Positions 1 to 64,000 of a DNA stretch of 64,000 bases are shown piece after piece (within the stretch, counting starts at the first letter, position 1; each line of letters starts with the position of its first letter). The notes beneath the pieces are model-generated. The model saw only the letters and a list, made by a program, of their open reading frames with translations, did not search any database and had not been told where the DNA came from. Source of the stretch: an uncultured Muribaculaceae bacterium (GTDB lineage Bacteria; Bacillota_I; Bacilli_A; RF39; UBA660); the NCBI GenBank assembly GCA_964396655.1, contig CAYNFP010000001.1, positions 70,773-134,772 on the forward strand, given 5' to 3'. The position numbers and the translations under genes are program-made.

Positions 1-127
1 GTAATTTATTTAAATATATCAAAAATGTCTGATTATGATACTGAATATACAAAATTAATTAATATCATTAAAACCTCATCAATTGTAAAATAGAAATTTA
101 AATGCTAAAATTACTTTGGAGGAATAT

Positions 128-889
128 ATGAAAAATAAGAAATTAACTTTTATTTATATCGGTATAATTATAATATTAGCTTTTTTGACTTTTGGTAAAA
201 ATTTTATTATTCAAAACACTTTTTATCATGAACAAAAGGATGAAATACTGGATTATATTAAAGAACAATATAACATAAAACCAAAAATTACTTCAATCAT
301 AAAAATGGTTGGAATGAAAGATCATAAATATGTATATTATGTATGTATGAATTATGATAACAATGATTTTACAGCATATATTTATGATAATGGCACAATA
401 ATTGATGATTATATATCATTAAAATTAGGTAGAGAAATTTATGATGAAGTAGTTAGTAATGTTGAAAGCGAATTAAATACTGAGGTATTAAATCTTCATT
501 ATGATTGGAATCGTATATATTTAAATTATTTAGAAGAAACTTCATTACCTTTAGATATGACTGTTAATAAACTTTTAAGTCAAACTGATAAAGAAACTAA
601 GTTATCATTGATTTTAGTGATTAAGGATAATAAATTAATTGATTCAGAACTTGCAAATAAATTATATAATTTTATAAATAATTATATAAAAGAAAAAGGA
701 GTAGATTATTTAACTGTTGATTTTACTTTGATTGATAGTAAGAGTGTTAAAACTGTAGAAAAAAATCAATCAGTACCCGAACATGCTAAAAGATATATTA
801 GTTTTTCTGATTTAAATGTATCAAATTTTTCGGTAGAAGAGTTAAAAGATTCTGTAGAAACAGTTAATAATAGTAATTTAATAAATTAA
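128..889 (+). CDS. hypothetical membrane-anchored protein (single N-terminal TM helix)
   Basis: ORF track 116..889; the ATG at 128 follows a GGAGG RBS. Residues ~12-28 form a hydrophobic segment (LTFIYIGIIIILAFLTF). No recognisable catalytic motif. Confidence 0.45.
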   Translation: MKNKKLTFIYIGIIIILAFLTFGKNFIIQNTFYHEQKDEILDYIKEQYNIKPKITSIIKMVGMKDHKYVYYVCMNYDNNDFTAYIYDNGTIIDDYISLKLGREIYDEVVSNVESELNTEVLNLHYDWNRIYLNYLEETSLPLDMTVNKLLSQTDKETKLSLILVIKDNKLIDSELANKLYNFINNYIKEKGVDYLTVDFTLIDSKSVKTVEKNQSVPEHAKRYISFSDLNVSNFSVEELKDSVETVNNSNLIN

Positions 890-890
890 G

Positions 891-1268
891 GTGAATATGA
901 TAGAATTGAATAATGATAGTTTAATAAAATTTCTTGATTATTATCATTATTTACATGATAGTAATATTACTATGATTGAATATGATATTTCAAAAGCTCA
1001 AATAACTTTATTAATAAATGTTTATTGGTCCGGAGAACCTAAATTAAAAGATGATGGTTATTATGAAACTAATAAGAAAAAAATTAAAATTATTTTTGAG
1101 GGAGTAGAGAAGGTTAAAAGTAAAGAAATTTGCTCTTATGAATATATTGATGACGTTTATTTTAAATTTATTATGTTAAATAATAAAGGATATATATGTT
1201 TTGCTGATTATGAAGAAAATCCAACATTATATATAGTTTGCGAAAGTGCAAAATACGAAGAATTATGA
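891..1268 (+). CDS. hypothetical protein
   Basis: 125-aa ORF tightly packed after the previous gene. No recognised motif. Confidence 0.4.
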   Translation: MNMIELNNDSLIKFLDYYHYLHDSNITMIEYDISKAQITLLINVYWSGEPKLKDDGYYETNKKKIKIIFEGVEKVKSKEICSYEYIDDVYFKFIMLNNKGYICFADYEENPTLYIVCESAKYEEL

Positions 1269-1291
1269 TATGATTATTTTAAGAGGGTTAT

Positions 1292-2041
1292 ATGAAAATA
1301 ATTATTAATGATAAATATTTAGATAGTAGAACTTATAGAAAAATTTTTGAGTTTATACAAAAAGAAGGGGATATACCTTTTAAAAAGTTTGTTGAAGAAG
1401 CTCATGAAATTGATACTGATAGTATTATAGAGTCTGCAATTTTTTATGATGATTACCCATTAACAGAATTAATTGAGCAAAATAAGATGATAGTAGAATT
1501 TTTAAAACAATTTGGTGATTTCTTTATGCATGATGGATTTGATTCGTTTAAATTAAAAAAATTTATTTTAGATACTTCTAAAAAAATTGATAGACTACCA
1601 TTATTTATTGAAAATTCAAAAATATTAGAAGATTTAAGAATTGGGACTATATTTTTAGGTATTGAACAATATAAAGAATTTTTTAGAACAGAAGTGTTTA
1701 CAGATGAAAATGGTCATATTACAGATATTAGAAAATGTTACTCTGATGGTAAAATAAGGTATAGTGTTGGAAATATTCGTGAATATTGTGGTTGTGAAGA
1801 ATATAAAATGGATATTTCGGGAATTGGGACTAAAATTACAAGAACTGTAGATGGTCTTAAAATTTTTACTCCTGCTGAGCCAACTTGGATAATAGAAGCT
1901 GAAAATCATGCTAGGGGTACTCAATGTAGATATGCTTGTATAGAAGATTTTGGATTTGATAGTAGTAACTTACCAACAGATGAAGAATTAAGTAGTTATG
2001 AAGAACCACAAACTTTGAAATTATTTTTGAGTAAAAAATAA
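1292..2041 (+). CDS. hypothetical protein
   Basis: 249-aa ORF with a GGGTTATATG RBS context. No recognised motif. Confidence 0.45.
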   Translation: MKIIINDKYLDSRTYRKIFEFIQKEGDIPFKKFVEEAHEIDTDSIIESAIFYDDYPLTELIEQNKMIVEFLKQFGDFFMHDGFDSFKLKKFILDTSKKIDRLPLFIENSKILEDLRIGTIFLGIEQYKEFFRTEVFTDENGHITDIRKCYSDGKIRYSVGNIREYCGCEEYKMDISGIGTKITRTVDGLKIFTPAEPTWIIEAENHARGTQCRYACIEDFGFDSSNLPTDEELSSYEEPQTLKLFLSKK

Positions 2042-2090
2042 TAATTTAAAAATTCTTGTTAATAATATTTAATAAGAAGGGAGAATTATT

Positions 2091-2282
2091 ATGCCATTAA
2101 AAAAAGGTAAAAGTAAAAAAGTCATATCAAAAAACATTGAAAATTTAGTTGAAGAATATACTAAAGGTGATGGTAAAATAGGAAACTATAAACCAACATC
2201 TAAAAAGAAAGCAGTTAAAGTAGCCGCTGCAATAGCCTATAAAAATGCTGGTAAAAGTAAAAAGAATAATAAAAAGAAATAA
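2091..2282 (+). CDS. small lysine-rich basic protein, unknown function
   Basis: 63-aa ORF preceded by an AAGGGAGA RBS. About 30% Lys. Confidence 0.35.
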   Translation: MPLKKGKSKKVISKNIENLVEEYTKGDGKIGNYKPTSKKKAVKVAAAIAYKNAGKSKKNNKKK

Positions 2283-2363
2283 AATTATTCTTTTTTTAAT
2301 TTTTAACAAAAAAATGTGACAAAATAAATGGAGTATGTTATCCTATTGTTAGGAGGGTAATAT

Positions 2364-3002
2364 ATGGAGAATTTAGAAATGAATTCAGAAATGATGAGAC
2401 AACTTCTACAAGCAAAGGATAGATGTTTGTCGGTTTATGATGAATTCAGGTTTGATTTAAAGAGAAAAGATGGTGGCGAAGTTGTTACTTTTGATAAACT
2501 AAAAGAAACAATAACAATTTTAAATTCTTTAATTAAGGATTATATTGATACAATGCCATATTTTTTTGAAATTGTAGCAACAGAAAATATTGTAATAAAA
2601 AATGAAGAAACAGTTGAAATAAAAACTAATATTACAGGTCAATTAATTAATGCTGGAGAACGCGAATTTATATTCTATGGGAGCATTCCTAGTGGAGGTA
2701 AATTAAGTTTAAGTTCGGAATTGACAGATGGTGGCGTTAAAATATATGCAAGAAATGATAACTCAAGAGAAATGGATGAAAAATATGATTTGTGTGTATA
2801 TCATTATAATTGTCCAACAGATGCGAGAAGTTTTGGACCTGGGGCATATTTGATTGAAAAAGGACAAGTAATTGGTATAGGTATTAAGCATTATGTAGAA
2901 ACAAACAGAATTGAGTATGTGGATGATGAAATGTCAACATGGCCAGAATGGAAACGTGAAGCGGCTGGAGCAGGTTATGGTTTTTCAAGAGGATTGAAAT
3001 AA
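2364..3002 (+). CDS. hypothetical protein
   Basis: 212-aa ORF with an AGGAGGG RBS, followed by a rho-independent terminator. Confidence 0.45.
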   Translation: MENLEMNSEMMRQLLQAKDRCLSVYDEFRFDLKRKDGGEVVTFDKLKETITILNSLIKDYIDTMPYFFEIVATENIVIKNEETVEIKTNITGQLINAGEREFIFYGSIPSGGKLSLSSELTDGGVKIYARNDNSREMDEKYDLCVYHYNCPTDARSFGPGAYLIEKGQVIGIGIKHYVETNRIEYVDDEMSTWPEWKREAAGAGYGFSRGLK

Positions 3003-3005
3003 AAG

Positions 3006-3034
3006 AATCGTTAAAAACAACGATTTTTTTTATT
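3006..3034 (+). terminator. rho-independent terminator (AATCGTT-aaaaac-AACGATT followed by a T-run)
   Basis: Perfect 7-bp stem followed by TTTTTTTT, directly after the stop codon at 3002. Confidence 0.6.
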
Positions 3035-3050
3035 TATTTTAAAAAACTGG

Positions 3051-3079
3051 TTGACATTTTAATATGTTTTTAATATAAT
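3051..3079 (+). promoter_or_regulatory. sigmaA-like promoter of the pncA-pncB-nudix-pnuC-nadR-nadE-nadD operon
   Basis: TTGACA at 3051-3056, a 17-nt spacer, then TATAAT at 3074-3079. Both hexamers match consensus. Confidence 0.55.
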
Positions 3080-3084
3080 GTTAA

Positions 3085-3141
3085 TAACAAGAGAAAAACT
3101 TGTTAAAATTTTAAGGCTTGTTCTTAACAAAATGTTAAGAA
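3085..3141 (+). promoter_or_regulatory. two palindromes, candidate NrtR operators, between the promoter and pncA
   Basis: TAACAAG-N7-CTTGTTA at 3085-3105. A perfect 9-3-9 palindrome TTCTTAACA-AAA-TGTTAAGAA at 3121-3141. An NrtR-like regulator is encoded at the end of the same locus. Confidence 0.35.
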
Positions 3142-3160
3142 GAAATGGAGGCGATCATTT

Positions 3161-3802
3161 ATGATAAGAACAGAATTAAAAGATTATCAAAAAACATTGT
3201 ACATAGTTGATATGGTAAATGGATTTGTAAGAGAGGGGAAGCTTCATGATGGAAGAATAGCTGCAACTATACCTGAGCAAATAAAACTTATAGAAAGATT
3301 TAGAAGAGAGAATCAAGGTGTTGCTTTTATTAAAGAAAATCATGGAGAAGGAAGTGTTGAATTTAAAACATTCCCACCACATTGTATTGCTGGAACAAGT
3401 GAGGCAGAATTAGTTGATGAATTAAAACCTTATGAAAGTAGTTCTTTAGTATATCCAAAGAACTCTACAAGTGCTGTATTTGCGCCAAATATTTTAACAG
3501 ATATTGAAAGTATGGTTAATTTAAGAGAAATAGTGGCTGTAGGTTGTTGTACAGATATATGTGTGTTAAATTTCTTAATACCACTAATTAATTATTTTAA
3601 TCAAATTAATAGAGAAATTAAAATATTTGCAGTAAAAGATGCAACTCAAACTTATAATATTCCAGGATTTCATGATGCAGAATATTACAATAAAATTGCT
3701 TATGAATTAATGGCTCAATCAGGAATACAAATTGTTGGAAATTCAGAAGAATTAGAAGCAAAAGAAAAAGAATTAGGATTAACTCTAAAGAAAGGAATTT
3801 AA
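3161..3802 (+). CDS. pncA: nicotinamidase / isochorismatase-family hydrolase
   Basis: 213 aa with isochorismatase-like fold motifs (LYIVDMVNGF near the N-terminus, conserved Cys region CCTDICV). Lies immediately upstream of pncB. Confidence 0.7.
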   Translation: MIRTELKDYQKTLYIVDMVNGFVREGKLHDGRIAATIPEQIKLIERFRRENQGVAFIKENHGEGSVEFKTFPPHCIAGTSEAELVDELKPYESSSLVYPKNSTSAVFAPNILTDIESMVNLREIVAVGCCTDICVLNFLIPLINYFNQINREIKIFAVKDATQTYNIPGFHDAEYYNKIAYELMAQSGIQIVGNSEELEAKEKELGLTLKKGI

Positions 3803-3805
3803 ATT

Positions 3806-5269
3806 ATGGAAATTTACAATGGATATGAAAGATTACCTAGAAATTACAGTTTATTAACAGATGAATATGAATATTCAATGTCAAATGCATATTTATTATC
3901 AAAAAAAGAAGATGAAGAAGCAGTATTTGATATATTTTTTAGGAAGATACCTAATGAAGGTGGATATGCTGTTATGGCAGGTATTGATAAAGTTATTGAA
4001 TATATAAAAAATTTAAAATTTGGAGAAACAGAAATTAATTATCTTAAGAGAAAAGGTTATAGTGAAGAATTTATAAATTATATGAAAAACTTTAGATTTA
4101 CTGGTAGTATATATGCAATTCCTGATGGAACTCCAGTATTTCCAAATGAACCGATAGTTACTGTAAAAGCTCCTTTAATAGAAGCTCAAATAATAGAAAC
4201 TGCTTTGTTATCAATAATTAATGGTGCTATGGAACACGCAACTGGAGCAAGAAGAATAATTGAATCAACTCCAAAGGGAATAAAAGTTATGGAATTTGGA
4301 TCTAGACGTGCAGATGGACTTGAAGCTTCTATAGATTCAGCTATTTATGGAATAATGGCAGGATGTGCTGGAACTTCAAATGTTATGGCAGCTGATATGT
4401 TAAATATTGCTGCTTTAGGAACTCAAGCTCATAGTTGGGTACAATCTTTTGATAGTGAATATGAAGCATTTTTAACTTATGCAAAGATGTATCCAAATAA
4501 TTGCATATTGTTAGTTGATACTATAGATACATTAAAAAGTGGAGTGCCAAATGCAATAAAAGTATTCGAATATATGAAAGAACATACCATGCCAACAAAT
4601 CATATTGGAATAAGAATTGACTCTGGAGATTTAGCTTATACAAGCAAAGAAGCAAGAAGAATGCTTAATGAAGCTGGATTTGGAGAAGCAACAATATGTT
4701 TAAGTAATGGATTAACTGCTGAAACAATTGAATCTTTGGTAAAACAAGGAGCTTGCTTTGATAGTCTTGGTGTAGGAGATAATATATCTAAACCAAATGG
4801 AAGAATGGGATGTGTTTATAAAGAAGTAGCTTTAGAAGTAAATGGAGTATTAATTCCTAAAATTAAAATAAGTGGTACAGCAGAAAAAACCACAAATCCC
4901 GGGTATAAAAAGTTATATAGAGCATTTAGTAAGAAAACTGGTCGTGCACTAGCTGATATAATTTCAATACCAGGTCAAAATATTACTAAAGACAACTTAA
5001 TAATTATAGATACTGTTAATTTTTCCAACAGTAAAAGAATTGAAAATTTTGAATTAGTTGAATTACAAAAACCAATATTTATTAATGGAGAACTAGTATA
5101 TGAAGATCCAAATATAATACAAAAACAATTATATTGTGAGGAACAAATGCAAAAAATATATCCAGAAACCAAAAGATTAGAAATGCCTCAAATATATCAT
5201 GTGGCTGGAACTGAAGAATATATCGAATTGAAAAATAATTTGGTATTACAACTAAAAAGGAATTTATAA
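3806..5269 (+). CDS. pncB: nicotinate phosphoribosyltransferase
   Basis: 487 aa. Hallmark segments match the NAPRTase family: GTQAHSWV, IRIDSGDLAY, MAGCAGTSNVMAA. Confidence 0.85.
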   Translation: MEIYNGYERLPRNYSLLTDEYEYSMSNAYLLSKKEDEEAVFDIFFRKIPNEGGYAVMAGIDKVIEYIKNLKFGETEINYLKRKGYSEEFINYMKNFRFTGSIYAIPDGTPVFPNEPIVTVKAPLIEAQIIETALLSIINGAMEHATGARRIIESTPKGIKVMEFGSRRADGLEASIDSAIYGIMAGCAGTSNVMAADMLNIAALGTQAHSWVQSFDSEYEAFLTYAKMYPNNCILLVDTIDTLKSGVPNAIKVFEYMKEHTMPTNHIGIRIDSGDLAYTSKEARRMLNEAGFGEATICLSNGLTAETIESLVKQGACFDSLGVGDNISKPNGRMGCVYKEVALEVNGVLIPKIKISGTAEKTTNPGYKKLYRAFSKKTGRALADIISIPGQNITKDNLIIIDTVNFSNSKRIENFELVELQKPIFINGELVYEDPNIIQKQLYCEEQMQKIYPETKRLEMPQIYHVAGTEEYIELKNNLVLQLKRNL

Positions 5270-5272
5270 ATT

Positions 5273-5860
5273 ATGCAAAGTCAAAAATTAGAAGAACTAA
5301 AAAAATATATTGAAGAATTAAAAATGACAAAATTTTTAGAAGAACAAGAAATATCAAGTGGATTTTTAACAATAAAAAAGTATATATGTAAATTAAATAA
5401 TGGCAAAATAATAACAAGAGAACAAATTATAAAAAATGAAAGAGATGGTAGTGCCGCTATTATTTTACCAGTTACAACAGAAGGAAAAATTGTTATAGTA
5501 ATAGAACCCAGAGTTTTTAGTAAAGAAACTGTAGGTGTTGAATTTCCTGCCGGATATATAGAGTTTGGGGAAAAGCCAATTGAGGCTGCCAAAAGAGAGT
5601 TAATAGAAGAAACTGGTTATGTTCCAGAAAAATTGGAACTTTTAGTAAGTTATTATCAAGATCAAGGGTGTTCTAAAGCTTTTAATCATAGTTTTATAGC
5701 ATTGGGATGTAAAAAATTAAAAGAACAAAATTTGGATCCCGAAGAATTAATAAGATATATGGAATTTACATTTGATGAAGTAATAGAGTTAGCTCAAATG
5801 GGATATATAAATGATGCTAATTCATTATTAGCTCTAGAAAGAGCAAAAAAATATTTTTAA
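5273..5860 (+). CDS. NUDIX hydrolase, probable ADP-ribose pyrophosphatase
   Basis: Nudix box GYIEFGEKPIEAAKRELIEETG (GX5EX7REUXEEXGU). Embedded in the NAD salvage locus. Confidence 0.7.
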   Translation: MQSQKLEELKKYIEELKMTKFLEEQEISSGFLTIKKYICKLNNGKIITREQIIKNERDGSAAIILPVTTEGKIVIVIEPRVFSKETVGVEFPAGYIEFGEKPIEAAKRELIEETGYVPEKLELLVSYYQDQGCSKAFNHSFIALGCKKLKEQNLDPEELIRYMEFTFDEVIELAQMGYINDANSLLALERAKKYF

Positions 5861-5876
5861 AAGGAGATGAAAAATT

Positions 5877-6554
5877 ATGTTTGATATAACAAATATAGCA
5901 TTTAAAATATTAAATTATGATATAAGCTATGTTGAATTAATAGGTACAATAACAGGATTAATAAGTGTTATTTTAGCAGGAAGAAATAAAGTGTCTAATT
6001 ATCCAATTGGTATAATTAATATAATATTTTTCTTCATACTATTTTATCAAGTTCAATTATATTCAGATATGTTTGAACAGGTATATTACTTAGTTGTTAG
6101 TATAATAGGATGGTATTTATGGCTTAACCCAAAAGAAAACAAAAAAAATAAAGAGAATGAACTTAGAATAACTCACAATTCTTTTAAAGAAAATATAATA
6201 TATTCAATAATACTTATAGGAGGAACAATTCTAGTTGGAATATTTATGAAAAATATACATATTTATTTTCCAAAAATATTTAGTGAACCAGCATCATATC
6301 CGTTCTTAGATGCATTTACAACAATAATGAGTTTACTTGCAATGTATATGCTAGCAAAAAGAAAAATAGACAATTGGTATTTATGGATTGTAGTAAATGT
6401 AATAGCTGTTGTTTTATATTTTGTGAAAGGAGTAAAATTATTATCAATTGAATATTTCATATTCTTAGTAAATGCTATTATATCTTTGAAATATTGGTAT
6501 AAGGTTAAAAAACAAGAAGAGAAAGAAGTTGATAAATTATGCTTAGAAAAGTAG
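5877..6554 (+). CDS. pnuC: nicotinamide riboside transporter PnuC family
   Basis: 225-aa polytopic membrane protein of PnuC size. Translationally coupled to the downstream nadR-like NMNAT/RNK gene, which is the classical pnuC-nadR arrangement. Confidence 0.6.
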   Translation: MFDITNIAFKILNYDISYVELIGTITGLISVILAGRNKVSNYPIGIINIIFFFILFYQVQLYSDMFEQVYYLVVSIIGWYLWLNPKENKKNKENELRITHNSFKENIIYSIILIGGTILVGIFMKNIHIYFPKIFSEPASYPFLDAFTTIMSLLAMYMLAKRKIDNWYLWIVVNVIAVVLYFVKGVKLLSIEYFIFLVNAIISLKYWYKVKKQEEKEVDKLCLEK

Positions 6555-7546
6555 GAATGTATGGAGGAACTTTTAATCCTCTACATTTAGGTCATGTAAA
6601 TGCTTTAATTGAAGCAAGTACAATGTGTAATAAATTATATGTTGTACTTTGCTACTCTACAAAAGCAAATGAAATTAATCACAAAGAGAGATTCAAATGG
6701 CTAAAACAAGTAACTTCAGATATGGAAAATGTTGAAGTTATAGAAATAGAAGATAATAATATAGATAAAGAAAATTATGATTGGTCAAAAGGCGCTATAG
6801 AAATTAAAAAGAAAATAGGTAAGTTAATAGATATAGTCTTTGCAGGAGATGATTATAAGGGTAAAAATATATTTGAAATATTATATCCAGAAAGTGAAAT
6901 TTATTATTTTGATAGAAAGATAATAAATATATCATCAACCAAAATAAGAAGAAATCCATATAATAATTTTCAATATTTACCAAAACCTGTTCAGAAATAT
7001 TACCTAAAAAAAGTTGTTATAATAGGAACTGAAAGTTGTGGTAAATCTACTTTAATAAGAAATCTTGCTAAAGATTATAATACAACATATGTAAAAGAAG
7101 TTGGAAGAGATGTATGTAATGAAGTTGGGGGAATAGATAATCTTCAACAAAAAGATTTTGTGGATATTTTAATAAGACAAAAGGCTTTGGAATTAGAGAA
7201 GTCAAAAGATGCTAATAAAGTATTATTTGTTGATACAGAAGCCATAATAACACTGTACTACTTGAATTTACTTTATTCAAATGATAAGCTAAAAGAAATA
7301 GAAAACTTGGGATATTCTATATCAGATTTAAGTGATTATGATTTATATATGTTTTTAGAACCGGATGTTAAATGGGTACAAGATGGAACAAGAACATATG
7401 GAGAAGATAAAACAAGAAAAAATAATAATAATATACTTAAAAAAATGTTGAAAGAAAAAAATATAAAATATAAAATAGTAAAAGGTGATTATCATGAAAG
7501 ACTTATTAAATCTCTTGAGTTAGTTGATAAATTAATAAAAAAATAG
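6539..7546 (+). CDS. nadR: bifunctional NMN adenylyltransferase / ribosylnicotinamide kinase (NadR-like, no HTH domain)
   Basis: N-terminal nucleotidyltransferase motif GGTFNPLHLGH and C-terminal P-loop GTESCGKSTL. The start may instead be the ATG at 6557. Confidence 0.75.
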   Translation: MLRKVGMYGGTFNPLHLGHVNALIEASTMCNKLYVVLCYSTKANEINHKERFKWLKQVTSDMENVEVIEIEDNNIDKENYDWSKGAIEIKKKIGKLIDIVFAGDDYKGKNIFEILYPESEIYYFDRKIINISSTKIRRNPYNNFQYLPKPVQKYYLKKVVIIGTESCGKSTLIRNLAKDYNTTYVKEVGRDVCNEVGGIDNLQQKDFVDILIRQKALELEKSKDANKVLFVDTEAIITLYYLNLLYSNDKLKEIENLGYSISDLSDYDLYMFLEPDVKWVQDGTRTYGEDKTRKNNNNILKKMLKEKNIKYKIVKGDYHERLIKSLELVDKLIKK

Positions 7547-7554
7547 GAGGAGTT

Positions 7555-9480
7555 ATGTATAAAGAACATGGATTCATAAGAATAGGAGCTATAGTACCAA
7601 AATTAAAGGTTGCTAATGTGGATTTTAATTCACAAGAAATAATTAAACAGATAAAGAATGCTTATAAAAATAAAATAAGTATAGTAACAACACCAGAATT
7701 ATCTTTAACAGGATATACATGTGCAGATTTATTTCATCAAGACATTTTAATTGAAAAAAGTTTGAGTGAATTAAAGCATATTTTAGAAGAAACTAAAAAA
7801 TTAGATATTATTAGTATAATTGGAATGCCAATAAGATATGAAAATCAAACTTTTAACACAGCAGCTGTAATTAATAAAGGTAAAGTTTTAGGAATTATTC
7901 CAAAAACTTATAGACCAAATTATTCGGAATTTTATGAAAAAAGATGGTTTTCAACTAGTTTAAATCTAAAAAGTAAATATATAAATTTATTTGGAGAGAA
8001 TATACCCTTTGATACTAAAATAATATTTAGAGACAAAGAAAATCCTAATATTGGATTTGCCATAGAAATATGTGAAGATTTATGGACAGTAAATCCTCCA
8101 AGTGATTCTCATGCTCTTAATGGAGCCACTATCATATTTAATCTATCTGCAAGTAATGAAATAATAGGAAAATATGATTACAGAAAGAATTTAGTTAAAA
8201 CCCAGTCTGGAAAGACTATTTCGGCTTACTGTTATGCATCTTCAGGAGTTAATGAGTCTTCAACAGATTTAGTATTTTCAGGACATTCTATGATTTATGA
8301 AGCAGGTTCATTATTAGAGGAAAATAATAGATTTGATTTTGAAAGTAATTTAATTTATTCGGATATAGATATAAAAAGATTAATGAATGATAGATGTAAA
8401 AATATGAGTTTTATGGAAAATTGTGATAAAAATGAATATTTATATGTAGACATAGATATAATTGACAGAATAGACGTTTTAAAAAGAAATTATGAAGAAT
8501 ATCCATTCGTTCCAAAAAACGAAGCTAAAAGAAGTGAAAGATGTAATGAAATATTTAATATACAGTCATGTGCTTTAGCAAAACGAATACTTCATACAAA
8601 TATGAAAAAAACAGTTATAGGAATGAGTGGAGGACTTGATTCAACATTAGCCTTTCTTGTAATAGTTGAAGCATACAAAAAATTGGGAATTTCAAATAAA
8701 AATATAATTGCAGTTACTATGCCTGGTTTTGGAACAACTGATAGAACTTTTAATAATGCATGTAATTTAGTTAAAAGTTATGGAGCGACTTTACTAAATA
8801 TAAGTATTAAAGATGCTTGTATACAGCACTTTAAAGATATCGAAATAGATGAAAAGGATAGAAGTGTAACATATGAAAATTCTCAGGCAAGAGAAAGAAC
8901 TCAAATATTAATGGATATTTCAAATAAAGAAAATGCTTTAGTAATTGGAACTGGAGATTTATCAGAACTTGCTTTAGGATGGTGTACTTATAATGGAGAT
9001 CATATGAGTATGTATGCAGTTAATGTAAGTATTCCTAAAACATTAGTAAGATATTTAGTTAAATGGGTTGCAGATACTTCAAATAAAAAATATCAAAAAA
9101 CATTATATGATATTGAGGGTACACCAATTAGTCCGGAATTATTACCTCCAGATGAATTAGGTAATATTAAGCAATTAACAGAAGATTCTGTAGGTCCTTA
9201 TGTTCTTCATGATTTCTTCTTATATCATTTTTTAAGATATGGAGCTAGTCCTAAAAAGATATTTGTTATAGCTAAAAAGACTTTTAAAGATAAATTTAGT
9301 GATGAAGAAATAAAAAAATGGTTAAAAATATTTATAAAAAGATTTTTTATTCAACAATTTAAAAGAAGTTGTATTCCTGATGGACCAAAAGTTGGAACAA
9401 TAAGTTTAAGTCCAAGAGGAGATTTAAGAATGCCAAGTGATGCTGATTCAGAAATTTGGTTAAAAGATTTAGAGGATTAA
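7555..9480 (+). CDS. nadE: glutamine-dependent NAD+ synthetase
   Basis: 641 aa. N-terminal CN-hydrolase (glutaminase) domain and C-terminal NAD synthetase domain with the SGGLDS PP-loop. Confidence 0.9.
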   Translation: MYKEHGFIRIGAIVPKLKVANVDFNSQEIIKQIKNAYKNKISIVTTPELSLTGYTCADLFHQDILIEKSLSELKHILEETKKLDIISIIGMPIRYENQTFNTAAVINKGKVLGIIPKTYRPNYSEFYEKRWFSTSLNLKSKYINLFGENIPFDTKIIFRDKENPNIGFAIEICEDLWTVNPPSDSHALNGATIIFNLSASNEIIGKYDYRKNLVKTQSGKTISAYCYASSGVNESSTDLVFSGHSMIYEAGSLLEENNRFDFESNLIYSDIDIKRLMNDRCKNMSFMENCDKNEYLYVDIDIIDRIDVLKRNYEEYPFVPKNEAKRSERCNEIFNIQSCALAKRILHTNMKKTVIGMSGGLDSTLAFLVIVEAYKKLGISNKNIIAVTMPGFGTTDRTFNNACNLVKSYGATLLNISIKDACIQHFKDIEIDEKDRSVTYENSQARERTQILMDISNKENALVIGTGDLSELALGWCTYNGDHMSMYAVNVSIPKTLVRYLVKWVADTSNKKYQKTLYDIEGTPISPELLPPDELGNIKQLTEDSVGPYVLHDFFLYHFLRYGASPKKIFVIAKKTFKDKFSDEEIKKWLKIFIKRFFIQQFKRSCIPDGPKVGTISLSPRGDLRMPSDADSEIWLKDLED

Positions 9481-9482
9481 AT

Positions 9483-10064
9483 ATGAGAATAGGTATATTT
9501 GGAGGATGTTTTAATCCACCACACAAAAAACATGAACAAATTGCAGTAGATTTAGTTAAACATAATTATTTGGATAAAGTAATATATGTTCCTGCAGGAA
9601 ATTTATATAATAAAAATGGTTTGATAAAAGATATAGATAGATATAATATGTTGAAACTTATAACAGAATATTATGATTTCTTAGAAGTGTCAGATTATGA
9701 ATTTGATAAATTAACTTATACTTATCAAACATTAACTTATTTTAGAGAAAAATATCCAAAAGATGAAATATATTTTATATGTGGATCTGATAACTTAAAA
9801 GAATTTGATACATGGAAAGAATATGAGTACGTATTAGAAACGTTTAAAATAATAATTATTCAAAGAAATAATGATAATTTTGATGATATAGTAAAAAAAT
9901 ACCCAAAATATTTAAATAACATTATTCTTTCAGATGTAAAAATAGATAAACTTTCGTCAACTGAAATAAGAGATGAAATAAAAAATAATAAAATTACTAA
10001 CTTAAAAAACAAATTAAAAAAAGAGGTTTTGGAGTACATTATTAGTAATAACTTATATAAATAA
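9483..10064 (+). CDS. nadD: nicotinate-nucleotide adenylyltransferase
   Basis: GIFGGCFNPPHKKH (the HxGH-type nucleotidyltransferase motif). The ATG at 9483 follows a GGAGGA RBS right after the nadE stop. ORF track lists a longer 9456 start. Confidence 0.8.
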   Translation: MRIGIFGGCFNPPHKKHEQIAVDLVKHNYLDKVIYVPAGNLYNKNGLIKDIDRYNMLKLITEYYDFLEVSDYEFDKLTYTYQTLTYFREKYPKDEIYFICGSDNLKEFDTWKEYEYVLETFKIIIIQRNNDNFDDIVKKYPKYLNNIILSDVKIDKLSSTEIRDEIKNNKITNLKNKLKKEVLEYIISNNLYK

Positions 10065-10115
10065 TGACTTTTAATAGTAAATAAGTTATAATTAATATAT
10101 ATTTAGGAGTTAAAA

Positions 10116-10928
10116 ATGTATAATAGTGAAGAAGAATTTTTAAAAAATTATGATTCAAGTAAATTTGAAAAATTATCTGTAACAACTGATATATTGATTG
10201 TATCAGTATCAGATGAACCTAGTTCAAACTATAGAAAAACCAATAAAAAGCATATGAGTATTTTACTAGTAAAAAGAGATAGTTATCCTTTTAAAGATAA
10301 GTGGTGTTTACCTGGAGGATTTTTAGATATTAAAGAAAACTTAAATGATTGTCCATTGAGAATATTAGAAAGAGAAACAAACTTGAAAAATATTTATTTG
10401 GAACAATTATATACATTCGGGGAAGTTAATAGAGATCCAAGAATGCGTATAGTTTCTACAGCTTATATGGCTTTAATTGATAAAAACAAATTAAAAGAAA
10501 ATATAAATCCTGATGCTTCTTGGTTTGATATAACTTTTTTTAAAAATGAAGATAATGTAGATATTATCTTAGATAATGGAAAAACAACAATTAAATTTAA
10601 GGCTAAAAGAACACTTAAAGATAAAACAACAGATAAATTTGAATATGAAATTATTGAGAATAACTCATTAGCATTTGATCATGCATCTGTAATATTATTT
10701 GGATTAGAAAGATTAAAAAATAAAATACAATATACTGATATAGTATTTAATATGATGCCTGAACATTTTACTTTAGGAGAATTACAGCAAGTATATGAAG
10801 TAATTTTAAATAAAAAATTATTAGATCCGGCTTTTAGAAGGATAATTGCTTCTAAAGTAGTTAAAACATCAAAAGTAAAAACGGGTGGAGGACATAGGCC
10901 TTCCGCATTATTTAAATACAAAAAATAA
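10116..10928 (+). CDS. nrtR: NrtR-like regulator (Nudix-related domain with a C-terminal winged-helix)
   Basis: A degenerate Nudix box (GGFLDIKENLNDCPLRILERETN) with a C-terminal ~100-aa extension. Located at the end of the NAD salvage locus, as is typical for NrtR. Confidence 0.55.
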   Translation: MYNSEEEFLKNYDSSKFEKLSVTTDILIVSVSDEPSSNYRKTNKKHMSILLVKRDSYPFKDKWCLPGGFLDIKENLNDCPLRILERETNLKNIYLEQLYTFGEVNRDPRMRIVSTAYMALIDKNKLKENINPDASWFDITFFKNEDNVDIILDNGKTTIKFKAKRTLKDKTTDKFEYEIIENNSLAFDHASVILFGLERLKNKIQYTDIVFNMMPEHFTLGELQQVYEVILNKKLLDPAFRRIIASKVVKTSKVKTGGGHRPSALFKYKK

Positions 10929-10939
10929 AAGGAGTTAAA

Positions 10940-11323
10940 ATGAAAAGTAAAAAGGGTTTTACATTAATTGAATTAATAGCAGTTATAGCTTTAGCTTCGA
11001 TTATTGTTGTGATAGCGGTATATTCTGTAAAAGATGCTGGAAGTAATATAAAAGCAAAAGATTATGAAAATAAAATAAATCTTATAGAAACCTCTGCAAT
11101 TTTTTATGCTCAGGATAATATAACAAGTTATCCTCAGACTATAACAATACAAGATTTAATAGAAAGTAAATATTTAGAAGTTGATATAGAAGAAAATAGT
11201 ACTACTTGTACAAGTGGAAGTGGCTGTCTATTAAATCCCATAAATAATAGTTCTATGAATGCATTAGAAATAATAATTTCAAAAGTAAATAATAATGTAG
11301 TAGCAGAAGTTCAAAATAATTAA
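10940..11323 (+). CDS. prepilin-type N-terminal cleavage/methylation domain protein (ComGC / type IV pseudopilin-like)
   Basis: N-terminus MKSKKGFTLIELIAVIALASIIVV carries the class III signal (G|FTLIE) followed by a hydrophobic helix. No other pilus or competence genes are nearby. Confidence 0.7.
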   Translation: MKSKKGFTLIELIAVIALASIIVVIAVYSVKDAGSNIKAKDYENKINLIETSAIFYAQDNITSYPQTITIQDLIESKYLEVDIEENSTTCTSGSGCLLNPINNSSMNALEIIISKVNNNVVAEVQNN

Positions 11324-11383
11324 TAAATATCAATTATTTCCTTGATATTCCGCCAATTATATGTTATTATTACTATGCTTTAT

Positions 11384-11460
11384 GGCGGTATTGGTGAAGT
11401 GGTTAACACGGTAGATTGTGGTTCTATTATACGTGGGTTCGATTCCCACATACCGCCCCA
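11384..11460 (+). tRNA. tRNA-His (anticodon GTG) with encoded G-1 and 3' CCA
   Basis: Hand-folded cloverleaf. G-1 pairs with discriminator C73. Acceptor stem GCGGTAT/ATACCGC. Anticodon stem GTAGA/TCTAT with loop TTGTGGT. T-arm GTGGG-TTCGATT-CCCAC. CCA is encoded. Confidence 0.85.
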
Positions 11461-11472
11461 TAAGTAATTAAT

Positions 11473-11505
11473 CGAACCTTCCAATAGGAGGGTTCGTTTT
11501 CTTTT
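11473..11505 (+). terminator. rho-independent terminator after the tRNA (CGAACCTTCC-AATA-GGAGGGTTCG followed by TTTTCTTTT)
   Basis: 10-bp stem with one wobble pair and a 4-nt loop, then a T-tract. Related hairpins recur at 13117-13153 and, degraded, at 12150-12178. Confidence 0.6.
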
Positions 11506-11542
11506 AATAAAAAATGATATATAATTAAAAAGAGGTGTTAAT

Positions 11543-12103
11543 ATGAACGACAATATATTACAAAGGCCGTATATATCTTTTCACGGGTTAGGTGATTTCG
11601 ATATTTCTAAATTAAAGCGAATATTAATTATGGGAATCCTTCCAAATTCAATGTTGCCAGATATAAAGCCAAGAAATGAACTTTTAGGAAATAATGATAC
11701 GAAAGTTTATTTGGTAAAATCTCCATCACTGGTTGGAACAAAATTGGCTAGGGGTTATAGGGCATACATTGAAAATTGCCTTGGATTAGTAGTAGATTTA
11801 TTTCCGTTAGATCCTAACGAATCAATTAAACGTTCATTTCCAGATGCTGGATACTTAAATGGTGCAATTGCTGTTAAAAATATAATTGGAATCATATATC
11901 CTGCTAATTTAGGGACTAAGACAATTCGAGAATTAATAAAAAAAGAAGAACTTTCTTTTGATGTAGATGAGGAAATGCTAGATTTATCATTAGAAGATGC
12001 AATTAAGTTCTTGAATGTAAACGGTTTACCAATATATGATTCAATTTCTGGCCAAAAGATAACAGATTTAGAAATTGAACAATCTTCAAGAATTAATAGG
12101 TAA
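11543..12103 (+). CDS. hypothetical protein
   Basis: 186-aa ORF preceded by the junction module AAAATGATATATAATTAA and an RBS. No recognised motif. Confidence 0.45.
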   Translation: MNDNILQRPYISFHGLGDFDISKLKRILIMGILPNSMLPDIKPRNELLGNNDTKVYLVKSPSLVGTKLARGYRAYIENCLGLVVDLFPLDPNESIKRSFPDAGYLNGAIAVKNIIGIIYPANLGTKTIRELIKKEELSFDVDEEMLDLSLEDAIKFLNVNGLPIYDSISGQKITDLEIEQSSRINR

Positions 12104-12217
12104 AACATTTTGTGCCTATTGGAATATTGCTCCATTAAGATAGTAATCAAATTTTTCAATAGGGGGTTTCGTTTTTTTATAAAATATTTTATAATCTATA
12201 AATAGGAGGTTAATTTT

Positions 12218-12670
12218 GTGGAAATAAAAGAATTGCGTTCTAAAGGTATTTGCCCAACTTGTTATAATTTTGAACACGGAGGTGTTTACCCAGATTTAGG
12301 TAAAAAATTATTATATGAAGATGATTTATTAATGTGTTTTTTTGAATCAAGACCAAGGTCAAAAGGTCATACAATAATTTTAGTAAAAGAACATTATCAA
12401 GATATGTCTTATTTACCTGATGAAGTTTGTTCAAAGGTATATTTATTTGCTAAAGAAATGATGAATATCCTGAAGGAAGCACTTGATGTTGAAAGAGTTT
12501 ACTTATGTACTATGTGTGATGGAGAACCAAATCATTTTCACGTTCAATTAATACCTAGATATCCAGAAACTAAAATAGGTTCTACAAATTTTGTTAGAGA
12601 GAGGCAAGATTATATTGAAGATTTAGAGTTAATAGAACATATAAAAAATAAGTTAATATTAAAAAAATAA
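12218..12670 (+). CDS. HIT family protein (histidine triad nucleotide hydrolase/transferase)
   Basis: Histidine triad HFHVQLIP (HxHxHxx) plus an N-terminal CxxC motif. GTG start with an AGGAGG RBS. Confidence 0.7.
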   Translation: MEIKELRSKGICPTCYNFEHGGVYPDLGKKLLYEDDLLMCFFESRPRSKGHTIILVKEHYQDMSYLPDEVCSKVYLFAKEMMNILKEALDVERVYLCTMCDGEPNHFHVQLIPRYPETKIGSTNFVRERQDYIEDLELIEHIKNKLILKK

Positions 12671-12723
12671 ATTAAAAATATTTTGATTTGTGGTAATATG
12701 ATAAAATTAATATAGGTGATTTT

Positions 12724-13089
12724 ATGAATGAAAAAATAAATGAATTAAAATCTATTTTAAATAAATGTTGGGGTATTGATACGTGCTATTCTAAATGTAA
12801 AGATTATTGGAATGAAGAAAATAAAGCTTGTGGACAATGCGCTATAACGAGTGTAATAGTAAAAAATTATTTTGGTGGAGAAATCAGAAAAACTATTGTT
12901 AACGATATGGCACACTATTTTAATTATATAAATGAAGAAGTAATTGATTTGACAAGAGAACAATTTAAAAATAATGATATAGATTATTCCAATTATAAAA
13001 TTAAAAGTGTAGAAGAAATATTAGAAAATGATGATACAAAGAGAAGATATGAGATTTTAAATTCAAGAGTTAATATATATACTAAATAA
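12724..13089 (+). CDS. YunG-like small protein
   Basis: 121 aa. Pattern CWGIDTCY...CGQCAITSVIVKNYFGG resembles the Bacillus YunG family as recalled from memory; not verified. Confidence 0.35.
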   Translation: MNEKINELKSILNKCWGIDTCYSKCKDYWNEENKACGQCAITSVIVKNYFGGEIRKTIVNDMAHYFNYINEEVIDLTREQFKNNDIDYSNYKIKSVEEILENDDTKRRYEILNSRVNIYTK

Positions 13090-13184
13090 TATTAAATGGT
13101 TTGTAAGAGAGTAATTGAACTTTCCGTTAGGATGGTTCGTTTTCTTTTTTTTTAAAATGATATATAATTAAGTAGGTGATAAAG

Positions 13185-13655
13185 ATGAATATTGAATTGA
13201 AAGAAATAAATATTAGAGAAGCAAAAGAAAAAGATATCGAAATTGTGCACAAACTTGGTCAAAATATAAGTGGGTTTGAAGTAGCATCAGAAGTGGTTAC
13301 TTTTTGGCCATTTAAGTTACTAAAAAATTCTGTTAATAAAGATGATGTTATTTTTCTTGTAATAGAAAAAAAGTTAAATATAATAGGTTTTTTAATTATG
13401 AATCTTAACTACTCGTTGTCAAAAGGCGAAATAGAAGATGTTTTTATTGTTGAAGAGGAAAGAAATAAAGGATATGGAAGCACCTTATTAAATAAAAGTA
13501 TAACTATTGCTAAGAGTAAAGGTATTGAATATAAAATAGAGTATATCAATGCTTTAACAAATTCCGCTGAAGGTTTCTTTCAAAAAAACAACTTTATTAG
13601 AGGTAATAAATTTACTTGGTTTAGTTTACCGCTTACTAATATATTTAAAAAGTAA
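13185..13655 (+). CDS. GNAT family N-acetyltransferase
   Basis: Acetyl-CoA binding motif A (VFIVEEERNKGYGSTLL). The ATG at 13185 follows a TAGGTGA RBS. ORF track lists a GTG at 13176. Confidence 0.7.
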   Translation: MNIELKEINIREAKEKDIEIVHKLGQNISGFEVASEVVTFWPFKLLKNSVNKDDVIFLVIEKKLNIIGFLIMNLNYSLSKGEIEDVFIVEEERNKGYGSTLLNKSITIAKSKGIEYKIEYINALTNSAEGFFQKNNFIRGNKFTWFSLPLTNIFKK

Positions 13656-13779
13656 GTTGGAAATATATAAAAAATATTTTGGGTTTGTTAAAAAAAGTTG
13701 CTCATATTTTTTAAATTTGAGTAATTTTATTTAATTTATTTTTTTATTTTTTATAGTATAATTGAATTGGGTGATATAA

Positions 13780-14520
13780 ATGAATATAGAAAGAAAAACA
13801 GTTTTAATAACTGGTGGTAGCAGTGGGATTGGTAAACAGATTGCTATTTTGTTTGCTTCCAATAACTATTCGGTAACTATAGTAGGACGAGATGAAAATA
13901 AATTAAAAAAAGTAAGTAATATTTATAATTATATAAAATATTTTGTATGTGATTTAGAAAATCAGAATGATATATTGAAGATGTTGAATTCAATTAATAA
14001 TATAGATGTTTTAATAAATTGTGCTGGGACTATAAATTCTATTGAAGAAAAAGCAGAATATGATTTTGAGACATTAAATAAAGTAATAGACATAAATTTA
14101 AAAGCAACAATCTCAACATCATTATTATCACTTGAAAAGATGATAAAGAATAAAATTAAGGGAGTTATTATTAACATTGGCTCGATTGTTGCAAAAAACG
14201 GATCAAAATTTTTCCCTATATATTCTGCATCTAAGGGTGGACTTGTTTCTTTTACTAAGTCAATAGCATCGCGTTTTGGTGAATATGGTATAAGATGTAA
14301 TATTATTTCTCCAGGAGTAATAAAAACACCAATGTCTTATATAGAAACACCGGATTTTGATGATTATATTGAAAGCATAGAAGATAGAACGCCATTGAAG
14401 AGATTGGGAAATACTAATGATATAGCAGAGTTAGCGCTATTTTTAGCATCAGAAAATTCATCATTTATAACTGGTCAAGAAATTATTATAGATGGTGGAT
14501 ATACATTATCTCAAGAATAA
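13780..14520 (+). CDS. SDR family short-chain dehydrogenase/reductase
   Basis: TGGSSGIGK Rossmann motif and YSASKGG catalytic YxxxK. Confidence 0.85.
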   Translation: MNIERKTVLITGGSSGIGKQIAILFASNNYSVTIVGRDENKLKKVSNIYNYIKYFVCDLENQNDILKMLNSINNIDVLINCAGTINSIEEKAEYDFETLNKVIDINLKATISTSLLSLEKMIKNKIKGVIINIGSIVAKNGSKFFPIYSASKGGLVSFTKSIASRFGEYGIRCNIISPGVIKTPMSYIETPDFDDYIESIEDRTPLKRLGNTNDIAELALFLASENSSFITGQEIIIDGGYTLSQE

Positions 14521-14630
14521 GGAGAATAATTTTATCTAACTGGCTTTATTATTAGAATAATTGGACTTTAAATAGAGATTGATTTATTTTTATTAAAAAT
14601 GATATATAATTAAAATATAGGTGGTTTAAA

Positions 14631-15146
14631 ATGTTAGAAAAATACACGATTAAAAAAGCTAACGTTGAAGAATTTGATCACATTAAAAAAATATTTGAGG
14701 CAGTTAAAGAAGATTTGAAAAAAAGAGAAATTATCATGTGGATCGACAAATAGCCACTTGATGTTATTGAAGAAGATATTAAAATTGGTTCAATGTATGT
14801 TTTAGAAAATGAAAAAAATTATATTTTAGGATGTTTTACTTTATTAAAAAATGATGATTTATATAAGAATATCAAATGGAAATTAAACGGGAAAAGTTTA
14901 TATATTGAAAGAGTAGTTATTAGCCCAGAAATGCAAGGTAAAGGTTTAAGTAATAAGATTATGAATTTTATTATTAACTATGCTAAAGAAAATAATTATG
15001 AAGTTATAAAATTAACTGTTTTGGAAACAAATACTCGTGCTTATTCTTAATACAAAAAGTATGATTTTTCTGAAGTAGATAAAGGTTCACATATGACCAG
15101 AAGTGGCAGAATAGCAATAGCTATGGAAAGGGAAGTTTTTTTATAA
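14631..15146 (+). pseudogene. GNAT acetyltransferase pseudogene (paralog of 16516..17031) with two in-frame nonsense codons
   Basis: Full-length in-frame alignment to the intact copy. TAG at 14751-14753 replaces a Tyr codon and TAA at 15048-15050 replaces a Leu codon. Preceded by the AAAAATGATATATAATTAA module. Confidence 0.75.
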
Positions 15147-15187
15147 AAAAATCAAAAAAAGTAAGAATAATTTAATTGGAGGAATAT

Positions 15188-15847
15188 ATGAAAATAACTA
15201 AATATCCGCAATCTTGTTTAATGGTTGAAACCGAAAGGGGTAAAATATTAGTTGATCCAGGAATATTAAAATATAAAGAAGAATATTTTCAAGAATGGAA
15301 TAAGGCTGATGCTATATTGCTAACTCATTGGCATAGAGATCATGTCAATGCTGAAGTTCTTAAAAAAATGAGAGCACCTATATATTCTACTTTAGAAGTA
15401 CAAAATCATTATCCGGAATTAAGAATTAGAATAATTAGTGAAAAAGATGATATATGGCTTGATTATATGTCTGTTTATGTAAAAAAAGCTGTTCATGGAT
15501 ACAATCCTAATTTAAAGGGTGGTAAAGAAGTTTTAGAAAATGTTGGTTATCTTATAGATGATATTCTTGGTGGAAATGACAATAGGCTTTATGTAACAAG
15601 TGACACAATATGTTTTGAACCTAATTTTAAAGCTGACATCGTTGCATTACCTGTAACAGGATATGGATTAACAATGTCTAGTTATGAGGCAGCTTTATTT
15701 GCAAAAGAATTAGGGGCTAAATTAGTATTGCCAATTCATATGGATAATGAACTATATCCTACAGATTTAGAATTAATGAAAAAGAATTTTGAAAAATTTG
15801 ATATAAATTATAAGGTTTTAGAAATTGAAGAAACCATAGAAATATAA
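15188..15847 (+). CDS. MBL-fold metallo-hydrolase
   Basis: HxHxDH motif (LLTHWHRDH). The ATG at 15188 follows a TTGGAGG RBS. ORF track lists a TTG at 15176. Confidence 0.7.
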   Translation: MKITKYPQSCLMVETERGKILVDPGILKYKEEYFQEWNKADAILLTHWHRDHVNAEVLKKMRAPIYSTLEVQNHYPELRIRIISEKDDIWLDYMSVYVKKAVHGYNPNLKGGKEVLENVGYLIDDILGGNDNRLYVTSDTICFEPNFKADIVALPVTGYGLTMSSYEAALFAKELGAKLVLPIHMDNELYPTDLELMKKNFEKFDINYKVLEIEETIEI

Positions 15848-15978
15848 AAAACAATCCCACAAGGATGAAAATTTTATAAATTAGATTTTTTGTGTCTATT
15901 GGAATATTGCTCCATTAAAAAATAAATGAATTATATAATTAGGGAATAAAAAAACTAGGCTAACCTAGTTTTTTAGTT

Positions 15979-16188
15979 TCATTCTATAATTGAAACATTT
16001 ACTGCTCTGTTTTTTGAATTCTTCGGATCAACTTCAACATCATATGAAACTTTTTGTCCTTCTTTAAGTTCTGTAAGTCCATCTTTAAGTGCTGAAACGT
16101 GTACGAAAATTTCTTCTTCAACTTCATCATTTTTGATAAATCCAAAGCCTTTAACGCTATTGAAAAATTTAACTGTACCTGTTTTCAT
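15979..16188 (-). CDS. cold-shock protein (CspA family)
   Basis: [18 protein letters not shown] with RNP motifs. 69 aa. Confidence 0.9.
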
Positions 16189-16515
16189 GTTATACCTCCT
16201 TAATCTTGATTATACCTCTTTAAATAATAATAAATTACGAGATTCGGAAGTATGCATTAAGCATATCATATTTAACACTACTCGTCAAATTTATATTTTA
16301 AAAAAGAGTGCCTTATGTTATTGAGTTATAAAAGCACTAACAAACTCTTAATTAATAAGAGTCTGTTTTTTAATTTAATATATAATAAAAACAAACGAAC
16401 CAGAAAAATACAACAATATATTAGTAGCTATAATAAAATATTTAGAATTGAATAACAAAGAATATATAGTTAATCATTTTTAAATATAGTATAATAAAAT
16501 TAAGGTGATTTTCAA

Positions 16516-17031
16516 ATGTTAGAAAAATACAATATTAGAAAAGCCAATATCAAAGAATTTGATGGTATTAAAAAATTATTTAAGGCAATCAAAGAAGATT
16601 TAAAAAAAAGAGAAATTGTTATGTGGACTGATAAATACCCCCTAGATGTTATTGAAGATGATATAAAAACTGCTTCGATGTATGTTTTAGAAGATGAAAG
16701 AAATAACATTGTGGGTTGCTTTACCTTGTTGAAAGATGATGAATTATACAAGAATATTAAATGGAAATTAGATGGAAATAGTTTATACATTGAGAGAGTA
16801 GTTATTAGCCCTGAAATGCAAGGGCAAGGCTTTAGTAATAAAATTATGGATTTTATTATTAACTATGCTAAAGAAAATAAATATGAGATTATAAGATTGA
16901 CTGTTCTTGAATCTAATATACGGGCACACTCCTTATATAAAAAATATAATTTTTCTGAAGTAGATAGAGGTTCACATATGACTAGAAGTGGTAGAATAGC
17001 AATAGCAATGGAAAGAAATGTATATTTATAA
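16516..17031 (+). CDS. GNAT family N-acetyltransferase (intact paralog)
   Basis: 171 aa. QGQGFSNKIM motif A. Paralog of the pseudogene at 14631. Confidence 0.75.
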   Translation: MLEKYNIRKANIKEFDGIKKLFKAIKEDLKKREIVMWTDKYPLDVIEDDIKTASMYVLEDERNNIVGCFTLLKDDELYKNIKWKLDGNSLYIERVVISPEMQGQGFSNKIMDFIINYAKENKYEIIRLTVLESNIRAHSLYKKYNFSEVDRGSHMTRSGRIAIAMERNVYL

Positions 17032-17100
17032 AAAAATGACTCCGATATGGAGTTTGTTTTTTTATTTTAAATAATATATAATTAAGTTAGGTGAATATGT

Positions 17101-18081
17101 ATGATAGATTTTAATTTTATAATAGATTCTAATTATGTTGCTTTTTGGCTTTTAAGAAGAATTAATACTACTGAAGATAAAGAATTAATTGACCTAAAAG
17201 AAAAGCTATTAGGAAAACATAAAAAAGGATATAGTAAGTTAAAAGGAAAAGAATTATTAAATATTAAAATATATATTGATTATTTAAAAGGTAGTAATCT
17301 TATTAAAGAATTAGTAAGTAATGAAAATTTTAAAAATTTTCATAAAAATAAATTTAGTAATATGGGTGAATATGAATTAGCAATATCTATTTTAATGAAT
17401 ATTATTCAAGTTGAAGATTCAAATATAAATAATTTAAAAAATATTCTTTGGAATAAATATAATGAAGACTATAAAAAATTGCTTTGGAGCATGAATGAAA
17501 ATGTAGAAGTATATATGGAAGATTCTGATGTAAAGGAATTAATTGAAGAATTTAAAAAGACAGAAATTTTTAATAAATTATTAGAAGAAACAAGAGAATA
17601 CTATGAAAAAATTAAGTATGAATGGAATAGTAGAAAAAATGAAATTAATAAGTTTTTAAACACATATTTAAGAATAAGTTTTAATTGTCTTCCAAATACA
17701 TATATAGTTCATCCGATTTCTCATGTGGGTTGCAATTATGATGGAAAAATTATATGGGGTCATACAAAGGGATTAAGCGATATTTTTTATAACTTAGCAT
17801 ACTTGGTTCATGAAAGCTTACATATAATTTTACCTCCAATTTCTAATATAGTTGATGGAGAATATATTAATCATGCAGTTATTGAAATGATTTCGGATTA
17901 TGAATTATATAGTTTATTATCAAAAAAAGATAAATTTGGAGAAGGGCATCCGTTCTTAAGAGAATATAAAGAAAAAATATATCCGTTTTGGCAAAAATAT
18001 AAAGAATCAGAATTAAAAGATTTAAATATAAGACAATTTGAACAGTATTTATTTGAAGAAATATTTAGTATAATCAAATAA
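17101..18081 (+). CDS. hypothetical protein with an HExxH motif (possible zinc-dependent hydrolase)
   Basis: 326 aa. LVHESLHII with a downstream E (AVIEMISDYE). Preceded by a junction module variant. Confidence 0.4.
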   Translation: MIDFNFIIDSNYVAFWLLRRINTTEDKELIDLKEKLLGKHKKGYSKLKGKELLNIKIYIDYLKGSNLIKELVSNENFKNFHKNKFSNMGEYELAISILMNIIQVEDSNINNLKNILWNKYNEDYKKLLWSMNENVEVYMEDSDVKELIEEFKKTEIFNKLLEETREYYEKIKYEWNSRKNEINKFLNTYLRISFNCLPNTYIVHPISHVGCNYDGKIIWGHTKGLSDIFYNLAYLVHESLHIILPPISNIVDGEYINHAVIEMISDYELYSLLSKKDKFGEGHPFLREYKEKIYPFWQKYKESELKDLNIRQFEQYLFEEIFSIIK

Positions 18082-18092
18082 AGGAGAAAATT

Positions 18093-18431
18093 ATGAATTT
18101 TAATATATCTAAAGTAAAAATAATTGTTACTTCACCGATTGAAAATGCAGAAGAAATAAGAAAAGCCCTTGGTGATGCAGGTGCTGGTGTTATTGGAAAT
18201 TATTCACATTGTAGTATTTCTGAAAGAATTGTAGGCACATTTAAAGGAAATGATGCTACTAATCCATATATTGGAGAAAAAAACAAATTAGAAGTAGTTC
18301 AAGAAGAAAAAATTGAAGTTCAATGTGACATAAAAATAATTAAAGAAGTTTTAAAAAAATTGAGGGAAGTTCATCCATATGAAGAGCCTGCAATAGATAT
18401 TGTACCTTTAATTAATGAAGAAGATTTATAG
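18093..18431 (+). CDS. small PII-like (CutA / Nif3-insert-domain-like) protein
   Basis: 112 aa. C-terminal HPYEEPAIDIVPL resembles the conserved C-terminus of the PII-like CutA/Nif3 insert fold. Confidence 0.35.
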   Translation: MNFNISKVKIIVTSPIENAEEIRKALGDAGAGVIGNYSHCSISERIVGTFKGNDATNPYIGEKNKLEVVQEEKIEVQCDIKIIKEVLKKLREVHPYEEPAIDIVPLINEEDL

Positions 18432-18457
18432 TTGAAGTTATCTTAGAAAGGATTGTT

Positions 18458-19051
18458 ATGGAAAAATTAATTTTGTTAGATTTTGTAAAATCAATACTTG
18501 AATTTATGAAAAAGAACCCAACATGTTTTAATTCTGAAAAGTTGGATATAATGTGCAATATGATAGATTACATAAATAATTATGTAAGTGATGAAGAAGC
18601 TACTATGATAAACAGACAAATACAAGCTATTAAAAATACATTAAATCTTGAAAGTGAAGATTTTGGTTATGGAGATAACTTTAATGAAGAATTTAATAAA
18701 AAAGATTTGATGTCACTTGCAACAATATATTTAATGGCATTAAGCAAAGATAAAAAAATATATACTGTTGATGATAGTTTTATTTATTATATTATAAATA
18801 GTTTAAGAGGAATAGAGTATAAACATTATTCTAATTTATTAAAAGGTTTACTTTATCAAAGATTGTTAGATGGCATAAAATTAATTCAAGAAACTGAACC
18901 TTTAAACATAGATAGAATAAGGATAACTTTCAATACTTTAATTGATTCAAAAACAATAGAAAATGATATGACTGAAGAAGAATTTGAAAAAATTATGCAA
19001 GATTATTTAGAAAAAAGGTCGATACCAATAAATCCTTTACACAAAAAATAG
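18458..19051 (+). CDS. hypothetical protein
   Basis: 197-aa ORF followed by a terminator hairpin (AATCGAACTGA...TCAGTTCGATT plus T-run at ~19064-19100). Confidence 0.45.
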   Translation: MEKLILLDFVKSILEFMKKNPTCFNSEKLDIMCNMIDYINNYVSDEEATMINRQIQAIKNTLNLESEDFGYGDNFNEEFNKKDLMSLATIYLMALSKDKKIYTVDDSFIYYIINSLRGIEYKHYSNLLKGLLYQRLLDGIKLIQETEPLNIDRIRITFNTLIDSKTIENDMTEEEFEKIMQDYLEKRSIPINPLHKK

Positions 19052-19172
19052 TAATATTATAAACTCAATCGAACTGATTTTAAGTCAGTTCGATTTTTTT
19101 TGATTTTTTTAAACCAATAATATATAAGTACATATTCCCATAATTTTAATATATTAAATAGTGGGAGGGTGA

Positions 19173-20027
19173 ATGGGAACTGCAATAAAAAAAATAGTAG
19201 TAATTGGAGGAGATATTAGATATTTATATTTAATAAAAAAATTTAAAGAGAACGGTTTTGATGTTGATTTATTAGGTTATGAAAAAACTATTATAGACGC
19301 TAATAAAATAACAATAGATGAATTAAATATAAGTAATTATGATTTTATATTATTTCCAGTATCAAGCATTAATGATGAAGGTACAGTTAAAGCCGAATTT
19401 AGTGATAAAGTAATCAATATATCTAATATTAATTTTAATCTAAAAGATAATGCCTATGTTATTACTGGTATTAAAACAAAATTTATGGAAAAATTAAATC
19501 TTAAAAATGTAATTTATTTTATGGAAGATGATGATACCGCTATATATAATTCAGTAGCTACAGCAGAAGGAGTAATTATGAAGATAATAGAAAATACTGA
19601 TTATACAATATATGGCTCTAATATTTTAGTGTTAGGATATGGCAGATGTGGTGAAATAATAGCTCGTTATCTAAAAAGTTTAGGAGCTAAAATATCGGTT
19701 TTAGTAAGAGATAATAAAAAATATGCTGAAACTGAAATACTTGGATATATTCCATATAAGACAAATGAATTAATTAAACATTTAGGGGAATTTAATATAA
19801 TTATTAATACTGTTCCTGATTTGATTTTAGATAAAGAAAAAATTGATTTAATAGATTCTAATGCTTATCTTTTAGATATTGCGTCTGTTAATGGTTTTGA
19901 TATCGAATATGCAAAAGAAAAAAATATCAAAGTTGAAAGATTTATGAGTATACCAGCGGTTGTTGCTCCTTTATCTGCTGCTCCAATAATTTTTAATAAA
20001 ATAAAAGAGGTGATTTTTAATGATTAA
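19173..20027 (+). CDS. dpaA: dipicolinate synthase subunit A
   Basis: 284 aa. N-terminal KIVVIGGDIRYL and a second Rossmann segment LVLGYGRCG. Overlaps the downstream flavoprotein-like dpaB. Matches the SpoVFA architecture. Confidence 0.75.
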   Translation: MGTAIKKIVVIGGDIRYLYLIKKFKENGFDVDLLGYEKTIIDANKITIDELNISNYDFILFPVSSINDEGTVKAEFSDKVINISNINFNLKDNAYVITGIKTKFMEKLNLKNVIYFMEDDDTAIYNSVATAEGVIMKIIENTDYTIYGSNILVLGYGRCGEIIARYLKSLGAKISVLVRDNKKYAETEILGYIPYKTNELIKHLGEFNIIINTVPDLILDKEKIDLIDSNAYLLDIASVNGFDIEYAKEKNIKVERFMSIPAVVAPLSAAPIIFNKIKEVIFND

Positions 20028-20592
20028 GATAGGTTTTGGTATAACCGGATCATTTTGTATGTTTGAAAAAGTGTTAAAGGGTTTAAAAGAATTAGTTGAT
20101 AATGATTATGATATATATCCTGTTGTTACTTTTAATACTAATAATATTAGTACGCGTTTTGGTAGTAATAAAGAATTTATTCAAAAGATTGAAGATATAA
20201 CAGGTAAAAAAGTGGTAAACACAATTGAAGGAGCAGAAACATTTGGTTCTAATAAAATGGATGTTTTTGTAATAATGCCAGCTACTGGTAACTTTATTGG
20301 AAAAATGGCTAATGGAATCATTGATAACCCTGTATTAATGGCAGCTAAAGCAACACTTAGAAATAATAATCCATTGTTAATAGGAATTTCTAGTAATGAT
20401 TCTTTAGGTTTAAATGGTGTTAATATTATGAAATTATATAATACAAAAAATATTTTCTTTATTCCTTTTTCTCAAGATGATTGTCTAAATAAACCAAATT
20501 CTTTAATAAGTCATTTTGATTTATTAATAGAATCTTTAAAAAAAGCTTTAGTTAAAGAACAGTTGCAGCCAATTATTAGAGAAAAGAAATAA
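20020..20592 (+). CDS. dpaB: dipicolinate synthase subunit B (flavoprotein)
   Basis: 190 aa. IGFGITGSFC flavoprotein-fold N-terminus. 8-bp overlap with dpaA. Confidence 0.75.
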   Translation: MIKIGFGITGSFCMFEKVLKGLKELVDNDYDIYPVVTFNTNNISTRFGSNKEFIQKIEDITGKKVVNTIEGAETFGSNKMDVFVIMPATGNFIGKMANGIIDNPVLMAAKATLRNNNPLLIGISSNDSLGLNGVNIMKLYNTKNIFFIPFSQDDCLNKPNSLISHFDLLIESLKKALVKEQLQPIIREKK

Positions 20593-20605
20593 GGAGGTGA
20601 TATAA

Positions 20606-21448
20606 ATGAAAATGTTAACCGCTATAATAACGCCTTTTAATGACGATAAAAAAGTTGATTATAAGGAATTATCAAAAATAGTAGATTATTTAATAGAAAA
20701 TAAAACGGATGGTTTGGTTGTACTAGGTACAACTGGAGAAAATCCAACATTAACTGAAAAAGAAAAAATAAAAATCGTTAAAAAAGTTATTAAAGTAAAT
20801 AAAAAAAGAGTTCCTATAATTGTTAATGTAGGAACTAATAATACTAAAGAAACGGTTATGTTTGCTAAAAAAATATGTAAACTAAATATATATGGTTTAA
20901 TGGTAGTAACTCCTTATTATAATAAACCTACAGAAAGGGGTTTATATGCTCATTATAAAGAAATAAATGATAATGTTAATAAACCAATTATGATATATAA
21001 TGTACCAAGTAGAACAGGTGTTAATATGACTAGTGATACAATTATAAAATTATCTGAATTAAAAAATATAAAAATGCTTAAATATGCTTATGATTCTAAA
21101 GAAGAGGTAAAAAAAATAGTAGAAAATTCTGATATTGAAGTATATAGTGGAGATGATGGAAATGTACTAAATTTTATGGAAGTTGGTGCTTTAGGAGTTG
21201 TGTCAGTATTATCTCATGTAATAGGTAAAGAATTTTATGATATTATTGAAAATAATGATAGAGAGAAATTAGATAAATATAAAGATTTAATAAAATTATT
21301 ATTTAAAGAATCAAACCCTATGCCAGTTAAATATATGATGAGTAAGTTAGGTTTTAAAAGTATGAATTTGAGGTTACCATTAGTAGAGATAAGTAATAGT
21401 CTAAAAAAAGAAATAGATGATTATTTTGAAAATAATATTATTATATAG
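20606..21448 (+). CDS. dapA: 4-hydroxy-tetrahydrodipicolinate synthase
   Basis: 280 aa. TAIITPF...GLVVLGTTGE motif of DapA/NAL-family aldolases. Confidence 0.85.
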   Translation: MKMLTAIITPFNDDKKVDYKELSKIVDYLIENKTDGLVVLGTTGENPTLTEKEKIKIVKKVIKVNKKRVPIIVNVGTNNTKETVMFAKKICKLNIYGLMVVTPYYNKPTERGLYAHYKEINDNVNKPIMIYNVPSRTGVNMTSDTIIKLSELKNIKMLKYAYDSKEEVKKIVENSDIEVYSGDDGNVLNFMEVGALGVVSVLSHVIGKEFYDIIENNDREKLDKYKDLIKLLFKESNPMPVKYMMSKLGFKSMNLRLPLVEISNSLKKEIDDYFENNIII

Positions 21449-21506
21449 AGGATATTCCTCTATATTTTTTTAAGACCTTCATAAAATACAATGTGGAGAT
21501 GATTAT

Positions 21507-23327
21507 ATGTGTGGCTTTGCAGGAATAGTTAACAACAGCAAAAATATAAAAAATAATAAAAAAGTAATAAGAAAAATGGTTAAAACTTTATCTCATAGAG
21601 GTCCTGATTCAACGGGATATTATTTTAACAATCATATTTTATTGGGGCATAAAAGATTAGCAATTATTGATATAGAAAAAGGTAAACAACCAATGTATTA
21701 TAAAAATTATGTTATTGTTTATAATGGAGAGTTATATAATACTGATGATATTAGAAATGGTTTAATAAAATTGGGATACACTTTTGATACTAAATGTGAT
21801 ACTGAAGTGGTTTTAAAAGCATATGTTCAATATAAAGAAAAAGCTTTAGATTTGTTAGAAGGTATTTATGCTTTTGCGATTTATGATGGTAAAAATCTGT
21901 TTATGGCAAGAGATAGATTAGGAGTAAAACCAATATTTTATTCAAAAGTAAAAAATAACTTTATTTTTGGATCGGAAATAAAATCAATATTAAAAAGTGA
22001 TTTAGTAAAACCAATTATTAATAAAAAATCACTTCAAGAAATTTTTGCTCTTGGTCCATCTAAAATACCAGGAAGTGGAATATTTAAAGATATCTATGAA
22101 TTAAAACCTGCTCATTATTTAATATACACTAATAATAAATTTAAAATAAAAAGATATTGGAATGTAGCTGATAAACAATTTAATGATACTTTTGAAGATA
22201 CAGTCAAAAATGTTAGAACTTTATTAGATGCTGCAATAAAAAGACAAATGATATCTGATATTGATATAGCAACTTTATTGAGTGGGGGATTAGATTCAAG
22301 TATTATTACTGCGGTTGTTAGTAACGAAATGCAAAAAGAAAATAAAAAACTTATTTCTTATTCAATTGATTATGAAGATAATAATAAATATTTTATTAAA
22401 AATGATTTTCAGGTTTCAGAAGATAATTATTATATTAATCTAATGACTACTAAATTTAATATTGATCATCAATATAAAATAATAAGTCAAGAAGAATTGG
22501 CAGATTCTTTAAAAGAAGGTATAAAGGCTAGAGATATTCCTGGTATGGCAGATATTGACTCATCACTTTATTTATTTAGTAAAGAAATAAAGAAAAATCA
22601 TACTGTAATATTAAGTGGTGAATGTGCAGATGAAATCTTTGGGGGATATCCCTGGTTTTATAAAGAAGAATTATTAAAAAGAAAAGGTTTTCCTTGGATA
22701 AGTAGTTTAAAGATGAGAAATGATTTACTAAATCCCAAATTAAAAAAAATATTAAAATTAGAAAAATTTGCTTTAAATGAGTATAAAAGAACCTTAAAAG
22801 AAGTGCCAAAGTCATTAAATAAAAAAGAACAAAAATATAAAGATTTATTTTATATTAACATGATATGGTTTATGGCAACTCTATTAGATAGGAAAGACAG
22901 AATGACTATGTATGCTTCGGTTGAAGCGAGAGTTCCCTTTGCTGATCATAAATTGATTGAATATTTATGGAATGTACCTTGGGAATATAAATTTTATCAA
23001 AATCAAGAAAAAGGGTTATTAAGAGAAGCTTATAAAGAATTATTACCAATTGAAATAACTAATAGAAAGAAAAATCCTTATCCTAAAACACATAATCCAA
23101 TATATACTAATTTAGTATGTAATTTATTAACTAAAAGTCTTAAAGATAAAGATTCTATTTTATATAAAATATTTGATATAAATAAAATAAAAGAATTAAT
23201 TAATACTAAAGGTGATAACTTTAAAACTCCTTGGTTTGGCCAATTAATGACTGGTCCTCAGTTAATTGCATATTTATATCAATTTGATATTTGGGCTAAA
23301 AAATATAAAGTTATATTAAAAATATAA
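21507..23327 (+). CDS. asnB: asparagine synthase (glutamine-hydrolysing)
   Basis: MCGFAGIV with N-terminal nucleophile Cys2. SGGLDSS PP-loop. Confidence 0.9.
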   Translation: MCGFAGIVNNSKNIKNNKKVIRKMVKTLSHRGPDSTGYYFNNHILLGHKRLAIIDIEKGKQPMYYKNYVIVYNGELYNTDDIRNGLIKLGYTFDTKCDTEVVLKAYVQYKEKALDLLEGIYAFAIYDGKNLFMARDRLGVKPIFYSKVKNNFIFGSEIKSILKSDLVKPIINKKSLQEIFALGPSKIPGSGIFKDIYELKPAHYLIYTNNKFKIKRYWNVADKQFNDTFEDTVKNVRTLLDAAIKRQMISDIDIATLLSGGLDSSIITAVVSNEMQKENKKLISYSIDYEDNNKYFIKNDFQVSEDNYYINLMTTKFNIDHQYKIISQEELADSLKEGIKARDIPGMADIDSSLYLFSKEIKKNHTVILSGECADEIFGGYPWFYKEELLKRKGFPWISSLKMRNDLLNPKLKKILKLEKFALNEYKRTLKEVPKSLNKKEQKYKDLFYINMIWFMATLLDRKDRMTMYASVEARVPFADHKLIEYLWNVPWEYKFYQNQEKGLLREAYKELLPIEITNRKKNPYPKTHNPIYTNLVCNLLTKSLKDKDSILYKIFDINKIKELINTKGDNFKTPWFGQLMTGPQLIAYLYQFDIWAKKYKVILKI

Positions 23328-23384
23328 TTTTTTTTATTTTAAAATATATATTTAAAATGTTAAAATATAATTGGAGATGATTTT

Positions 23385-24188
23385 ATGATATATTATGAAA
23401 AAAATATTTTTAATAGAATTAACAAATGGTCTGATAACACAATTCATATATTAACAGATTTTGATAAAACAATTACAGTTGGAAATAGTGATAGTTCTTG
23501 GAGTATTTTATCAAAAAGCAACTTAGTTCCAAAGGAGTATGTAATAGAAAGACAAGAATTATTTAATCATTACAGACCAATAGAGACAGATGAAACTTTA
23601 AATTATGCTGAAAAAAACCAACTAATGACAGAATGGTGGAATAAACATATTAATTTGTTTGTAAAATATAAATTGTCAGAAACAGTTATTATTGAAGCAG
23701 CTAAAAATTTAAAAGTCATGTCATTTAGAGAAGGCGCAAAAGAATTTTTGGAAAACATGAGGAATAGAAATATCCCAGTAATTATTATTTCTGCCGGAAT
23801 CGGAAATTTTATAGAACAATTTCTAATAAAAAATAATTGTAATTTTGAAAATATTCATATTGTTTCAAATTTTATAAAATTTGAAAATGGTATTGCTGTT
23901 GGAGTATCTGAAAATGTAATACATTCACTAAATAAGAACGAAGTATCAATACCAAAGAATATTCAAGAAGAACTTAAGGATAGAGGAAATATAATTTTAT
24001 TGGGTGATTCAATTTCTGATATTAAAATGGTTAAGGAAAAAGATAAAGATAATGCACTAAAAATAGGTTTTTTAGATGAAAATATAGATGAGAAGTTAAA
24101 TGATTTTAAAGATATTTTTGATGTTGTTTGTACTAATAATACATCTTATATAGAATTATTTAATGAAATTTCTATTTTAAATAAATAA
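23385..24188 (+). CDS. HAD-superfamily hydrolase, cytosolic 5'-nucleotidase III (UMPH-1)-like
   Basis: Motif I LTDFDKT. 267 aa with a cap-domain size typical of the cN-III-like family. Confidence 0.45.
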   Translation: MIYYEKNIFNRINKWSDNTIHILTDFDKTITVGNSDSSWSILSKSNLVPKEYVIERQELFNHYRPIETDETLNYAEKNQLMTEWWNKHINLFVKYKLSETVIIEAAKNLKVMSFREGAKEFLENMRNRNIPVIIISAGIGNFIEQFLIKNNCNFENIHIVSNFIKFENGIAVGVSENVIHSLNKNEVSIPKNIQEELKDRGNIILLGDSISDIKMVKEKDKDNALKIGFLDENIDEKLNDFKDIFDVVCTNNTSYIELFNEISILNK

Positions 24189-24220
24189 AATTAAAACAAG
24201 AATTATTTCTTGTTTTTTCT

Positions 24221-24697
24221 TTATAATTTATTTTCATGAGGATTAACTTGTTCTAATTTTAATGAAAGTGGACACATATATAAATTATTTGCTTGAGGAT
24301 TATCTGAATAAGGAATGCCAACAACTTCAAATCCGTTTTTTAAAAGAGTTTTGTGTGAAGATAAATTATACCCTCTTGCATGTGCATACATACATTTAAA
24401 GTCAGCATATTTCTCTTTAGCCGCTGTTAATAAACTTGAACATATTCCTCTTTTTCTATAATTTTCATCAACAGCCATTTGATAAACATAAGGTTCAGAC
24501 TCAGCCATAACAATTGATAAATAACCAACTACTTTACCGTCCTCAATAGCCAAAAATAAGTTTTGAGAATGTTTTGTAAGCCCCAAATAATTAAGAGTTC
24601 CACCATTACTTCTATAATTGGCTTCAGCTATTTCTTCACATTCTTTACAATATTTTACAAATTTCAAATCACATTTATTAGTTATTTTTATTTCCAT
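24221..24697 (-). CDS. GNAT family N-acetyltransferase
   Basis: RKRGICSSLL motif A. 158 aa. The only minus-strand gene in this stretch. Confidence 0.7.
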   Translation of the reverse strand: MEIKITNKCDLKFVKYCKECEEIAEANYRSNGGTLNYLGLTKHSQNLFLAIEDGKVVGYLSIVMAESEPYVYQMAVDENYRKRGICSSLLTAAKEKYADFKCMYAHARGYNLSSHKTLLKNGFEVVGIPYSDNPQANNLYMCPLSLKLEQVNPHENKL

Positions 24698-24808
24698 ATA
24701 TAAAACTCCTTTTCTTAAATTATATCATATTTTTAATAAACAAAAAAATTTATAAAATTTATTATGTTATAATAAAATATATAGTTATTATAAATTTTGG
24801 AGGTTAAA

Positions 24809-25297
24809 ATGGTTATTAATTATTCTGATGAAGAAGTTATTAAAGGTAAAAAGTCTGTATTTCTTGCTGGACCAACACCAAGAGGTGAAAATGCTGTCTC
24901 ATGGAGAACTGAGGCTTGTGAAATATTAGAAGAAATAGGTTTTGATGGAGTCATTTATGTACCAGAATATTCAACTTGGAAACCCAAAGAAGATTATGTT
25001 GATCAAGCAATGTGGGAAAGAGAAGCATTAACTGAAGCAACAATAATATTATTTTGGATACCACGAAGTTTGCCTGATATGCCCGCATTTACAACTAACG
25101 TTGAATTTGGATACTGGTTACATAGTGGTAAAGTTATTTATGGTAGACCGGATAATGCTGTAAAAATAAAATATTTAGATTGGTTATATGAATTAGAATA
25201 TAATGAAAAACCAATTAATGATTTAAAATTATTATTAGAAAATGCTATTAATTTGACAAATGAAAAAAGTCAAAATCGAAGAATAAGGAATACTTAA
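24809..25297 (+). CDS. nucleoside 2-deoxyribosyltransferase-like protein
   Basis: VFLAGPTPRGE...W glycosyl-transferase-fold N-terminal motif. The ATG at 24809 follows a GGAGGT RBS. ORF track lists a TTG at 24797. Confidence 0.45.
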   Translation: MVINYSDEEVIKGKKSVFLAGPTPRGENAVSWRTEACEILEEIGFDGVIYVPEYSTWKPKEDYVDQAMWEREALTEATIILFWIPRSLPDMPAFTTNVEFGYWLHSGKVIYGRPDNAVKIKYLDWLYELEYNEKPINDLKLLLENAINLTNEKSQNRRIRNT

Positions 25298-25314
25298 AAT
25301 ATTGGAGTGTTTAT

Positions 25315-25986
25315 ATGATAAAAAATATTATATTTGATGTTGGAGGAGTCCTTGCTAATCCTAAAAGTGGTCATTGGTTTATTACTAATAATTTTTATTC
25401 TATAATAGATAAAAATTTAATTAATGAAGATAAATTAAATATGTGTTTAAAAGATAATCTTTATTTACATACTCAAGAACCCAAAAATGAAAAAGAAGAA
25501 TATGAAATGTTTTCAAATTATTATTATAAAGTTTTATCTGATATTAATTATCCTAATTTAAATAGAGAGATAGCTAATAAACTTGCTAATGATTGTGTAT
25601 ACAATGATGAAAAGTTTACATTTTATAATGATGTAAAAGAAAGTCTTGAGCGTTTATCTAAAAAATATGATTTATATATTATATCAAATGGATGGCCTTC
25701 ATCATTAAGAGTGTTACATAACGTTGGCATAGATAAATATTTTAAAGGAATAATTATATCTTCAATGTATTCAACTACAAAAGAAGAAAGTTTATTCGAT
25801 ATATTTTTGGAAAAATATAAAGTAAATCCAAAAGAAAGTATTTATATAGATGATAGAAATCATATATTACAAAAAGCAAATAAATATGGTTTCAAATTAT
25901 TTTATATGAATAGAAAAAATAAAATTAAATCTTTTATATTTAAAACAATTTATAATTTAAACCAATTAATTAAATCTAGTAATTAA
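25315..25986 (+). CDS. HAD family hydrolase
   Basis: IIFDVGGVL motif I (DxG). Confidence 0.7.
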   Translation: MIKNIIFDVGGVLANPKSGHWFITNNFYSIIDKNLINEDKLNMCLKDNLYLHTQEPKNEKEEYEMFSNYYYKVLSDINYPNLNREIANKLANDCVYNDEKFTFYNDVKESLERLSKKYDLYIISNGWPSSLRVLHNVGIDKYFKGIIISSMYSTTKEESLFDIFLEKYKVNPKESIYIDDRNHILQKANKYGFKLFYMNRKNKIKSFIFKTIYNLNQLIKSSN

Positions 25987-26073
25987 ATTAACTAGATTTT
26001 TTTTGTTATAAATATTTTATTAATATAAGATTAAATATAAAAATTTTGAACAGACTAGTTTTAGGTGATTAAT

Positions 26074-27549
26074 GTGAAATCTATTTGGATGAAAGATTAT
26101 GTAAACAAAAATTTACCAATTATAAATAAAAACTTAGATACTCCAATTTTGATAATAGGTGGTGGAATATCTGGATTAATATGTGCCTACAATTTAATGA
26201 AAAATAACATTAAATTTATTTTAGTTGATGCAAATAAATTAGCTATTGGAGTTACTGCTAATACAACTGCGCAAGTTAGTATAGCTCATGATAATTTATA
26301 TGATGAAATATCAAAAAAACACGGAGAGGAAGCGGCTATATCATATTTAGAATCACAAATGGAAGGATTAAATTTAATAAAAGAAATAATAAAAAAAGAA
26401 AATATAAATTGTGATTATAAAGAAGAAAGTACAATACTATGCGCAAATGAGGAAAAAAATATTGAAGTAATAAATAAACAATATGATATTCTTGAAGATG
26501 CTAACGTAAAACTGTTGAATTCAAATAATGATGTTTTTCCTTTTAAAAAAGGCCTTGAGTTTAAAAATCAATTTATATTTAATCCTATAAAATATGTTAT
26601 GAATATTATAGATATATTAATAAAAAATAAAATATCTTTATATGAAAATTCTAAAGTAACTAAAATTAATAAGTTAGAAAATGTTTATGAAGTAATAATA
26701 AATGGTAAATATAAAATAAATACTAATAAAATAATTATGGCTTGTCATTATCCTTTTTTGAATCCTGATAATTTATATTTTGCTAAAATATATCAAAGTA
26801 AATCGTATGTAGTTACTTTTAAATCAAAATTAAAATTAAAAGCTAATTATGTATCTTTAGATAATCCTTATTATTATATTAGAACATATGATGATTCAAC
26901 CTTAATGATAGGAGGTTGTGATCATTTAACTGGAAAAGAAGTTAAAGGAAAAGAATGCTATGATACATTAATAAATAAAATATATGAATTAGATAAAAGT
27001 GCGGTAATACGTGATAAATGGTTTACAGAAGATTGTATGGTTATTGACTCTCTTCCTTTTGTGGGAAAATATTCAAACAAAAACCCTAATATAATTTTAG
27101 TTACAGGATTTCAAAAATGGGGTTTTACAAATGCTCATATTGCGGCTAAAAATATTACAAATATTCTTAAAGAAAATAATTATGATAATCTTTATAAAAC
27201 AAATAGATGTTCATTATTTAAAGGTTTAAAATCAACTTTTAAAATGGTAGATAATAGTATAAATGGTTTATTATTAAGTAAACTATTTATTAAAGATTTT
27301 GATTTAGACAAAATAGAAATTGGTAGTGGAAAAGTTACAAATTATAAAGGTATAAATGTATTAGTGTATAGAGAAGGTAAAAATAAATATATATTTTTAA
27401 AAAATAAATGTACTCATATGGGATGCTCTTTAATATGGAATGATGCTGATAAAGTATGGGAATCTAAATGCCATGGCTCAATTTTTGATAAATATGGAAA
27501 AGTTATATATGGCCCCGCCATAAAAGATTTAGAAATAATTAAATTTTAA
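26074..27549 (+). CDS. FAD-dependent oxidoreductase fused to a C-terminal Rieske [2Fe-2S] domain
   Basis: N-terminal GGGISGL dinucleotide-binding motif. C-terminal CTHMGC...CHGSIFD Rieske ligands. Likely a GTG start at 26074. Confidence 0.65.
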   Translation: MKSIWMKDYVNKNLPIINKNLDTPILIIGGGISGLICAYNLMKNNIKFILVDANKLAIGVTANTTAQVSIAHDNLYDEISKKHGEEAAISYLESQMEGLNLIKEIIKKENINCDYKEESTILCANEEKNIEVINKQYDILEDANVKLLNSNNDVFPFKKGLEFKNQFIFNPIKYVMNIIDILIKNKISLYENSKVTKINKLENVYEVIINGKYKINTNKIIMACHYPFLNPDNLYFAKIYQSKSYVVTFKSKLKLKANYVSLDNPYYYIRTYDDSTLMIGGCDHLTGKEVKGKECYDTLINKIYELDKSAVIRDKWFTEDCMVIDSLPFVGKYSNKNPNIILVTGFQKWGFTNAHIAAKNITNILKENNYDNLYKTNRCSLFKGLKSTFKMVDNSINGLLLSKLFIKDFDLDKIEIGSGKVTNYKGINVLVYREGKNKYIFLKNKCTHMGCSLIWNDADKVWESKCHGSIFDKYGKVIYGPAIKDLEIIKF

Positions 27550-27551
27550 AA

Positions 27552-27580
27552 AAAGCACTTCAAAGTGCTTTTTTAACTTT
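27552..27580. terminator. bidirectional terminator between convergent genes (AAAAAGCACTTCAAAGTGCTTTTTT)
   Basis: Perfect hairpin flanked by an A-run and a T-run. Confidence 0.6.
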
Positions 27581-28119
27581 TATGTTAAAGTTATTTCACC
27601 AGTTCCAATTGGTAATCCATCATAGTTAACATCAGTTAAATTTACAGTCCTATTTGCTGCTGGAGTATTTTCCACTTCAACTGTTTTTGTACTTGTTGTT
27701 AATGAGGTACTCGTTAATGTAGAAACAAATTCATGATCTCCATCTGATTGAGTCTGTTTATAATATACGAGTGGTGCATCAGTGTCAGCATAAGGTACAT
27801 AACCAAAATCTGCATCACCATTTTCATCTGTTGTTATTTCATCTCCATAAGTTGTTCCGGCAGAATCACAACGCGCAAATTTGGCTCCTACTACTGCAGT
27901 TCCTTCAGATGTTCCATCTTCTGTTACGTGCATAGTTAATGTACCGGTAGCGGCTATTGTAAAGTCATAAGTATTAACACCTTCTGTTATTGTTGGATTA
28001 ATTGGTAATACCGATAAGTTGTTGTAACCATTAACAGAAGCAGTTGTATCATAACTTCCATTAACCATTGCTTTTGTTCCGGTACCGTTTGTTATATTTA
28101 TTACATATGGCGCGGCCAT
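27580..28119 (-). CDS. Thr/Gly/Asp-rich hypothetical protein
   Basis: 179 aa with locally elevated GC and low-complexity T/G-rich composition. No signal peptide. Confidence 0.45.
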   Translation of the reverse strand: MAAPYVINITNGTGTKAMVNGSYDTTASVNGYNNLSVLPINPTITEGVNTYDFTIAATGTLTMHVTEDGTSEGTAVVGAKFARCDSAGTTYGDEITTDENGDADFGYVPYADTDAPLVYYKQTQSDGDHEFVSTLTSTSLTTSTKTVEVENTPAANRTVNLTDVNYDGLPIGTGEITLT

Positions 28120-28484
28120 AATAAAATTTCTCCTTTCAATATTGATAGATTATTATAATTTTTATCTATCAATTTAAAGGTAATTTGGTGTGAGGCAGTA
28201 TAAAAATATTTATAAAAATCAAAATATAAAATATTTGAAGTATTTATTTTTAATTTCAATACTTTGAAAATAATCATAGGTAATAATTTATCATTTGTTT
28301 TTACAATAATTTTATATAAACCCGTACAAGGTATTTTAAAATCAACTATTTCATTTGAAAAAATATACTTGTTTAAAATTAAATTATCTTTTGTATCATA
28401 TACTTTTACATAAAAATTAAATGTATTTATACTATTAAAAACTCTACATTTAATTTTATTATTATTCATTAATATCACATCCAA
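28101..28484 (-). CDS. hypothetical protein
   Basis: 127 aa. 19-bp overlap with the downstream gene. Confidence 0.35.
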   Translation of the reverse strand: MDVILMNNNKIKCRVFNSINTFNFYVKVYDTKDNLILNKYIFSNEIVDFKIPCTGLYKIIVKTNDKLLPMIIFKVLKLKINTSNILYFDFYKYFYTASHQITFKLIDKNYNNLSILKGEILLWPRHM

Positions 28485-28629
28485 TTACCATTTATTATAT
28501 TTTATGAATTATAAAAAAACGAATTATTATAAATAAATTATATTAAATTGAAAAAAGTAAAAAAAAATTGTATAATTAATGCAATAAAATAAGCTTCTAA
28601 AACGTTATTTTATTGTAAGAGGTGATAAT

Positions 28630-29169
28630 ATGAAGTTAATTAATTTATCGTTAATATCCGGAATTGATGATTCATTAATTAATAGAATTGCAAAAGAAGA
28701 TAGTAAAGCTTTTGGAGAACTTTATATTAAAACCAAAAAAGTAGTTTTCAGTATTGCTTTTTCTATAACAAAATCTCCTAGTGATTCAGAAGATATAACT
28801 CAAGAAGTTTTTATAAGAATTATGGAAAATGCAAAAAATTATCAAAATAATGGAAAACCTCTTGCGTGGATTTATACAATTACTAGGAACTTAGCAATAT
28901 CAAATATTAGGAAAAATCAAAATAAAATAGACATAAATGATATTGATAATGATATAAGATTTTCTAGTATTGAAGATCCAACGGACAAGCTTATTTTAAA
29001 ATCAGCGCTGGAAATATTATCTGAAGAAGAACTCAATATAGTTTTACTACACAATTCTGGAGTTAAGCATAAAGAAATAAGTCAAATTCTGGAAATGCCA
29101 CTATCTACAATTTTATCAAAATATAACAGATCATTAACAAAAATGAAAAATTTTTTGAATGAAAGATAA
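28630..29169 (+). CDS. sigma-70 family RNA polymerase sigma factor (ECF-like)
   Basis: Region 2 (DITQEVFIRI...WIYTITRN) and a region 4 HTH (HKEISQILEMPLSTILSKYNRSL). Confidence 0.8.
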   Translation: MKLINLSLISGIDDSLINRIAKEDSKAFGELYIKTKKVVFSIAFSITKSPSDSEDITQEVFIRIMENAKNYQNNGKPLAWIYTITRNLAISNIRKNQNKIDINDIDNDIRFSSIEDPTDKLILKSALEILSEEELNIVLLHNSGVKHKEISQILEMPLSTILSKYNRSLTKMKNFLNER

Positions 29170-29179
29170 GGAGGAGATT

Positions 29180-30250
29180 ATGAGAAAGTTTTCAAAAAGA
29201 CAAATAGAAAAAAGTTTACAGTCATCAATTAATAATATGAATTCAAAACGATTATCTCCGAATGAAAAGAATAATTATAAGGAGGAGTTTAATATGGAAA
29301 AGAAAAGATCAATTTTACCAGTTTTAATACCAACATTTGTTGTTCTTGCAGCTATATTTTTGTTTTGTTTTAGTTATTATAATAAAAATTTAAAAGTTGA
29401 TTCAATTATTACTTTAGATGTTAATCCAAGTATAACTTTATCAACTAATCCAAATAATATAGTTGTAAATGTAAAAGCGCTTAATGATGATGGTGAAGAA
29501 ATTTTAACAGATATTAATGTGTTAGATATGGAAGCTACAAAAGCTATGGATATAATTGTAGATAAATTAATTGAAGGTGGATATTTAGAAGGGGACGGAG
29601 CTAATGTTTTACTTACAGTACAAAATAATGATTTAACTATAGCAAAAGAACTTGAATCAACATTAACAACTAGTATAAATACAAAATTAGATACAGAATA
29701 TATAGCCGGAACAGTATTAACTCAAGTTGATACCATAAGAAAAAATATTGATGCAGATGTAAAAACTATGATGTATGATTATGACATATCTTATAGTAAA
29801 GCAATTTTTATTAGAAATGTTTTAAGAAAAAATAGTACTTTAGTAGCATCTGATTTAGCACCATTAAGAATAAATGAAATAAGTAAACTTATTAATGATA
29901 ATAAAATCAAAATTGATGATATCGTTAAGTATAATGCTAATGCTAATATTTATGAAAGTGCTGAATTGAAACAATTGAAAAAAAGCCAAGATGCTGCAGA
30001 AAAAGCAGCTATTCAAGCAGAAGTAAAATTACAAAAAGCAGCAGAAGAACTTCAATCAAAAATTCAAAATAATGAAAACAGCGAAGAAGAACAAAATAAA
30101 TATACAACAGCAGAGCAGATAAAGACTCAAACTACAGAAGCAGTTGAAGCTGCAAAAAGAGCTTATGAAGAAGCATCAGAACTAAAAAGTAAGAGTAATT
30201 CTGGTGAAACTAATTCAAATCAAAGTACAAATCATCAAGGTAATCATTAA
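29180..30250 (+). CDS. putative anti-sigma factor (single-pass membrane protein with coiled-coil C-terminus)
   Basis: Overlaps or abuts the sigma gene. TM helix ILPVLIPTFVVLAAIFLF at ~residues 45-65. An alternative strong RBS/ATG lies at 29294. Confidence 0.45.
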   Translation: MRKFSKRQIEKSLQSSINNMNSKRLSPNEKNNYKEEFNMEKKRSILPVLIPTFVVLAAIFLFCFSYYNKNLKVDSIITLDVNPSITLSTNPNNIVVNVKALNDDGEEILTDINVLDMEATKAMDIIVDKLIEGGYLEGDGANVLLTVQNNDLTIAKELESTLTTSINTKLDTEYIAGTVLTQVDTIRKNIDADVKTMMYDYDISYSKAIFIRNVLRKNSTLVASDLAPLRINEISKLINDNKIKIDDIVKYNANANIYESAELKQLKKSQDAAEKAAIQAEVKLQKAAEELQSKIQNNENSEEEQNKYTTAEQIKTQTTEAVEAAKRAYEEASELKSKSNSGETNSNQSTNHQGNH

Positions 30251-30270
30251 TTTATAGTAAAAAAACTATT

Positions 30271-30573
30271 TTAAATAGTTTTTTTTGTTTTTAAATAATT
30301 TTCAAAAGCAGGTAGTCCATATTCTTTGTTATAATAATTAGGAAATTCACTTAAATGTGCTAAAGCAATTTTCATTGTTAATATTAAATCATTATTGGTT
30401 ATATTTGTTTGAGGATTTGCTTTTCCATGTTCTAATTCAATATTTACTCCGGTTATTAAATCTTCTGGAGTAAACTTATCAAAATTAACTCCTATTGCTT
30501 TAGCTGTTTTCAATATATCTTCTTTACTATACATAATACCTCCATTAATATTATATTCCTTTATTTTAAACAT
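30271..30573 (-). CDS. hypothetical protein
   Basis: 100 aa on the minus strand. Confidence 0.45.
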   Translation of the reverse strand: MFKIKEYNINGGIMYSKEDILKTAKAIGVNFDKFTPEDLITGVNIELEHGKANPQTNITNNDLILTMKIALAHLSEFPNYYNKEYGLPAFENYLKTKKTI

Positions 30574-30729
30574 TTAAATAATTATTAAAAATATACCATT
30601 TTTTGAGTTTGATTTTTTTATTTATTAAATGTTATACTTATTAAGAAAAATAAGTTATATTTACAAAATTTTGTAATAAAAGTTATATTAAATGCATTAA
30701 ATATTCAGATAGAAATAAAAGAGGTAATT

Positions 30730-33240
30730 ATGAAATTAAATAATTTTAAAAATGATTATAAAGGTTTAAATAATTCAGAAGTAGAAGAATCCATAAAAAA
30801 ATATGGAATTAATACACTTGGTAAATCCAAAAAAGATGGATTCTTTAAAAAATTATTAAAAACTTTTAAAGAGCCCATGTTCATTTTATTAATAGCAAGT
30901 AGTTTAATATATTTATTACTAGGAGAAATTAGTGATAGTTTAATAATGCTTGTTTTTGTGTTTGTAATTATTGGAATTTCTTTTTACCAAGAATATAAAA
31001 CTGATAAAGCCTTAGAAGCTTTAAAAGAACTAACAAGTCCTAAAAGTAAGATAATTAGAAATAATAAATTAGAAGAAATAAAGAGTAGTGAAGTAGTTGT
31101 TGGGGATATTATGGTTTTATATGAAGGTGATGTAATAAATGCAGAAGGGGATATTTTAGAATGCCATGGTTTTGGAGTAAATGAATCTACTTTAACTGGA
31201 GAATCATTTGTTGTATGGAAAAAAGTGAAATTAAATTCTGAAGAAAAAACAGAGTATTTTAAAAAAAACAGATGCTATGCTGGTACGACAGTTACTGGAG
31301 GCTTTGCAACAGTTTTAGTTACTAATGTTGGGGTTAATACTGAATATGGTAAAATAGGGAATAATTTAAATAAAATAGTAGATGTAAAAACTCCTCTTGA
31401 AAAACAGATGGAAAAATTAATTAAAGTATGTGCTATTGTAAGTTTTATATTTTTATTTTTAGTAACGTTAGTAACTTTTGTAAAAAACTCAGTTAATGCT
31501 CCAAATCTATTTGAAAGAATAACACATTCTATAATGGCAGGTATTACTATTGCTATGGCAACTATACCTGAAGAATTACCTGTTGTATTAACAGTATTTC
31601 TAACTATGGGAGCATATATTATTTCAAAGCAAAAATCCTTGGTTCGTAAAATGAATGCTGTTGAAACTCTTGGAGCAGTTTCTGTTTTATGTGTCGATAA
31701 AACCGGAACTTTAACAGAAAATAAAATGGTTGTAGTAGATAATTATGCTTATAGTAGTTTTGAAAATTTATTAAAAGTAAGTTACTTAGCAAGTGAACCA
31801 GAAGCTTATGATCCCACTGAAAAAGCTATTATAAATTTTTATAAAAAAGAGAAGAATTTAAAAAAATTAAAGATTAGTATTCCTGTATATGAATATCCCT
31901 TTACATCAGAAACTAAAATAATGGGTCACGTATTTAAAGAAAATAAAAGGTATAAATCTTACATAAAAGGTGCTTATGAAAAAGTGTTGCCTTTATGTGG
32001 TCTAAGTTCTGAAGAAACAGATATAATAAAAGATAAAATATCAGAATTATCTAAAGAAGGATGCAGAATATTAGCTTTTGCATATGGAGAAACTGATAAA
32101 ATTGATAAAAATTTAAATAATGTAAGATTAAATTTTATAGGTTTATTGGCATTCGCAGATCCTCCGAGATATGGAATAAAGGAAGCTGTAGAAACTTGTT
32201 ATGAAGCTGGTATAAAATTAGTTATGATTACTGGTGATAACGGAGAAACTGCAAAAATTATTGCTGAAAAAATAGGGCTAATAAATAATGGTAATGTTAT
32301 TACAGGAGATGAATTAGAAAAAATAACTGATCAAGAGTTAATAGAAGTAGTAAAAGAAACAAATATATTTGCTAGAGTTCATCCAAATCATAAAATGAGA
32401 ATAGTTGAAGCTTTTCAAAAAAACAATATGGTTGTTGCAATGACCGGAGATGGCGTTAATGATGCAACTGCTTTAAAAAAAGCTGAGATAGGTATAGCAA
32501 TGGGGCAAAGAGGAACAGAGGTAGCTAAGCAGGCATCTAAATTAATATTGTTAGATGATAATTTTAAAACAATTGTAACTGCTGTGGAAAACGGTAGAAG
32601 AATTTATGATAATATTCAAAAAGCAATAAAATATATTTTGATAATTCATATTCCAATAGCTTTAATAGCACTTTTAGTTCCAGTATTTAATTTACCAATA
32701 TTATTATTACCAATACATGTTGTTATATTAGAATTAATAATAGATCCAACTTCTTCAATTATATTTGAAAGATGCAAAGCAGATAAAAATATAATGAAAA
32801 GAAAACCTAGAAAAATTAATGATAGCTTAGTAAGTAAAAAATATATCTTTGCTTCAATAATTCAGGGATTATCAATCTTTATTGCATTTTTTGGTAGTTA
32901 TATATATTTACTAAATAATAATTATGCTAAAGAAATAGCTTCAACATTTGCTTTAACTGTTTTAATTCTTTCAAATTTATTTATTGTATATATAAATATG
33001 AGTAATACTGAAATAGCCATAAATAGTTTCATTAAAAGTTTAAAAGATAAAGTAACAACCGGAATAAATATTTTAATATTAATAATGTTAGGTTTTATAA
33101 TTTATGTTCCTTTTGTTCAAAAAATTGTAGGAACAAAAGCATTAAATTTATATCAAATTTTAACTGCAATTTTAATATCTTTAATTTGTACCTTATGGTT
33201 TGATATAACAAAAAGAATTAAAAATAAAAAAATAAAATAA
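30730..33240 (+). CDS. cation-transporting P-type ATPase (P2-type, Ca2+/Mg2+-like)
   Basis: DKTGTLT phosphorylation motif, TGDN, and MTGDGVNDATALKKAEIGIAMG hinge motif. 10 predicted TM segments. Confidence 0.9.
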   Translation: MKLNNFKNDYKGLNNSEVEESIKKYGINTLGKSKKDGFFKKLLKTFKEPMFILLIASSLIYLLLGEISDSLIMLVFVFVIIGISFYQEYKTDKALEALKELTSPKSKIIRNNKLEEIKSSEVVVGDIMVLYEGDVINAEGDILECHGFGVNESTLTGESFVVWKKVKLNSEEKTEYFKKNRCYAGTTVTGGFATVLVTNVGVNTEYGKIGNNLNKIVDVKTPLEKQMEKLIKVCAIVSFIFLFLVTLVTFVKNSVNAPNLFERITHSIMAGITIAMATIPEELPVVLTVFLTMGAYIISKQKSLVRKMNAVETLGAVSVLCVDKTGTLTENKMVVVDNYAYSSFENLLKVSYLASEPEAYDPTEKAIINFYKKEKNLKKLKISIPVYEYPFTSETKIMGHVFKENKRYKSYIKGAYEKVLPLCGLSSEETDIIKDKISELSKEGCRILAFAYGETDKIDKNLNNVRLNFIGLLAFADPPRYGIKEAVETCYEAGIKLVMITGDNGETAKIIAEKIGLINNGNVITGDELEKITDQELIEVVKETNIFARVHPNHKMRIVEAFQKNNMVVAMTGDGVNDATALKKAEIGIAMGQRGTEVAKQASKLILLDDNFKTIVTAVENGRRIYDNIQKAIKYILIIHIPIALIALLVPVFNLPILLLPIHVVILELIIDPTSSIIFERCKADKNIMKRKPRKINDSLVSKKYIFASIIQGLSIFIAFFGSYIYLLNNNYAKEIASTFALTVLILSNLFIVYINMSNTEIAINSFIKSLKDKVTTGINILILIMLGFIIYVPFVQKIVGTKALNLYQILTAILISLICTLWFDITKRIKNKKIK

Positions 33241-33307
33241 AATTTTGTTTTTTTAATTGATAAGCAAATATATTAATTATATAATGAAACTATAGGGTGG
33301 TTATTGT

Positions 33308-34423
33308 ATGAAGTATATTAATATGTTGGAATCAGAAATAAAAGAATATATGAAAATATTTTATAAGGAAGATTACCCTTTATTTATAGAAAAATATATA
33401 AACACAAAATCACTGCAAAGAATAAATGGAATTGATCTATTTTGTGGCATGGGAAATACAAAAGTACCAGAACTGCAAATGAAATATAAATATTCAAGAT
33501 TAGATCATTCAATAACTTGTGCTATTATGGTTTGGAATTTAACCAGGGATAAAGTTCAAACTTTATGTGCGTTATTTCATGATTGTGGTACCCCAGCATT
33601 TAGTCATGTTATAGATTTTAAAATGGGGGATAGTGTTAATCAATCCACTTCAGAAAAAAGCACAAAAGATATAATAGAAAATGATGAAGAAGTATTACAA
33701 TATTTAAAAGAAGATGGAATAGATTTAGAGAGTATCATTGATCCTAAAAAATATCCAATTATAGATAAAAAAATTCCGGCAATTTGTGTTGATAGACTAG
33801 ATGGAGTGTTTTCAACAGGATTGATTTGGGGAAAATTCTGGACATTAGAAGATATCAAAAAATTTTATTCTGTGATATCAATTTTTAATAGTCCAAGACT
33901 TTCTATTCCTTCAAGTGAAAGAGCTATGAACTTTGGAATAGAATTAGGTATTGAAGAATCCAGTTCTTATGCTGAGGAATTTTATGAAGGTTGTATAAAA
34001 TATAGTATATTATTACAAAGTATAGAAGATAAATTTTGTATGGCCATTTTAGGCAAGATACTTAATTTATATGAAGAATTAGGTATGTTAAAACCAACAG
34101 ATTTTTATACACTATCTGAAGAAGAAATAATAGAGATTATGCTAAATAGTAAATATTCATTTTTATGGAAAGATTTTACAAATATAAAATCAGTTAGATT
34201 AGCTGAATCAAATTCTTTTTATAGTATGGTAGTTAATGCTAAATTTAGAGAAATAGCCCCTTTAGTTGAAACCGAACATGGTATAGATGTTCTTACAAAA
34301 GTTTCTGAAAAAGCAGCTTATGAATATTTAAAATTAATTGAACATTATAGAAAATACAACAATGCTTTAATGACAACAGATTTATCCACTCGAACAATAA
34401 AATTACTAAGAAAGCTAAAATAA
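33308..34423 (+). CDS. HD domain phosphohydrolase-like protein
   Basis: H...HD motif (ALFHDCGTPAFSH). 371 aa. Confidence 0.55.
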   Translation: MKYINMLESEIKEYMKIFYKEDYPLFIEKYINTKSLQRINGIDLFCGMGNTKVPELQMKYKYSRLDHSITCAIMVWNLTRDKVQTLCALFHDCGTPAFSHVIDFKMGDSVNQSTSEKSTKDIIENDEEVLQYLKEDGIDLESIIDPKKYPIIDKKIPAICVDRLDGVFSTGLIWGKFWTLEDIKKFYSVISIFNSPRLSIPSSERAMNFGIELGIEESSSYAEEFYEGCIKYSILLQSIEDKFCMAILGKILNLYEELGMLKPTDFYTLSEEEIIEIMLNSKYSFLWKDFTNIKSVRLAESNSFYSMVVNAKFREIAPLVETEHGIDVLTKVSEKAAYEYLKLIEHYRKYNNALMTTDLSTRTIKLLRKLK

Positions 34424-34459
34424 AAAGCTAACATTTAATGTTAGCATTTCATTTAATAA

Positions 34460-34660
34460 TTAATTGTTGTATTTATTGTTGTAGTTTTTATTACCGAATC
34501 TGTTGTTTCCACGTTCAGCTTTTTTCTTGTCGCGACATTCTTTGCATCTAACTGGTTCATTAGTAAACCCTTTTTCAGCATAAAATTCTTGTTCTCTTAC
34601 AGTAAAAGTAAATTCTTTACCGCAATCCTTACAAACGATTATTTTATCTTTTTTCTCCAC
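34460..34660 (-). CDS. zinc-ribbon domain small protein
   Basis: Two CxxC pairs (CKDCGKEF...CKECRDKK). Confidence 0.5.
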   Translation of the reverse strand: MEKKDKIIVCKDCGKEFTFTVREQEFYAEKGFTNEPVRCKECRDKKKAERGNNRFGNKNYNNKYNN

Positions 34661-34799
34661 AGTGATACCTCCTTATTGAAAAAATTGTTTACAAGATATT
34701 TAAAATTCTCAAAAATGGAAATATCAAAATAATTTATAAACTTTTCAAAGTATACCATATTCTATGCAATTAATCAATACTTTTTAAAAAAATTGTAAT

Positions 34800-36345
34800 C
34801 ATTTTGTGATAATGTCACCTTAGAACATTTTATTAAAATGTCATCCTACTAAAAAATATGTGTTAATATATTCACTTTAGAAAGAGGCGAATATTATGGA
34901 AGGAAATATAACATTAACAATGAAAGAACAAAGAAAAAATGATATCATTATTAAATTAATTGACAAACAAATAACTATTTCTAAAACTTCTCAATTACTT
35001 GGATTATCCGAAAGACAAATAAAGAGAATTAAAAAAAATTATTTACAAGATGGAATAAAAAGTATTATTCATAAAAGTAAAGGCAAGAAAACAAATCGCG
35101 GGTACACAGATAAATTTAAAACTAAGATATTAAACCTATATAAATCAAAATATTTAGATTGGAATTTTTATCACTTTAATGATACCTTAGAAGATTATCA
35201 TAATATAAAAGTATCAGATACATTTATTTACAATCTTCTTACAACAAATGGGATTGAATCTCCACATAAATATAAATCAAGAAAGACTTCTCACCCTCCT
35301 AGAGAGAGAAAAGAAAATGCTGGAGAATTAATTCAAGTTGATGCTTCTAAACACAAGTGGTTTTATGGTGATGACAACTATTATCATTTAAATGGTGGTA
35401 TAGATGATTCTACAGGGTTAGTTGTGTCTTGTTTCTTTACCAGAGAAGAAACAATATTCGGTTATCAAATGATTATGAAGCAAATTATTGAAAATTATGG
35501 TATACCTGAATGCTTATATACAGATTATAGAACTGTTTTTAAATCAACTAAAAAAGAATTATCTTTAGAAGAAGAAATTGAAGGCAAAGAAATTAATAAT
35601 ACTAAATTTGCCAACATGCTTAAACATTTAGGTACTGATATTATTTCTACTATGAATCCCAGAGCTAAAGGTAGAATCGAAAGATTGTGGAGAACTTTTC
35701 AAGATAGATTATATAAAGAACTTAAAATGAAAAATATTAATACAAATAGAAAAAGCAAACGAGTATTTAACTAACGTATTCATACCAAAATACAACTCTC
35801 GATTTGCTTTACCTATAGATAATACTAAAAATTTGTTCATTTGTCCACTAGAAAGTTTTAACTATAATATTGATTTAGCTGTTTATAGTGAACATAAGGT
35901 TTATCATAATTCTTATTTAAAATACAATAATGCTTATCATGTAATACTTGATAATGATGAGAAGGTATATATTCCAACAAATGAAATATTACCTGTTTAT
36001 ACTTTTGTTGATGGTACAGATCATTTATTATATAACAACAAATGGCATTCTTTAAAAACAATAAAAGATTTTCAAATAAATATTAAAGAATATATGAAAA
36101 GTATTAAACCTGCTGAAGAAATAAACTTATCTAAATCTCACAAACCTTTTAATTCACCTTGGAGAAAATGGAATCCAAATAAAGTATTTTAGTCAAGGAT
36201 GAGCAAAGCGAATTTATCTTAATCCTTGACTAAATAAAAAAGTAAAATATTCTTACATCAAAGCATTACTTTGATGTTATAAATAAATTTACTTGAGTGA
36301 CATTTTTTAAAAATAATTTAGGTGACATTTTCAAAAAAATTTGAC
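34800..36345 (+). mobile_element. insertion sequence, ISNCY (IS1202-group)-like, ~1.5 kb, with imperfect terminal inverted repeats
   Basis: Left end ...GTGATAATGTCACCTTAGAACATTTTATTAAAATGTCATCC (34806-34850). Right end reverse-complements to ...GAAAATGTCACCTAAATTATTTTTAAAAAATGTCACTC (36292-36340). Each end carries two AATGTCAYC repeats. The ends flank a DDE transposase gene. Confidence 0.6.
34896..36192 (+). pseudogene. ISNCY-family DDE transposase interrupted by a +1 frameshift (ORFs 34896..35774 and 35833..36192)
   Basis: N-terminal HTH (ISKTSQLLGLSERQIKRIKKNY...HKSKGKKTNRGY) and an rve-like core. The second frame is open from 35731 and overlaps the first by ~44 nt around an A5 run, so a 1-nt indel separates them. 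Confidence 0.6.
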
Positions 36346-36393
36346 ATACTTTTTAAAAAAATATTAAATGATATAATTTATTTGGAGGCAAAA

Positions 36394-37149
36394 ATGAAAA
36401 TAACAGTTGCTAGTTGGAATATTGGAGAAGACGAAACTCATGAAAAAAATATTGTTGGGTTGGATTCTTATAATTTTATTAAAGAAATGATTGATAAATA
36501 TAATATAGATGTTATATCTTTTCAAGAAGCAATAACATCATCAGAAAATATGATGACTATAAAAGAGTATATAGAAAAAAACACTGATTTGAAGTATTCA
36601 TCTTCTTTAGAGACTTGTCCTTCTCATATAAATATTGGAAGTATGATGGGAGTTGTTACTTGTTCAAGATTTCCAATTGATAAAGAAAAAACAGTTATGT
36701 TTGAAAATCCTCATATAGAGTATAAAAAAAGTGATACAGTTACTTTGGTAATGCATGATAAAGGTTTTATTATTTCTTATATAAATTCCTTACCTTTGGT
36801 AATAGCTAATTGTCACGGAATGCCTTTCTTTGGATTTAAAAGAAGTGCTTTAGAATTTTTAGATATGTTTGAAAAAGCTGAAAAAGAATTATTAGAAATA
36901 CTAACTAAAGAGGGTAATTTTATTGTACTTGGTGATATGAATCATGGAAGTTTTAAAGAAATATTTCCTAAAATATATGATATTACTAATAATAATATAA
37001 ATGGAAACACCTATTTTCACAAAAGCGCTAATGAGAATATGCAATTAGATTATATAATGACAAATAAAAATATAAAAACTAATAAAAGTGAGATAATAGA
37101 TACAAGATTTGATCATAAATTATGTGTAGTAGATATTGAATTAAAATAA
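36394..37149 (+). CDS. endonuclease/exonuclease/phosphatase (EEP) family protein
   Basis: KITVASWNIG...ISFQEA EEP N-terminal motifs. The ATG at 36394 follows a GGAGG RBS. The ORF-track start at 36322 lies inside the IS end and is rejected. Confidence 0.65.
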   Translation: MKITVASWNIGEDETHEKNIVGLDSYNFIKEMIDKYNIDVISFQEAITSSENMMTIKEYIEKNTDLKYSSSLETCPSHINIGSMMGVVTCSRFPIDKEKTVMFENPHIEYKKSDTVTLVMHDKGFIISYINSLPLVIANCHGMPFFGFKRSALEFLDMFEKAEKELLEILTKEGNFIVLGDMNHGSFKEIFPKIYDITNNNINGNTYFHKSANENMQLDYIMTNKNIKTNKSEIIDTRFDHKLCVVDIELK

Positions 37150-37255
37150 TTCAATATTTTTTTGTAACAAATTTGTAACAAACAAGTAAAGTTAAAAAGA
37201 TGGTAGTTCTCTTTTTATAATGAAACTGATATACTTATTATAGTGCGAGGTTAAA

Positions 37256-39484
37256 ATGATAAAATTAAAAAATGTTTCTAAGTTTTACTATAGCAAAGGA
37301 GTTGTTGCTTCAGGTTTCTCTAAAATCAATTTAGAACTTGATTTAGGAGAATTTGTTGTAATAACAGGAGAAAGTGGAAGTGGAAAATCCACTCTTTTAA
37401 ATGTAATTTCCGGACTAGATTCTTATGAAGAAGGAGAAATGTACATTAATGGAGAAGAGACAAGCCATTATACAGAGAAGGATTTTGAAATATATAGACG
37501 AAAATATATAGGGAATATTTTTCAAAACTTTAATTTAGTTAACAGTTATACTGTGTATCAAAATATTGAATTAGTATTATTAATTAACGGATATAAAAAA
37601 GCTGAAGTTAAAAGCAAAATACTTGATATTATTAAAAAAGTGGAACTTACTAGATATAAAAACACAAAAGTTTCAAAGCTTTCTGGTGGACAAAAACAAA
37701 GAGTTGCGATAGCAAGAGCGCTCGCTAAAGATACTCCTATAATTGTTGCGGATGAACCAACAGGAAATCTTGATAGTAGAAGTGCAGAATCAGTTATGAA
37801 AATATTAAGTGAGATATCTAAAGATAAATTAGTGGTAGTTGTAACTCATAATTATGAACAAGTTGAAGAATATGCAACCAGAAAAATAAAAATGCATGAC
37901 GGAAAAGTTTTAGAAGATAAAATTTTAAAAAAATACAAAGAAATAAAGAAAGTTAAAGAATCAAATTTTAAAGATATAACATTTTTTAATAAAATAAGGT
38001 TAGGACTTAGAAATACATTTAATGTCGTTCCTAAATTCTTATTACTATTAGTTGTATATTTATTTGTAACTTTAGCTGTGGTTGCTGAATATTCAACTAT
38101 AAAAAAGCAAGAATATGAAACTAGTAAAATGGGATATAATTCTTATTTTACTGATATTTCTGATAGAAGAATAGTTATAAATAAACCAGATAAGACAGTT
38201 TTTACAGATGAAGAATATTCAAAAATAGAAAAATTAGATAACATTGATAGAATTGTTAAAGATGATTTAATGCTTGATAGTAGTGTTTCGCTTAATTCAG
38301 ATTATTTTTACTTTTATGGATATGCTAAGTCTTTAGATTTATTAAAAGGCAATGTGGATGAAGGAAGAATGTCCGAAAATGATTATGAAATAGTTATAGA
38401 AGTAACAAAAAATAATTATTATTTTAATGGAGATATAGAAGGGGTTTTAAATACAGAATATTCTCTTCAAAATAATGCTACATATTCTGAAATATTAGAA
38501 AATAAAATTAAAATAGTTGGTATCATTTATACCACAAGTGATAATCTTATTTATGATAATCCTAACTTTTATTTTAGTAATAAAGCAATGGATGAAATAA
38601 GAAGAAGCAATAATGAAAATTATAGTACTACAACATCTGTAATAAATGATGTAATGTTTACTTCCTATGATTACTCTAATATGTATAAATTATCTCCAAG
38701 CACTAAAGTACCTAAGGGATTTATAGTAATTAGTTCAGATATGGATTATAATTGTAAAAAATATAAATGTAAGAATTCAATTATGAATATTAAAGTTAAA
38801 AACATTTATTTTACAGAAGAACTAAACTTTAAAGTTTATAATACTTACACTAAAAAAACATTTAAAAAATATACAGGATACTCTAATTATGATATGAATA
38901 ATGGACAATATTATATTAATTCTGAAGATTATTATAATATTTATAATAAGGGTTCTTATCAAAGTAGTATATTTGTAGAAGATGTTAAAAAAGTTGATGA
39001 AACAATTAAATCTTTAAAAGATATGGGATATAAAACTTTATATGTAAAAGACGCAATTGTTAATCCTTATGGAGATGCATCTAAGTTCTCAACGTTATTT
39101 TTAACAATATTTATGGGTGCTGTTACTATTGGTTTATTCTTTATAGCGTACTTTATTATTAAAATAATTTTAAAATCAAGAAATATTTATTTTTCAACAA
39201 TAAGAATACTTGGAGCAAGTAAAAAGACTGCTAATAGTTTACTTAATATAGAATTGTTTACTGTATTTAATTTAGCGTTTATTACTATTATTTCATTTAT
39301 AGTATTAGTTTATAATAAGATAATAAATATAACTTATATAGAGGATTTAATAAAATATTTAGAGCTTAAAGATTATATTGTTCTTTATGCAATATTATTT
39401 GTTATATCATTCTTAATTACCAAAAGATATGCTAAAAAATTATTTGCATCTTCTGCGATGAACACATATAGAGAAGAGGTGTAA
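37256..39484 (+). CDS. ABC transporter, fused ATP-binding domain plus MacB/FtsX-like permease
   Basis: Walker A GESGSGKST, signature LSGGQKQR, Walker B IIVADEP. TM1 then a ~330-aa extracytoplasmic domain and three C-terminal TM helices. Confidence 0.85.
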   Translation: MIKLKNVSKFYYSKGVVASGFSKINLELDLGEFVVITGESGSGKSTLLNVISGLDSYEEGEMYINGEETSHYTEKDFEIYRRKYIGNIFQNFNLVNSYTVYQNIELVLLINGYKKAEVKSKILDIIKKVELTRYKNTKVSKLSGGQKQRVAIARALAKDTPIIVADEPTGNLDSRSAESVMKILSEISKDKLVVVVTHNYEQVEEYATRKIKMHDGKVLEDKILKKYKEIKKVKESNFKDITFFNKIRLGLRNTFNVVPKFLLLLVVYLFVTLAVVAEYSTIKKQEYETSKMGYNSYFTDISDRRIVINKPDKTVFTDEEYSKIEKLDNIDRIVKDDLMLDSSVSLNSDYFYFYGYAKSLDLLKGNVDEGRMSENDYEIVIEVTKNNYYFNGDIEGVLNTEYSLQNNATYSEILENKIKIVGIIYTTSDNLIYDNPNFYFSNKAMDEIRRSNNENYSTTTSVINDVMFTSYDYSNMYKLSPSTKVPKGFIVISSDMDYNCKKYKCKNSIMNIKVKNIYFTEELNFKVYNTYTKKTFKKYTGYSNYDMNNGQYYINSEDYYNIYNKGSYQSSIFVEDVKKVDETIKSLKDMGYKTLYVKDAIVNPYGDASKFSTLFLTIFMGAVTIGLFFIAYFIIKIILKSRNIYFSTIRILGASKKTANSLLNIELFTVFNLAFITIISFIVLVYNKIINITYIEDLIKYLELKDYIVLYAILFVISFLITKRYAKKLFASSAMNTYREEV

Positions 39485-39487
39485 ACC

Positions 39488-41941
39488 ATGATTATATTAG
39501 AAAATATTAATAAATATTTTAATAAACATAAGAAAAACCAGATTCATGTTATAAATAATACAAATCTTAAATTAGGTGATACTGGTTTGGTAGCATTACT
39601 TGGACCTTCTGGTAGTGGTAAAACCACCCTTTTAAATGTAATTGGTGGATTAGATAAAGTTGGTAAAGGTAAAATATATGTAAATAATCAAAGAATTACT
39701 AAAAAAACATCATCTAAAATAGATGATATTAGAAATTTAAATATGGGGTATATATTTCAAGATTATCATTTACTTGATAATATGAGCGTTTATGATAATG
39801 TAGCTTTAGTATTAAAAATGACTAATATCAAAAATAAAGATGAAATCAAAAAAAGAGTTGATTATGTACTAGAACGTGTAGGAATGTATAGATATAGAAA
39901 CAGAATGGCAGGTATGCTTTCTGGAGGAGAACGTCAAAGAGTTGGTATAGCAAGAGCTATAGTAAAAAATCCTTCTATAATAATCGCGGATGAACCAACA
40001 GGAAATCTTGATAGTAAAAACACTCTTGAAATAATGAATATAATTAAGTCTATATCTAATGATAAACTTGTTATTTTAGTAACTCATGAAAAAGACTTGG
40101 CTTACTTTTATGCCTCAAGAATTATTAATCTTAAAGATGGCGTAATTGTAAGTGATGAAGAAAATGATAGTGAAGGTGAATTAGATTATAGAATTGATAA
40201 TAAAATATATTTAAAAGATATTAAAAAACATACAGAGTTAAAAAAAGATAATATAGCTATAAATATATATAACGAAACTAAAGATAATGTGTCACTAGAT
40301 ATTGTTATAAAAAATGGAAATATATATTTAAAGACAGGAAATAAAGAAAAACTTGAGTTGGTTGATGAATCATCAAATATTGAATTTATCGATGATCATT
40401 ATAGAAAAATAAATAAAAGTGAATATGAGGATTATAATTTTGATTTTGATAAGATAATTAACAAAAATATAAAACAAAAATATACATCTATATATAATCC
40501 AATAACACTATTAATAAATGGATTTAAAAAAGTAATTAATTATCCATTCTTAAAAAAGATGTTATTATTAGGATTTTTAGTATCTGGAGCATTTATTTTA
40601 TATTCTATTAGTAACATATATGGAATATTAGATATTCAAGATGAAAAATTCGTAACTCAAAATAAAAATTATTTAAATTTAATATTAAATAAAATCAATG
40701 TTAATGATTATTTAAGTTATGAAAAGACAGAAAATGTTAATTATATTATTCCAGGAGATTCTTCAATTACTTTTAATATTAAGTATGAAGATTATTATCA
40801 GACAAGTAAAATAACAGATTCTATGACAGGTTCTTTAGCTAGTTTATCAATGATAACTAAAAAGAATTTAATATATGGAAGAATGCCTGAAAATGATTAT
40901 GAAATAGTTGTAGATAAAATGACTATTGAAAAATTATATGGAAATTATTTGGCTCAGCAAGCAGGATTAGTAAAAATAAAAGATATTCTTAATAGAAAAA
41001 TTTCTATTCAAAATATGGATGATTTTACTATAGTTGGAATATCTGACTTAAAAAGTCCAAGTATATATACTAATGAATCAGTTTTTATAAATATTTTATC
41101 TAATGGTGCTCAGTCTAATGTTGTTTATAGATATGAAGAAAAAATATCAATAGATGATGGTGGATATGGAAGTGAAGAAAAAGTAATTGATTATAATTTA
41201 TATAAAGATGAATTAAAATTAGTTAAAGGAAGATATCCTACAAATGATTATGAAGTATTAATAAATGAATCAAATAGTTATACTTATAAAATTGGCAAAT
41301 ATTTAGATATGAAGGTTAATGATAAAAAGTTAAAAGTTGTTGGATATTACCACGATAAACAAAACAGAACTCTATATTTAACAAACTTGAATACAGTAAA
41401 ATATGATTTAATAACTGATAGTGCTAATATTTCTCTATACTCAAAAGATAAAGCATCTTCCATAGATTATTTTAGAAGTCTTGGTGTTAATATAGAAGAT
41501 TCTTATGCTAAATCAAAAGAAAAATATATTAACAGTATAAAAGATTCAATAGTAATAACTTTAGTAATTGCAGGTGTAATATTATTAATTTCTCTTGTAG
41601 AGATATTCTTAATGGTTAGATCATCATTCTTATCAAGAGTAAAAGAAATTGGTATATTAAGAGCTATAGGACTTAAGAAAAAAGATATTTATAAAATGTT
41701 TTTAGGAGAAGTAATAGCTATAACTACTTTAGCAAGTGTACCTGGATACTTATTAATGATATATATATTAAATACATTAGTAACTTTACCCTTAATGAAA
41801 GATCAGTTCACATTAAATAGTAATGTACTTATAATAAGCATAATATTAATTTACTTATTTAATATATTGGTTGGATTACTTCCAGTATTTAATACTCTTA
41901 AGAAAACACCAGCCGCAATATTAAGCAGAACTGATATATAA
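39488..41941 (+). CDS. ABC transporter, fused ATP-binding domain plus MacB/FtsX-like permease (tandem paralog)
   Basis: GPSGSGKTT, LSGGERQR, IIIADEP. Same architecture as the upstream gene. 4-nt intergenic gap. Confidence 0.85.
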   Translation: MIILENINKYFNKHKKNQIHVINNTNLKLGDTGLVALLGPSGSGKTTLLNVIGGLDKVGKGKIYVNNQRITKKTSSKIDDIRNLNMGYIFQDYHLLDNMSVYDNVALVLKMTNIKNKDEIKKRVDYVLERVGMYRYRNRMAGMLSGGERQRVGIARAIVKNPSIIIADEPTGNLDSKNTLEIMNIIKSISNDKLVILVTHEKDLAYFYASRIINLKDGVIVSDEENDSEGELDYRIDNKIYLKDIKKHTELKKDNIAINIYNETKDNVSLDIVIKNGNIYLKTGNKEKLELVDESSNIEFIDDHYRKINKSEYEDYNFDFDKIINKNIKQKYTSIYNPITLLINGFKKVINYPFLKKMLLLGFLVSGAFILYSISNIYGILDIQDEKFVTQNKNYLNLILNKINVNDYLSYEKTENVNYIIPGDSSITFNIKYEDYYQTSKITDSMTGSLASLSMITKKNLIYGRMPENDYEIVVDKMTIEKLYGNYLAQQAGLVKIKDILNRKISIQNMDDFTIVGISDLKSPSIYTNESVFINILSNGAQSNVVYRYEEKISIDDGGYGSEEKVIDYNLYKDELKLVKGRYPTNDYEVLINESNSYTYKIGKYLDMKVNDKKLKVVGYYHDKQNRTLYLTNLNTVKYDLITDSANISLYSKDKASSIDYFRSLGVNIEDSYAKSKEKYINSIKDSIVITLVIAGVILLISLVEIFLMVRSSFLSRVKEIGILRAIGLKKKDIYKMFLGEVIAITTLASVPGYLLMIYILNTLVTLPLMKDQFTLNSNVLIISIILIYLFNILVGLLPVFNTLKKTPAAILSRTDI

Positions 41942-42138
41942 GAAGCATTTGCTTCTTTTTTTCTTTATTATGAAACAAATTTTATTGAAAAAGACAGTAA
42001 AAAATTTATAAATAATTATTTTTAATTAAAATATATTATAAAAAAATTGTTTAAAGTTTTTATTTTTTATACCAATTTGCCCCACTTCATTGACAGATGA
42101 GGCAAATTAGTATAAAATTATTTTGAGGTGAAGTTATT

Positions 42139-42681
42139 ATGTTATATTCTTATAAAGAGGCAGTAAAAAAATTGGGTTCAAAATATAAATTAAAGAAAGC
42201 ATTAAAAACAATAGCAATTTTTAAAATAGAGAAGGGACTATATAGTAATAAAAAAAATGTCAATCAATTTGAAATCATTAATAAAAAATTTCCTAATGCA
42301 ATTTTTACTTTAAATAGCGCATTTTTTTATTATGATTTAACCGATGTAATACCAGAAAAAACTTATCTTGCTATTAAAAGAGATTCTACAAAAATTAATA
42401 GCAAAAATATAATTCAAGTAAAAGTTATTGATTCATTATTTGATGTTGGAAAAAGCAACTTAACAATTGGTAATACTACCATTAAAATATATGATAAAGA
42501 AAGAATGTTAATTGAATTAATAAGAAATAGAAATTCTTTTGGTTTTGATTATTATAAAGAAATAATAAATAATTATAGGGAAATAAAGAATGAACTGGAT
42601 GTTTCTAAAATCTCTAATTATTTAAGTAAATTTCAAAATGAAGAACATTTGTATAACGTTATCATGAAAGAGATATATTGA
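42139..42681 (+). CDS. AbiEi-like antitoxin / transcriptional regulator (type IV TA, abortive infection)
   Basis: 180 aa with an N-terminal AbiEi-like region (KIEKGLYS). Overlaps the downstream nucleotidyltransferase by 4 bp. Confidence 0.55.
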   Translation: MLYSYKEAVKKLGSKYKLKKALKTIAIFKIEKGLYSNKKNVNQFEIINKKFPNAIFTLNSAFFYYDLTDVIPEKTYLAIKRDSTKINSKNIIQVKVIDSLFDVGKSNLTIGNTTIKIYDKERMLIELIRNRNSFGFDYYKEIINNYREIKNELDVSKISNYLSKFQNEEHLYNVIMKEIY

Positions 42682-43508
42682 TGAATATAAGTGAAACTCT
42701 TAATTTATATAAAGAAAAGGGATATAACGGGGATACTGCTATCTATAAAATGTGCCAAGATATAGTTTTGTCAAGAATTGCTTCTTCTTCGTTTAAAAAT
42801 AACGTAACTATAAAAGGCGGCATAGTTATGATGGAATTATCAAAAGACAATAGACGAGCTACAGTAGATATTGATGTTGATTTTATTAAATATTCTTTAG
42901 AAGATAAACTCATAGAAAAATTTATAGGTAAACTTTCAACTAATGAGTTAGTATTTAAAATAAGTGCACCAATAAAAAAGTTGCATCACCAAGATTATGA
43001 TGGCAAAAGAGTCTACATAGAAATAACTGATAAATATCAAAATAGCATTTCTACGAAAATCGATATAGGAGTACATAAAAATTTTGATATCAAACAAGAT
43101 GAATTATGCTTTGATTTAAATCTATTAAATGAAGGTATATCATTACTTGTAAACTCAAAGGAACAAATTTTTGTAGAAAAATTAAAATCTTTATTAAAAT
43201 TTGGAATTACTTCTACAAGATATAAGGATATTTTTGATTTGTATTTTTTAATTAATAAGAAAAATTTTGACAAAAATAGATGTTTATTATATATTGAGAA
43301 ATTAATATTAATGGATAATAAGTTAAATGAAAAAACTGTTTTCGAAGTTAATTCTTCAGTTAGTAGTATTTTACAAAATAAAGTATTTAAATCAAAACTA
43401 AGAAACTCAAAACATAACTGGTTAAATGTATCAATTGATGATGCAGTTGCTTCAATTCTAAAATATATAGAGTCACTTGAATTGGTTGGTGTAAAAAACG
43501 GAGTATAA
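42678..43508 (+). CDS. AbiEii/AbiGii-family nucleotidyltransferase toxin (DUF1814)
   Basis: IKGGIVMMELSKDNRRATVDIDVDF matches the GG...R.T.DID nucleotidyltransferase motif of the AbiEii family. Confidence 0.65.
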   Translation: MMNISETLNLYKEKGYNGDTAIYKMCQDIVLSRIASSSFKNNVTIKGGIVMMELSKDNRRATVDIDVDFIKYSLEDKLIEKFIGKLSTNELVFKISAPIKKLHHQDYDGKRVYIEITDKYQNSISTKIDIGVHKNFDIKQDELCFDLNLLNEGISLLVNSKEQIFVEKLKSLLKFGITSTRYKDIFDLYFLINKKNFDKNRCLLYIEKLILMDNKLNEKTVFEVNSSVSSILQNKVFKSKLRNSKHNWLNVSIDDAVASILKYIESLELVGVKNGV

Positions 43509-43945
43509 TAATATATTTTCCAATATAAAAGACAATTTAAATTTAAAACAGATTAACGAGTTAATTGAGGATTTGGAAAAATATAAAAACAATATCATCA
43601 ATAATTCAAATAATATTGTTTTAAATGAAGTTTATTCAAAAGAAGAAAAATTAAAAATTTTTACACCATATTTTATGGGGAGAGATGATGTTTATATTTA
43701 ATAAAAAGTATTATATTCCTGCGTGCACAAATGAGTGTAAAAAAAATATTTGTAACAAAACAATGCCCAAATCATGCAAGGCTGAGAAAATAAGCCATTA
43801 ATTAATAAAGAATATATTGATGAAATATCAAATAGGCTTAATTTAATGTTATAGAAGATAATTTAAAATTATCTTTTTTAATTTTTTTATTCCTTTTCAT
43901 TTAAACATATTTTTGATACAATTATATTAGAATAGGAGAGCTTAA

Positions 43946-46282
43946 ATGAATACTTTTAAAAAGAAAAAAATTACAAGCAATGAAATTGAATTACTAGATA
44001 TGTATTTTAGGGCTGCTAATTATTTAGCTGCTGGACAATTATATTTACTTGATAATCCCTTGCTTAAAAAGAAGCTAACAATTAAAGATTTGAAATCAAA
44101 GGTTGTGGGACACTGGGGAACTGTTCCTGGACAAAATTTTATATATACACATTTGAATAGAATTGTAAAAAATTATGATTTAAATATTTTATATGTTTCA
44201 GGACCAGGACATGGTGGGAATGGAATGGTTGCTAATGATTATTTGGATGGAAGTTATACTGAAATATATCCAAAAATAACTGAAGATGAAGCTGGAATGA
44301 AAAAGTTATTTAAACAATTTAGTTTTCCAGGAGGAATTTCTAGTCATGTTGCACCAGAAACACCAGGTTCTATAAATGAAGGAGGAGAACTTGGTTATTC
44401 TCTTGCTCATTCTTTTGGAGCAGTATTAGATAATCCTGATTTGATTATTGCTTGTGTTGTAGGTGATGGAGAAGCAGAGACTGGTCCACTTGCAACATCA
44501 TGGAATGGAAATAAATTTTTAAATCCTAAAACTGATGGAGTAGTTGTTCCAATTCTTCATTTAAATGGCTATAAAATAGCAAATCCAACAGTTATGGGAA
44601 GAATGTCTGATCAAGATTTAAAATCATTTTTTAAGGGTTTAAAATATGAACCAATTTTTGTAGAAGGCACCGATAGAAAATCTATGCATAAAAAAATGGC
44701 TAATGCTATGGATGAAGTTATTAAAAAAATAAATGTTATTAAAACTAAAGGTGAAGTTGAATATTGGCCAATGATAATATTAAGAAGTCCTAAAGGATGG
44801 ACAGGGCCAAAAGAATATGATGGAAAACCAATGGAAAATAGCTTTAGAGCACACCAAGTTCCGATTCCTGTAAGTGAAGATAATGTTACATTAATAGAAA
44901 AATGGTTAAAAAGTTATCATCCAGAAGAATTATTTGATAATAATGGTTCTTTAATTAAAGAAATAAAAGAAATTTTACCAAAAGGAAATAAAAGAATTGG
45001 AATGAATCCTCATTCTAATGGTGGCAATTTATTAAAAGAAATAATTACTCCTGATATCAATAAATATGAATTTAAAATTGAAAAAAGAGGAATGCAGTAT
45101 ACAAGTGATATGTATAATTTAGGCTTTTATATTAAAGACTTAATTTCTTTAAATGAATCAAATAAAAATTATATGATTTTTGGACCTGATGAAGCTTTAT
45201 CAAATAAATTAAATCAAGTATTTGAAGTTACTAAAAGAAAATGGAATATGAATACTTTTGCTAATGATGAATATATGTCAACAAAGGGAAGAATTGTTGA
45301 TAGTATGCTCTCTGAACATTTATGTGAAGGAATGTTAGAAGGATATTTATTAACTGGAAGACATGGGTTCTTTCATAGTTATGAAGCATTTATTAGAATA
45401 GTGGATTCAATGACTTCTCAACATGCAAAATGGTTAAAAGTTACTAAAGAACTTCCTTGGAGGAAACCAATTTCTTCACTCAATTATATATTAACTTCTC
45501 ATGTTTGGCAGCAAGATCATAATGGTTTTACTCATCAAGATCCAGGATTTTTAAATCATATATTAACCAAAAAAGCTGATACTGTAAGAATGTATTTACC
45601 ATTTGATACAAATACATTAATATCATCATTTGATCATATTGTAAAAACGAAAAATTATATAAATGTAATAGTAGCTTCTAAACATGAAAGACCACAATGG
45701 TTATCAATGAAAGAAGCTATTGAACATTGCACAAAGGGTATTGATATATTGTCTTGGGCAAGTAATGATAAAGGGAAACCAGATATAATACTTGCTTGTG
45801 CTGGAGATACTCCAACTCTTGAAGTATTAGCGGCAACAACAATTCTTAGAAAAAATCTACCTAATTTAAAAATTAGAGTTATAAATGTAGTTGACTTGTT
45901 TAAATTAGAGTCAAGTAAAGATCATCCTCATGGATTAACAGAAACAGAATATAACAAATTATTTCCAAGTGATGTGCCTGTAATATTTAATTTTCATGGA
46001 TATCCAAGTTTAATACATCAACTTACTTACAAAAGAGATAATCATGATAATATTCATGTAAAAGGTTATAATGAAGAAGGTACAATAACAACACCTTTTG
46101 ATATGAGAGTACAAAATAAAATCGATAGATTTAATGTTGTTATTTCTGCTTTAAAATATGTAGAAATAGAAGACAAAGATAAATTAATCGAATGGTGTAA
46201 AGATAAGTTAAATGAACATCAACTTTACACTAGAGAGTATGGTTCTGATATTCCAGAAGTAGTTAATTGGAAATGGGAATAA
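43946..46282 (+). CDS. xfp: phosphoketolase (xylulose-5-P / fructose-6-P)
   Basis: 778 aa. GHWGT, SGPGHGG and EGGELGY motifs of the XFP family. Confidence 0.9.
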   Translation: MNTFKKKKITSNEIELLDMYFRAANYLAAGQLYLLDNPLLKKKLTIKDLKSKVVGHWGTVPGQNFIYTHLNRIVKNYDLNILYVSGPGHGGNGMVANDYLDGSYTEIYPKITEDEAGMKKLFKQFSFPGGISSHVAPETPGSINEGGELGYSLAHSFGAVLDNPDLIIACVVGDGEAETGPLATSWNGNKFLNPKTDGVVVPILHLNGYKIANPTVMGRMSDQDLKSFFKGLKYEPIFVEGTDRKSMHKKMANAMDEVIKKINVIKTKGEVEYWPMIILRSPKGWTGPKEYDGKPMENSFRAHQVPIPVSEDNVTLIEKWLKSYHPEELFDNNGSLIKEIKEILPKGNKRIGMNPHSNGGNLLKEIITPDINKYEFKIEKRGMQYTSDMYNLGFYIKDLISLNESNKNYMIFGPDEALSNKLNQVFEVTKRKWNMNTFANDEYMSTKGRIVDSMLSEHLCEGMLEGYLLTGRHGFFHSYEAFIRIVDSMTSQHAKWLKVTKELPWRKPISSLNYILTSHVWQQDHNGFTHQDPGFLNHILTKKADTVRMYLPFDTNTLISSFDHIVKTKNYINVIVASKHERPQWLSMKEAIEHCTKGIDILSWASNDKGKPDIILACAGDTPTLEVLAATTILRKNLPNLKIRVINVVDLFKLESSKDHPHGLTETEYNKLFPSDVPVIFNFHGYPSLIHQLTYKRDNHDNIHVKGYNEEGTITTPFDMRVQNKIDRFNVVISALKYVEIEDKDKLIEWCKDKLNEHQLYTREYGSDIPEVVNWKWE

Positions 46283-46375
46283 AGATTGTTTTTACAATCT
46301 TTTTTTGACAATAAATAAACAAAGTGTAATAATAGTATTAAAGAGAGAAATATTATAATTTAAGGAGTTAATATT

Positions 46376-46639
46376 ATGAATAAAGAAGTTTTTGAAGCAA
46401 ATATGGAAAGTGAAAGTGGCTACAGATATACTTCTGGTACATGTACATATGATGAACTAAACCCAAGAGACACTGGAGTTAAAGTTATTATTTCTTCTCG
46501 AAAATATCAACAGCCATTAAGACCAAAAGACCAAGCAGAACTGAAACCTGAAGTTGCTGAAGAAATCTCAAAACCAATTGATAATTCTAGAGAATTAAAA
46601 AGGACTAGAAGTTTCAGATTTTTTAAAAAAGGCAAATAA
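46376..46639 (+). CDS. small paralog family protein P1 (unknown function)
   Basis: N-terminus MNKEVFEANMESE, related to the M[DN]xE[IV]xxAN[RH]EN motif of the five downstream genes. Preceded by an AAGGAG RBS. Confidence 0.5.
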   Translation: MNKEVFEANMESESGYRYTSGTCTYDELNPRDTGVKVIISSRKYQQPLRPKDQAELKPEVAEEISKPIDNSRELKRTRSFRFFKKGK

Positions 46640-46686
46640 AAAATATTTATTAAAAAACTTAAAGGGGGCCTTAAGGAGGAATTATT

Positions 46687-46950
46687 ATGGATTTAGCAAT
46701 AGCAAGAGCAAATCATGAAGGTTTAACTGGAAGAGAAAATTGGCGTGGCTTTGATGTTCCGGACTTACCAACAGAAGCGAATGAAACACATTCCGGATGC
46801 TTTGGAGCAGCTTCAAATGAGCCTGAGGTTTATAGTGGTTGTTTTGGAGGACAAACTGAACAAGGATCAAAAGGATTCACACTTCAATTACTACCATCAT
46901 ATTCAAAAACTTTATTAAGAAATTTAGAGGAAGGCGGAAAATTAAGGTAA
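46687..46950 (+). CDS. small paralog family protein P2
   Basis: N-terminus MDLAIARANHEG. Two SGCFG repeats. GGAGG RBS. Confidence 0.5.
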   Translation: MDLAIARANHEGLTGRENWRGFDVPDLPTEANETHSGCFGAASNEPEVYSGCFGGQTEQGSKGFTLQLLPSYSKTLLRNLEEGGKLR

Positions 46951-46954
46951 TATT

Positions 46955-47314
46955 ATGGATGAAGAAATAGCAAAAGCAAATCGTGAAAATAGTAGAATAA
47001 GTTATTTGCCAACCACACCGCCGCCACGCAACTTGCACGGTATTAAAGTGGTACATCTTGATCCAAGTCTTTATAGTACATTAGAAAGAAATATGGGATT
47101 GCCAGGGGAATTGAAATCAAGCCCACTTAATGTTAGAAGTGAAAATGATAGAATACAATATATAAATTCACATATATCGGCAAGTAAATCACAAGGACTT
47201 GAAGCAGTGTCTGCTCCTGAAACTTTTTATCGTAAACTAGAAACTCTTATGTTTCCAGAAGATGGTGAAGAAATTTTTGCACCATCTGGCAATTCCAGAA
47301 AATTAGAAAGATAA
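46955..47314 (+). CDS. small paralog family protein P3
   Basis: N-terminus MDEEIAKANRENSR. C-terminus ...FAPSGNSRKLER. Confidence 0.55.
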   Translation: MDEEIAKANRENSRISYLPTTPPPRNLHGIKVVHLDPSLYSTLERNMGLPGELKSSPLNVRSENDRIQYINSHISASKSQGLEAVSAPETFYRKLETLMFPEDGEEIFAPSGNSRKLER

Positions 47315-47373
47315 GAATATTATTTTGGGTATTTAAATTGACAATAGAAAAGAAATAAAATTAAGGAGAAGAT

Positions 47374-47688
47374 ATGAATAGAGAAGTATATGATGCAAAT
47401 CGTGAAAATGGTAGACTTAGATTTGGCTTTAGTACAAGAGATAGCGGACTAATAATACCACTTGATCCAGAACTACAAGAAGAAATACGAACAAGTCGTA
47501 AAAAAGATGGAGTAGTATTTCCCCCTATTGGTTTCGGACTTGCTAGAAGAATGATTCACCACACTCCAGAAGAATTTGAAAAGGTAGAAAAAACTATTAT
47601 GAGTGGTTTAGCAAGTGGTGCTGTTTTAGGAATTGAAGAAAAAATTTCTGCACCATCTGGCAATTCCAGAAAATTAGAAAGGAAATAA
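47374..47688 (+). CDS. small paralog family protein P4
   Basis: N-terminus MNREVYDANRENGR. C-terminus ...SAPSGNSRKLERK. A 32-nt 3'-end block is identical to P3. Confidence 0.55.
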   Translation: MNREVYDANRENGRLRFGFSTRDSGLIIPLDPELQEEIRTSRKKDGVVFPPIGFGLARRMIHHTPEEFEKVEKTIMSGLASGAVLGIEEKISAPSGNSRKLERK

Positions 47689-47691
47689 AAT

Positions 47692-47949
47692 ATGGACTAT
47701 ACAATATCACAAGCAAATAGAGAAAATAATAAATCGTTTTTTTCTTATGAGCCGGTTCCAATCCCACCGCGAAACAAATATGGCTGGGGGTCGGGATTTT
47801 TTGATCCTACTCCAATGCCAAAAGAAGAAGAGCAAAGTCATTTGAAAGTTGTTGAGGGTGCTGAAGAACTTCATGCATTACTCGATGATTCATTTTTTAA
47901 TCCCACATTTAACTTAACTTTAAGCAAATGTAAAAAAGGCGGTGTTTAA
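47692..47949 (+). CDS. small paralog family protein P5
   Basis: N-terminus MDYTISQANRENNK. Shares a PxPPRN motif with P3. Confidence 0.5.
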   Translation: MDYTISQANRENNKSFFSYEPVPIPPRNKYGWGSGFFDPTPMPKEEEQSHLKVVEGAEELHALLDDSFFNPTFNLTLSKCKKGGV

Positions 47950-47951
47950 AT

Positions 47952-48230
47952 ATGGCTTTTAAAGCTTTTGAAAATTCACTTTCAAAAACCATTTGGCAAA
48001 CTTATAATCATAATGAGCCTGATGAATTTGGTCATCTCCCTGGGGTTCACTATTATCCTCGTAGTAATTCTCATCCATTTGTTTCGTTTGATAGAAATCC
48101 CGAAAACTATATTACAATTTCACATATCCCAAATATGCCAAGTATTGTTAATCACCCTTTATATAAAAAGGCATTATTGATGCCAGAAAAAGATGAAGAA
48201 GCATTATGCAGAAAAAGAAAATTATATTAA
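47952..48230 (+). CDS. small protein P6 (last gene of the small-gene array; family membership weak)
   Basis: N-terminus MAFKAFENS. Translationally coupled (2-nt gap) to P5. Confidence 0.4.
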   Translation: MAFKAFENSLSKTIWQTYNHNEPDEFGHLPGVHYYPRSNSHPFVSFDRNPENYITISHIPNMPSIVNHPLYKKALLMPEKDEEALCRKRKLY

Positions 48231-48291
48231 AATATAGAAAAAATGGAAATATAGTATCATCAATTGTTTTGAAGTTACAAAAAACATTATT

Positions 48292-48320
48292 ATTGACAAT
48301 TTAAGTGAAAGTTGTATAAT
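48292..48320 (+). promoter_or_regulatory. sigmaA-like promoter for the aspS leader
   Basis: TTGACA at 48292-48297, a 17-nt spacer, then TATAAT at 48315-48320. Confidence 0.55.
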
Positions 48321-48329
48321 TTATTTATA

Positions 48330-48470
48330 AATTGTTTCTTTGGAGTGACACAAAGATTTAAAAGACAATAGTTAGTCAGCTTTAATGATATTAAAGAGCA
48401 TAGAAATCTATGAAGTAAGGTGGTACCGCGGTAATTCGTCCTTATAAATTATAGATTTTTTTATTTTATA
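48330..48470 (+). ncRNA. T-box riboswitch leader, Asp-specific (GAC specifier)
   Basis: Conserved T-box sequence AAGTAAGGTGGTACCGCGG at 48413-48431. Specifier-loop-like GGAGTGACACAAAG with GAC. Terminator-like AAATCTAT...ATAGATTTTTTT. Directly upstream of aspS. Confidence 0.7.
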
Positions 48471-48482
48471 GGAGGGAAAAAA

Positions 48483-50225
48483 ATGAAAGAAAATAAATTT
48501 AGAAATTCTTTTTGTGGTACGGTCACAAAAGAGAAAGTAGGGCAAACCGTTAGATTATCTGGTTGGGTTGATTCAATTAGAAATTTAGGAAAATTATTAT
48601 TTATAGTATTAAGAGATGAAACTGGTACTATACAATTAATTACTGAAGATATTGAAAAATATTTAAATATTACTAGGGAATCAGTTATTAAATGTGAAGG
48701 TGTAGTAAGAGAAAGAACTAAAGAAATGATAAATCCTAATATGAAAACTGGTGAAGTTGAAGTATTAGTAAATTCTATTGAAATTTTAAGCGTATGTAAT
48801 AGTGTTTTACCATTTGAAATAAAGAATTCTCAAAGTGCTAATGAAGATACAAGATTAAAATATAGATTCTTAGATTTAAGAAATCCAATTGTTCATGATA
48901 ATATTTTATTTAGAACAGAGGTTATTGCATTTATAAGAGAAACAATGAAGGGGATGAATTTTACTGAAGTGCAAACCCCAATAATAACAGCATCTTCTCC
49001 GGAAGGAGCAAGAGACTTTATTGTTCCATCTAGAAAAAATAAAGGTAAATTTTATGCTTTACCTCAAGCACCTCAAATATTTAAACAATTATTAATGGTA
49101 AGTGGATTTAATAAATATTTTCAGATAGCGCCTTGCTTTAGAGATGAAGATCCTAGAAGTGATAGATTATATGGAGAGTTTTATCAATTGGACTTTGAAA
49201 TGTCTTTTGCAGAGCAAGAAGATGTATTTGAAGTAGGAGAAAAAGTATTTTATGATGTATTTACTAAATTTAGTAATAAGTATGTAACTCCTCGTCCATT
49301 TATAAGAATACCATTTAATGAAGCAATGCTAAAATATGGTAGTGATAAACCAGATTTAAGAAATCCTTTAATTATAACAGATTTAACAGATGTATTTAAA
49401 AATACTACTTTTGAACCTTTTAAAAATAATAAAATAAGAGGTATATTTGTAGATAATATTGAGAAGTCAAATTCTTGGTTTAATGAAATAGAAGAATATG
49501 CTAAAAGTATGGGTATGAAAGGTATATCAATACTTAGAGTTCAAGAAGATTTAACTTTTAAGGGTGGCCTTTCTAAATACTTAAGTGAAGAAGAAAATAA
49601 TGAATTAAAAAAATTATTTAATGTAAAAGTTAACGGTGCTTTATTTATAATAGCTGATAAAGAAAAAGCTAATAAATATGCTGGATTTATTAGAACTAAA
49701 CTTGGAGAATCTTTAGAATTATTAGATAAAACCAGATATGAATTTTGTATAATAAATGATTTCCCAATGTATGAATATAATGAAGAAACTGAATCTTATG
49801 ATTTTACTCACAATCCATTTACAATGCCACAAGGAGGAATGGATAGTTTACTTCATAAAGAAACCGGTGAAATATTAGCCTATCAATATGACTTTGTATG
49901 TAATGGTATAGAACTTGCAAGTGGCGGAGTAAGAAACTATAGTGTAGAAATACTTAAAAAAGCTTTTGAACTTGCAGGTTATGGAGAAGAAGAGGTCAAA
50001 AGAAGATTCACATCTTTATATAATGCATTTCAGTATGGAGCACCTCCACATGCAGGCATGGCTCCCGGAATAGATAGAATATTAATGTTGCTAAAAGACG
50101 AAGAAAATATTAGGGAAATGGTAGCATTCCCAATGAGCTCTAATGGATTAGACTTACTCATGGGAGCGCCTTCTGAAGTTAGCGAAAAACAACTTAGAGA
50201 AGCTCACATTAAAGTAAGAGATTAA
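48483..50225 (+). CDS. aspS: aspartate--tRNA ligase
   Basis: 580 aa. Class II motifs (FYALPQAPQ..., GGVRNY, GMAPGIDR) and an N-terminal OB anticodon-binding domain. Confidence 0.95.
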   Translation: MKENKFRNSFCGTVTKEKVGQTVRLSGWVDSIRNLGKLLFIVLRDETGTIQLITEDIEKYLNITRESVIKCEGVVRERTKEMINPNMKTGEVEVLVNSIEILSVCNSVLPFEIKNSQSANEDTRLKYRFLDLRNPIVHDNILFRTEVIAFIRETMKGMNFTEVQTPIITASSPEGARDFIVPSRKNKGKFYALPQAPQIFKQLLMVSGFNKYFQIAPCFRDEDPRSDRLYGEFYQLDFEMSFAEQEDVFEVGEKVFYDVFTKFSNKYVTPRPFIRIPFNEAMLKYGSDKPDLRNPLIITDLTDVFKNTTFEPFKNNKIRGIFVDNIEKSNSWFNEIEEYAKSMGMKGISILRVQEDLTFKGGLSKYLSEEENNELKKLFNVKVNGALFIIADKEKANKYAGFIRTKLGESLELLDKTRYEFCIINDFPMYEYNEETESYDFTHNPFTMPQGGMDSLLHKETGEILAYQYDFVCNGIELASGGVRNYSVEILKKAFELAGYGEEEVKRRFTSLYNAFQYGAPPHAGMAPGIDRILMLLKDEENIREMVAFPMSSNGLDLLMGAPSEVSEKQLREAHIKVRD

Positions 50226-50322
50226 TTTATAATAGAAATACACTTAATTTAAGTGTTTTTTCTTAAAATAATTGATTAAAATTCAGAATTTTTATATAAT
50301 TAGATTATAGGAAGGATTAATT

Positions 50323-51609
50323 ATGATAGATATAAATTTGATAAGAGAAAATAAAGAATTAGTAAAAGAAAATATTAAAAAGAAATTTCAGGATCATAAA
50401 TTATCCTTAGTAGATGAAATATATGATTTAGATATTAACTTTAGAAAGATTAAAACTGAAGCTGATAACACAAGAAGTGAAAAGAATCGTCTTAGTGATT
50501 CTATTGGTTCTTTAATGAGAGAAGGTAAAAAAGAAGAAGCAGAAAGTATTAAAACTAAAGTTTCTGAAATGAATAATAAAATATCTTCTTTAGAACTTGA
50601 AGAAGATGAACTAAGTAAAAAGATTAAAAAACTTATGTATCAGATACCAAATATAATAGATAAAAGTGTTCCGATTGGTAAAAATGATAGTGAGAATGTA
50701 GAAATCGAAAAATTTGGAGAACAAACTAAATATGATTTTGAAATACCATATCATACAGATATTTTAGAAAAATTAAATGGAATAGATTTGGATTCTGCAA
50801 GAAGAGTTTCTGGGAATGGATTTTATTATTTAACTGGGGATATTGCTAGACTTCATTCAGCAATACTTACTTATGCTAGAGATTTTATGATAGACAAAGG
50901 ATTCACTTATGTTATACCACCATTTATGATTCATGGAGAAGTAGTAGAAGATGTTATGAGTTTTGAAGAAATGGATAATATGATGTATAAAATAGAGGGT
51001 GAAGATTTATATCTGATTGGAACTAGTGAACATTCAATGATTGGTAGATATAAAGATACAATTCTTAATGAAAAAGAATTACCTTTAACTCTTACAAGCT
51101 ACAGTCCGTGTTTTAGAAAAGAAAAAGGAGCTCATGGTATAGAAGAAAGAGGAATATATAGAATTCATCAATTTGAAAAACAAGAAATGGTAGTTATATG
51201 TAAACCCGAAGAATCTATGAAATATTTTAATGATATGTGGAAATATACTGTAGAACTATTCAGAAGTTTAGATATTCCTGTTAGAACAATAGAGTGCTGT
51301 AGTGGTGATTTAGCGGATTTAAAAGTTAAATCATATGATGTAGAAGCTTGGTCTCCTCGTCAAAATAAATACTTTGAAGTTGGAAGTTGTTCTAATTTAG
51401 GAGATGCTCAATCAAGAAGACTTGGTATAAGAGTTATAGGAGATAATATTAAATATTATCCACATACTTTAAATAATACTGTAGTTGCACCACCTCGTAT
51501 GTTAATAGCATTCTTAGAAAATAATTTAAATGAGGACGGAAGTATAAATATCCCAGAATCTTTACAAAAATATATGGGAAATAAAAAGATTATAGGAGGA
51601 TTAAAATGA
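50323..51609 (+). CDS. serS: serine--tRNA ligase
   Basis: 428 aa. N-terminal coiled-coil arm and a class II core (TSEHSM..., FRKE, GSCSN). Confidence 0.95.
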   Translation: MIDINLIRENKELVKENIKKKFQDHKLSLVDEIYDLDINFRKIKTEADNTRSEKNRLSDSIGSLMREGKKEEAESIKTKVSEMNNKISSLELEEDELSKKIKKLMYQIPNIIDKSVPIGKNDSENVEIEKFGEQTKYDFEIPYHTDILEKLNGIDLDSARRVSGNGFYYLTGDIARLHSAILTYARDFMIDKGFTYVIPPFMIHGEVVEDVMSFEEMDNMMYKIEGEDLYLIGTSEHSMIGRYKDTILNEKELPLTLTSYSPCFRKEKGAHGIEERGIYRIHQFEKQEMVVICKPEESMKYFNDMWKYTVELFRSLDIPVRTIECCSGDLADLKVKSYDVEAWSPRQNKYFEVGSCSNLGDAQSRRLGIRVIGDNIKYYPHTLNNTVVAPPRMLIAFLENNLNEDGSINIPESLQKYMGNKKIIGGLK

Positions 51610-51836
51610 GTTCAAATGCTCCAGAAGGAAAACAAAAAAGATACGATTTATTTAAAAGAATAAAAGCTTCTTTAGCAGTTAAAGAAGCTGAAAAAATAGC
51701 CATTGAAATGTATAATTTAGGAGTACAATATGCAAATGATGGTACCACATGGCCAGAAATAGAAGCTTTAGGTTATGATAACGAACCCGAATTTGTAAGG
51801 GGTTATAATGAAACACTTGAAAAATCAGGAGAGTAG
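51606..51836 (+). CDS. small hypothetical protein
   Basis: 76 aa. 4-bp overlap (ATGA) with the serS stop. Confidence 0.35.
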   Translation: MSSNAPEGKQKRYDLFKRIKASLAVKEAEKIAIEMYNLGVQYANDGTTWPEIEALGYDNEPEFVRGYNETLEKSGE

Positions 51837-51901
51837 ATAAATACTCTTTTTTCTTTTGATATAAAAAAAAATATTAATCATATAATTTTTTAGGTGATTC
51901 T

Positions 51902-52729
51902 ATGAAAAAAATATTTCAATATATTGGTATATTATGTTTAACTGGATTTAGTTTTTATTATGCCAATAAAGTAGCAAAATTATTGAATGGCGAAGATACA
52001 GTTATGAAGAATATAAATGAATATGCACAAAAGTATGACACAAAATGTATTGAAGGTTATATTACTGATGAAGGTGTTGTTTTGGGAATAAGCGGACTTA
52101 TTGTAGATACTGAATCCAGTTATTCACAGATGAAAGGTATTGGTTTTGATACATCTTTAATTGATTATAAAGAAAATCCATGTGTTGTAAGTAAAACAAA
52201 TAATAAAGATAATTATATAATAAGGGGTAATGATTCAAAGAAATCAGTAAGTTTAATAATAAATATTACTAATGGAAAGAATTTAAAGAAAATAGTTGAA
52301 GTCACAAAAACTAAAAATGTTAATATTAGTTTTATGATAAATAATACTTTTTTAGAAAACAATAAAACATATATTTCTGAGTTAATAAATAGTAATTATG
52401 ATTTTTTATATAAAGGAGAATCTGAAGAAGAATTTAAACTATTTTTAAAAAATATAAAATCTATTAAAAAAGATATTGAAACATTTTGTATATATCAAAA
52501 CAGTGAAGATACATTAAATTACTGTTATAAAAATGATATTAACACAATAAAAGTAAGTAAAATATATTCTTCAAATTATTTATCAAATATTAAAACAGGT
52601 TTAAATAAAGGTGATTTTATAATAATGGATGAAAGTTCTGTTTTATCAACAGAAGTGGGAGTTATTATTAATTATATAAGATCAAGAGGATTAAAAGTTG
52701 TAACTATTACTAAACATTTATCTAATTAA
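51902..52729 (+). CDS. membrane-anchored protein, divergent polysaccharide-deacetylase/PdaB-like (sporulation-associated?)
   Basis: N-terminal TM. The central region loosely parallels the PdaB-family layout. Catalytic residues not confirmed. Confidence 0.3.
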   Translation: MKKIFQYIGILCLTGFSFYYANKVAKLLNGEDTVMKNINEYAQKYDTKCIEGYITDEGVVLGISGLIVDTESSYSQMKGIGFDTSLIDYKENPCVVSKTNNKDNYIIRGNDSKKSVSLIINITNGKNLKKIVEVTKTKNVNISFMINNTFLENNKTYISELINSNYDFLYKGESEEEFKLFLKNIKSIKKDIETFCIYQNSEDTLNYCYKNDINTIKVSKIYSSNYLSNIKTGLNKGDFIIMDESSVLSTEVGVIINYIRSRGLKVVTITKHLSN

Positions 52730-52787
52730 AATTTGATTGAAATATTAAAAAAATTATGATATTTTATAGTAGAGGTGAATTTGTATT

Positions 52788-53315
52788 ATGGCAATTCAAG
52801 GAAACAAAAAAAATATTGTTAAATTAATATTAGAGCAAGAAATTGAAGAAAGAGATGAACAGGAATTAATTGATCTTATTGTAGATAAACCAGTAGCGGT
52901 AGATATAGATAAGCAAGAAGAAGCCAATATGACTAAAGGGGATAGAATGGCTGATCTTATAGCCGAAAAAGCAGGTAGTTGGACATTCATTATAACTTTT
53001 GCGTCATTTCTATTTATTTGGATAGTTGTTAATACTCTTATTATGAGAGATGCAGCTGACCCATATCCATTTATACTTCTTAATTTAATTTTGTCTTGTA
53101 TCGCAGCTATGCAAGCACCAGTTATTATGATGAGTCAAAACAGACAATCAAAAAAGGATAGCCTTAGAAACAAAAATGATTATCATGTTGATTTAAAAAG
53201 CGAATTAATATTAGAAGAATTATATATACACACTGAACAAATTCTTGCAAATCAAAAAAAGATATTAAAGTATATTGAAGAAACACAAGCAAAAGAAGAA
53301 GTAGATAAAAAATAA
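52788..53315 (+). CDS. DUF1003 domain membrane protein
   Basis: GDRMADLIAEKAGSWTFIITF...PYPFILLNLILSCIAAMQAPVIMMSQNRQ is typical of DUF1003. Confidence 0.65.
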   Translation: MAIQGNKKNIVKLILEQEIEERDEQELIDLIVDKPVAVDIDKQEEANMTKGDRMADLIAEKAGSWTFIITFASFLFIWIVVNTLIMRDAADPYPFILLNLILSCIAAMQAPVIMMSQNRQSKKDSLRNKNDYHVDLKSELILEELYIHTEQILANQKKILKYIEETQAKEEVDKK

Positions 53316-53463
53316 AATTATGACAAATAATTTTATTTTTTTACATTTGCTTTACAAAAACAGTTGATTTTTGTACAAATGATTACTATAATCTACTTAT
53401 AAGGTAGTATAAAGTGCTACATATAAAATATTTTTTTATAAATTAAATTTAGGAGGGTTAAAT

Positions 53464-54564
53464 ATGGAAAAACCAAAAAAAACAAACTTTAAAAAACCAA
53501 TTTCTTCAAAAGAAGAAAAATTTATTGAAGAGGAAGATAACAAAAAATCAATTATTTTAATTATTGTTGCTATAATAGCAGTATTAGGATTAATATTTGC
53601 TTCAATTTTCTTGTTTAATGAAAAAGAAAAGAAAGATAATGATGATAATAAAGTTGATATAAAGATTCCTGAAGATGAGGAAGACGAAACTGAAGAAGTA
53701 GAAAAAGTGACAAGTAAGACAGTAGCGGAAGTAGAATCATATAAAGTTATTTATTTAGACAGAGATGCTAAACAAATTGGAGAAACACAAGAAGTATTAA
53801 AATTAGAAGATAGAGTTGATGAAGAGGCTCCTATTGTTGTTGGATATAGATTCCAAGAATGGGTAGAGTATTATGATTCAACTGAAGATATTTATTATTA
53901 TATTCCAGTTTATAGACAAAATGTTGAAAGAATTCCAGTAACCGAAGAACCTTATTTAGATGAAGAAGATTCAGTTAGTGAAGATACTTACAAAGTAGCA
54001 ATTACTAAAGTAGAAGAGCCTAATGGAACAATAACAAATTATGAAAAAGATGGAACTAAAACAACCGAAACAGCAGAAGAAGGAACAGAAGTAGAAAGTC
54101 CAACTTATACAGTTGAAGTAACCGGAGAGGTTGAAGAATTATCAAATGAAGAAATTGATGAGCAAGTTTCAATAGATGAACAATATAATCATATAATTGC
54201 TTTAAGATTTAATGCACCAGTTGGAACTACAAAAGAAAATATTGATAAAATGACTATTAAAGTATCAGCAACAAATCCAGAGGAAACTCTTGAAGCAGAT
54301 CAATATTACTATAATGGAGAAGATGGAACTCTTACAGGAAAAGATTTACTTGATAGTACAGATGAAGAATACGAAAATGGAGAATTTTATTTCTACTACT
54401 ATCAAGAAGTAGATACACAGACTAATGCAACTGTAGAAGTATATTGGGGAAATGATCCACAAGAAGATTTAACAGCAACTCCACCAGTAGAAGCAAAACC
54501 AGAATATACAGAAGTATATAATGTAGATGTATCTGGTGTAACAACAGAAGAAATTCCAGAATAA
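53464..54564 (+). CDS. single-pass membrane protein with a highly acidic (Glu/Asp/Thr-rich) extracytoplasmic domain
   Basis: TM at residues ~30-50. Followed by a terminator AAAACTCACTTAGTGAGTTTTT. Confidence 0.5.
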   Translation: MEKPKKTNFKKPISSKEEKFIEEEDNKKSIILIIVAIIAVLGLIFASIFLFNEKEKKDNDDNKVDIKIPEDEEDETEEVEKVTSKTVAEVESYKVIYLDRDAKQIGETQEVLKLEDRVDEEAPIVVGYRFQEWVEYYDSTEDIYYYIPVYRQNVERIPVTEEPYLDEEDSVSEDTYKVAITKVEEPNGTITNYEKDGTKTTETAEEGTEVESPTYTVEVTGEVEELSNEEIDEQVSIDEQYNHIIALRFNAPVGTTKENIDKMTIKVSATNPEETLEADQYYYNGEDGTLTGKDLLDSTDEEYENGEFYFYYYQEVDTQTNATVEVYWGNDPQEDLTATPPVEAKPEYTEVYNVDVSGVTTEEIPE

Positions 54565-54660
54565 AAATTAAAACTCACTTAGTGAGTTTTTAAATTATTA
54601 ACAAATGATTATTGACTATATAATATTCTTAAAATATAATAATGTTGAAGGTGGTTAAAA

Positions 54661-54873
54661 ATGAAAATAGTAGAAGATTTATCAAAATATAATAATAAAC
54701 AAATTAAGCAATTGAAATTAGGAAAAGATTATGGAATTGATATAAGATGTTATATGAATCCATTAATTCCTTCTTTTATTATGGAGAGGCGTAGATTAGA
54801 TTTAGAATGTTCAAAGGCTTATAATAAAAAATTAGAAAAAGAGATATCTGATTATGTAAGAAGATTAAATTAG
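54661..54873 (+). CDS. small hypothetical protein
   Basis: 70 aa. Flanked by a promoter-like TTGACT-17-TATAAT upstream and a terminator AACTCGCTAAGTCGAGTT downstream. Confidence 0.35.
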   Translation: MKIVEDLSKYNNKQIKQLKLGKDYGIDIRCYMNPLIPSFIMERRRLDLECSKAYNKKLEKEISDYVRRLN

Positions 54874-54955
54874 AAATAAATAAACTCGCTAAGTCGAGTT
54901 TTTTTGTATTCTTGTAATATTATTTATATTAATATATAATTAAATTGAGGAAATT

Positions 54956-55594
54956 ATGGAAGTAGTTATAGATGGAGAGTCATATAAAGTTAATATAATT
55001 AAAAAAAATAACAAAAATACTTATTTAAGAGTTAAAAGTGATTTGGAAATTTATATAACTACAAATTATTTAATGTCTAGTAATGAAGTAATTAAATTTA
55101 TAACCAATAATAAGTCTAGTGTAATAGAAATGGTTAATAGGCAGAAAATTAAAAATAAAAAAGAAGATTTATTTTATTATTTAGGTAAAGAGTATGATAT
55201 AGTTATTTGCAATTCAATTAAAAAAGTTCTTATAGATGATAATAAAATATATATAGATAATAAAAGTAAATTAAATAAATTTTTAAAAGAAGAATCTAAA
55301 AAGATATTTAATGAAAGACTAAAATATAATTATGATAAATTTGAAGAAAGAATACCTTATCCAAGTTTGAAAATAAGAAATATGAAAGCTAAATGGGGTT
55401 ATTGTAGAAAATCTGGTAGTGTAGTGATGCTTAACTTTAATTTAATTAAATATAGCATTGATGAGATTGATTATGTAATAGTTCATGAGTTATGCCATTT
55501 TCTTGAATTTAATCATTCAAAAAGATTTTGGTACTATGTAACAAAATATAAACCAGATTATAAAATTAATAGAAAAGTTTTAAGGGAAGAATAG
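54956..55594 (+). CDS. YgjP/SprT-like (DUF45) zinc metallohydrolase
   Basis: VIVHELCHFLEFNHSKRFW (HExxH..H). Confidence 0.6.
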   Translation: MEVVIDGESYKVNIIKKNNKNTYLRVKSDLEIYITTNYLMSSNEVIKFITNNKSSVIEMVNRQKIKNKKEDLFYYLGKEYDIVICNSIKKVLIDDNKIYIDNKSKLNKFLKEESKKIFNERLKYNYDKFEERIPYPSLKIRNMKAKWGYCRKSGSVVMLNFNLIKYSIDEIDYVIVHELCHFLEFNHSKRFWYYVTKYKPDYKINRKVLREE

Positions 55595-55645
55595 TTGTGT
55601 TATAATTTAATATAAGTATGAAAAACTTGATAAAGGAGTATTTTT

Positions 55646-56491
55646 ATGAACATTATTAAAAAATTAAAATCAAATGATGGCGTTTGTATTAAATATCTAC
55701 AAAAGACTAAAGATGATTTCATTGTTGAAACTGCTTTTGTTGATTATGTAAATAAATATATTATATGTTTTTCTTCTCAATTAGGATGTCCTATAGGGTG
55801 TGCTATGTGCTATAATGGGATTTCTAAAAAATTTTATAGAAATTTATCTAAAGAAGAAATAATTGAACAATGTATAAATGTAATAGAAGATAATGAATTA
55901 AAAGAAAATAAACCAATTTTATTTGGGTGTATGGGAGTTGGAGAACCTTTTCTAAATTATATTAATGTAATAAATTCAATAAAAAATTTAGATAAAAAAT
56001 ATCCTAATTCAAAATTTGCAATCGCAACCACAGGAATAGATTTATCAAAATTTTCTTGTTTGTTGGAAGATTTAAAAGATATCAAAAATTTTAAACTTAC
56101 TATATCATTACATGGTTCAAATCAGAAAGTTAGAAACAAATTGATACCAACTAAAACAAGTTTAAAAGAATTAGTAAAAGAAGTAAAAAAATATGAGGAA
56201 CTTAGTAAAAATAAAGTTGAATGGAATTATATCTTACTTGAAAATATTAATGATTCAATAAAAGACGCATTAGAACTTTGCGATTTACTTGATTCTGGTT
56301 CATATATAAAAATAAATCATTATAATAAAATTGAAGGAATAGATTTTGAGCAGAGTAAAAACATTAAAGATTTTATGAATATATTAGAAGAAAAAGGGTT
56401 AATTTGTGAGTATTATGAAACTAATGGAGAAGATATTAATGCAGCTTGTGGTCAAATGGCTTCATATGAATACGAGAAAATAAATAAATAG
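55646..56491 (+). CDS. RlmN/Cfr-family radical SAM RNA methyltransferase, compact 281-aa form
   Basis: CFSSQLGCPIGCAMC (methyl-carrier Cys plus CxxxCxxC), MGVGEPFLN, and C-terminal GEDINAACGQM (resolving Cys). These match RlmN/Cfr hallmarks. The N-terminal ~60 aa of canonical RlmN are missing. Confidence 0.65.
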   Translation: MNIIKKLKSNDGVCIKYLQKTKDDFIVETAFVDYVNKYIICFSSQLGCPIGCAMCYNGISKKFYRNLSKEEIIEQCINVIEDNELKENKPILFGCMGVGEPFLNYINVINSIKNLDKKYPNSKFAIATTGIDLSKFSCLLEDLKDIKNFKLTISLHGSNQKVRNKLIPTKTSLKELVKEVKKYEELSKNKVEWNYILLENINDSIKDALELCDLLDSGSYIKINHYNKIEGIDFEQSKNIKDFMNILEEKGLICEYYETNGEDINAACGQMASYEYEKINK

Positions 56492-56503
56492 AATAGAGGT
56501 TAT

Positions 56504-57232
56504 ATGATAGATTCAATTAAAAATGAAAAAATTAAATATTTAAAAAGTCTTAGAAATAATAAAAATATTAAAGAAGAATGTAAATTCTTAGTTGAAGGAT
56601 TTCATTTAGTGAATGAAGCTATAAAAGAAGGTATAGTTATAGAAATTTTTATACTTGAGAATACAAATATTAATTTTAATGGTAAAACAACTATTATAAA
56701 TGAGAATGTAATGAAATTTTTAACTACTTTAGAAAGTATTACTCCTGTAATTGCGTTATGCAAAACATTTGATTATGAAGTTAAACCTTATAAAAGAGTT
56801 GTTTTGATAGATGGAATTCAAGATCCTGGAAATGTTGGAACTATAATTAGAAGTGCTGTTGCTTTTAATGTAGATGCAATCGTTTTTAGTGAAGATTCTG
56901 TAAATATATATAATGAGAAACTTATAAGATCTTCACAAGGAATGTTTTTCAAAATTAAATTAATTAAAACTAATTTAATAAATTATATAAAATTACTAAA
57001 AGAGAATAACATTAGAATATATGGAACAGATTTAAAAGGAAGCATTAAGTTTAGTGAAGTAAAAATTCCTGAGAATTATGCTTTAGTATTAGGTAATGAA
57101 GGAGCAGGAGTAAGAAAAGAAATATTAGACTTATGTGATGAAAGAATATTAATTGAAATGAAAGATGATTGTGAAAGTTTAAATGTTGGTATATCAGCAG
57201 GAATTATTCTTTATAATTGGAGGTCATTATGA
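56504..57232 (+). CDS. TrmH/SpoU-family RNA 2'-O-methyltransferase
   Basis: LIDGIQDPGNVGTIIRSAVAF SpoU motifs. Confidence 0.8.
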   Translation: MIDSIKNEKIKYLKSLRNNKNIKEECKFLVEGFHLVNEAIKEGIVIEIFILENTNINFNGKTTIINENVMKFLTTLESITPVIALCKTFDYEVKPYKRVVLIDGIQDPGNVGTIIRSAVAFNVDAIVFSEDSVNIYNEKLIRSSQGMFFKIKLIKTNLINYIKLLKENNIRIYGTDLKGSIKFSEVKIPENYALVLGNEGAGVRKEILDLCDERILIEMKDDCESLNVGISAGIILYNWRSL

Positions 57233-57708
57233 GAATACTACCTATAGGGATTCTTGTTAATACTCACGGACTTAAAGGAGAAGTTAGAATAATAAGTAAT
57301 TTTGAATATAAAGACAGAATATTTAAAATTGGAAATCATTTATTAGTTGGAGAAAATCATAAAGAATTGATAATTAGTAGTTATAGAAGACATAAAAATT
57401 ATGATATGGTTACTTTTGAAGGATATGACTCAATAAATGAAGTAAATATTTTTAAAGGTATGAAAGTATATTATGATATAGATACATTAAAATTAAATGA
57501 TAATGAATATTTAGATAATGATTTAATAGGATTAGATGCTTATTTTAAAGATAAAGTTATTGGTAAAATAAATAGTATAGAAATTAATAGTAATAGAAAA
57601 TTATTTGTTATTAATGATAAATTAATACCATATAATGAGAATTTTATAGAACTAATAGATATTAAAAATAAGAGAATTATATTGAAAAATTTAGAGGGTT
57701 TGGTATAA
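57229..57708 (+). CDS. rimM: 16S rRNA processing protein RimM
   Basis: ILPIGILVNTHGLKGEVRI. The ATG at 57229 follows a GGAGGT RBS. Lies upstream of trmD. Confidence 0.8.
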   Translation: MRILPIGILVNTHGLKGEVRIISNFEYKDRIFKIGNHLLVGENHKELIISSYRRHKNYDMVTFEGYDSINEVNIFKGMKVYYDIDTLKLNDNEYLDNDLIGLDAYFKDKVIGKINSIEINSNRKLFVINDKLIPYNENFIELIDIKNKRIILKNLEGLV

Positions 57709-57756
57709 TATATAACCAAGAAACCACAAATAAATTAGAATTTTGGAAGTGATAAT

Positions 57757-58428
57757 ATGAAAATTGATATTTTGACTCTTTTTCCTACAATGTTTGAAGG
57801 TTTTTTATCTGAAAGCATAATTAAAAGAGCAATTCAAAAGAAATTAGTATCAATTAATTTAATTAATATTAGAGACTTTACTCCATATAAAAATAATCAA
57901 GTAGATGATTATGCATATGGTGGCGGTTCTGGTATGATACTTATGTGTGAACCTGTTTATAATGCTTTAAAAAATGTTAAGAAAAGGAATTCCAAAGTTA
58001 TTTTAATGACACCTAGAGGTAAAACTTTTAATCAAGAAAAAGCTATGGAATTCAAAAAAAATAAACATATAATTATTATTTGTGGACATTATGAAGGATT
58101 TGATGAAAGAATTACTAGTTTTGTAGATGAAGAAATAAGTATAGGAGATTTTGTTTTAACTGGAGGAGAAATACCTGCGATGGCAATAACTGACACTGTA
58201 GTTAGATTAATTGATGGAGTAATAACAAAAGAAAGCCTTGAAAGTGAATCGTTTAACGATGGATTATTAGATTATCCAGTTTATACTAAACCAAGAAAAT
58301 TTAAAAGAATTGAAGTTCCTGAAGTATTATTAAGCGGAGATCATAAAAAAATAAAAGAATATAGAGAATCAGAAAGAAAAAGAATAACTTCTATTTATAG
58401 AAAAGATTTAATGGGGGATAAAAAATGA
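57757..58428 (+). CDS. trmD: tRNA (guanine37-N1)-methyltransferase
   Basis: MKIDILTLFP...DYAYGGGSGMI...GHYEGFDER motifs. Confidence 0.95.
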   Translation: MKIDILTLFPTMFEGFLSESIIKRAIQKKLVSINLINIRDFTPYKNNQVDDYAYGGGSGMILMCEPVYNALKNVKKRNSKVILMTPRGKTFNQEKAMEFKKNKHIIIICGHYEGFDERITSFVDEEISIGDFVLTGGEIPAMAITDTVVRLIDGVITKESLESESFNDGLLDYPVYTKPRKFKRIEVPEVLLSGDHKKIKEYRESERKRITSIYRKDLMGDKK

Positions 58429-58868
58429 AATATATTTTAGATAACAAAAGTGATGCGATTAATTCTATAACAGAAAATGATATAAAAGGTTTAGAAATTA
58501 AGTCTTCTAATTCTGATAATGTACTTAAGGCAGAAAAAATTACTATAGTCGATGATGAATTAAAAGGTTTATATATAAAACAAAAAATAGATAAAAAAAT
58601 AATTGAAATAATTACAAAGATGAGATATTTATTAGAAAATAATGACACTAGTGATGGTGATATTGGAATGGTTCTTGATGAAGTCCAAAAGTTAAAAGGT
58701 ATTATAATAAATAAATATAAGGAACATTTAAGCGCTACTGAATATAAAGCTTTTTTACAAAAAATATTATTAACAGAAGAAGAATTTCAAAGAAAATATA
58801 ATGCAAGACAAATATATAAAGAAATGCTTATGGAAGATTTTAATGAAAATATGGGCAAAGGAAGATAA
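58425..58868 (+). CDS. hypothetical protein
   Basis: 147 aa. 4-bp overlap with trmD. Confidence 0.4.
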   Translation: MKYILDNKSDAINSITENDIKGLEIKSSNSDNVLKAEKITIVDDELKGLYIKQKIDKKIIEIITKMRYLLENNDTSDGDIGMVLDEVQKLKGIIINKYKEHLSATEYKAFLQKILLTEEEFQRKYNARQIYKEMLMEDFNENMGKGR

Positions 58869-58957
58869 TAATTTATTAAAAATATATGTTATATATAAAA
58901 TATAATTGACAAAAATTTTATTTTATAATATTATTGAGTTTGTAGTGGGGGATATTT

Positions 58958-59563
58958 ATGAAAAAATATTATATTTGTACTTTAGTTCAAGTTAGTGAAG
59001 AACAAGGCTATATTGGAAAAAGACAAAAGCAGATAACCTCTGAGACAGAGGACATTATTTTGGGTCGTTCAGAGGCATTAAATAATTTTAATTCAAGGAC
59101 AATAATAGTTGAGAAAACTTTAAATCCAAATATATTAAGGGAAGTTATAACTGGATTGCCAATTCCGGTTTTAAGAGTTAAAACTTGGGTAAAACAACTC
59201 CATTATATATATTCGCCCTCATATTTAGTTGGTTCTGATATTCATACTTTTGTACCAATAATATCACAAACAACATATTATGTCGAAGAAACTCGTAGAA
59301 ATTCGTCTGGTTTATATAAAGTAGATGATTTTCACACATTAAAACAATATTTATTATTACATCCAGATTCTGAAATATATAAACAAGAATTGTTAGCTTA
59401 TTTTGAACAAGGAAGAATAAAAATGCAAAATAGATTAAAAATAGAAGAAGCAAAACCAGAATTGATGACAAAGCAAACTGACTTTGAAACTTGGCTCAAA
59501 GATAGAGAACGTTATAATAAAAGTGAAATTTCAAGAATGCAAAGAGAATTAAGAAGACACTAA
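58958..59563 (+). CDS. hypothetical protein
   Basis: 201 aa. GGGG RBS. Confidence 0.4.
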   Translation: MKKYYICTLVQVSEEQGYIGKRQKQITSETEDIILGRSEALNNFNSRTIIVEKTLNPNILREVITGLPIPVLRVKTWVKQLHYIYSPSYLVGSDIHTFVPIISQTTYYVEETRRNSSGLYKVDDFHTLKQYLLLHPDSEIYKQELLAYFEQGRIKMQNRLKIEEAKPELMTKQTDFETWLKDRERYNKSEISRMQRELRRH

Positions 59564-59763
59564 AATTTAGTGCTTTTTTTATAACATTTTCTCTGTTTTG
59601 TTATAATTTAAAAAAACATTGTTATCATTTTTAAATAAAATTTAATCAATTATTTAAAAAATATTGTATATTTTATAACTTTATGATAACATTATAAGCG
59701 TTAATCCGCTTCTTGTATCAATTTATAAGTAAGATTAAGTAGAAAAAGAAAGGAAGATGTAAG

Positions 59764-60102
59764 ATGAATTTAATCGATAAGATTAATAGACGTCAAATTA
59801 AAACTGATATTCCTGAATTTAGAGTTGGAGATACAGTTATAGTTGATGTTAAAATTAAAGAAGGTAAAAGAGAAAGAATTCAAGCTTTTGAAGGAGTAGT
59901 AACTTCTAGAAAAGGTGGAAGTGTAACTGAAACTTTTACAGTTAGAAAGAAATCAGGCAGTGTTGGAATTAATAGAGTATTCCCAGTAAATAGCCCAATA
60001 ATCGAAAAAATCACCGTTGTTAAGAAGGGTAAAGTTAGAAGAGCTAAACTAAATTTCTTAAAAGGCAGTAAGGGTGGATTTAAAATTAAAGAAAGAAATT
60101 AG
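59764..60102 (+). CDS. rplS: 50S ribosomal protein L19
   Basis: FRVGDTV.V...EG.RER.Q.FEGVV pattern. 112 aa. Confidence 0.95.
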   Translation: MNLIDKINRRQIKTDIPEFRVGDTVIVDVKIKEGKRERIQAFEGVVTSRKGGSVTETFTVRKKSGSVGINRVFPVNSPIIEKITVVKKGKVRRAKLNFLKGSKGGFKIKERN

Positions 60103-60134
60103 GTTTACACCTAATTTTTCTTTTAGGAGGAAAC

Positions 60135-60623
60135 ATGAATAATAAATTAAAAGAATTAATTCCATATATAATTATTATAATAGTGGTTTTATTAATAAGA
60201 ACTTTTTTTGTGACTCCAGCTAGAGTTGATGGAGACTCAATGCTAAATACTTTATATAATGGAGAAATTGTTATATTAAATAAAATATCTTTAAAAACAG
60301 ATGAAATAAATAGATTTGATATAATAGTTATAGATTATGAAAATGATTTACTAATTAAAAGAGTAATTGGATTACCTAATGAAACTATTGAATATAAAAA
60401 CAATGAATTATATATAAATGGAGAATTAACTAAAACTCCTATCAAATTTGAAGATACAGAAGATTTCAAAGAAACAACTAAAGATAATGAATATTTTGTA
60501 TTAGGAGACAATAGAGATGATTCAAAAGACAGTAGATATTTTGGTAATGTAAATTTAAGTAAAATAAAAGGTAAAGTAAATTTTGTGTTATTTCCATTTA
60601 AACATTTTGGGAAGATAGAATAG
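60135..60623 (+). CDS. lepB: signal peptidase I
   Basis: GDSMLNTL (catalytic Ser box), KRVIGLP, and GDNRDDSKDSRYFG box E. Confidence 0.9.
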   Translation: MNNKLKELIPYIIIIIVVLLIRTFFVTPARVDGDSMLNTLYNGEIVILNKISLKTDEINRFDIIVIDYENDLLIKRVIGLPNETIEYKNNELYINGELTKTPIKFEDTEDFKETTKDNEYFVLGDNRDDSKDSRYFGNVNLSKIKGKVNFVLFPFKHFGKIE

Positions 60624-60659
60624 TAAAAATAACTTTATTATAAAAGATGTGAGGTTACA

Positions 60660-61205
60660 ATGAAATCTTTATTTAATTTAGAATATGTAAAAATTAATTT
60701 AAATAATTTAGAAAAGGCTTATGAAATTCAAAGACAAGAATGGCCTGATGACCCCGATTATAAAGATTTATATGATAAAGCAATTAATTCTAAAGATGAT
60801 AATGTAGAATTTTTGGTTTATGAAGGAAAAAAATTAATTGGAATTACAGGTGTAGATGTTTTTGATAATTTTAAAGATTCCATATGGCTAAATTGGTTTA
60901 CAATTTTGCCAAAATTTAGAAGAAAAGGTTATGGCGAAAAAGTTTTGCTTGATACTATAGAATATTGTAAAAATTTGAATAGATATAATAATTTTAGAAT
61001 AGATACAACCTATTATAAAGATAGACCAGCATTATTTTTATATGATAAAGTAATGGAATTAAAAGAAGAATATATAATTGAAGATACAATTGATCATAAA
61101 AACAATTTTTTAATTTATACAATAGGATTAAATGGAAAAGCTGAGCTTTGGAATAATAAATATTTAGGGTTAAGAAAATATTATGACAGTTGCAAATTAA
61201 AATAA
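60660..61205 (+). CDS. GNAT-like acetyltransferase
   Basis: RRKGYGEKVL motif A-like. Confidence 0.45.
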   Translation: MKSLFNLEYVKINLNNLEKAYEIQRQEWPDDPDYKDLYDKAINSKDDNVEFLVYEGKKLIGITGVDVFDNFKDSIWLNWFTILPKFRRKGYGEKVLLDTIEYCKNLNRYNNFRIDTTYYKDRPALFLYDKVMELKEEYIIEDTIDHKNNFLIYTIGLNGKAELWNNKYLGLRKYYDSCKLK

Positions 61206-61228
61206 AGAAAAAATAGGAGTGAAAGCAA

Positions 61229-61531
61229 ATGAAAATTATTACAATATGTGGAAGTTTAAAATTTAAAGATGAGATGATGAAGGTGGCAATGCAAATGGAA
61301 TTGAATGAAAATATTGTTTTAATTCCAATATTTCCGATGTCAGATGATAAAATTGTTTTAACAGAAGAAGAATCAACCATACTTGGTAAAATGCACAAAG
61401 AAAAAATAAAACTATCAGACGCTATTTTTGTTGTTAATGTAAATGGTTACATAGGTAATAGTACAAAAAGTGAAATTGAATATGCTAAAACATTAAATAA
61501 AGAAATCATGTATTTAGAACCATTGAAGTGA
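61229..61531 (+). CDS. small nucleoside 2-deoxyribosyltransferase-like / DUF4406-like protein
   Basis: 100 aa. IITICGSL...DAIFVVNVNGYIGNSTKSEIEYA pattern typical of the NDT-like flavodoxin-fold family. Confidence 0.45.
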   Translation: MKIITICGSLKFKDEMMKVAMQMELNENIVLIPIFPMSDDKIVLTEEESTILGKMHKEKIKLSDAIFVVNVNGYIGNSTKSEIEYAKTLNKEIMYLEPLK

Positions 61532-61556
61532 AAGAAAATAAAAAAGGAAATAAAAT

Positions 61557-62162
61557 ATGAATCACTGTATATTTTGTGATATCGATAATAATAAAGTTGA
61601 AAACACTATAATTGATGAGACAAATAAATTTTATATATTACCATCTATAGGGGCGTTAGTAGACGGATATGTGTTAGTAGTAAGTAAAAGACATCTAAAT
61701 TCAATGTCAGAGCTAACAAAAAGCGAAATGAATGAATATAAATTTATAATAGAAAAATATAGAAATTTATTTAAGAATATTTATGGCAAGTTCCCAATTG
61801 TATTTGAACATGGTTCACCATTATTAGATAGTGATATGAAAGCAAATAGTGTGGTACATGCACATACACATATTGTTAATCATCAATATATAGATGAAAA
61901 TGCAATTATAAAAAAATTAAATTTAGCAACAATTGATAAGATAAATAATATAAGCAATAATAAAAATTATATAATGTATATGAATTCTAATGGATCTTGC
62001 TATGTGACTTATAATTTTGAACCCATTAGTCAAATGATGAGAAAATTAATAGCAAAAGATCTTGGATTTGAGAATAAATTTGATTGGAAAAAGGAAATGT
62101 TTTTAAATAATATTAATTCAACCATTGAAAAGTTGAAGTATGTAGATAAAGGAAGTGATTAA
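61557..62162 (+). CDS. HIT-domain protein
   Basis: N-terminal CIFC and the histidine triad HAHTHIVNH. Confidence 0.55.
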   Translation: MNHCIFCDIDNNKVENTIIDETNKFYILPSIGALVDGYVLVVSKRHLNSMSELTKSEMNEYKFIIEKYRNLFKNIYGKFPIVFEHGSPLLDSDMKANSVVHAHTHIVNHQYIDENAIIKKLNLATIDKINNISNNKNYIMYMNSNGSCYVTYNFEPISQMMRKLIAKDLGFENKFDWKKEMFLNNINSTIEKLKYVDKGSD

Positions 62163-62164
62163 AT

Positions 62165-63019
62165 ATGGAAAATAAAGTTATAAACTGGTATCCTGGCCAT
62201 ATGGCTAAGACCAAAAGAGAAATAAAAGAATTGTTAAAAATAGTTGATATAGTTATTGAAGTTATAGATGCTAGAATACCTTTTAGTTCTCATAATAAAG
62301 ATATAGAGGAATTTTATAAAGACAAAAAAAGAATAATAGTATTCAATAAATATGATTTATGTGATAAAGACAAAACTAGTGAATTTATTAAATATTATGA
62401 ATCTTTAAATTATAGTGTTGTAACATGTGATTCTAAGAATAGTGATGATTATAAAAAAATACTAAAAACTATTGAAAATTTAATGATTAAAACAAATGTA
62501 AAAAGAAAAGAAAAAGGATTGTTACCTAAAAAAGCTAAAGCTTTAGTTGTAGGTGTTCCTAATGTTGGGAAAAGCACTTTAATTAATAAGATAGCTAATA
62601 GAAAAATAGCGGCTGTTGAAAATAAACCCGGCATAACAAGAAATATAAGTACAATAAAAATAAATGATAAGATAGATTTAATGGATACTCCAGGTATATT
62701 GTGGCCTAAAATTGATACAGAAGAAGTAGCTTTAAATTTAGCAAGCATGTCTATTATAAAAGAAGATATTTTGCCTATAGATAAAATCGCAGTTCATATT
62801 TTAAATAAATTAAATAGAAATTATAAAGATATTTTATTTAAAGAACTAGGTTTAAAAGAATATAATGATGAAATAATTATTGAAGCATATATAGTTATTT
62901 CTAAATACAAAGGTATAAAAATAATAGATGGAGAGCCAGATTATAGTAGAATAAGTGAATTAATTTTGAATTTAATTAAATCTGAAAAAATAAAAAACAT
63001 TACTTTTGATGAAATGTAA
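62165..63019 (+). CDS. rbgA: ribosome biogenesis GTPase A (YlqF)
   Basis: WYPGHMAK, and circularly permuted GTPase motifs (NKxD before GVPNVGKST). Confidence 0.9.
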
Positions 63020-63689
63020 TGTTTTTTTAAGTTTTTATTGTATAATAATTCTTATGGGAATGTTATATTTTGAAAAAAAATTATATAAAAATAAAATTGA
63101 ATTAATAGGTGGAATTGACGAAGTTGGAAGAGGTCCTTTAATTGGACCTGTAGTTGCCTCTTGTGTAATATTGCCTAAAAATTTTTATGTGAAAGAAATT
63201 AATGATTCTAAAAAATTATCTGAGAAAAAAAGAGAGTTTCTATATGACATAATTGTTAAAAATGCTATAAGTATTGGCATAGGAATTGTTTCTGCTCAAA
63301 TTATTGATGAAATAAATATATATGAGGCTACCAAAGTAGCGATGAAAGAAGCTATAAATAATTGTAATATTAAACCAGAGTATTTACTTATTGATGCAAT
63401 GAAATTAGATATTGATATACCACTAGAAGCTATTATTAAAGGAGATACTAAAAGTGAATCTATTGCAGCTGCATCTATAATTGCTAAAGTTACAAGAGAT
63501 AGAATGTTAATTGAGATGGATAAAGAATATCCTGGTTATAATTTTAAAAAGAATAAAGGTTATGGAACAAAAGAACATTTAAAGGCTATTGAAGAATTAG
63601 GGGTTTTAGAAGATCATAGAAGAAGTTTTAGTCCAGTAAGAGAAGCAATTAATAGAAAAAAATCTACTGAAAAAGTAGAACAAATATAG
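63006..63689 (+). CDS. rnhB: ribonuclease HII
   Basis: [15 protein letters not shown] with DSK and LIDA motifs. The true start is probably an internal ATG near 63048-63054. Confidence 0.9.
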
Positions 63690-63725
63690 TGAATATGTTA
63701 TAATTTATGAGAAAAGAGGTAAATA

Positions 63726-64000
63726 ATGAAAATTTTAAGTATTAATGCAGGAAGTGCAACATTAAAGTATACACTATTTGAAATGCCAGAAGAAAAAGTA
63801 TTGGTTTCAGGTAATTTTGAAAGAATAGGAATGGATAATAGTTTTTATAGTATAAAAATAAATGGAGAAAAAATTGAAAAACAAGCGGTTTTAGAAAGTC
63901 ATAAACAATCTTTTGAAATATTAGTAGATGAACTTGTAAAAAATCATATTGTTGAAGATTTAAATGATATAAAAGGAATTGGACATAGAATAGTACAAGG
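63726..64000 (+). CDS. ackA: acetate kinase (partial, N-terminal)
   Basis: MKILSINAGSATLKY...GHRIVQG. Runs off the window end. Confidence 0.8.
   Translation, partial: MKILSINAGSATLKYTLFEMPEEKVLVSGNFERIGMDNSFYSIKINGEKIEKQAVLESHKQSFEILVDELVKNHIVEDLNDIKGIGHRIVQ

Follow-up and report, generated by a model that had tools for sequence, protein, structure and literature searches.

The window (the whole 64-kb stretch of DNA that was analysed) contains a tRNA-His(GUG) gene at 11385-11460 (+ strand; ARAGORN; Rfam 63 bits) with the 3' end ...CCGCCCCA. A competence-type pilin gene lies directly upstream of it. Downstream follows a block of small genes which, with one exception, are located on the + strand. 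The first encodes a protein of 186 aa without a family match (11543-12103) and is followed by a HIT-family gene (12218-12670; Pfam HIT), a YunG-family gene (12724-13089; Pfam YunG, 4.5e-34), a GNAT acetyltransferase gene (13185-13655; Pfam) and an SDR oxidoreductase gene (13780-14520; Pfam). Next come a GNAT pseudogene with two in-frame stops (14631-15146), a gene for an MBL-fold hydrolase (15190-15847; Pfam Lactamase_B_3), a cold-shock gene (15979-16188, - strand; Pfam CSD) and an intact GNAT gene of 171 aa (16516-17031; Pfam). The cold-shock gene is the sole inverted gene of the block and has its own promoter-like site in a promoter scan and a long leader. The pseudogene is a paralog of the intact GNAT gene (identity 81% in the first 300 nt, and 80% at the protein level over 85 residues). 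A gene for an HExxH protein (HESLH present; 17101-18081) and a 112-aa gene (18093-18431) together form the conserved distal anchor of the array (17101-18431). These gene calls and the position of the tRNA agree with the first-pass annotation, which had described the same accessory genes beside tRNA-His(GUG).

That annotation had also reported a shared module at four of the intergenic junctions, and this repeat is real. The 18-mer AAAATGATATATAATTAA occurs exactly at 11511, 13154 and 14596 and as a 2-mismatch variant at 17068; these 4 matches compare with 0.74 expected, and 4 were reached in 0 of 100 shuffles. A 68-nt repeat family comprises 11461-11528, 13104-13171 (82%), 12136-12203 (65%) and 14546-14613 (62%). 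The hairpin at 11473-11496 and a variant hairpin at 17038-17054 were terminator-like by score. A second repeat, GTG(C/T)CTATTGGAATATTGCTCCA, had been overlooked; it is found at 12112-12134 and 15892-15914 and is the section with the highest conservation when the junction is compared in other genomes. An nhmmer profile was trained exclusively on junctions of other contigs, 11 in number; run on the window, it gave six matches, all on the + strand and all within 11,451-17,104. The rest of the 64-kb window has no copy of the 18-mer outside 11.5-17.1 kb, and a search for further copies of the module found none outside 11.45-17.1 kb, so that the module is not dispersed there.

The junction is larger than first described, being conserved over about 110 nt. 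It starts after the stop codon of the upstream gene with D4, a near-invariant 33-nt element (AAAACGTTTTGTGCCTATTGGAATATTGCCCCA) which ends in GCCCCA, as does tRNA-His. D4 is followed by a 13-nt spacer, an intrinsic terminator hairpin with a T-tract, a TATAAT box, GAGGTG and the start codon. The conservation of D4 was 0.93 versus 0.57-0.74, a value inflated because D4 served as the search probe. Folding of 30 junction copies gave a stable hairpin and then a T-run in nearly all, the hairpins usually beginning 10-15 nt after CCA and comprising more than 10 different stem sequences. The predicted terminator is supported by this conserved structure. The promoter part is represented by a single element, the conserved TATAAT at a fixed distance from the RBS, which suggests an active promoter. 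A simple sigma-70 scan left the TATAAT boxes of the window region unflagged because a -35 match is absent, and promoter-like sites in this region were not above shuffle expectation.

Copy 1 of the junction (11461-11542, +; profile match 11451-11548, E 5e-19; RNAfold -16.2 kcal/mol) shows the order spacer, hairpin (11473-11496), T-tract, 18-mer with TATAAT (11511-11528) and RBS GAGGTG, the last ending 5 nt before the ATG at 11543. It is devoid of D4 because the tRNA occupies D4's place. The next junction (12102-12217, +) is full-length and partly degraded (profile match 12103-12208, E 1e-17, model positions 2-107). It contains AAAACATTTT plus D4 at 12112-12134 with the core mutated to GCTCCA, a decayed hairpin at about 12150-12172, TATAAT at 12190-12195 and AGGAGG at 12204-12209. 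The copy at 13104-13184 (+; profile match 13106-13190, E 7e-9) lacks the D4 core (GGTTTGT|AAGAGAGTAAT) and has a hairpin at 13116-13139, the 18-mer at 13154-13171 and the RBS AGGTGA. In the copy at 14554-14630 (+; profile match 14554-14623, E 0.04) the hairpin is decayed, the 18-mer lies at 14596-14613 and the RBS is AGGTGG. After the MBL stop codon a D4 copy (15882-15925, +; profile match 15888-15925, E 2e-6) with GTGTCTATTGGAATATTGCTCCA at 15892-15914 leads into a truncated junction. The last copy (17032-17100, +; profile match 17039-17104, E 9e-4) has an unrelated terminator hairpin at 17038-17054, the 18-mer variant at 17068-17085 and the RBS AGGTGA. A divergent junction ahead of the SDR gene (13656-13779) carries TATAGTATAATTG and fell short of significance with the profile (nhmmer E about 1 in a small search). 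The short junction upstream of the YunG gene (12671-12723) is a candidate for resemblance to the module.

It might be thought that such a pattern arises from chance or convergent likeness of AT-rich promoters and terminators, or from a dispersed, MITE- or REP-like intergenic repeat present throughout the genome. Indeed, the 18-mer plus RBS pattern gives scattered single matches in many AT-rich gut genomes. Nevertheless this is very improbable in view of the E-values down to 5e-19 obtained with a foreign-trained profile, the zero copies in the window beyond 11.45-17.1 kb and the homology over 110 nt, which includes the GC-containing D4.

The same junction lies between different single genes at no fewer than 13 independent loci of uncultured low-GC Bacilli, the genes including GNAT, NUDIX, HIT and nitroreductase genes. 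Outside the window it was seen between unrelated single genes in L056, L097, L110, L120, L121, L130, L132, L136, L142/L148, L146, L155 and L161. A cassette of the L097 array is an ortholog of the window GNAT gene at 13185-13655 (71% identical, blastp). Junction copies elsewhere are in a single orientation and spaced 450-1200 nt apart. Wherever the contig reaches that far, the head of the array is the CCA end of tRNA-His(GUG), and the tRNA was seen directly at the head in the window, L056, L130, L136, L146 and L155. The repeat family is restricted to tRNA-His loci, and we propose the tRNA-His(GUG) gene at the head of the window array as the primary attachment site. The first-pass annotation had interpreted the locus as an array of cassettes assembled through recombination at a conserved junction, beside a tRNA gene as integration hotspot. 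This reading is supported by the variation of the locus between relatives (see below), by the confinement of the module to one part of the 64-kb window and by the many other genomes in which this junction lies between different genes at tRNA-His.

The locus looks integron-like in that its accessory genes are small, mutually unrelated and mostly in one orientation and its junction is repeated, but we give next to no credence to a classical integron or to an attC cluster without integrase (CALIN). That the locus is not a canonical integron had been claimed before and holds: neither the ten window ORFs that were screened nor the surroundings of the arrays yielded a tyrosine recombinase, RYYYAAC/GTTRRRY boxes are absent from the junction by eye, and the cassettes bear their own promoter-like box and terminator. 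Moreover, the Firmicutes and Tenericutes genomes surveyed were all without complete integrons (PMC4889954).

Comparison of the locus between relatives revealed that its gene content varies and that the breaks fall within the junction. Window 11,529-17,040, with nine genes exactly between two module copies, is missing from a sister species (89-92% nucleotide identity), whose tRNA-His module is fused straight onto the HExxH gene. The joint falls inside a 49-nt stretch common to copies 1 and 10, with junction 17032-17100 as the right-hand partner. The breakpoint is in the TATAAT region and not at the GCCCCA core, and the event resembles ordinary homologous recombination. Near-identical metagenome contigs also differ in cassette number (one in L155, two or more in L120), with 2 mismatches over about 680 aligned bases ending at the ...GCCCCA of D4 and divergence beyond. 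One GNAT cassette is present in both L130 and L132 (nucleotide identity about 95% as judged by eye on the alignment) with differing left contexts, the homology starting at CCCA. In L167-169 there are zero cassettes, and tRNA-His plus module is directly followed by a 113-aa gene, the ortholog of the 112-aa gene of the window.

These observations bear on an explanation that requires no recombinase. The junction would be the native tRNA-His terminator plus the downstream gene's promoter, which captured genes took along as a copy. Gains, losses and swaps would all be due to RecA-dependent homologous recombination, which would act on junction copies of about 100 nt, for example on transformed DNA, and D4 would be kept for another reason such as a 3'-UTR function. 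The window/sister joint inside the promoter box, the module of L167-169 as the native intergenic region between tRNA-His and the 113-aa gene, the competence-type pilin gene just upstream of tRNA-His and the many arrays (the majority) without an adjacent recombinase are all in its favour. It is possible but unlikely, however, since it fails to account for the coincidence of the cassette limits with the GCCCCA core, for the strictly single orientation and one-gene size of the units, for the acquisition of D4 by units with new genes, or for the fact that both serine-recombinase islands end in D4, beside the recombinase gene.

The islands in question are two large-serine-recombinase islands integrated at tRNA-His, of which D4 is the right end. 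The L142 island extends from the tRNA-His CCA to D4 and holds genes for a serine recombinase of 565 aa and for a small resolvase. A recombinase 68% identical to this serine recombinase is carried by 16 contigs (10 listed, L170-179; 4 inspected). Its island in L170-179 begins at the tRNA-His CCA and ends with GGTTTTATGCCTATTGGAATTTTGCCCCA about 52 nt past the recombinase stop codon. The left ends of the cassettes resemble the island's left arm. Because D4 is an attachment-site arm of these islands, their recombinase family is implicated, presumably acting in trans; the evidence for this link is the end sequences shared with the two island types. No recombinase was found beside the arrays in the window, L056, L103, L121, L130, L161 and L167, which is consistent with action in trans. 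Against the link, the 64-kb window as a whole has no gene for a serine recombinase. Moreover, large serine recombinases as a rule act on the pair attP and attB and on no other. For insertions to follow one another, the tRNA-side hybrid site would still have to act as attB, which is plausible from its sequence.

Apart from the serine-recombinase islands (L142, L170), tRNA-His hosts a prophage (L160) and a defence island (L161). Each unit might thus be the remnant of a full-size island or prophage after near-total deletion, the array being a graveyard of serial integrations, and the many decayed junctions of the window would suit this. Yet many arrays have uniform one-gene units with both arms intact, the same cassette (at least 95% nucleotide identity) is found in different positions and contexts, and the cargo is unlike the island gene set, which makes such an origin decidedly doubtful.

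We favour, as rather probable, the reading that window 11,385-17,100 consists of about nine miniature cassettes arranged in tandem and anchored at tRNA-His, each without a recombinase and with both attachment-site arms of the islands. A cassette would extend from just past one ...GCCCCA end through to the next and consist of the 13-nt spacer (TTAAGAGAGTAAT-like), terminator, T-tract, TATAAT, GAGGTG, start codon, one small gene and D4. The intrinsic terminator would halt transcription arriving from upstream. With its own terminator and TATAAT/GAGGTG in each cassette, every gene would therefore be an insulated transcription unit. The two cassette ends would be the two attachment-site arms of islands of about 8 kb which integrate at the tRNA-His CCA end and encode a large serine recombinase and a small resolvase-like protein, D4 being the arm beside the recombinase gene. 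Since the native sequence downstream of tRNA-His would resemble the other arm, every insertion would regenerate the tRNA-side site, which would play the role of attI in integrons, and would also create an internal D4 junction in the role of attC. New units would stack beside the tRNA and intervening units could drop out, the serine recombinase presumably moving the mini-cassettes in trans. The window array is probably mostly fossil by now, and homologous recombination among the copies of the junction would be the chief process that still changes it; its two D4 cores both read GCTCCA, and D4 has been lost from several junctions. The presence of the same junction elsewhere and the shared end sequence of the islands make the locus look like an integron-like gene-collecting site in Gram-positive bacteria.

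Staphylococcal cassette chromosome (SCC) elements, which employ the Ccr large serine recombinases, integrate at the 3' end of rlmH, always in the same orientation. The site is regenerated and the elements therefore stack in tandem, and in composite islands recombinase-less pseudo-SCC units persist between the same repeats. The arrays share the single orientation, the 3' end of one conserved gene as target, the tandem stacking and the recombinase-less units within the same repeats. They differ in the target (tRNA-His instead of rlmH), in their single-gene units of 0.5-1.2 kb (3-60 kb in SCC) and in the 33-nt conserved arm, terminator and promoter-like box of each unit. The island recombinases are not Ccr members, since they scored far below threshold with the CcrB, CcrA and CcrC models (130-143 bits; cut-off 900).

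The ssrA islands of Dehalococcoides are arranged in tandem downstream of the tRNA-like tmRNA gene, bounded by a repeat of the tmRNA 3' end, and are about 10 kb or larger; their integration module, present in 16 of the 31 described, consists of serine recombinases of about 540 aa and about 200 aa, and crossover takes place in the T-loop region (PMC3146451). L142 and L170 have the same recombinase pair, and D4 can be compared with the conserved nucleotides just upstream of the Dehalococcoides repeat. In contrast to these islands, most array units are single genes without an integration module, crossover is at or after the CCA end and each unit has a built-in terminator-promoter module, a feature that the Dehalococcoides system lacks.

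With integrons the arrays have in common a single attachment point, located at the head, cassettes of one gene each that share their orientation and have a repeated recombination-site-like element between them, cargo rich in small enzymes such as GNATs, and persistence without an adjacent integrase (PMC4889954). However, the implicated recombinase is of the serine type and not adjacent, whereas integrons use the tyrosine recombinase IntI; the junction is conserved in sequence and not in structure alone; and each cassette brings a promoter-like box and a terminator with it rather than depending on a common Pc promoter. In addition, complete integrons were not found in the lineages to which the hosts belong (PMC4889954). 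The rAID-1 arrays of Bacteroidales are likewise gene arrays distinct from integrons; the sequences between their genes are repetitive and 'reminiscent of integrons', and a recombinase is associated with them (10.1101/471110). One cassette in the present set is Imm5-like. Unlike our arrays, they have an adjacent XerD-family tyrosine recombinase, mostly immunity genes and no tRNA anchor (10.1101/471110). Finally, reused or 'mobile' promoters are very similar promoter-bearing sequences upstream of non-homologous genes, some of them across taxa (PMC3575422). The promoter-like sequence of the arrays is shared upstream of non-homologous genes in a similar way, but here the whole junction is shared, comprising attachment arm, terminator, promoter-like box and RBS, and at one type of locus only.

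The single tRNA-His(GUG) gene of the window (11385-11460; ARAGORN and Rfam) is followed by a run of small genes whose content, as called in the first-pass annotation, was confirmed. The 18-mer AAAATGATATATAATTAA reported at their junctions was indeed present, exactly at 11511, 13154 and 14596 and as a two-mismatch variant at 17068; 0.74 matches were expected against these four, and none lies elsewhere in the 64 kb. A repeat search extended the similarity to a 68-nt family with members at 11461, 12136, 13104 and 14546. A second repeat, GTG(C/T)CTATTGGAATATTGCTCCA, had been overlooked. It lies at 12112 and 15892, just 3' of the stop codons of a 186-aa gene and of the MBL gene, and its 33-nt full form is called D4 here. 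A complete junction consists of D4, a 13-nt spacer, a terminator hairpin, a T-tract, TATAAT, GAGGTG and a start codon. A profile trained on 11 foreign junctions gave six matches in the window, all on the plus strand between 11,451 and 17,104 (E-values of 5e-19 to 0.04), and no junction copy was found in the 64 kb outside the array. The window has a G+C content of 22-32% and nearly all of its genes are on the plus strand. The cold-shock gene (within 15949-16400) is the sole inverted gene of the block, and the D4 copy preceding it no longer has a gene of its own downstream. An inversion may have taken place here in the past; the junction likeness on the minus strand upstream of this gene was faint and not significant. 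The terminator before dpaA (19067-19128), composed of AATCGAACTGATTTTAAGTCAGTTCGATT and a T-run followed by AATAATATATAAGT, resembles the part of the junction from hairpin to TATAAT; it scored an E-value of only 0.4 with the junction profile, even in a small search.

The junction is not confined to this organism. When the 18-mer was combined with the ribosome-binding site and searched in a genome collection, most matches were single and unrelated, and two contigs (L056 and L097) had the whole composite with D4 between genes of other kinds. Scanning metagenomes for the D4 core gave 59 contigs, and the junction was present in all 15 of those with a G+C content of 30% or less. The conservation value of D4 is biased, as D4 served as the search probe. 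The consensus runs AAAACGTTTTGTGCCTATTGGAATATTGCCCCA, TTAAGAGAGTAAT, CGAACCTTCCAATAGGAGGTTCG, T-tract, (A)TATAAT(TAA), GAGGTG and ATG. Across 1.2 Mb of fetched loci the profile detected arrays of two to five co-oriented copies spaced 450-1200 nt apart, which corresponds to one gene per unit, and its significant matches were restricted to arrays of the tRNA-His type. The cargo varies between arrays and includes GNATs, NUDIX, HIT, YunG, SDR, MBL, methyltransferase, CYTH, UDG-like, YbaK-like deacylase, nitroreductase, S66 LD-carboxypeptidase, Imm5-like and M3 peptidase genes. A few cassettes recur: a GNAT of the window is 71% identical to a cassette of L097, and the 112-aa gene of the window is 75-83% identical to genes of L121 and L148. 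Neither the junction nor D4 was found in the phage and plasmid collections. Two D4 matches in viral contigs (36-41% GC) lacked the CCCCA end and the remaining junction and were dismissed as chance, and the 18-mer alone, with 38 single and unrelated matches in viral contigs, is too unspecific by itself. In the window's own strain, assemblies from SRR8925774/5 (L001, L002 and L048, Logan) break inside the duplicated GNAT/junction region, and metagenome contigs frequently end within a junction; public assemblies therefore split such arrays systematically. L103 (10100-11002) and L148 (1-800) are identical over a 112-aa gene, a junction and some 85 nt of the ORF that follows and unrelated beyond; either the assembly is chimeric at the repeat or recombination has occurred within a cassette gene.

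When the 62 nt following each CCA or D4 end were folded for 30 copies, nearly all gave a stable hairpin followed by a T-run, the hairpin usually starting 10-15 nt 3' of the CCA end. The stems vary, with more than ten sequences on a shared GAAC...GTTC base. A GC-containing hairpin with a T-run is thus kept despite sequence change, as is typical of an intrinsic terminator, and a terminator scan of the region listed 10 sites against 1.3 expected. The position of the TATAAT box is constant, 6-9 nt ahead of the ribosome-binding site. As it has no matching -35 partner and a consensus promoter scan omitted these sites, its role as a promoter is only inferred from its sequence and placement. In Rfam searches of the region, at gathering as well as permissive thresholds, only the tRNA was found, with nothing credible up to an E-value of 10 and no match for D4.

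D4 itself has no convincing fold. Its likeness to a tRNA-His minihelix or half-tRNA is limited to the last 11 nt (ATAYYGCCCCA), which it shares with the 3' end of the tRNA; the would-be acceptor strands do not pair, and by eye the 5' likeness is inconsistent across host tRNAs. Pairing of D4 with TTCCAATAGG, as in an antiterminator or an attC-like site, is the minimum-energy fold of the single-stranded DNA, yet its z-score is only about -1.8, the variant positions are not compensatory, and D4 also stands beside hairpins without the complement. A likeness to dif/Xer sites was weak and was rejected by eye.

A comparison between relatives, which the first-pass annotation had proposed as a check on its cassette-like layout, shows that the gene content is variable. 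In syntenic parts, contigs of a sister species (sample SRR19071532) share 89-92% identity with the window, and there a tRNA-His 3' fragment and the hairpin and T-tract of the first junction (11461-11542) are joined to the ribosome-binding site of the last (17032-17100) and the HExxH gene. On the sister-species contig L160, positions 8910-8995 match 11443-11528 of the window and 8947-10338 match 17041-18430, so that the nine genes between 11,529 and 17,040 are absent and the joint falls within the 49 nt common to the two junction copies. The window array looks old: both of its D4 copies read GCTCCA, D4 or the hairpin is missing from several junctions, a GNAT gene has become a pseudogene, and this homologous crossover is the sole dated event. 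The sister species (L160, 10340-11650, against 18432-23335 of the window) also lacks a 197-aa gene and the dpaA-dpaB-dapA-asnB block (dipicolinate synthase and others) and carries a RimK-type ATP-grasp gene instead; the variable region thus reaches past the cassette array and touches sporulation genes.

Relatives differ in their cassettes at other loci too. L155 has tRNA-His, one GNAT-type cassette, D4 and an unrelated flank, whereas L120 has the same cassette and D4 followed by another cassette; the two differ by 2 mismatches over about 680 aligned bases up to ...TTGCCCCA and diverge from there. The cassette common to L130 and L132 (about 95% nucleotide identity, by eye from the alignment) has homology starting at CCCA on the left and including D4 at its right end. 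In more distant relatives, whose NrtR is 75-81% identical, the genes that follow NrtR are unrelated, or else the contig stops at the tRNA.

The first junction lies directly 3' of the tRNA-His CCA in the window and in L056, L130, L136, L146 and L155. L056 has two different tRNA-His(GUG) genes (6304-6380 and 1079-1154), and its array is headed only by the GGCG...-type gene, like that of the window. A more distant Bacilli MAG (L167-169) has no cassettes. Its tRNA-His is followed by a hairpin, T-tract, TATAAT, ribosome-binding site and a 113-aa gene orthologous to 18093-18431 of the window, an arrangement suggesting that the module is probably the native intergenic region, with the cassettes between the tRNA and the 113-aa-type gene. 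The same tRNA end is occupied elsewhere by a prophage (L160), a restriction/GmrSD island (L161) and islands encoding a recombinase (L142 and L170), and it is a genuine integration hotspot. Islands and cassettes alike have the tRNA-His CCA at the left and D4 ending in GCCCCA at the right; insertion is in one orientation at the 3' end of a conserved gene and is bounded by repeats, as in SCC-like or ssrA-GI-like elements. The prophage of L160 (1-8900, Logan SRR19071532_164) has tail, tape-measure-like and M23 lysin genes, and its right-hand attachment-site scar is the 18-nt tRNA 3' fragment TTCCCACATACCGCCCCA. The 8.9-kb island of L161 (910-9930, JGI Ga0621872_00037) extends from tRNA-His to an CCCCATTAAG repeat and encodes two DNA methyltransferases, an AlwI-type nuclease, an HTH_17 protein, a helicase and GmrSD, with no recombinase among the called genes.

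In L142 the tRNA-His is followed by an 8.6-kb island with a 198-aa resolvase-like gene, a 565-aa large serine recombinase (10471-12168) and a GNAT; the island ends on the right with D4 (12711), and ordinary cassettes lie beyond. In L170 the recombinase is at 10001-11689 and D4 at about 11742. Relatives of the L142 recombinase form a tight family. A 68%-identical member, the one seen in L170, was found on 16 contigs, of which the best 10 were returned and four inspected; it lies in an island of about 7.5 kb that starts at the tRNA-His CCA. The end of this island, GGTTTTATGCCTATTGGAATTTTGCCCCA, lies some 52 nt past the stop codon of the recombinase, with the flank and terminator of the host beyond. 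Only in these autonomous islands does a recombinase stand at one end, next to the attachment site: none adjoins the array in the window or at six other loci, and tblastn detected no serine recombinase within the 64 kb. Membership in the SCC/Ccr family proper was rejected, since the island recombinases scored 130-143 bits against a CcrB cut-off of 900, far below the curated CcrA/CcrB/CcrC and XisF cut-offs.

D4 stands at the right end of both recombinase islands and is therefore, in serine-recombinase islands specific for tRNA-His, the arm that the element contributes to the right attachment site. At their start, the cassettes have about 20 nt (TTAAGAGAGTAATCGAACC) similar both to the left arm of the islands (TTAATAGGGTAATCAAACC) and to the native flank, so that they carry both arms. 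An internal junction would then resemble the island attP, and the tRNA-side site would resemble attB after every insertion. The array is best read as miniature cassettes that are stacked at tRNA-His and lack a recombinase; each would form an insulated expression unit, derived from such islands and probably mobilised by them.

The SCC composite islands are among the nearest precedents. So are the ssrA islands of Dehalococcoides, which show the same pairing of serine recombinases of about 540 and 200 aa and, as here, tandem repeats of the 3' end of a tRNA-like gene (PMC3146451), while integrons (PMC4889954) and rAID-1 arrays (10.1101/471110) are functional analogues. The view that this is no canonical integron held: no tyrosine recombinase was encoded by ten window ORFs (275-836 aa, Pfam), beside other arrays or among the called genes of L161 and L167, and by eye the candidate ATCGAAC and GTTCGTT motifs of the junction consensus violate the RYYYAAC/GTTRRRY boxes of attC. 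Moreover, integron cassettes are promoterless and served by a common Pc, whereas here the junctions bring a terminator hairpin as well as a TATAAT box, which is conserved and a putative promoter. A bolder reading, which we consider less likely than not, is that a large serine recombinase drives a working analogue of the integron in uncultured low-GC Bacilli. The tRNA-His CCA end would be the fixed capture site and the 33-nt D4 junction the cassette-borne site; single-gene cassettes with their own terminator, promoter and ribosome-binding site would be inserted, excised and exchanged between species, the recombinase being supplied in trans from helper islands of about 8 kb.

Large serine recombinases are used as genome-engineering tools. 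If the integron-like reading were true, compact and self-insulated expression cassettes in a natural system would be of practical interest, and a defined 33-nt site, the tRNA-His end and a candidate recombinase family would make a testable model. It would also account for the breaks of short-read assemblies at the tRNA-His locus in these organisms. No complete integrons were found in Firmicutes or Tenericutes genomes (PMC4889954), and Gram-positive lineages would have reached an integron-like gene-collecting layout via a different enzyme. Anti-phage defence models gave nothing meaningful on the window cassettes. Speculatively, the GNAT, NUDIX, HIT, S66 carboxypeptidase, YbaK-like deacylase, nitroreductase and Imm5-like genes may represent small enzymes for detoxification or protection that gut and digester bacteria share as a pool.

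Directly upstream of tRNA-His, a gene at 10940-11323 of the window, present in L042 too, encodes a small protein that resembles competence or type IV pilins in having a prepilin methylation motif at its N-terminus. It is preceded by a complete NAD salvage and synthesis cluster (3161-10928: PncA-like, NAPRTase, NUDIX, PnuC, NadR-like, NadE and NadD-like) with an NrtR-type regulator at its 3' side; the cluster is kept in relatives and serves as a synteny anchor. Further away, the window encodes an AbiEii-type toxin of a type IV toxin-antitoxin system (42678-43508) and a 292-aa protein whose HTH_28/HTH_23 domains are transposase-like (34896-35774).

What the first reader, a model, noticed from the sequence alone, without database searches (positions are those of the whole stretch)
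46340..48240. Tandem array of six small paralogous genes with a shared N-terminal motif and recombining 3' ends
Six consecutive + strand ORFs of 85-119 aa sit directly downstream of phosphoketolase, tightly packed or translationally coupled (gaps of 2-60 nt).
- Five share an N-terminal signature M[DN]xE[IV]xxAN[RH]EN. P3 and P4 both carry the codon string GCAAATCGTGAAAAT.
- C-termini are related (..RNLEEGGKLR, ..APSGNSRKLER, ..APSGNSRKLERK). P3 and P4 end in an identical 32-nt block, GCACCATCTGGCAATTCCAGAAAATTAGAAAG, at 47279-47310 and 47650-47681. This indicates recent gene conversion or duplication.
- Other internal motifs recur across paralogs: PxPPRN in P3 and P5, SGCFG twice in P2.
- The proteins are hydrophilic, Pro/Gly/Arg/Asn-rich, and have no signal peptide or TM segment. 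The array has higher GC than its surroundings.
- I recognise no described family. Candidate roles, all untested: spore or stress-associated small proteins; precursor/leader-bearing peptides with conserved termini and variable cores; or a diversifying paralog set.
Basis: seen in the sequence. Interest (0 to 1): 0.72.

Follow-up and report, generated by a model that had tools for sequence, protein, structure and literature searches.

The report
Orphan tandem array of small proteins
Six small genes in a row in an uncultured, very AT-rich gut bacterium encode related, probably floppy proteins that share a 12-residue start and a basic tail, match nothing known, and differ in number (six versus two) from the closest relative found, so they look real but their function is unknown.

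Summary
Six + strand ORFs (87, 87, 119, 104, 85, 92 aa) fill 46376-48230 between phosphoketolase and aspS. They have their own promoter, ribosome-binding sites and a clear coding signature.

- **Paralogy:** five ORFs share M[DN]xx[IV]xxANxE[NGS]. P1, P3, P4 and P5 are significant paralogs, P2 is marginal, and P6 is linked only by weak motifs.
- **32-nt block:** the P3/P4 block is exact. It shares rare codons (P about 1e-3 for independent codon choice), so it reflects gene conversion or partial duplication.
- **Database searches:** Pfam, NCBIfam, PHROGs, PADLOC, PDB sequences and an exhaustive HMMER scan of 1.84 billion representatives found nothing except the genes themselves.
- **Structure:** AlphaFold gives no fold (pLDDT 54).
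- **Sister species:** at 91% AspRS identity, the same terminator and promoter are followed by only two family genes. The N-terminal motif is kept there, with a third Arg codon.
- **More distant relative:** at 86% AspRS identity the syntenic site upstream of aspS lacks the array.

Best reading: a clade-restricted, fast-turnover orphan operon of small modular proteins. A docking or targeting role for the N-terminal helix is inference only. Spore-protein and peptide-precursor readings find no support. The family is new, but interest is modest.

The parts
46281..46302 (+). Terminator-like hairpin of the phosphoketolase gene: a 9-bp stem followed by a U run that overlaps the -35 hexamer of the array promoter.
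   Evidence: Folding gives -7.9 kcal/mol, z -3.3 against shuffles. The sequence is identical in the sister-species locus L149.
46305..46333 (+). Promoter of the array: TTGACA, 17 nt, TG-extended AATAAT.
   Evidence: 11 of 12 consensus matches. The -35, the spacer end and the extended -10 are conserved in L149, where synonymous sites of the adjacent xfp tail are saturated (dS about 1.3).
46376..46639 (+). P1, 87 aa. Starts MNKEVFEANMES; basic tail ..NSRELKRTRSFRFFKKGK.
   Evidence: ORF with AAGGAG ribosome-binding site. Paralogous to P3 and P4, z 4.7 and 4.0. Codon log-likelihood is far better in frame 0 than in the other two frames.
46687..46950 (+). P2, 87 aa. Starts MDLAIARANHEG; contains SGCFG twice; ends ..RNLEEGGKLR. 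Its last codons form the Shine-Dalgarno of P3.
   Evidence: Only marginal pairwise similarity (z 2.7 to P3). It still scores 43.6 bits against the family profile that includes it.
46955..47314 (+). P3, 119 aa. It looks like a fusion of two units.
   Evidence: RENSRISYLPTT (46982-47017) is repeated as SENDRIQYINSH (47138-47173), 19 of the first 24 nt identical by my count from the printed sequences. The C-terminal half aligns with protein B of L149, z 6.6.
47374..47688 (+). P4, 104 aa. Starts MNREVYDANRENGR; ends ..APSGNSRKLERK. Its last codons (GAAAGGAAA) form the Shine-Dalgarno of P5.
   Evidence: Paralogous to P3, z 9.7.
47692..47949 (+). P5, 85 aa. Starts MDYTISQANRENNK; contains IPPRN. The motif Arg is encoded by AGA, not CGT.
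   Evidence: Paralogous to P3, z 9.6.
47952..48230 (+). P6, 92 aa. Last cistron of the operon. It lacks the N-terminal motif and is only weakly related to the others.
   Evidence: Not significant in pairwise tests. No PDB or Pfam match. The coding signature is present.
47279..47310 (+). Copy 1 of the 32-nt identical tract (3' end of P3, encoding APSGNSRKLE).
   Evidence: Exact match. Shared rare codons, P about 1e-3.
47650..47681 (+). Copy 2 of the 32-nt identical tract (3' end of P4).
   Evidence: Logan k=31 assemblies break exactly at this repeat.
46976..46990 (+). The ANREN codon string GCAAATCGTGAAAAT in P3; an identical copy in P4 lies at 47395-47409.

Best explanation
**Shown or strongly supported.** This is a genuine six-cistron operon, very probably translated. 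It has its own promoter and sits between the phosphoketolase gene and the T-box-controlled aspS. It encodes a clade-restricted orphan family of small (85-119 aa), hydrophilic proteins rich in Pro, Arg, Gly, Ser and Glu, with no confidently predicted fold.

**Common plan of the proteins.**
- A 12-residue N-terminal helix, M[DN]xx[IV]xxANxE[NGS].
- A loose PR[ND]..G-hydrophobic..DP block.
- A variable middle.
- An acidic patch followed by a basic tail (..EEIxAPSGNSRKLER). The last codons of that tail double as the ribosome-binding site of the next cistron.

**How the array changes.** It changes by tandem duplication, unit fusion (P3 is two units), gene conversion (the 32-nt P3/P4 tract) and loss. 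There are six genes here and two in the closest relative found.

**Inferred function.** The proteins act through their short conserved termini rather than through a fold. The N-terminal helix would be a shared recognition or docking peptide that brings interchangeable, fast-evolving bodies to one common partner, such as an export, assembly or degradation machine or a binding target. This is a set-of-variants logic typical of niche-adaptation or conflict loci.

**My probabilities.**
- Real, translated genes: about 0.85.
- No membership in any described family: about 0.9.
- The docking-peptide mechanism: about 0.3.

The overall confidence of 0.5 is for the composite statement.
For: **Coding.**
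- Six contiguous ORFs lie on the strand used by nearly all neighbouring ORFs, in a 24.9% GC genome.
- GC1 > GC2 >> GC3 (0.47/0.41/0.17).
- Codon log-likelihood in frame 0 is -3.7 to -4.0, against -4.4 to -5.2 in the other frames.
- There is an AAGGAG-type ribosome-binding site or a 2-4 nt coupling gap before each start.

**Own transcription unit.**
- xfp terminator hairpin.
- Promoter with 11 of 12 consensus matches, conserved in L149.
- aspS has its own 12-of-12 promoter and a T-box leader.

**Family.**
- Pairwise z-scores reach 9.7.
- The motif is unique to these ORFs within the window.

**Orphan status.**
- No hit in Pfam, NCBIfam, PHROGs or PADLOC.
- No hit among PDB sequences.
- Only the genes themselves were found among 5.8 billion clusters and among 1.84 billion representatives by exhaustive HMMER.
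- tblastn against phages and plasmids gave nothing credible.
- A DNA pattern scan of metagenome contigs gave 62 single hits, about the number I had estimated by hand for chance matches. None had a ribosome-binding site or an array.

**Protein-level selection on the N-terminal motif.**
- It is kept in L149 protein A (MNEDVHRANREGG) while the rest of that protein is unrecognisable.
- The motif Arg uses CGT in P3 and P4, AGA in P5 and CGA in A.

**Turnover.**
- L149 (AspRS 91% identical) has the same flanks but only two family ORFs.
- L150 (86%) has neither xfp nor the array upstream of aspS.

**Gene conversion.**

**No fold.** AlphaFold pLDDT is 54.5 and 54.0, pTM 0.17 and 0.18. Only the N-terminal helix approaches confidence, at about 70.
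Against: - There is no expression or proteomic evidence.
- Only two species carry the family, and one of them is known from a single 4-kb contig. Selection therefore cannot be measured properly.
- Another small gene in these genomes also diverges very fast: the orf76 orthologue is 44% identical over its alignable part. The hypervariability of the array is therefore not by itself a sign of diversifying selection.
- Low pLDDT from alignments of only 5-7 sequences does not prove disorder.
- No partner protein, secretion system or target has been identified; the docking idea rests on architecture alone.
- Part of the C-terminal conservation can be explained at RNA level, because it overlaps a Shine-Dalgarno.
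- P6, and to a lesser degree P2, are weak members.
Confidence: 0.5

Rival explanations
1. The ORFs are evolutionary froth. A recently duplicated, transcribed stretch keeps its ORFs open by chance or under very weak selection, and the proteins have no selected function. The conserved junctions then reflect duplication history, gene conversion and the needs of translation initiation and coupling.
For: - No homologue anywhere except a sister species.
- No predicted fold.
- Copy number is six versus two, and the array is absent in the next relative.
- The array interior has no detectable DNA similarity between species.
- The C-terminal KLER/KLR codons coincide with Shine-Dalgarno sequences.
Against: - In a 25% GC genome, six open frames of 85-119 codons with 94% coding density are very unlikely without selection.
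- Amino-acid composition encoded by GC-rich codons (Pro, Arg, Gly) is maintained at codon positions 1 and 2, while position 3 has nearly equilibrated to the genome. That argues for long residence under constraint.
- The N-terminal motif is retained across species with three different Arg codons.
- The promoter is conserved against a saturated neutral background.
Confidence: 0.2
2. The array is a component of a conflict system, such as an immunity-like, decoy or anti-phage/anti-defence set. It would sit in a variable island upstream of aspS, with the variable bodies tracking variable targets.
For: - An AbiEi-like/AbiEii pair lies just upstream of xfp.
- In L150 the region upstream of aspS carries ToxN, an M23 peptidase and unknown ORFs, so this neighbourhood is variable and rich in defence genes.
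- Rapid turnover and copy-number change.
Against: - No PADLOC or PHROGs hit.
- A housekeeping gene (xfp) with its own terminator separates the array from AbiE.
- No toxin or enzymatic partner lies in the operon.
- The proteins show no recognisable fold.
Confidence: 0.12
3. The proteins are protective or stress-related hydrophilic proteins, hydrophilin/LEA-like or spore-associated, acting in bulk as disordered shields or DNA/ribosome binders through their basic tails.
For: - Hydrophilic: GRAVY -0.62 to -1.15. Gly is 7.0%. Enriched in Pro, Arg, Ser and Glu and depleted in Ile, Val and Tyr.
- Basic C-terminal tails.
- Low AlphaFold confidence.
Against: - No match to any SASP, LEA or spore family.
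- Only P1 reaches the hydrophilin hydropathy criterion.
- Bulk protectants are usually conserved in composition and repeats across wide taxa, not confined to two species.
- No sporulation genes were seen among the neighbouring proteins scanned.
Confidence: 0.1
4. The proteins are ribosomally synthesised peptide or bacteriocin precursors. The conserved N-terminus would be a leader recognised by a modifying enzyme or an export protease, and the variable remainder would be the core.
For: - Conserved N-terminal 12 residues with a variable remainder.
- Multiple tandem copies.
- Two SGCFG motifs in P2.
- Two ABC/FtsX-type transporters lie 4.4-9 kb upstream.
Against: - No modifying enzyme in or beside the operon. 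The only radical SAM gene is about 7.4 kb away, among translation-related genes, and the sister-species contig L149, which ends about 1.5 kb past aspS, shows no such gene.
- The ABC proteins lack a C39 peptidase domain.
- No conserved Gly-Gly or other cleavage site follows the motif.
- The C-terminus is conserved as well.
- 85-119 aa is long for a precursor, and four of the six proteins have at most one Cys.
Confidence: 0.05

Closest known systems
Internal proteins (IPI/IPII/IPIII and the hyperplastic IP loci) of T4-like phages, which carry an N-terminal capsid-targeting sequence. This is from my own knowledge and was not tested as homology.
   Same: - Tandem, hypervariable small genes.
- Products share only a roughly 10-residue N-terminal peptide that delivers otherwise unrelated bodies to one machine.
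- Copy number and content differ between close relatives.
   Different: - There is no phage context here; the flanks are xfp and aspS.
- No PHROGs hit.
- No prohead-protease cleavage motif.
- The C-terminus is conserved too.
- No sequence similarity.
Polymorphic toxin/immunity cassette arrays (Zhang et al. 2012, PMC3482391).
   Same: - Tandem arrays that vary between strains.
- Short conserved segments at module borders support recombination or gene conversion.
- Rapid turnover between close strains.
   Different: - No toxin, immunity or trafficking domain detected.
- No large parent gene.
- The proteins are small, hydrophilic and without a predicted fold.
Hydrophilins/LEA-like and small acid-soluble proteins.
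   Same: - Small, hydrophilic, Gly-containing proteins.
- Likely disordered.
- Often present as several paralogs.
   Different: - No family match.
- The hydropathy criterion is met by P1 only.
- The family is restricted to two species.
Short targeting peptides of compartment cargo: bacterial microcompartment encapsulation peptides and encapsulin cargo-loading peptides. This is from my own knowledge.
   Same: A short terminal amphipathic helix or tail is shared by otherwise unrelated proteins. Here the helix is predicted at residues 3-12, with hydrophobic moment 0.2-0.6.
   Different: - No shell or encapsulin gene among the 40 window proteins scanned.
- The 'cargo' here are small foldless proteins, not enzymes.
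- The motif sequence is unrelated.

Membership tests
Small acid-soluble spore proteins or other spore-protein families | Match to the SASP or spore-protein profile HMMs (Pfam/NCBIfam). | tested here: not met
   None of the six proteins hit any such family at E up to 10.
Small acid-soluble spore proteins or other spore-protein families | The host is a spore former, with core sporulation genes present. | not testable with these tools
   Only 64 kb of the genome is available. No sporulation-specific family appears among the 40 neighbouring proteins scanned. The nearest relatives found by AspRS are uncultured gut 'Bacilli bacterium' MAGs.
RiPP precursor peptides | A modifying enzyme (or RRE-containing protein) encoded in the same cluster. 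| tested here: not met
   The operon contains only the six ORFs. Its flanks are xfp and aspS. The nearest radical SAM gene is about 7.4 kb away, among translation-related genes.
RiPP precursor peptides | Conserved leader with a hypervariable C-terminal core. | tested here: not met
   The N-terminal 12 residues are conserved, but so is the extreme C-terminus; the variable part is the middle.
Double-glycine-leader bacteriocins | Leader ending in a conserved Gly-Gly, plus an ABC transporter with a C39 peptidase domain. | tested here: not met
   There is no conserved GG after the motif; the residues there are NS, NG, NN, SE and GL. The nearby ABC proteins have ABC_tran and FtsX domains only.
WXG100 / type VII secretion substrates | WXG100 profile match and a central W-x-G helical hairpin of about 100 aa. 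| tested here: not met
   No Pfam hit. No WxG motif in any of the six sequences. AlphaFold gives no helical hairpin.
Hydrophilins | Gly above 6% and mean hydrophilicity above 1 (GRAVY below -1). The criterion is from my own knowledge (Garay-Arroyo et al. 2000). | tested here: not met
   Gly is 7.0% overall. GRAVY is below -1 only for P1 (-1.15); the others range from -0.62 to -0.78.
Known anti-phage defence proteins | Match to a PADLOC model. | tested here: not met
   No hit at E up to 1.
Phage proteins (for example internal or targeted virion proteins) | PHROG match or phage genomic context. | tested here: not met
   The only PHROG hit has E 0.33 over 12 residues. tblastn against 50,697 phage records gave one hit at E 0.1. 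The neighbouring genes are housekeeping genes.

The most novel reading that the evidence does not exclude
The 12-residue N-terminal helix is a previously unrecognised sorting signal. It would direct a fast-diversifying repertoire of small disordered effector proteins to an unidentified export or assembly machine in uncultured, AT-rich gut Bacilli. That would make the locus an arms-race or host-interaction cassette array of a new type.
Probability: 0.12. Interest if true: 0.7.

Novelty: categorically new. Interest (0 to 1): 0.35.

Why it matters
If the proteins are made, this operon is a clean and compact example of a gene family that is invisible to homology search even between sister species. 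The family profile scores the sister-species member at only about 10 bits. Despite that, the family keeps a 12-residue N-terminal motif, a conserved promoter and an unusual amino-acid composition.

Such loci are a large part of the unannotated 'dark matter' of uncultured gut bacteria. A shared terminal peptide on variable bodies would point to an unknown recognition or sorting process in these organisms.

The practical value today is modest. It consists of a defined motif, a defined operon and a two-species comparison that make the question testable. Orphan small-protein arrays as such are common, and no function is established here.

Tried and rejected
**Family libraries.** Pfam, NCBIfam, PHROGs and PADLOC on all six proteins gave nothing. 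The ANP (E 0.034) and DUF3579 (E 0.23) matches are chance hits to 6- and 33-residue stretches.

**Protein searches.**
- Word-indexed search with P3 and with a six-protein alignment found only the proteins themselves.
- Exhaustive HMMER of a five-paralog profile against 1.84 billion representatives found only the proteins themselves.
- PDB sequence search gave nothing.
- tblastn against phages and plasmids gave nothing credible.

**Synteny in reference genomes.** A genome-contig scan anchored on AspRS returned 80 loci at 68% identity or less. None showed synteny or a family member. The window's own species is not in that collection.

**DNA pattern scans.**
- A degenerate pattern for the N-terminal motif gave 1 viral and 62 metagenome hits. 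All look like chance: no ribosome-binding site, no array, and mostly inside unrelated ORFs or in very short frames.
- The pattern required ANREN, so it would have missed ANREG-type members.

**Strain diversity.** Logan contigs carrying P2, P5 and P6 are 100% identical to the window and give no polymorphism.

**Structure.** AlphaFold of P3 and P4 gave pLDDT of about 54, so fold searches were not run because they would be meaningless.

**An argument I dropped.** I first read the lack of DNA similarity between the two species' arrays as 'faster than neutral', using aspS dS 0.55. I dropped that argument because the xfp tail gives dS of about 1.3 and the orf76 orthologue is only 44% identical over its alignable part. 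Neutral sites are effectively saturated.

**RNA element.** No Rfam match lies inside the array, so I rejected an RNA element as the explanation.

**Literature.** One full-text search for similar arrays found nothing specific.
Full report
**1. What is in the sequence**

Between the phosphoketolase gene (43946-46282) and aspS (48483-50225) lie six + strand ORFs:

| ORF | Coordinates | Length |
|---|---|---|
| P1 | 46376-46639 | 87 aa |
| P2 | 46687-46950 | 87 aa |
| P3 | 46955-47314 | 119 aa |
| P4 | 47374-47688 | 104 aa |
| P5 | 47692-47949 | 85 aa |
| P6 | 47952-48230 | 92 aa |

- The phosphoketolase identification comes from XFP_N/XFP/XFP_C hits on an identical contig.
- The gaps between the ORFs are 47, 4, 59, 3 and 2 nt. 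P1, P2 and P4 have AAGGAG-type ribosome-binding sites. P3, P5 and P6 start 2-4 nt after the previous stop.
- The 32-nt block sits exactly at 47279-47310 and 47650-47681, and the 15-nt ANREN codon string exactly at 46976-46990 and 47395-47409. Both are expected 0 times by chance.
- AN[RHM]E[NGS] occurs in no other six-frame ORF of the window. In the five ORFs it always lies at residues 8-12.

**2. Are they genes?**

The window is 24.9% GC, so long open frames are rare by chance. Evidence for coding comes:

| Measure | Array | 38 long genes of the window |
|---|---|---|
| GC1 | 0.47 | 0.355 |
| GC2 | 0.41 | 0.268 |
| GC3 | 0.17 | 0.122 |

- Codon log-likelihood is much better in the annotated frame (-3.7 to -4.0) than in the two shifted frames (-4.4 to -5.2).
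- The locally raised GC (0.32-0.38) therefore comes from amino-acid composition: Pro 7.3% against 2.6%, Arg 6.8% against 2.9%, Gly, Ser and Glu raised, and Ile, Lys, Tyr, Val and Asp lowered. It is not foreign DNA.
- Third positions have almost reached the genome's AT bias while first and second positions have not. That argues for long residence under selection on composition.

**3. Transcription unit**

- The phosphoketolase stop is followed by a 9-bp hairpin and a U run (46281-46302; -7.9 kcal/mol, z -3.3).
- That hairpin overlaps a promoter, TTGACA-17-(TG)AATAAT, at 46305-46333 (11 of 12 matches).
- No terminator follows P6.
- aspS has its own perfect promoter at 48293-48320 and a short T-box leader (RF00230, 52.9 bits, E 3.8e-10, below the gathering score).

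**4. Family relations**

Smith-Waterman scores against shuffles:

| Pair | z |
|---|---|
| P3-P4 | 9.7 |
| P3-P5 | 9.6 |
| P1-P3 | 4.7 |
| P1-P4 | 4.0 |
| P2-P3 | 2.7 (marginal) |
| P6 to any member | not significant |

The alignments suggest a common plan:
- an N-terminal M[DN]xx[IV]xxANxE[NGS];
- a loose PR[ND]..G..(hydrophobic)..DP block;
- a variable middle;
- then PE.F, an acidic patch and a basic tail (EEIxAPSGNSRKLER in P3 and P4; recognisable variants in P1, P2, P5 and, faintly, P6).

P3 carries an internal repeat: RENSRISYLPTT at 46982-47017 and SENDRIQYINSH at 47138-47173, with 19 of the first 24 nt identical by my count. It therefore looks like two fused units.

**5. The 3' block**

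Figures:

| Region of the P3/P4 alignment | Nucleotide identity |
|---|---|
| Last 17 aligned codons | 90% |
| Middle | 45% |
| First 14 codons | 76% |

- The ten codons of APSGNSRKLE are identical, including GGC (5.9% of Gly codons in this genome) and TCC (2.2% of Ser codons).
- The probability of identical codon choice, given the same peptide, is about 1e-3.
- Logan k=31 assemblies of three metagenomes break exactly at this repeat. That explains why P3 and P4 are absent from that source.
- The codons AAA TTA (GAA) AGG, read as KLER or KLR, end P2, P4 and L149 protein A, and they coincide with the Shine-Dalgarno of the following cistron. The same string, AAAATTAAGG, occurs non-coding upstream of P4. 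Part of the C-terminal conservation may therefore be an RNA-level constraint.

**6. Known families**

- No hit in Pfam, NCBIfam, PHROGs or PADLOC or in PDB sequences.
- The word-indexed search of 5.8 billion clusters found only the six proteins.
- An exhaustive HMMER scan of 1.84 billion representatives with a five-paralog profile found only the five query proteins.
- Phage and plasmid tblastn was empty or gave only a chance hit.
- AlphaFold gave no fold for P3 (pLDDT 54.5, pTM 0.17) or P4 (54.0, 0.18). Only the N-terminal helix, residues 3-12, approaches confidence. With alignments this shallow, that result is compatible with disorder but does not prove it.

**7. Relatives**

- A scan of one genome per species anchored on AspRS gave 68% identity at best, to uncultured gut 'Bacilli bacterium' MAGs and Firmicutes bacterium CAG:321. 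None showed synteny or a family member.
- The large protein collection held closer AspRS sequences at 91%, 87%, 86% and 72% identity.

*The 91% relative (L149, a 4-kb Logan contig)*
- It has the xfp 3' end, the same terminator and promoter, and the same aspS promoter and T-box leader. The flanks are 79.6% and 88.4% identical at DNA level.
- Between the flanks it has only two ORFs:
  - A, 82 aa: MNEDVHRANREGGKDY...TLERKKRNEK.
  - B, 66 aa: related to the C-terminal half of P3 (z 6.6; ESVSASTGFYRRLEKKVF against EAVSAPETFYRKLETLMF).
- The array interiors share no detectable DNA similarity.
- The motif Arg is CGA in A, CGT in P3 and P4, and AGA in P5. The motif is therefore conserved at protein level.
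- The family profile scores A at only about 10 bits. Profile searches therefore cannot see even sister-species members, and 'orphan' here means 'evolving too fast to trace' as much as 'rare'.

*The 86% relative (L150)*
- It has neither xfp nor the array upstream of aspS. It carries ToxN, an M23 peptidase and unknown ORFs instead.

*Caution on rates*
- aspS gives dS 0.55, but the xfp tail gives about 1.3.
- The small neighbour orf76 is only 44% identical to its orthologue over the alignable part.
- Neutral sites are effectively saturated, so the divergence of the array does not by itself show diversifying selection.
- Against that background, the conserved promoter and the conserved N-terminal motif stand out as constrained.

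**8. Interpretation**

*Shown*
- A real-looking, separately promoted six-cistron operon.
- A family of at least seven clearly or marginally related members in two species (P1-P5, A and B), plus P6 by context.
- Evolution by duplication, unit fusion, gene conversion and loss.
- No relation to any described family.

*Inferred*
The proteins work through short terminal motifs on otherwise unconstrained, probably disordered bodies. The reading that best fits a conserved 12-residue N-terminal helix on interchangeable bodies is a shared docking or targeting peptide for one common partner. I put this at about 0.3.

*Rivals*

| Rival | Confidence |
|---|---|
| Weakly selected or non-functional ORFs whose junctions are conserved for translational reasons | 0.2 |
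| A conflict-system component in a variable island (AbiE nearby here, ToxN in L150) | 0.12 |
| Hydrophilin-like or spore-associated protectants | 0.1 |
| RiPP or bacteriocin precursors | 0.05 |

They fail every membership feature that could be tested.

**9. Verdict**

- The family lies outside every known kind I could test, so I rate it as new. Orphan small-gene arrays in uncultured bacteria are common and no function is established, so interest is modest (0.35).
- The most novel reading still open is a new sorting signal on a diversifying effector repertoire. I give it about 0.12.

Noticed in passing
window 48293-48446: A short T-box leader lies upstream of aspS (RF00230, 52.9 bits, E 3.8e-10, well below Rfam's gathering score of 93). 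A perfect TTGACA-16-TATAAT promoter sits at 48293-48320. The promoter and leader lie within a block 88% identical to the sister-species contig L149 (L149 669-2642).
   Followed up: partly
window 42139-43508: An AbiEii toxin gene (PF08843, 42678-43508) is preceded by an overlapping 180-aa ORF (42139-42681, no Pfam hit) in the position of an AbiEi antitoxin. The pair lies immediately upstream of the phosphoketolase gene.
   Followed up: no
L150 6475-9740 (GCA_964477325.1, AspRS 86% identical): In this relative the region upstream of aspS holds ToxN (PF13958), an M23 peptidase and three ORFs of 133-202 aa with no family, instead of xfp and the array. The aspS-upstream neighbourhood is a variable island in this clade.
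   Followed up: partly
window 50323-52729 versus L149 2643-3050: The window has serS (50323-51609) between aspS and the small ORF at 51606-51836, and a 275-aa ORF with no Pfam hit (51902-52729) between that small ORF and the DUF1003 gene. In L149, aspS is followed directly by the 88-aa orthologue of the small ORF (44% identical over 48 residues) and then by DUF1003. Gene order and small-protein sequences change quickly between these two species.
   Followed up: partly
window 47307 and 47652 (ends of Logan contigs L081-L085): Logan assemblies of SRR8925774, SRR8925775 and SRR8925805 are 100% identical to the window and end exactly at the two copies of the 32-nt repeat. The repeat breaks k=31 assemblies and removes P3 and P4 from that source.
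   Followed up: yes
window 37256-41941: Two adjacent large ORFs (742 and 817 aa) each have an N-terminal ABC ATPase domain; the second also has a C-terminal FtsX-like permease domain. Neither has a C39 peptidase domain. Their substrate is unknown.
   Followed up: no
window 46982-47017 and 47138-47173: There is an internal repeat within P3 (RENSRISYLPTT / SENDRIQYINSH; 19 of the first 24 nt identical). It suggests P3 arose by fusion of two family units. L149 protein B resembles the second unit.
   Followed up: partly
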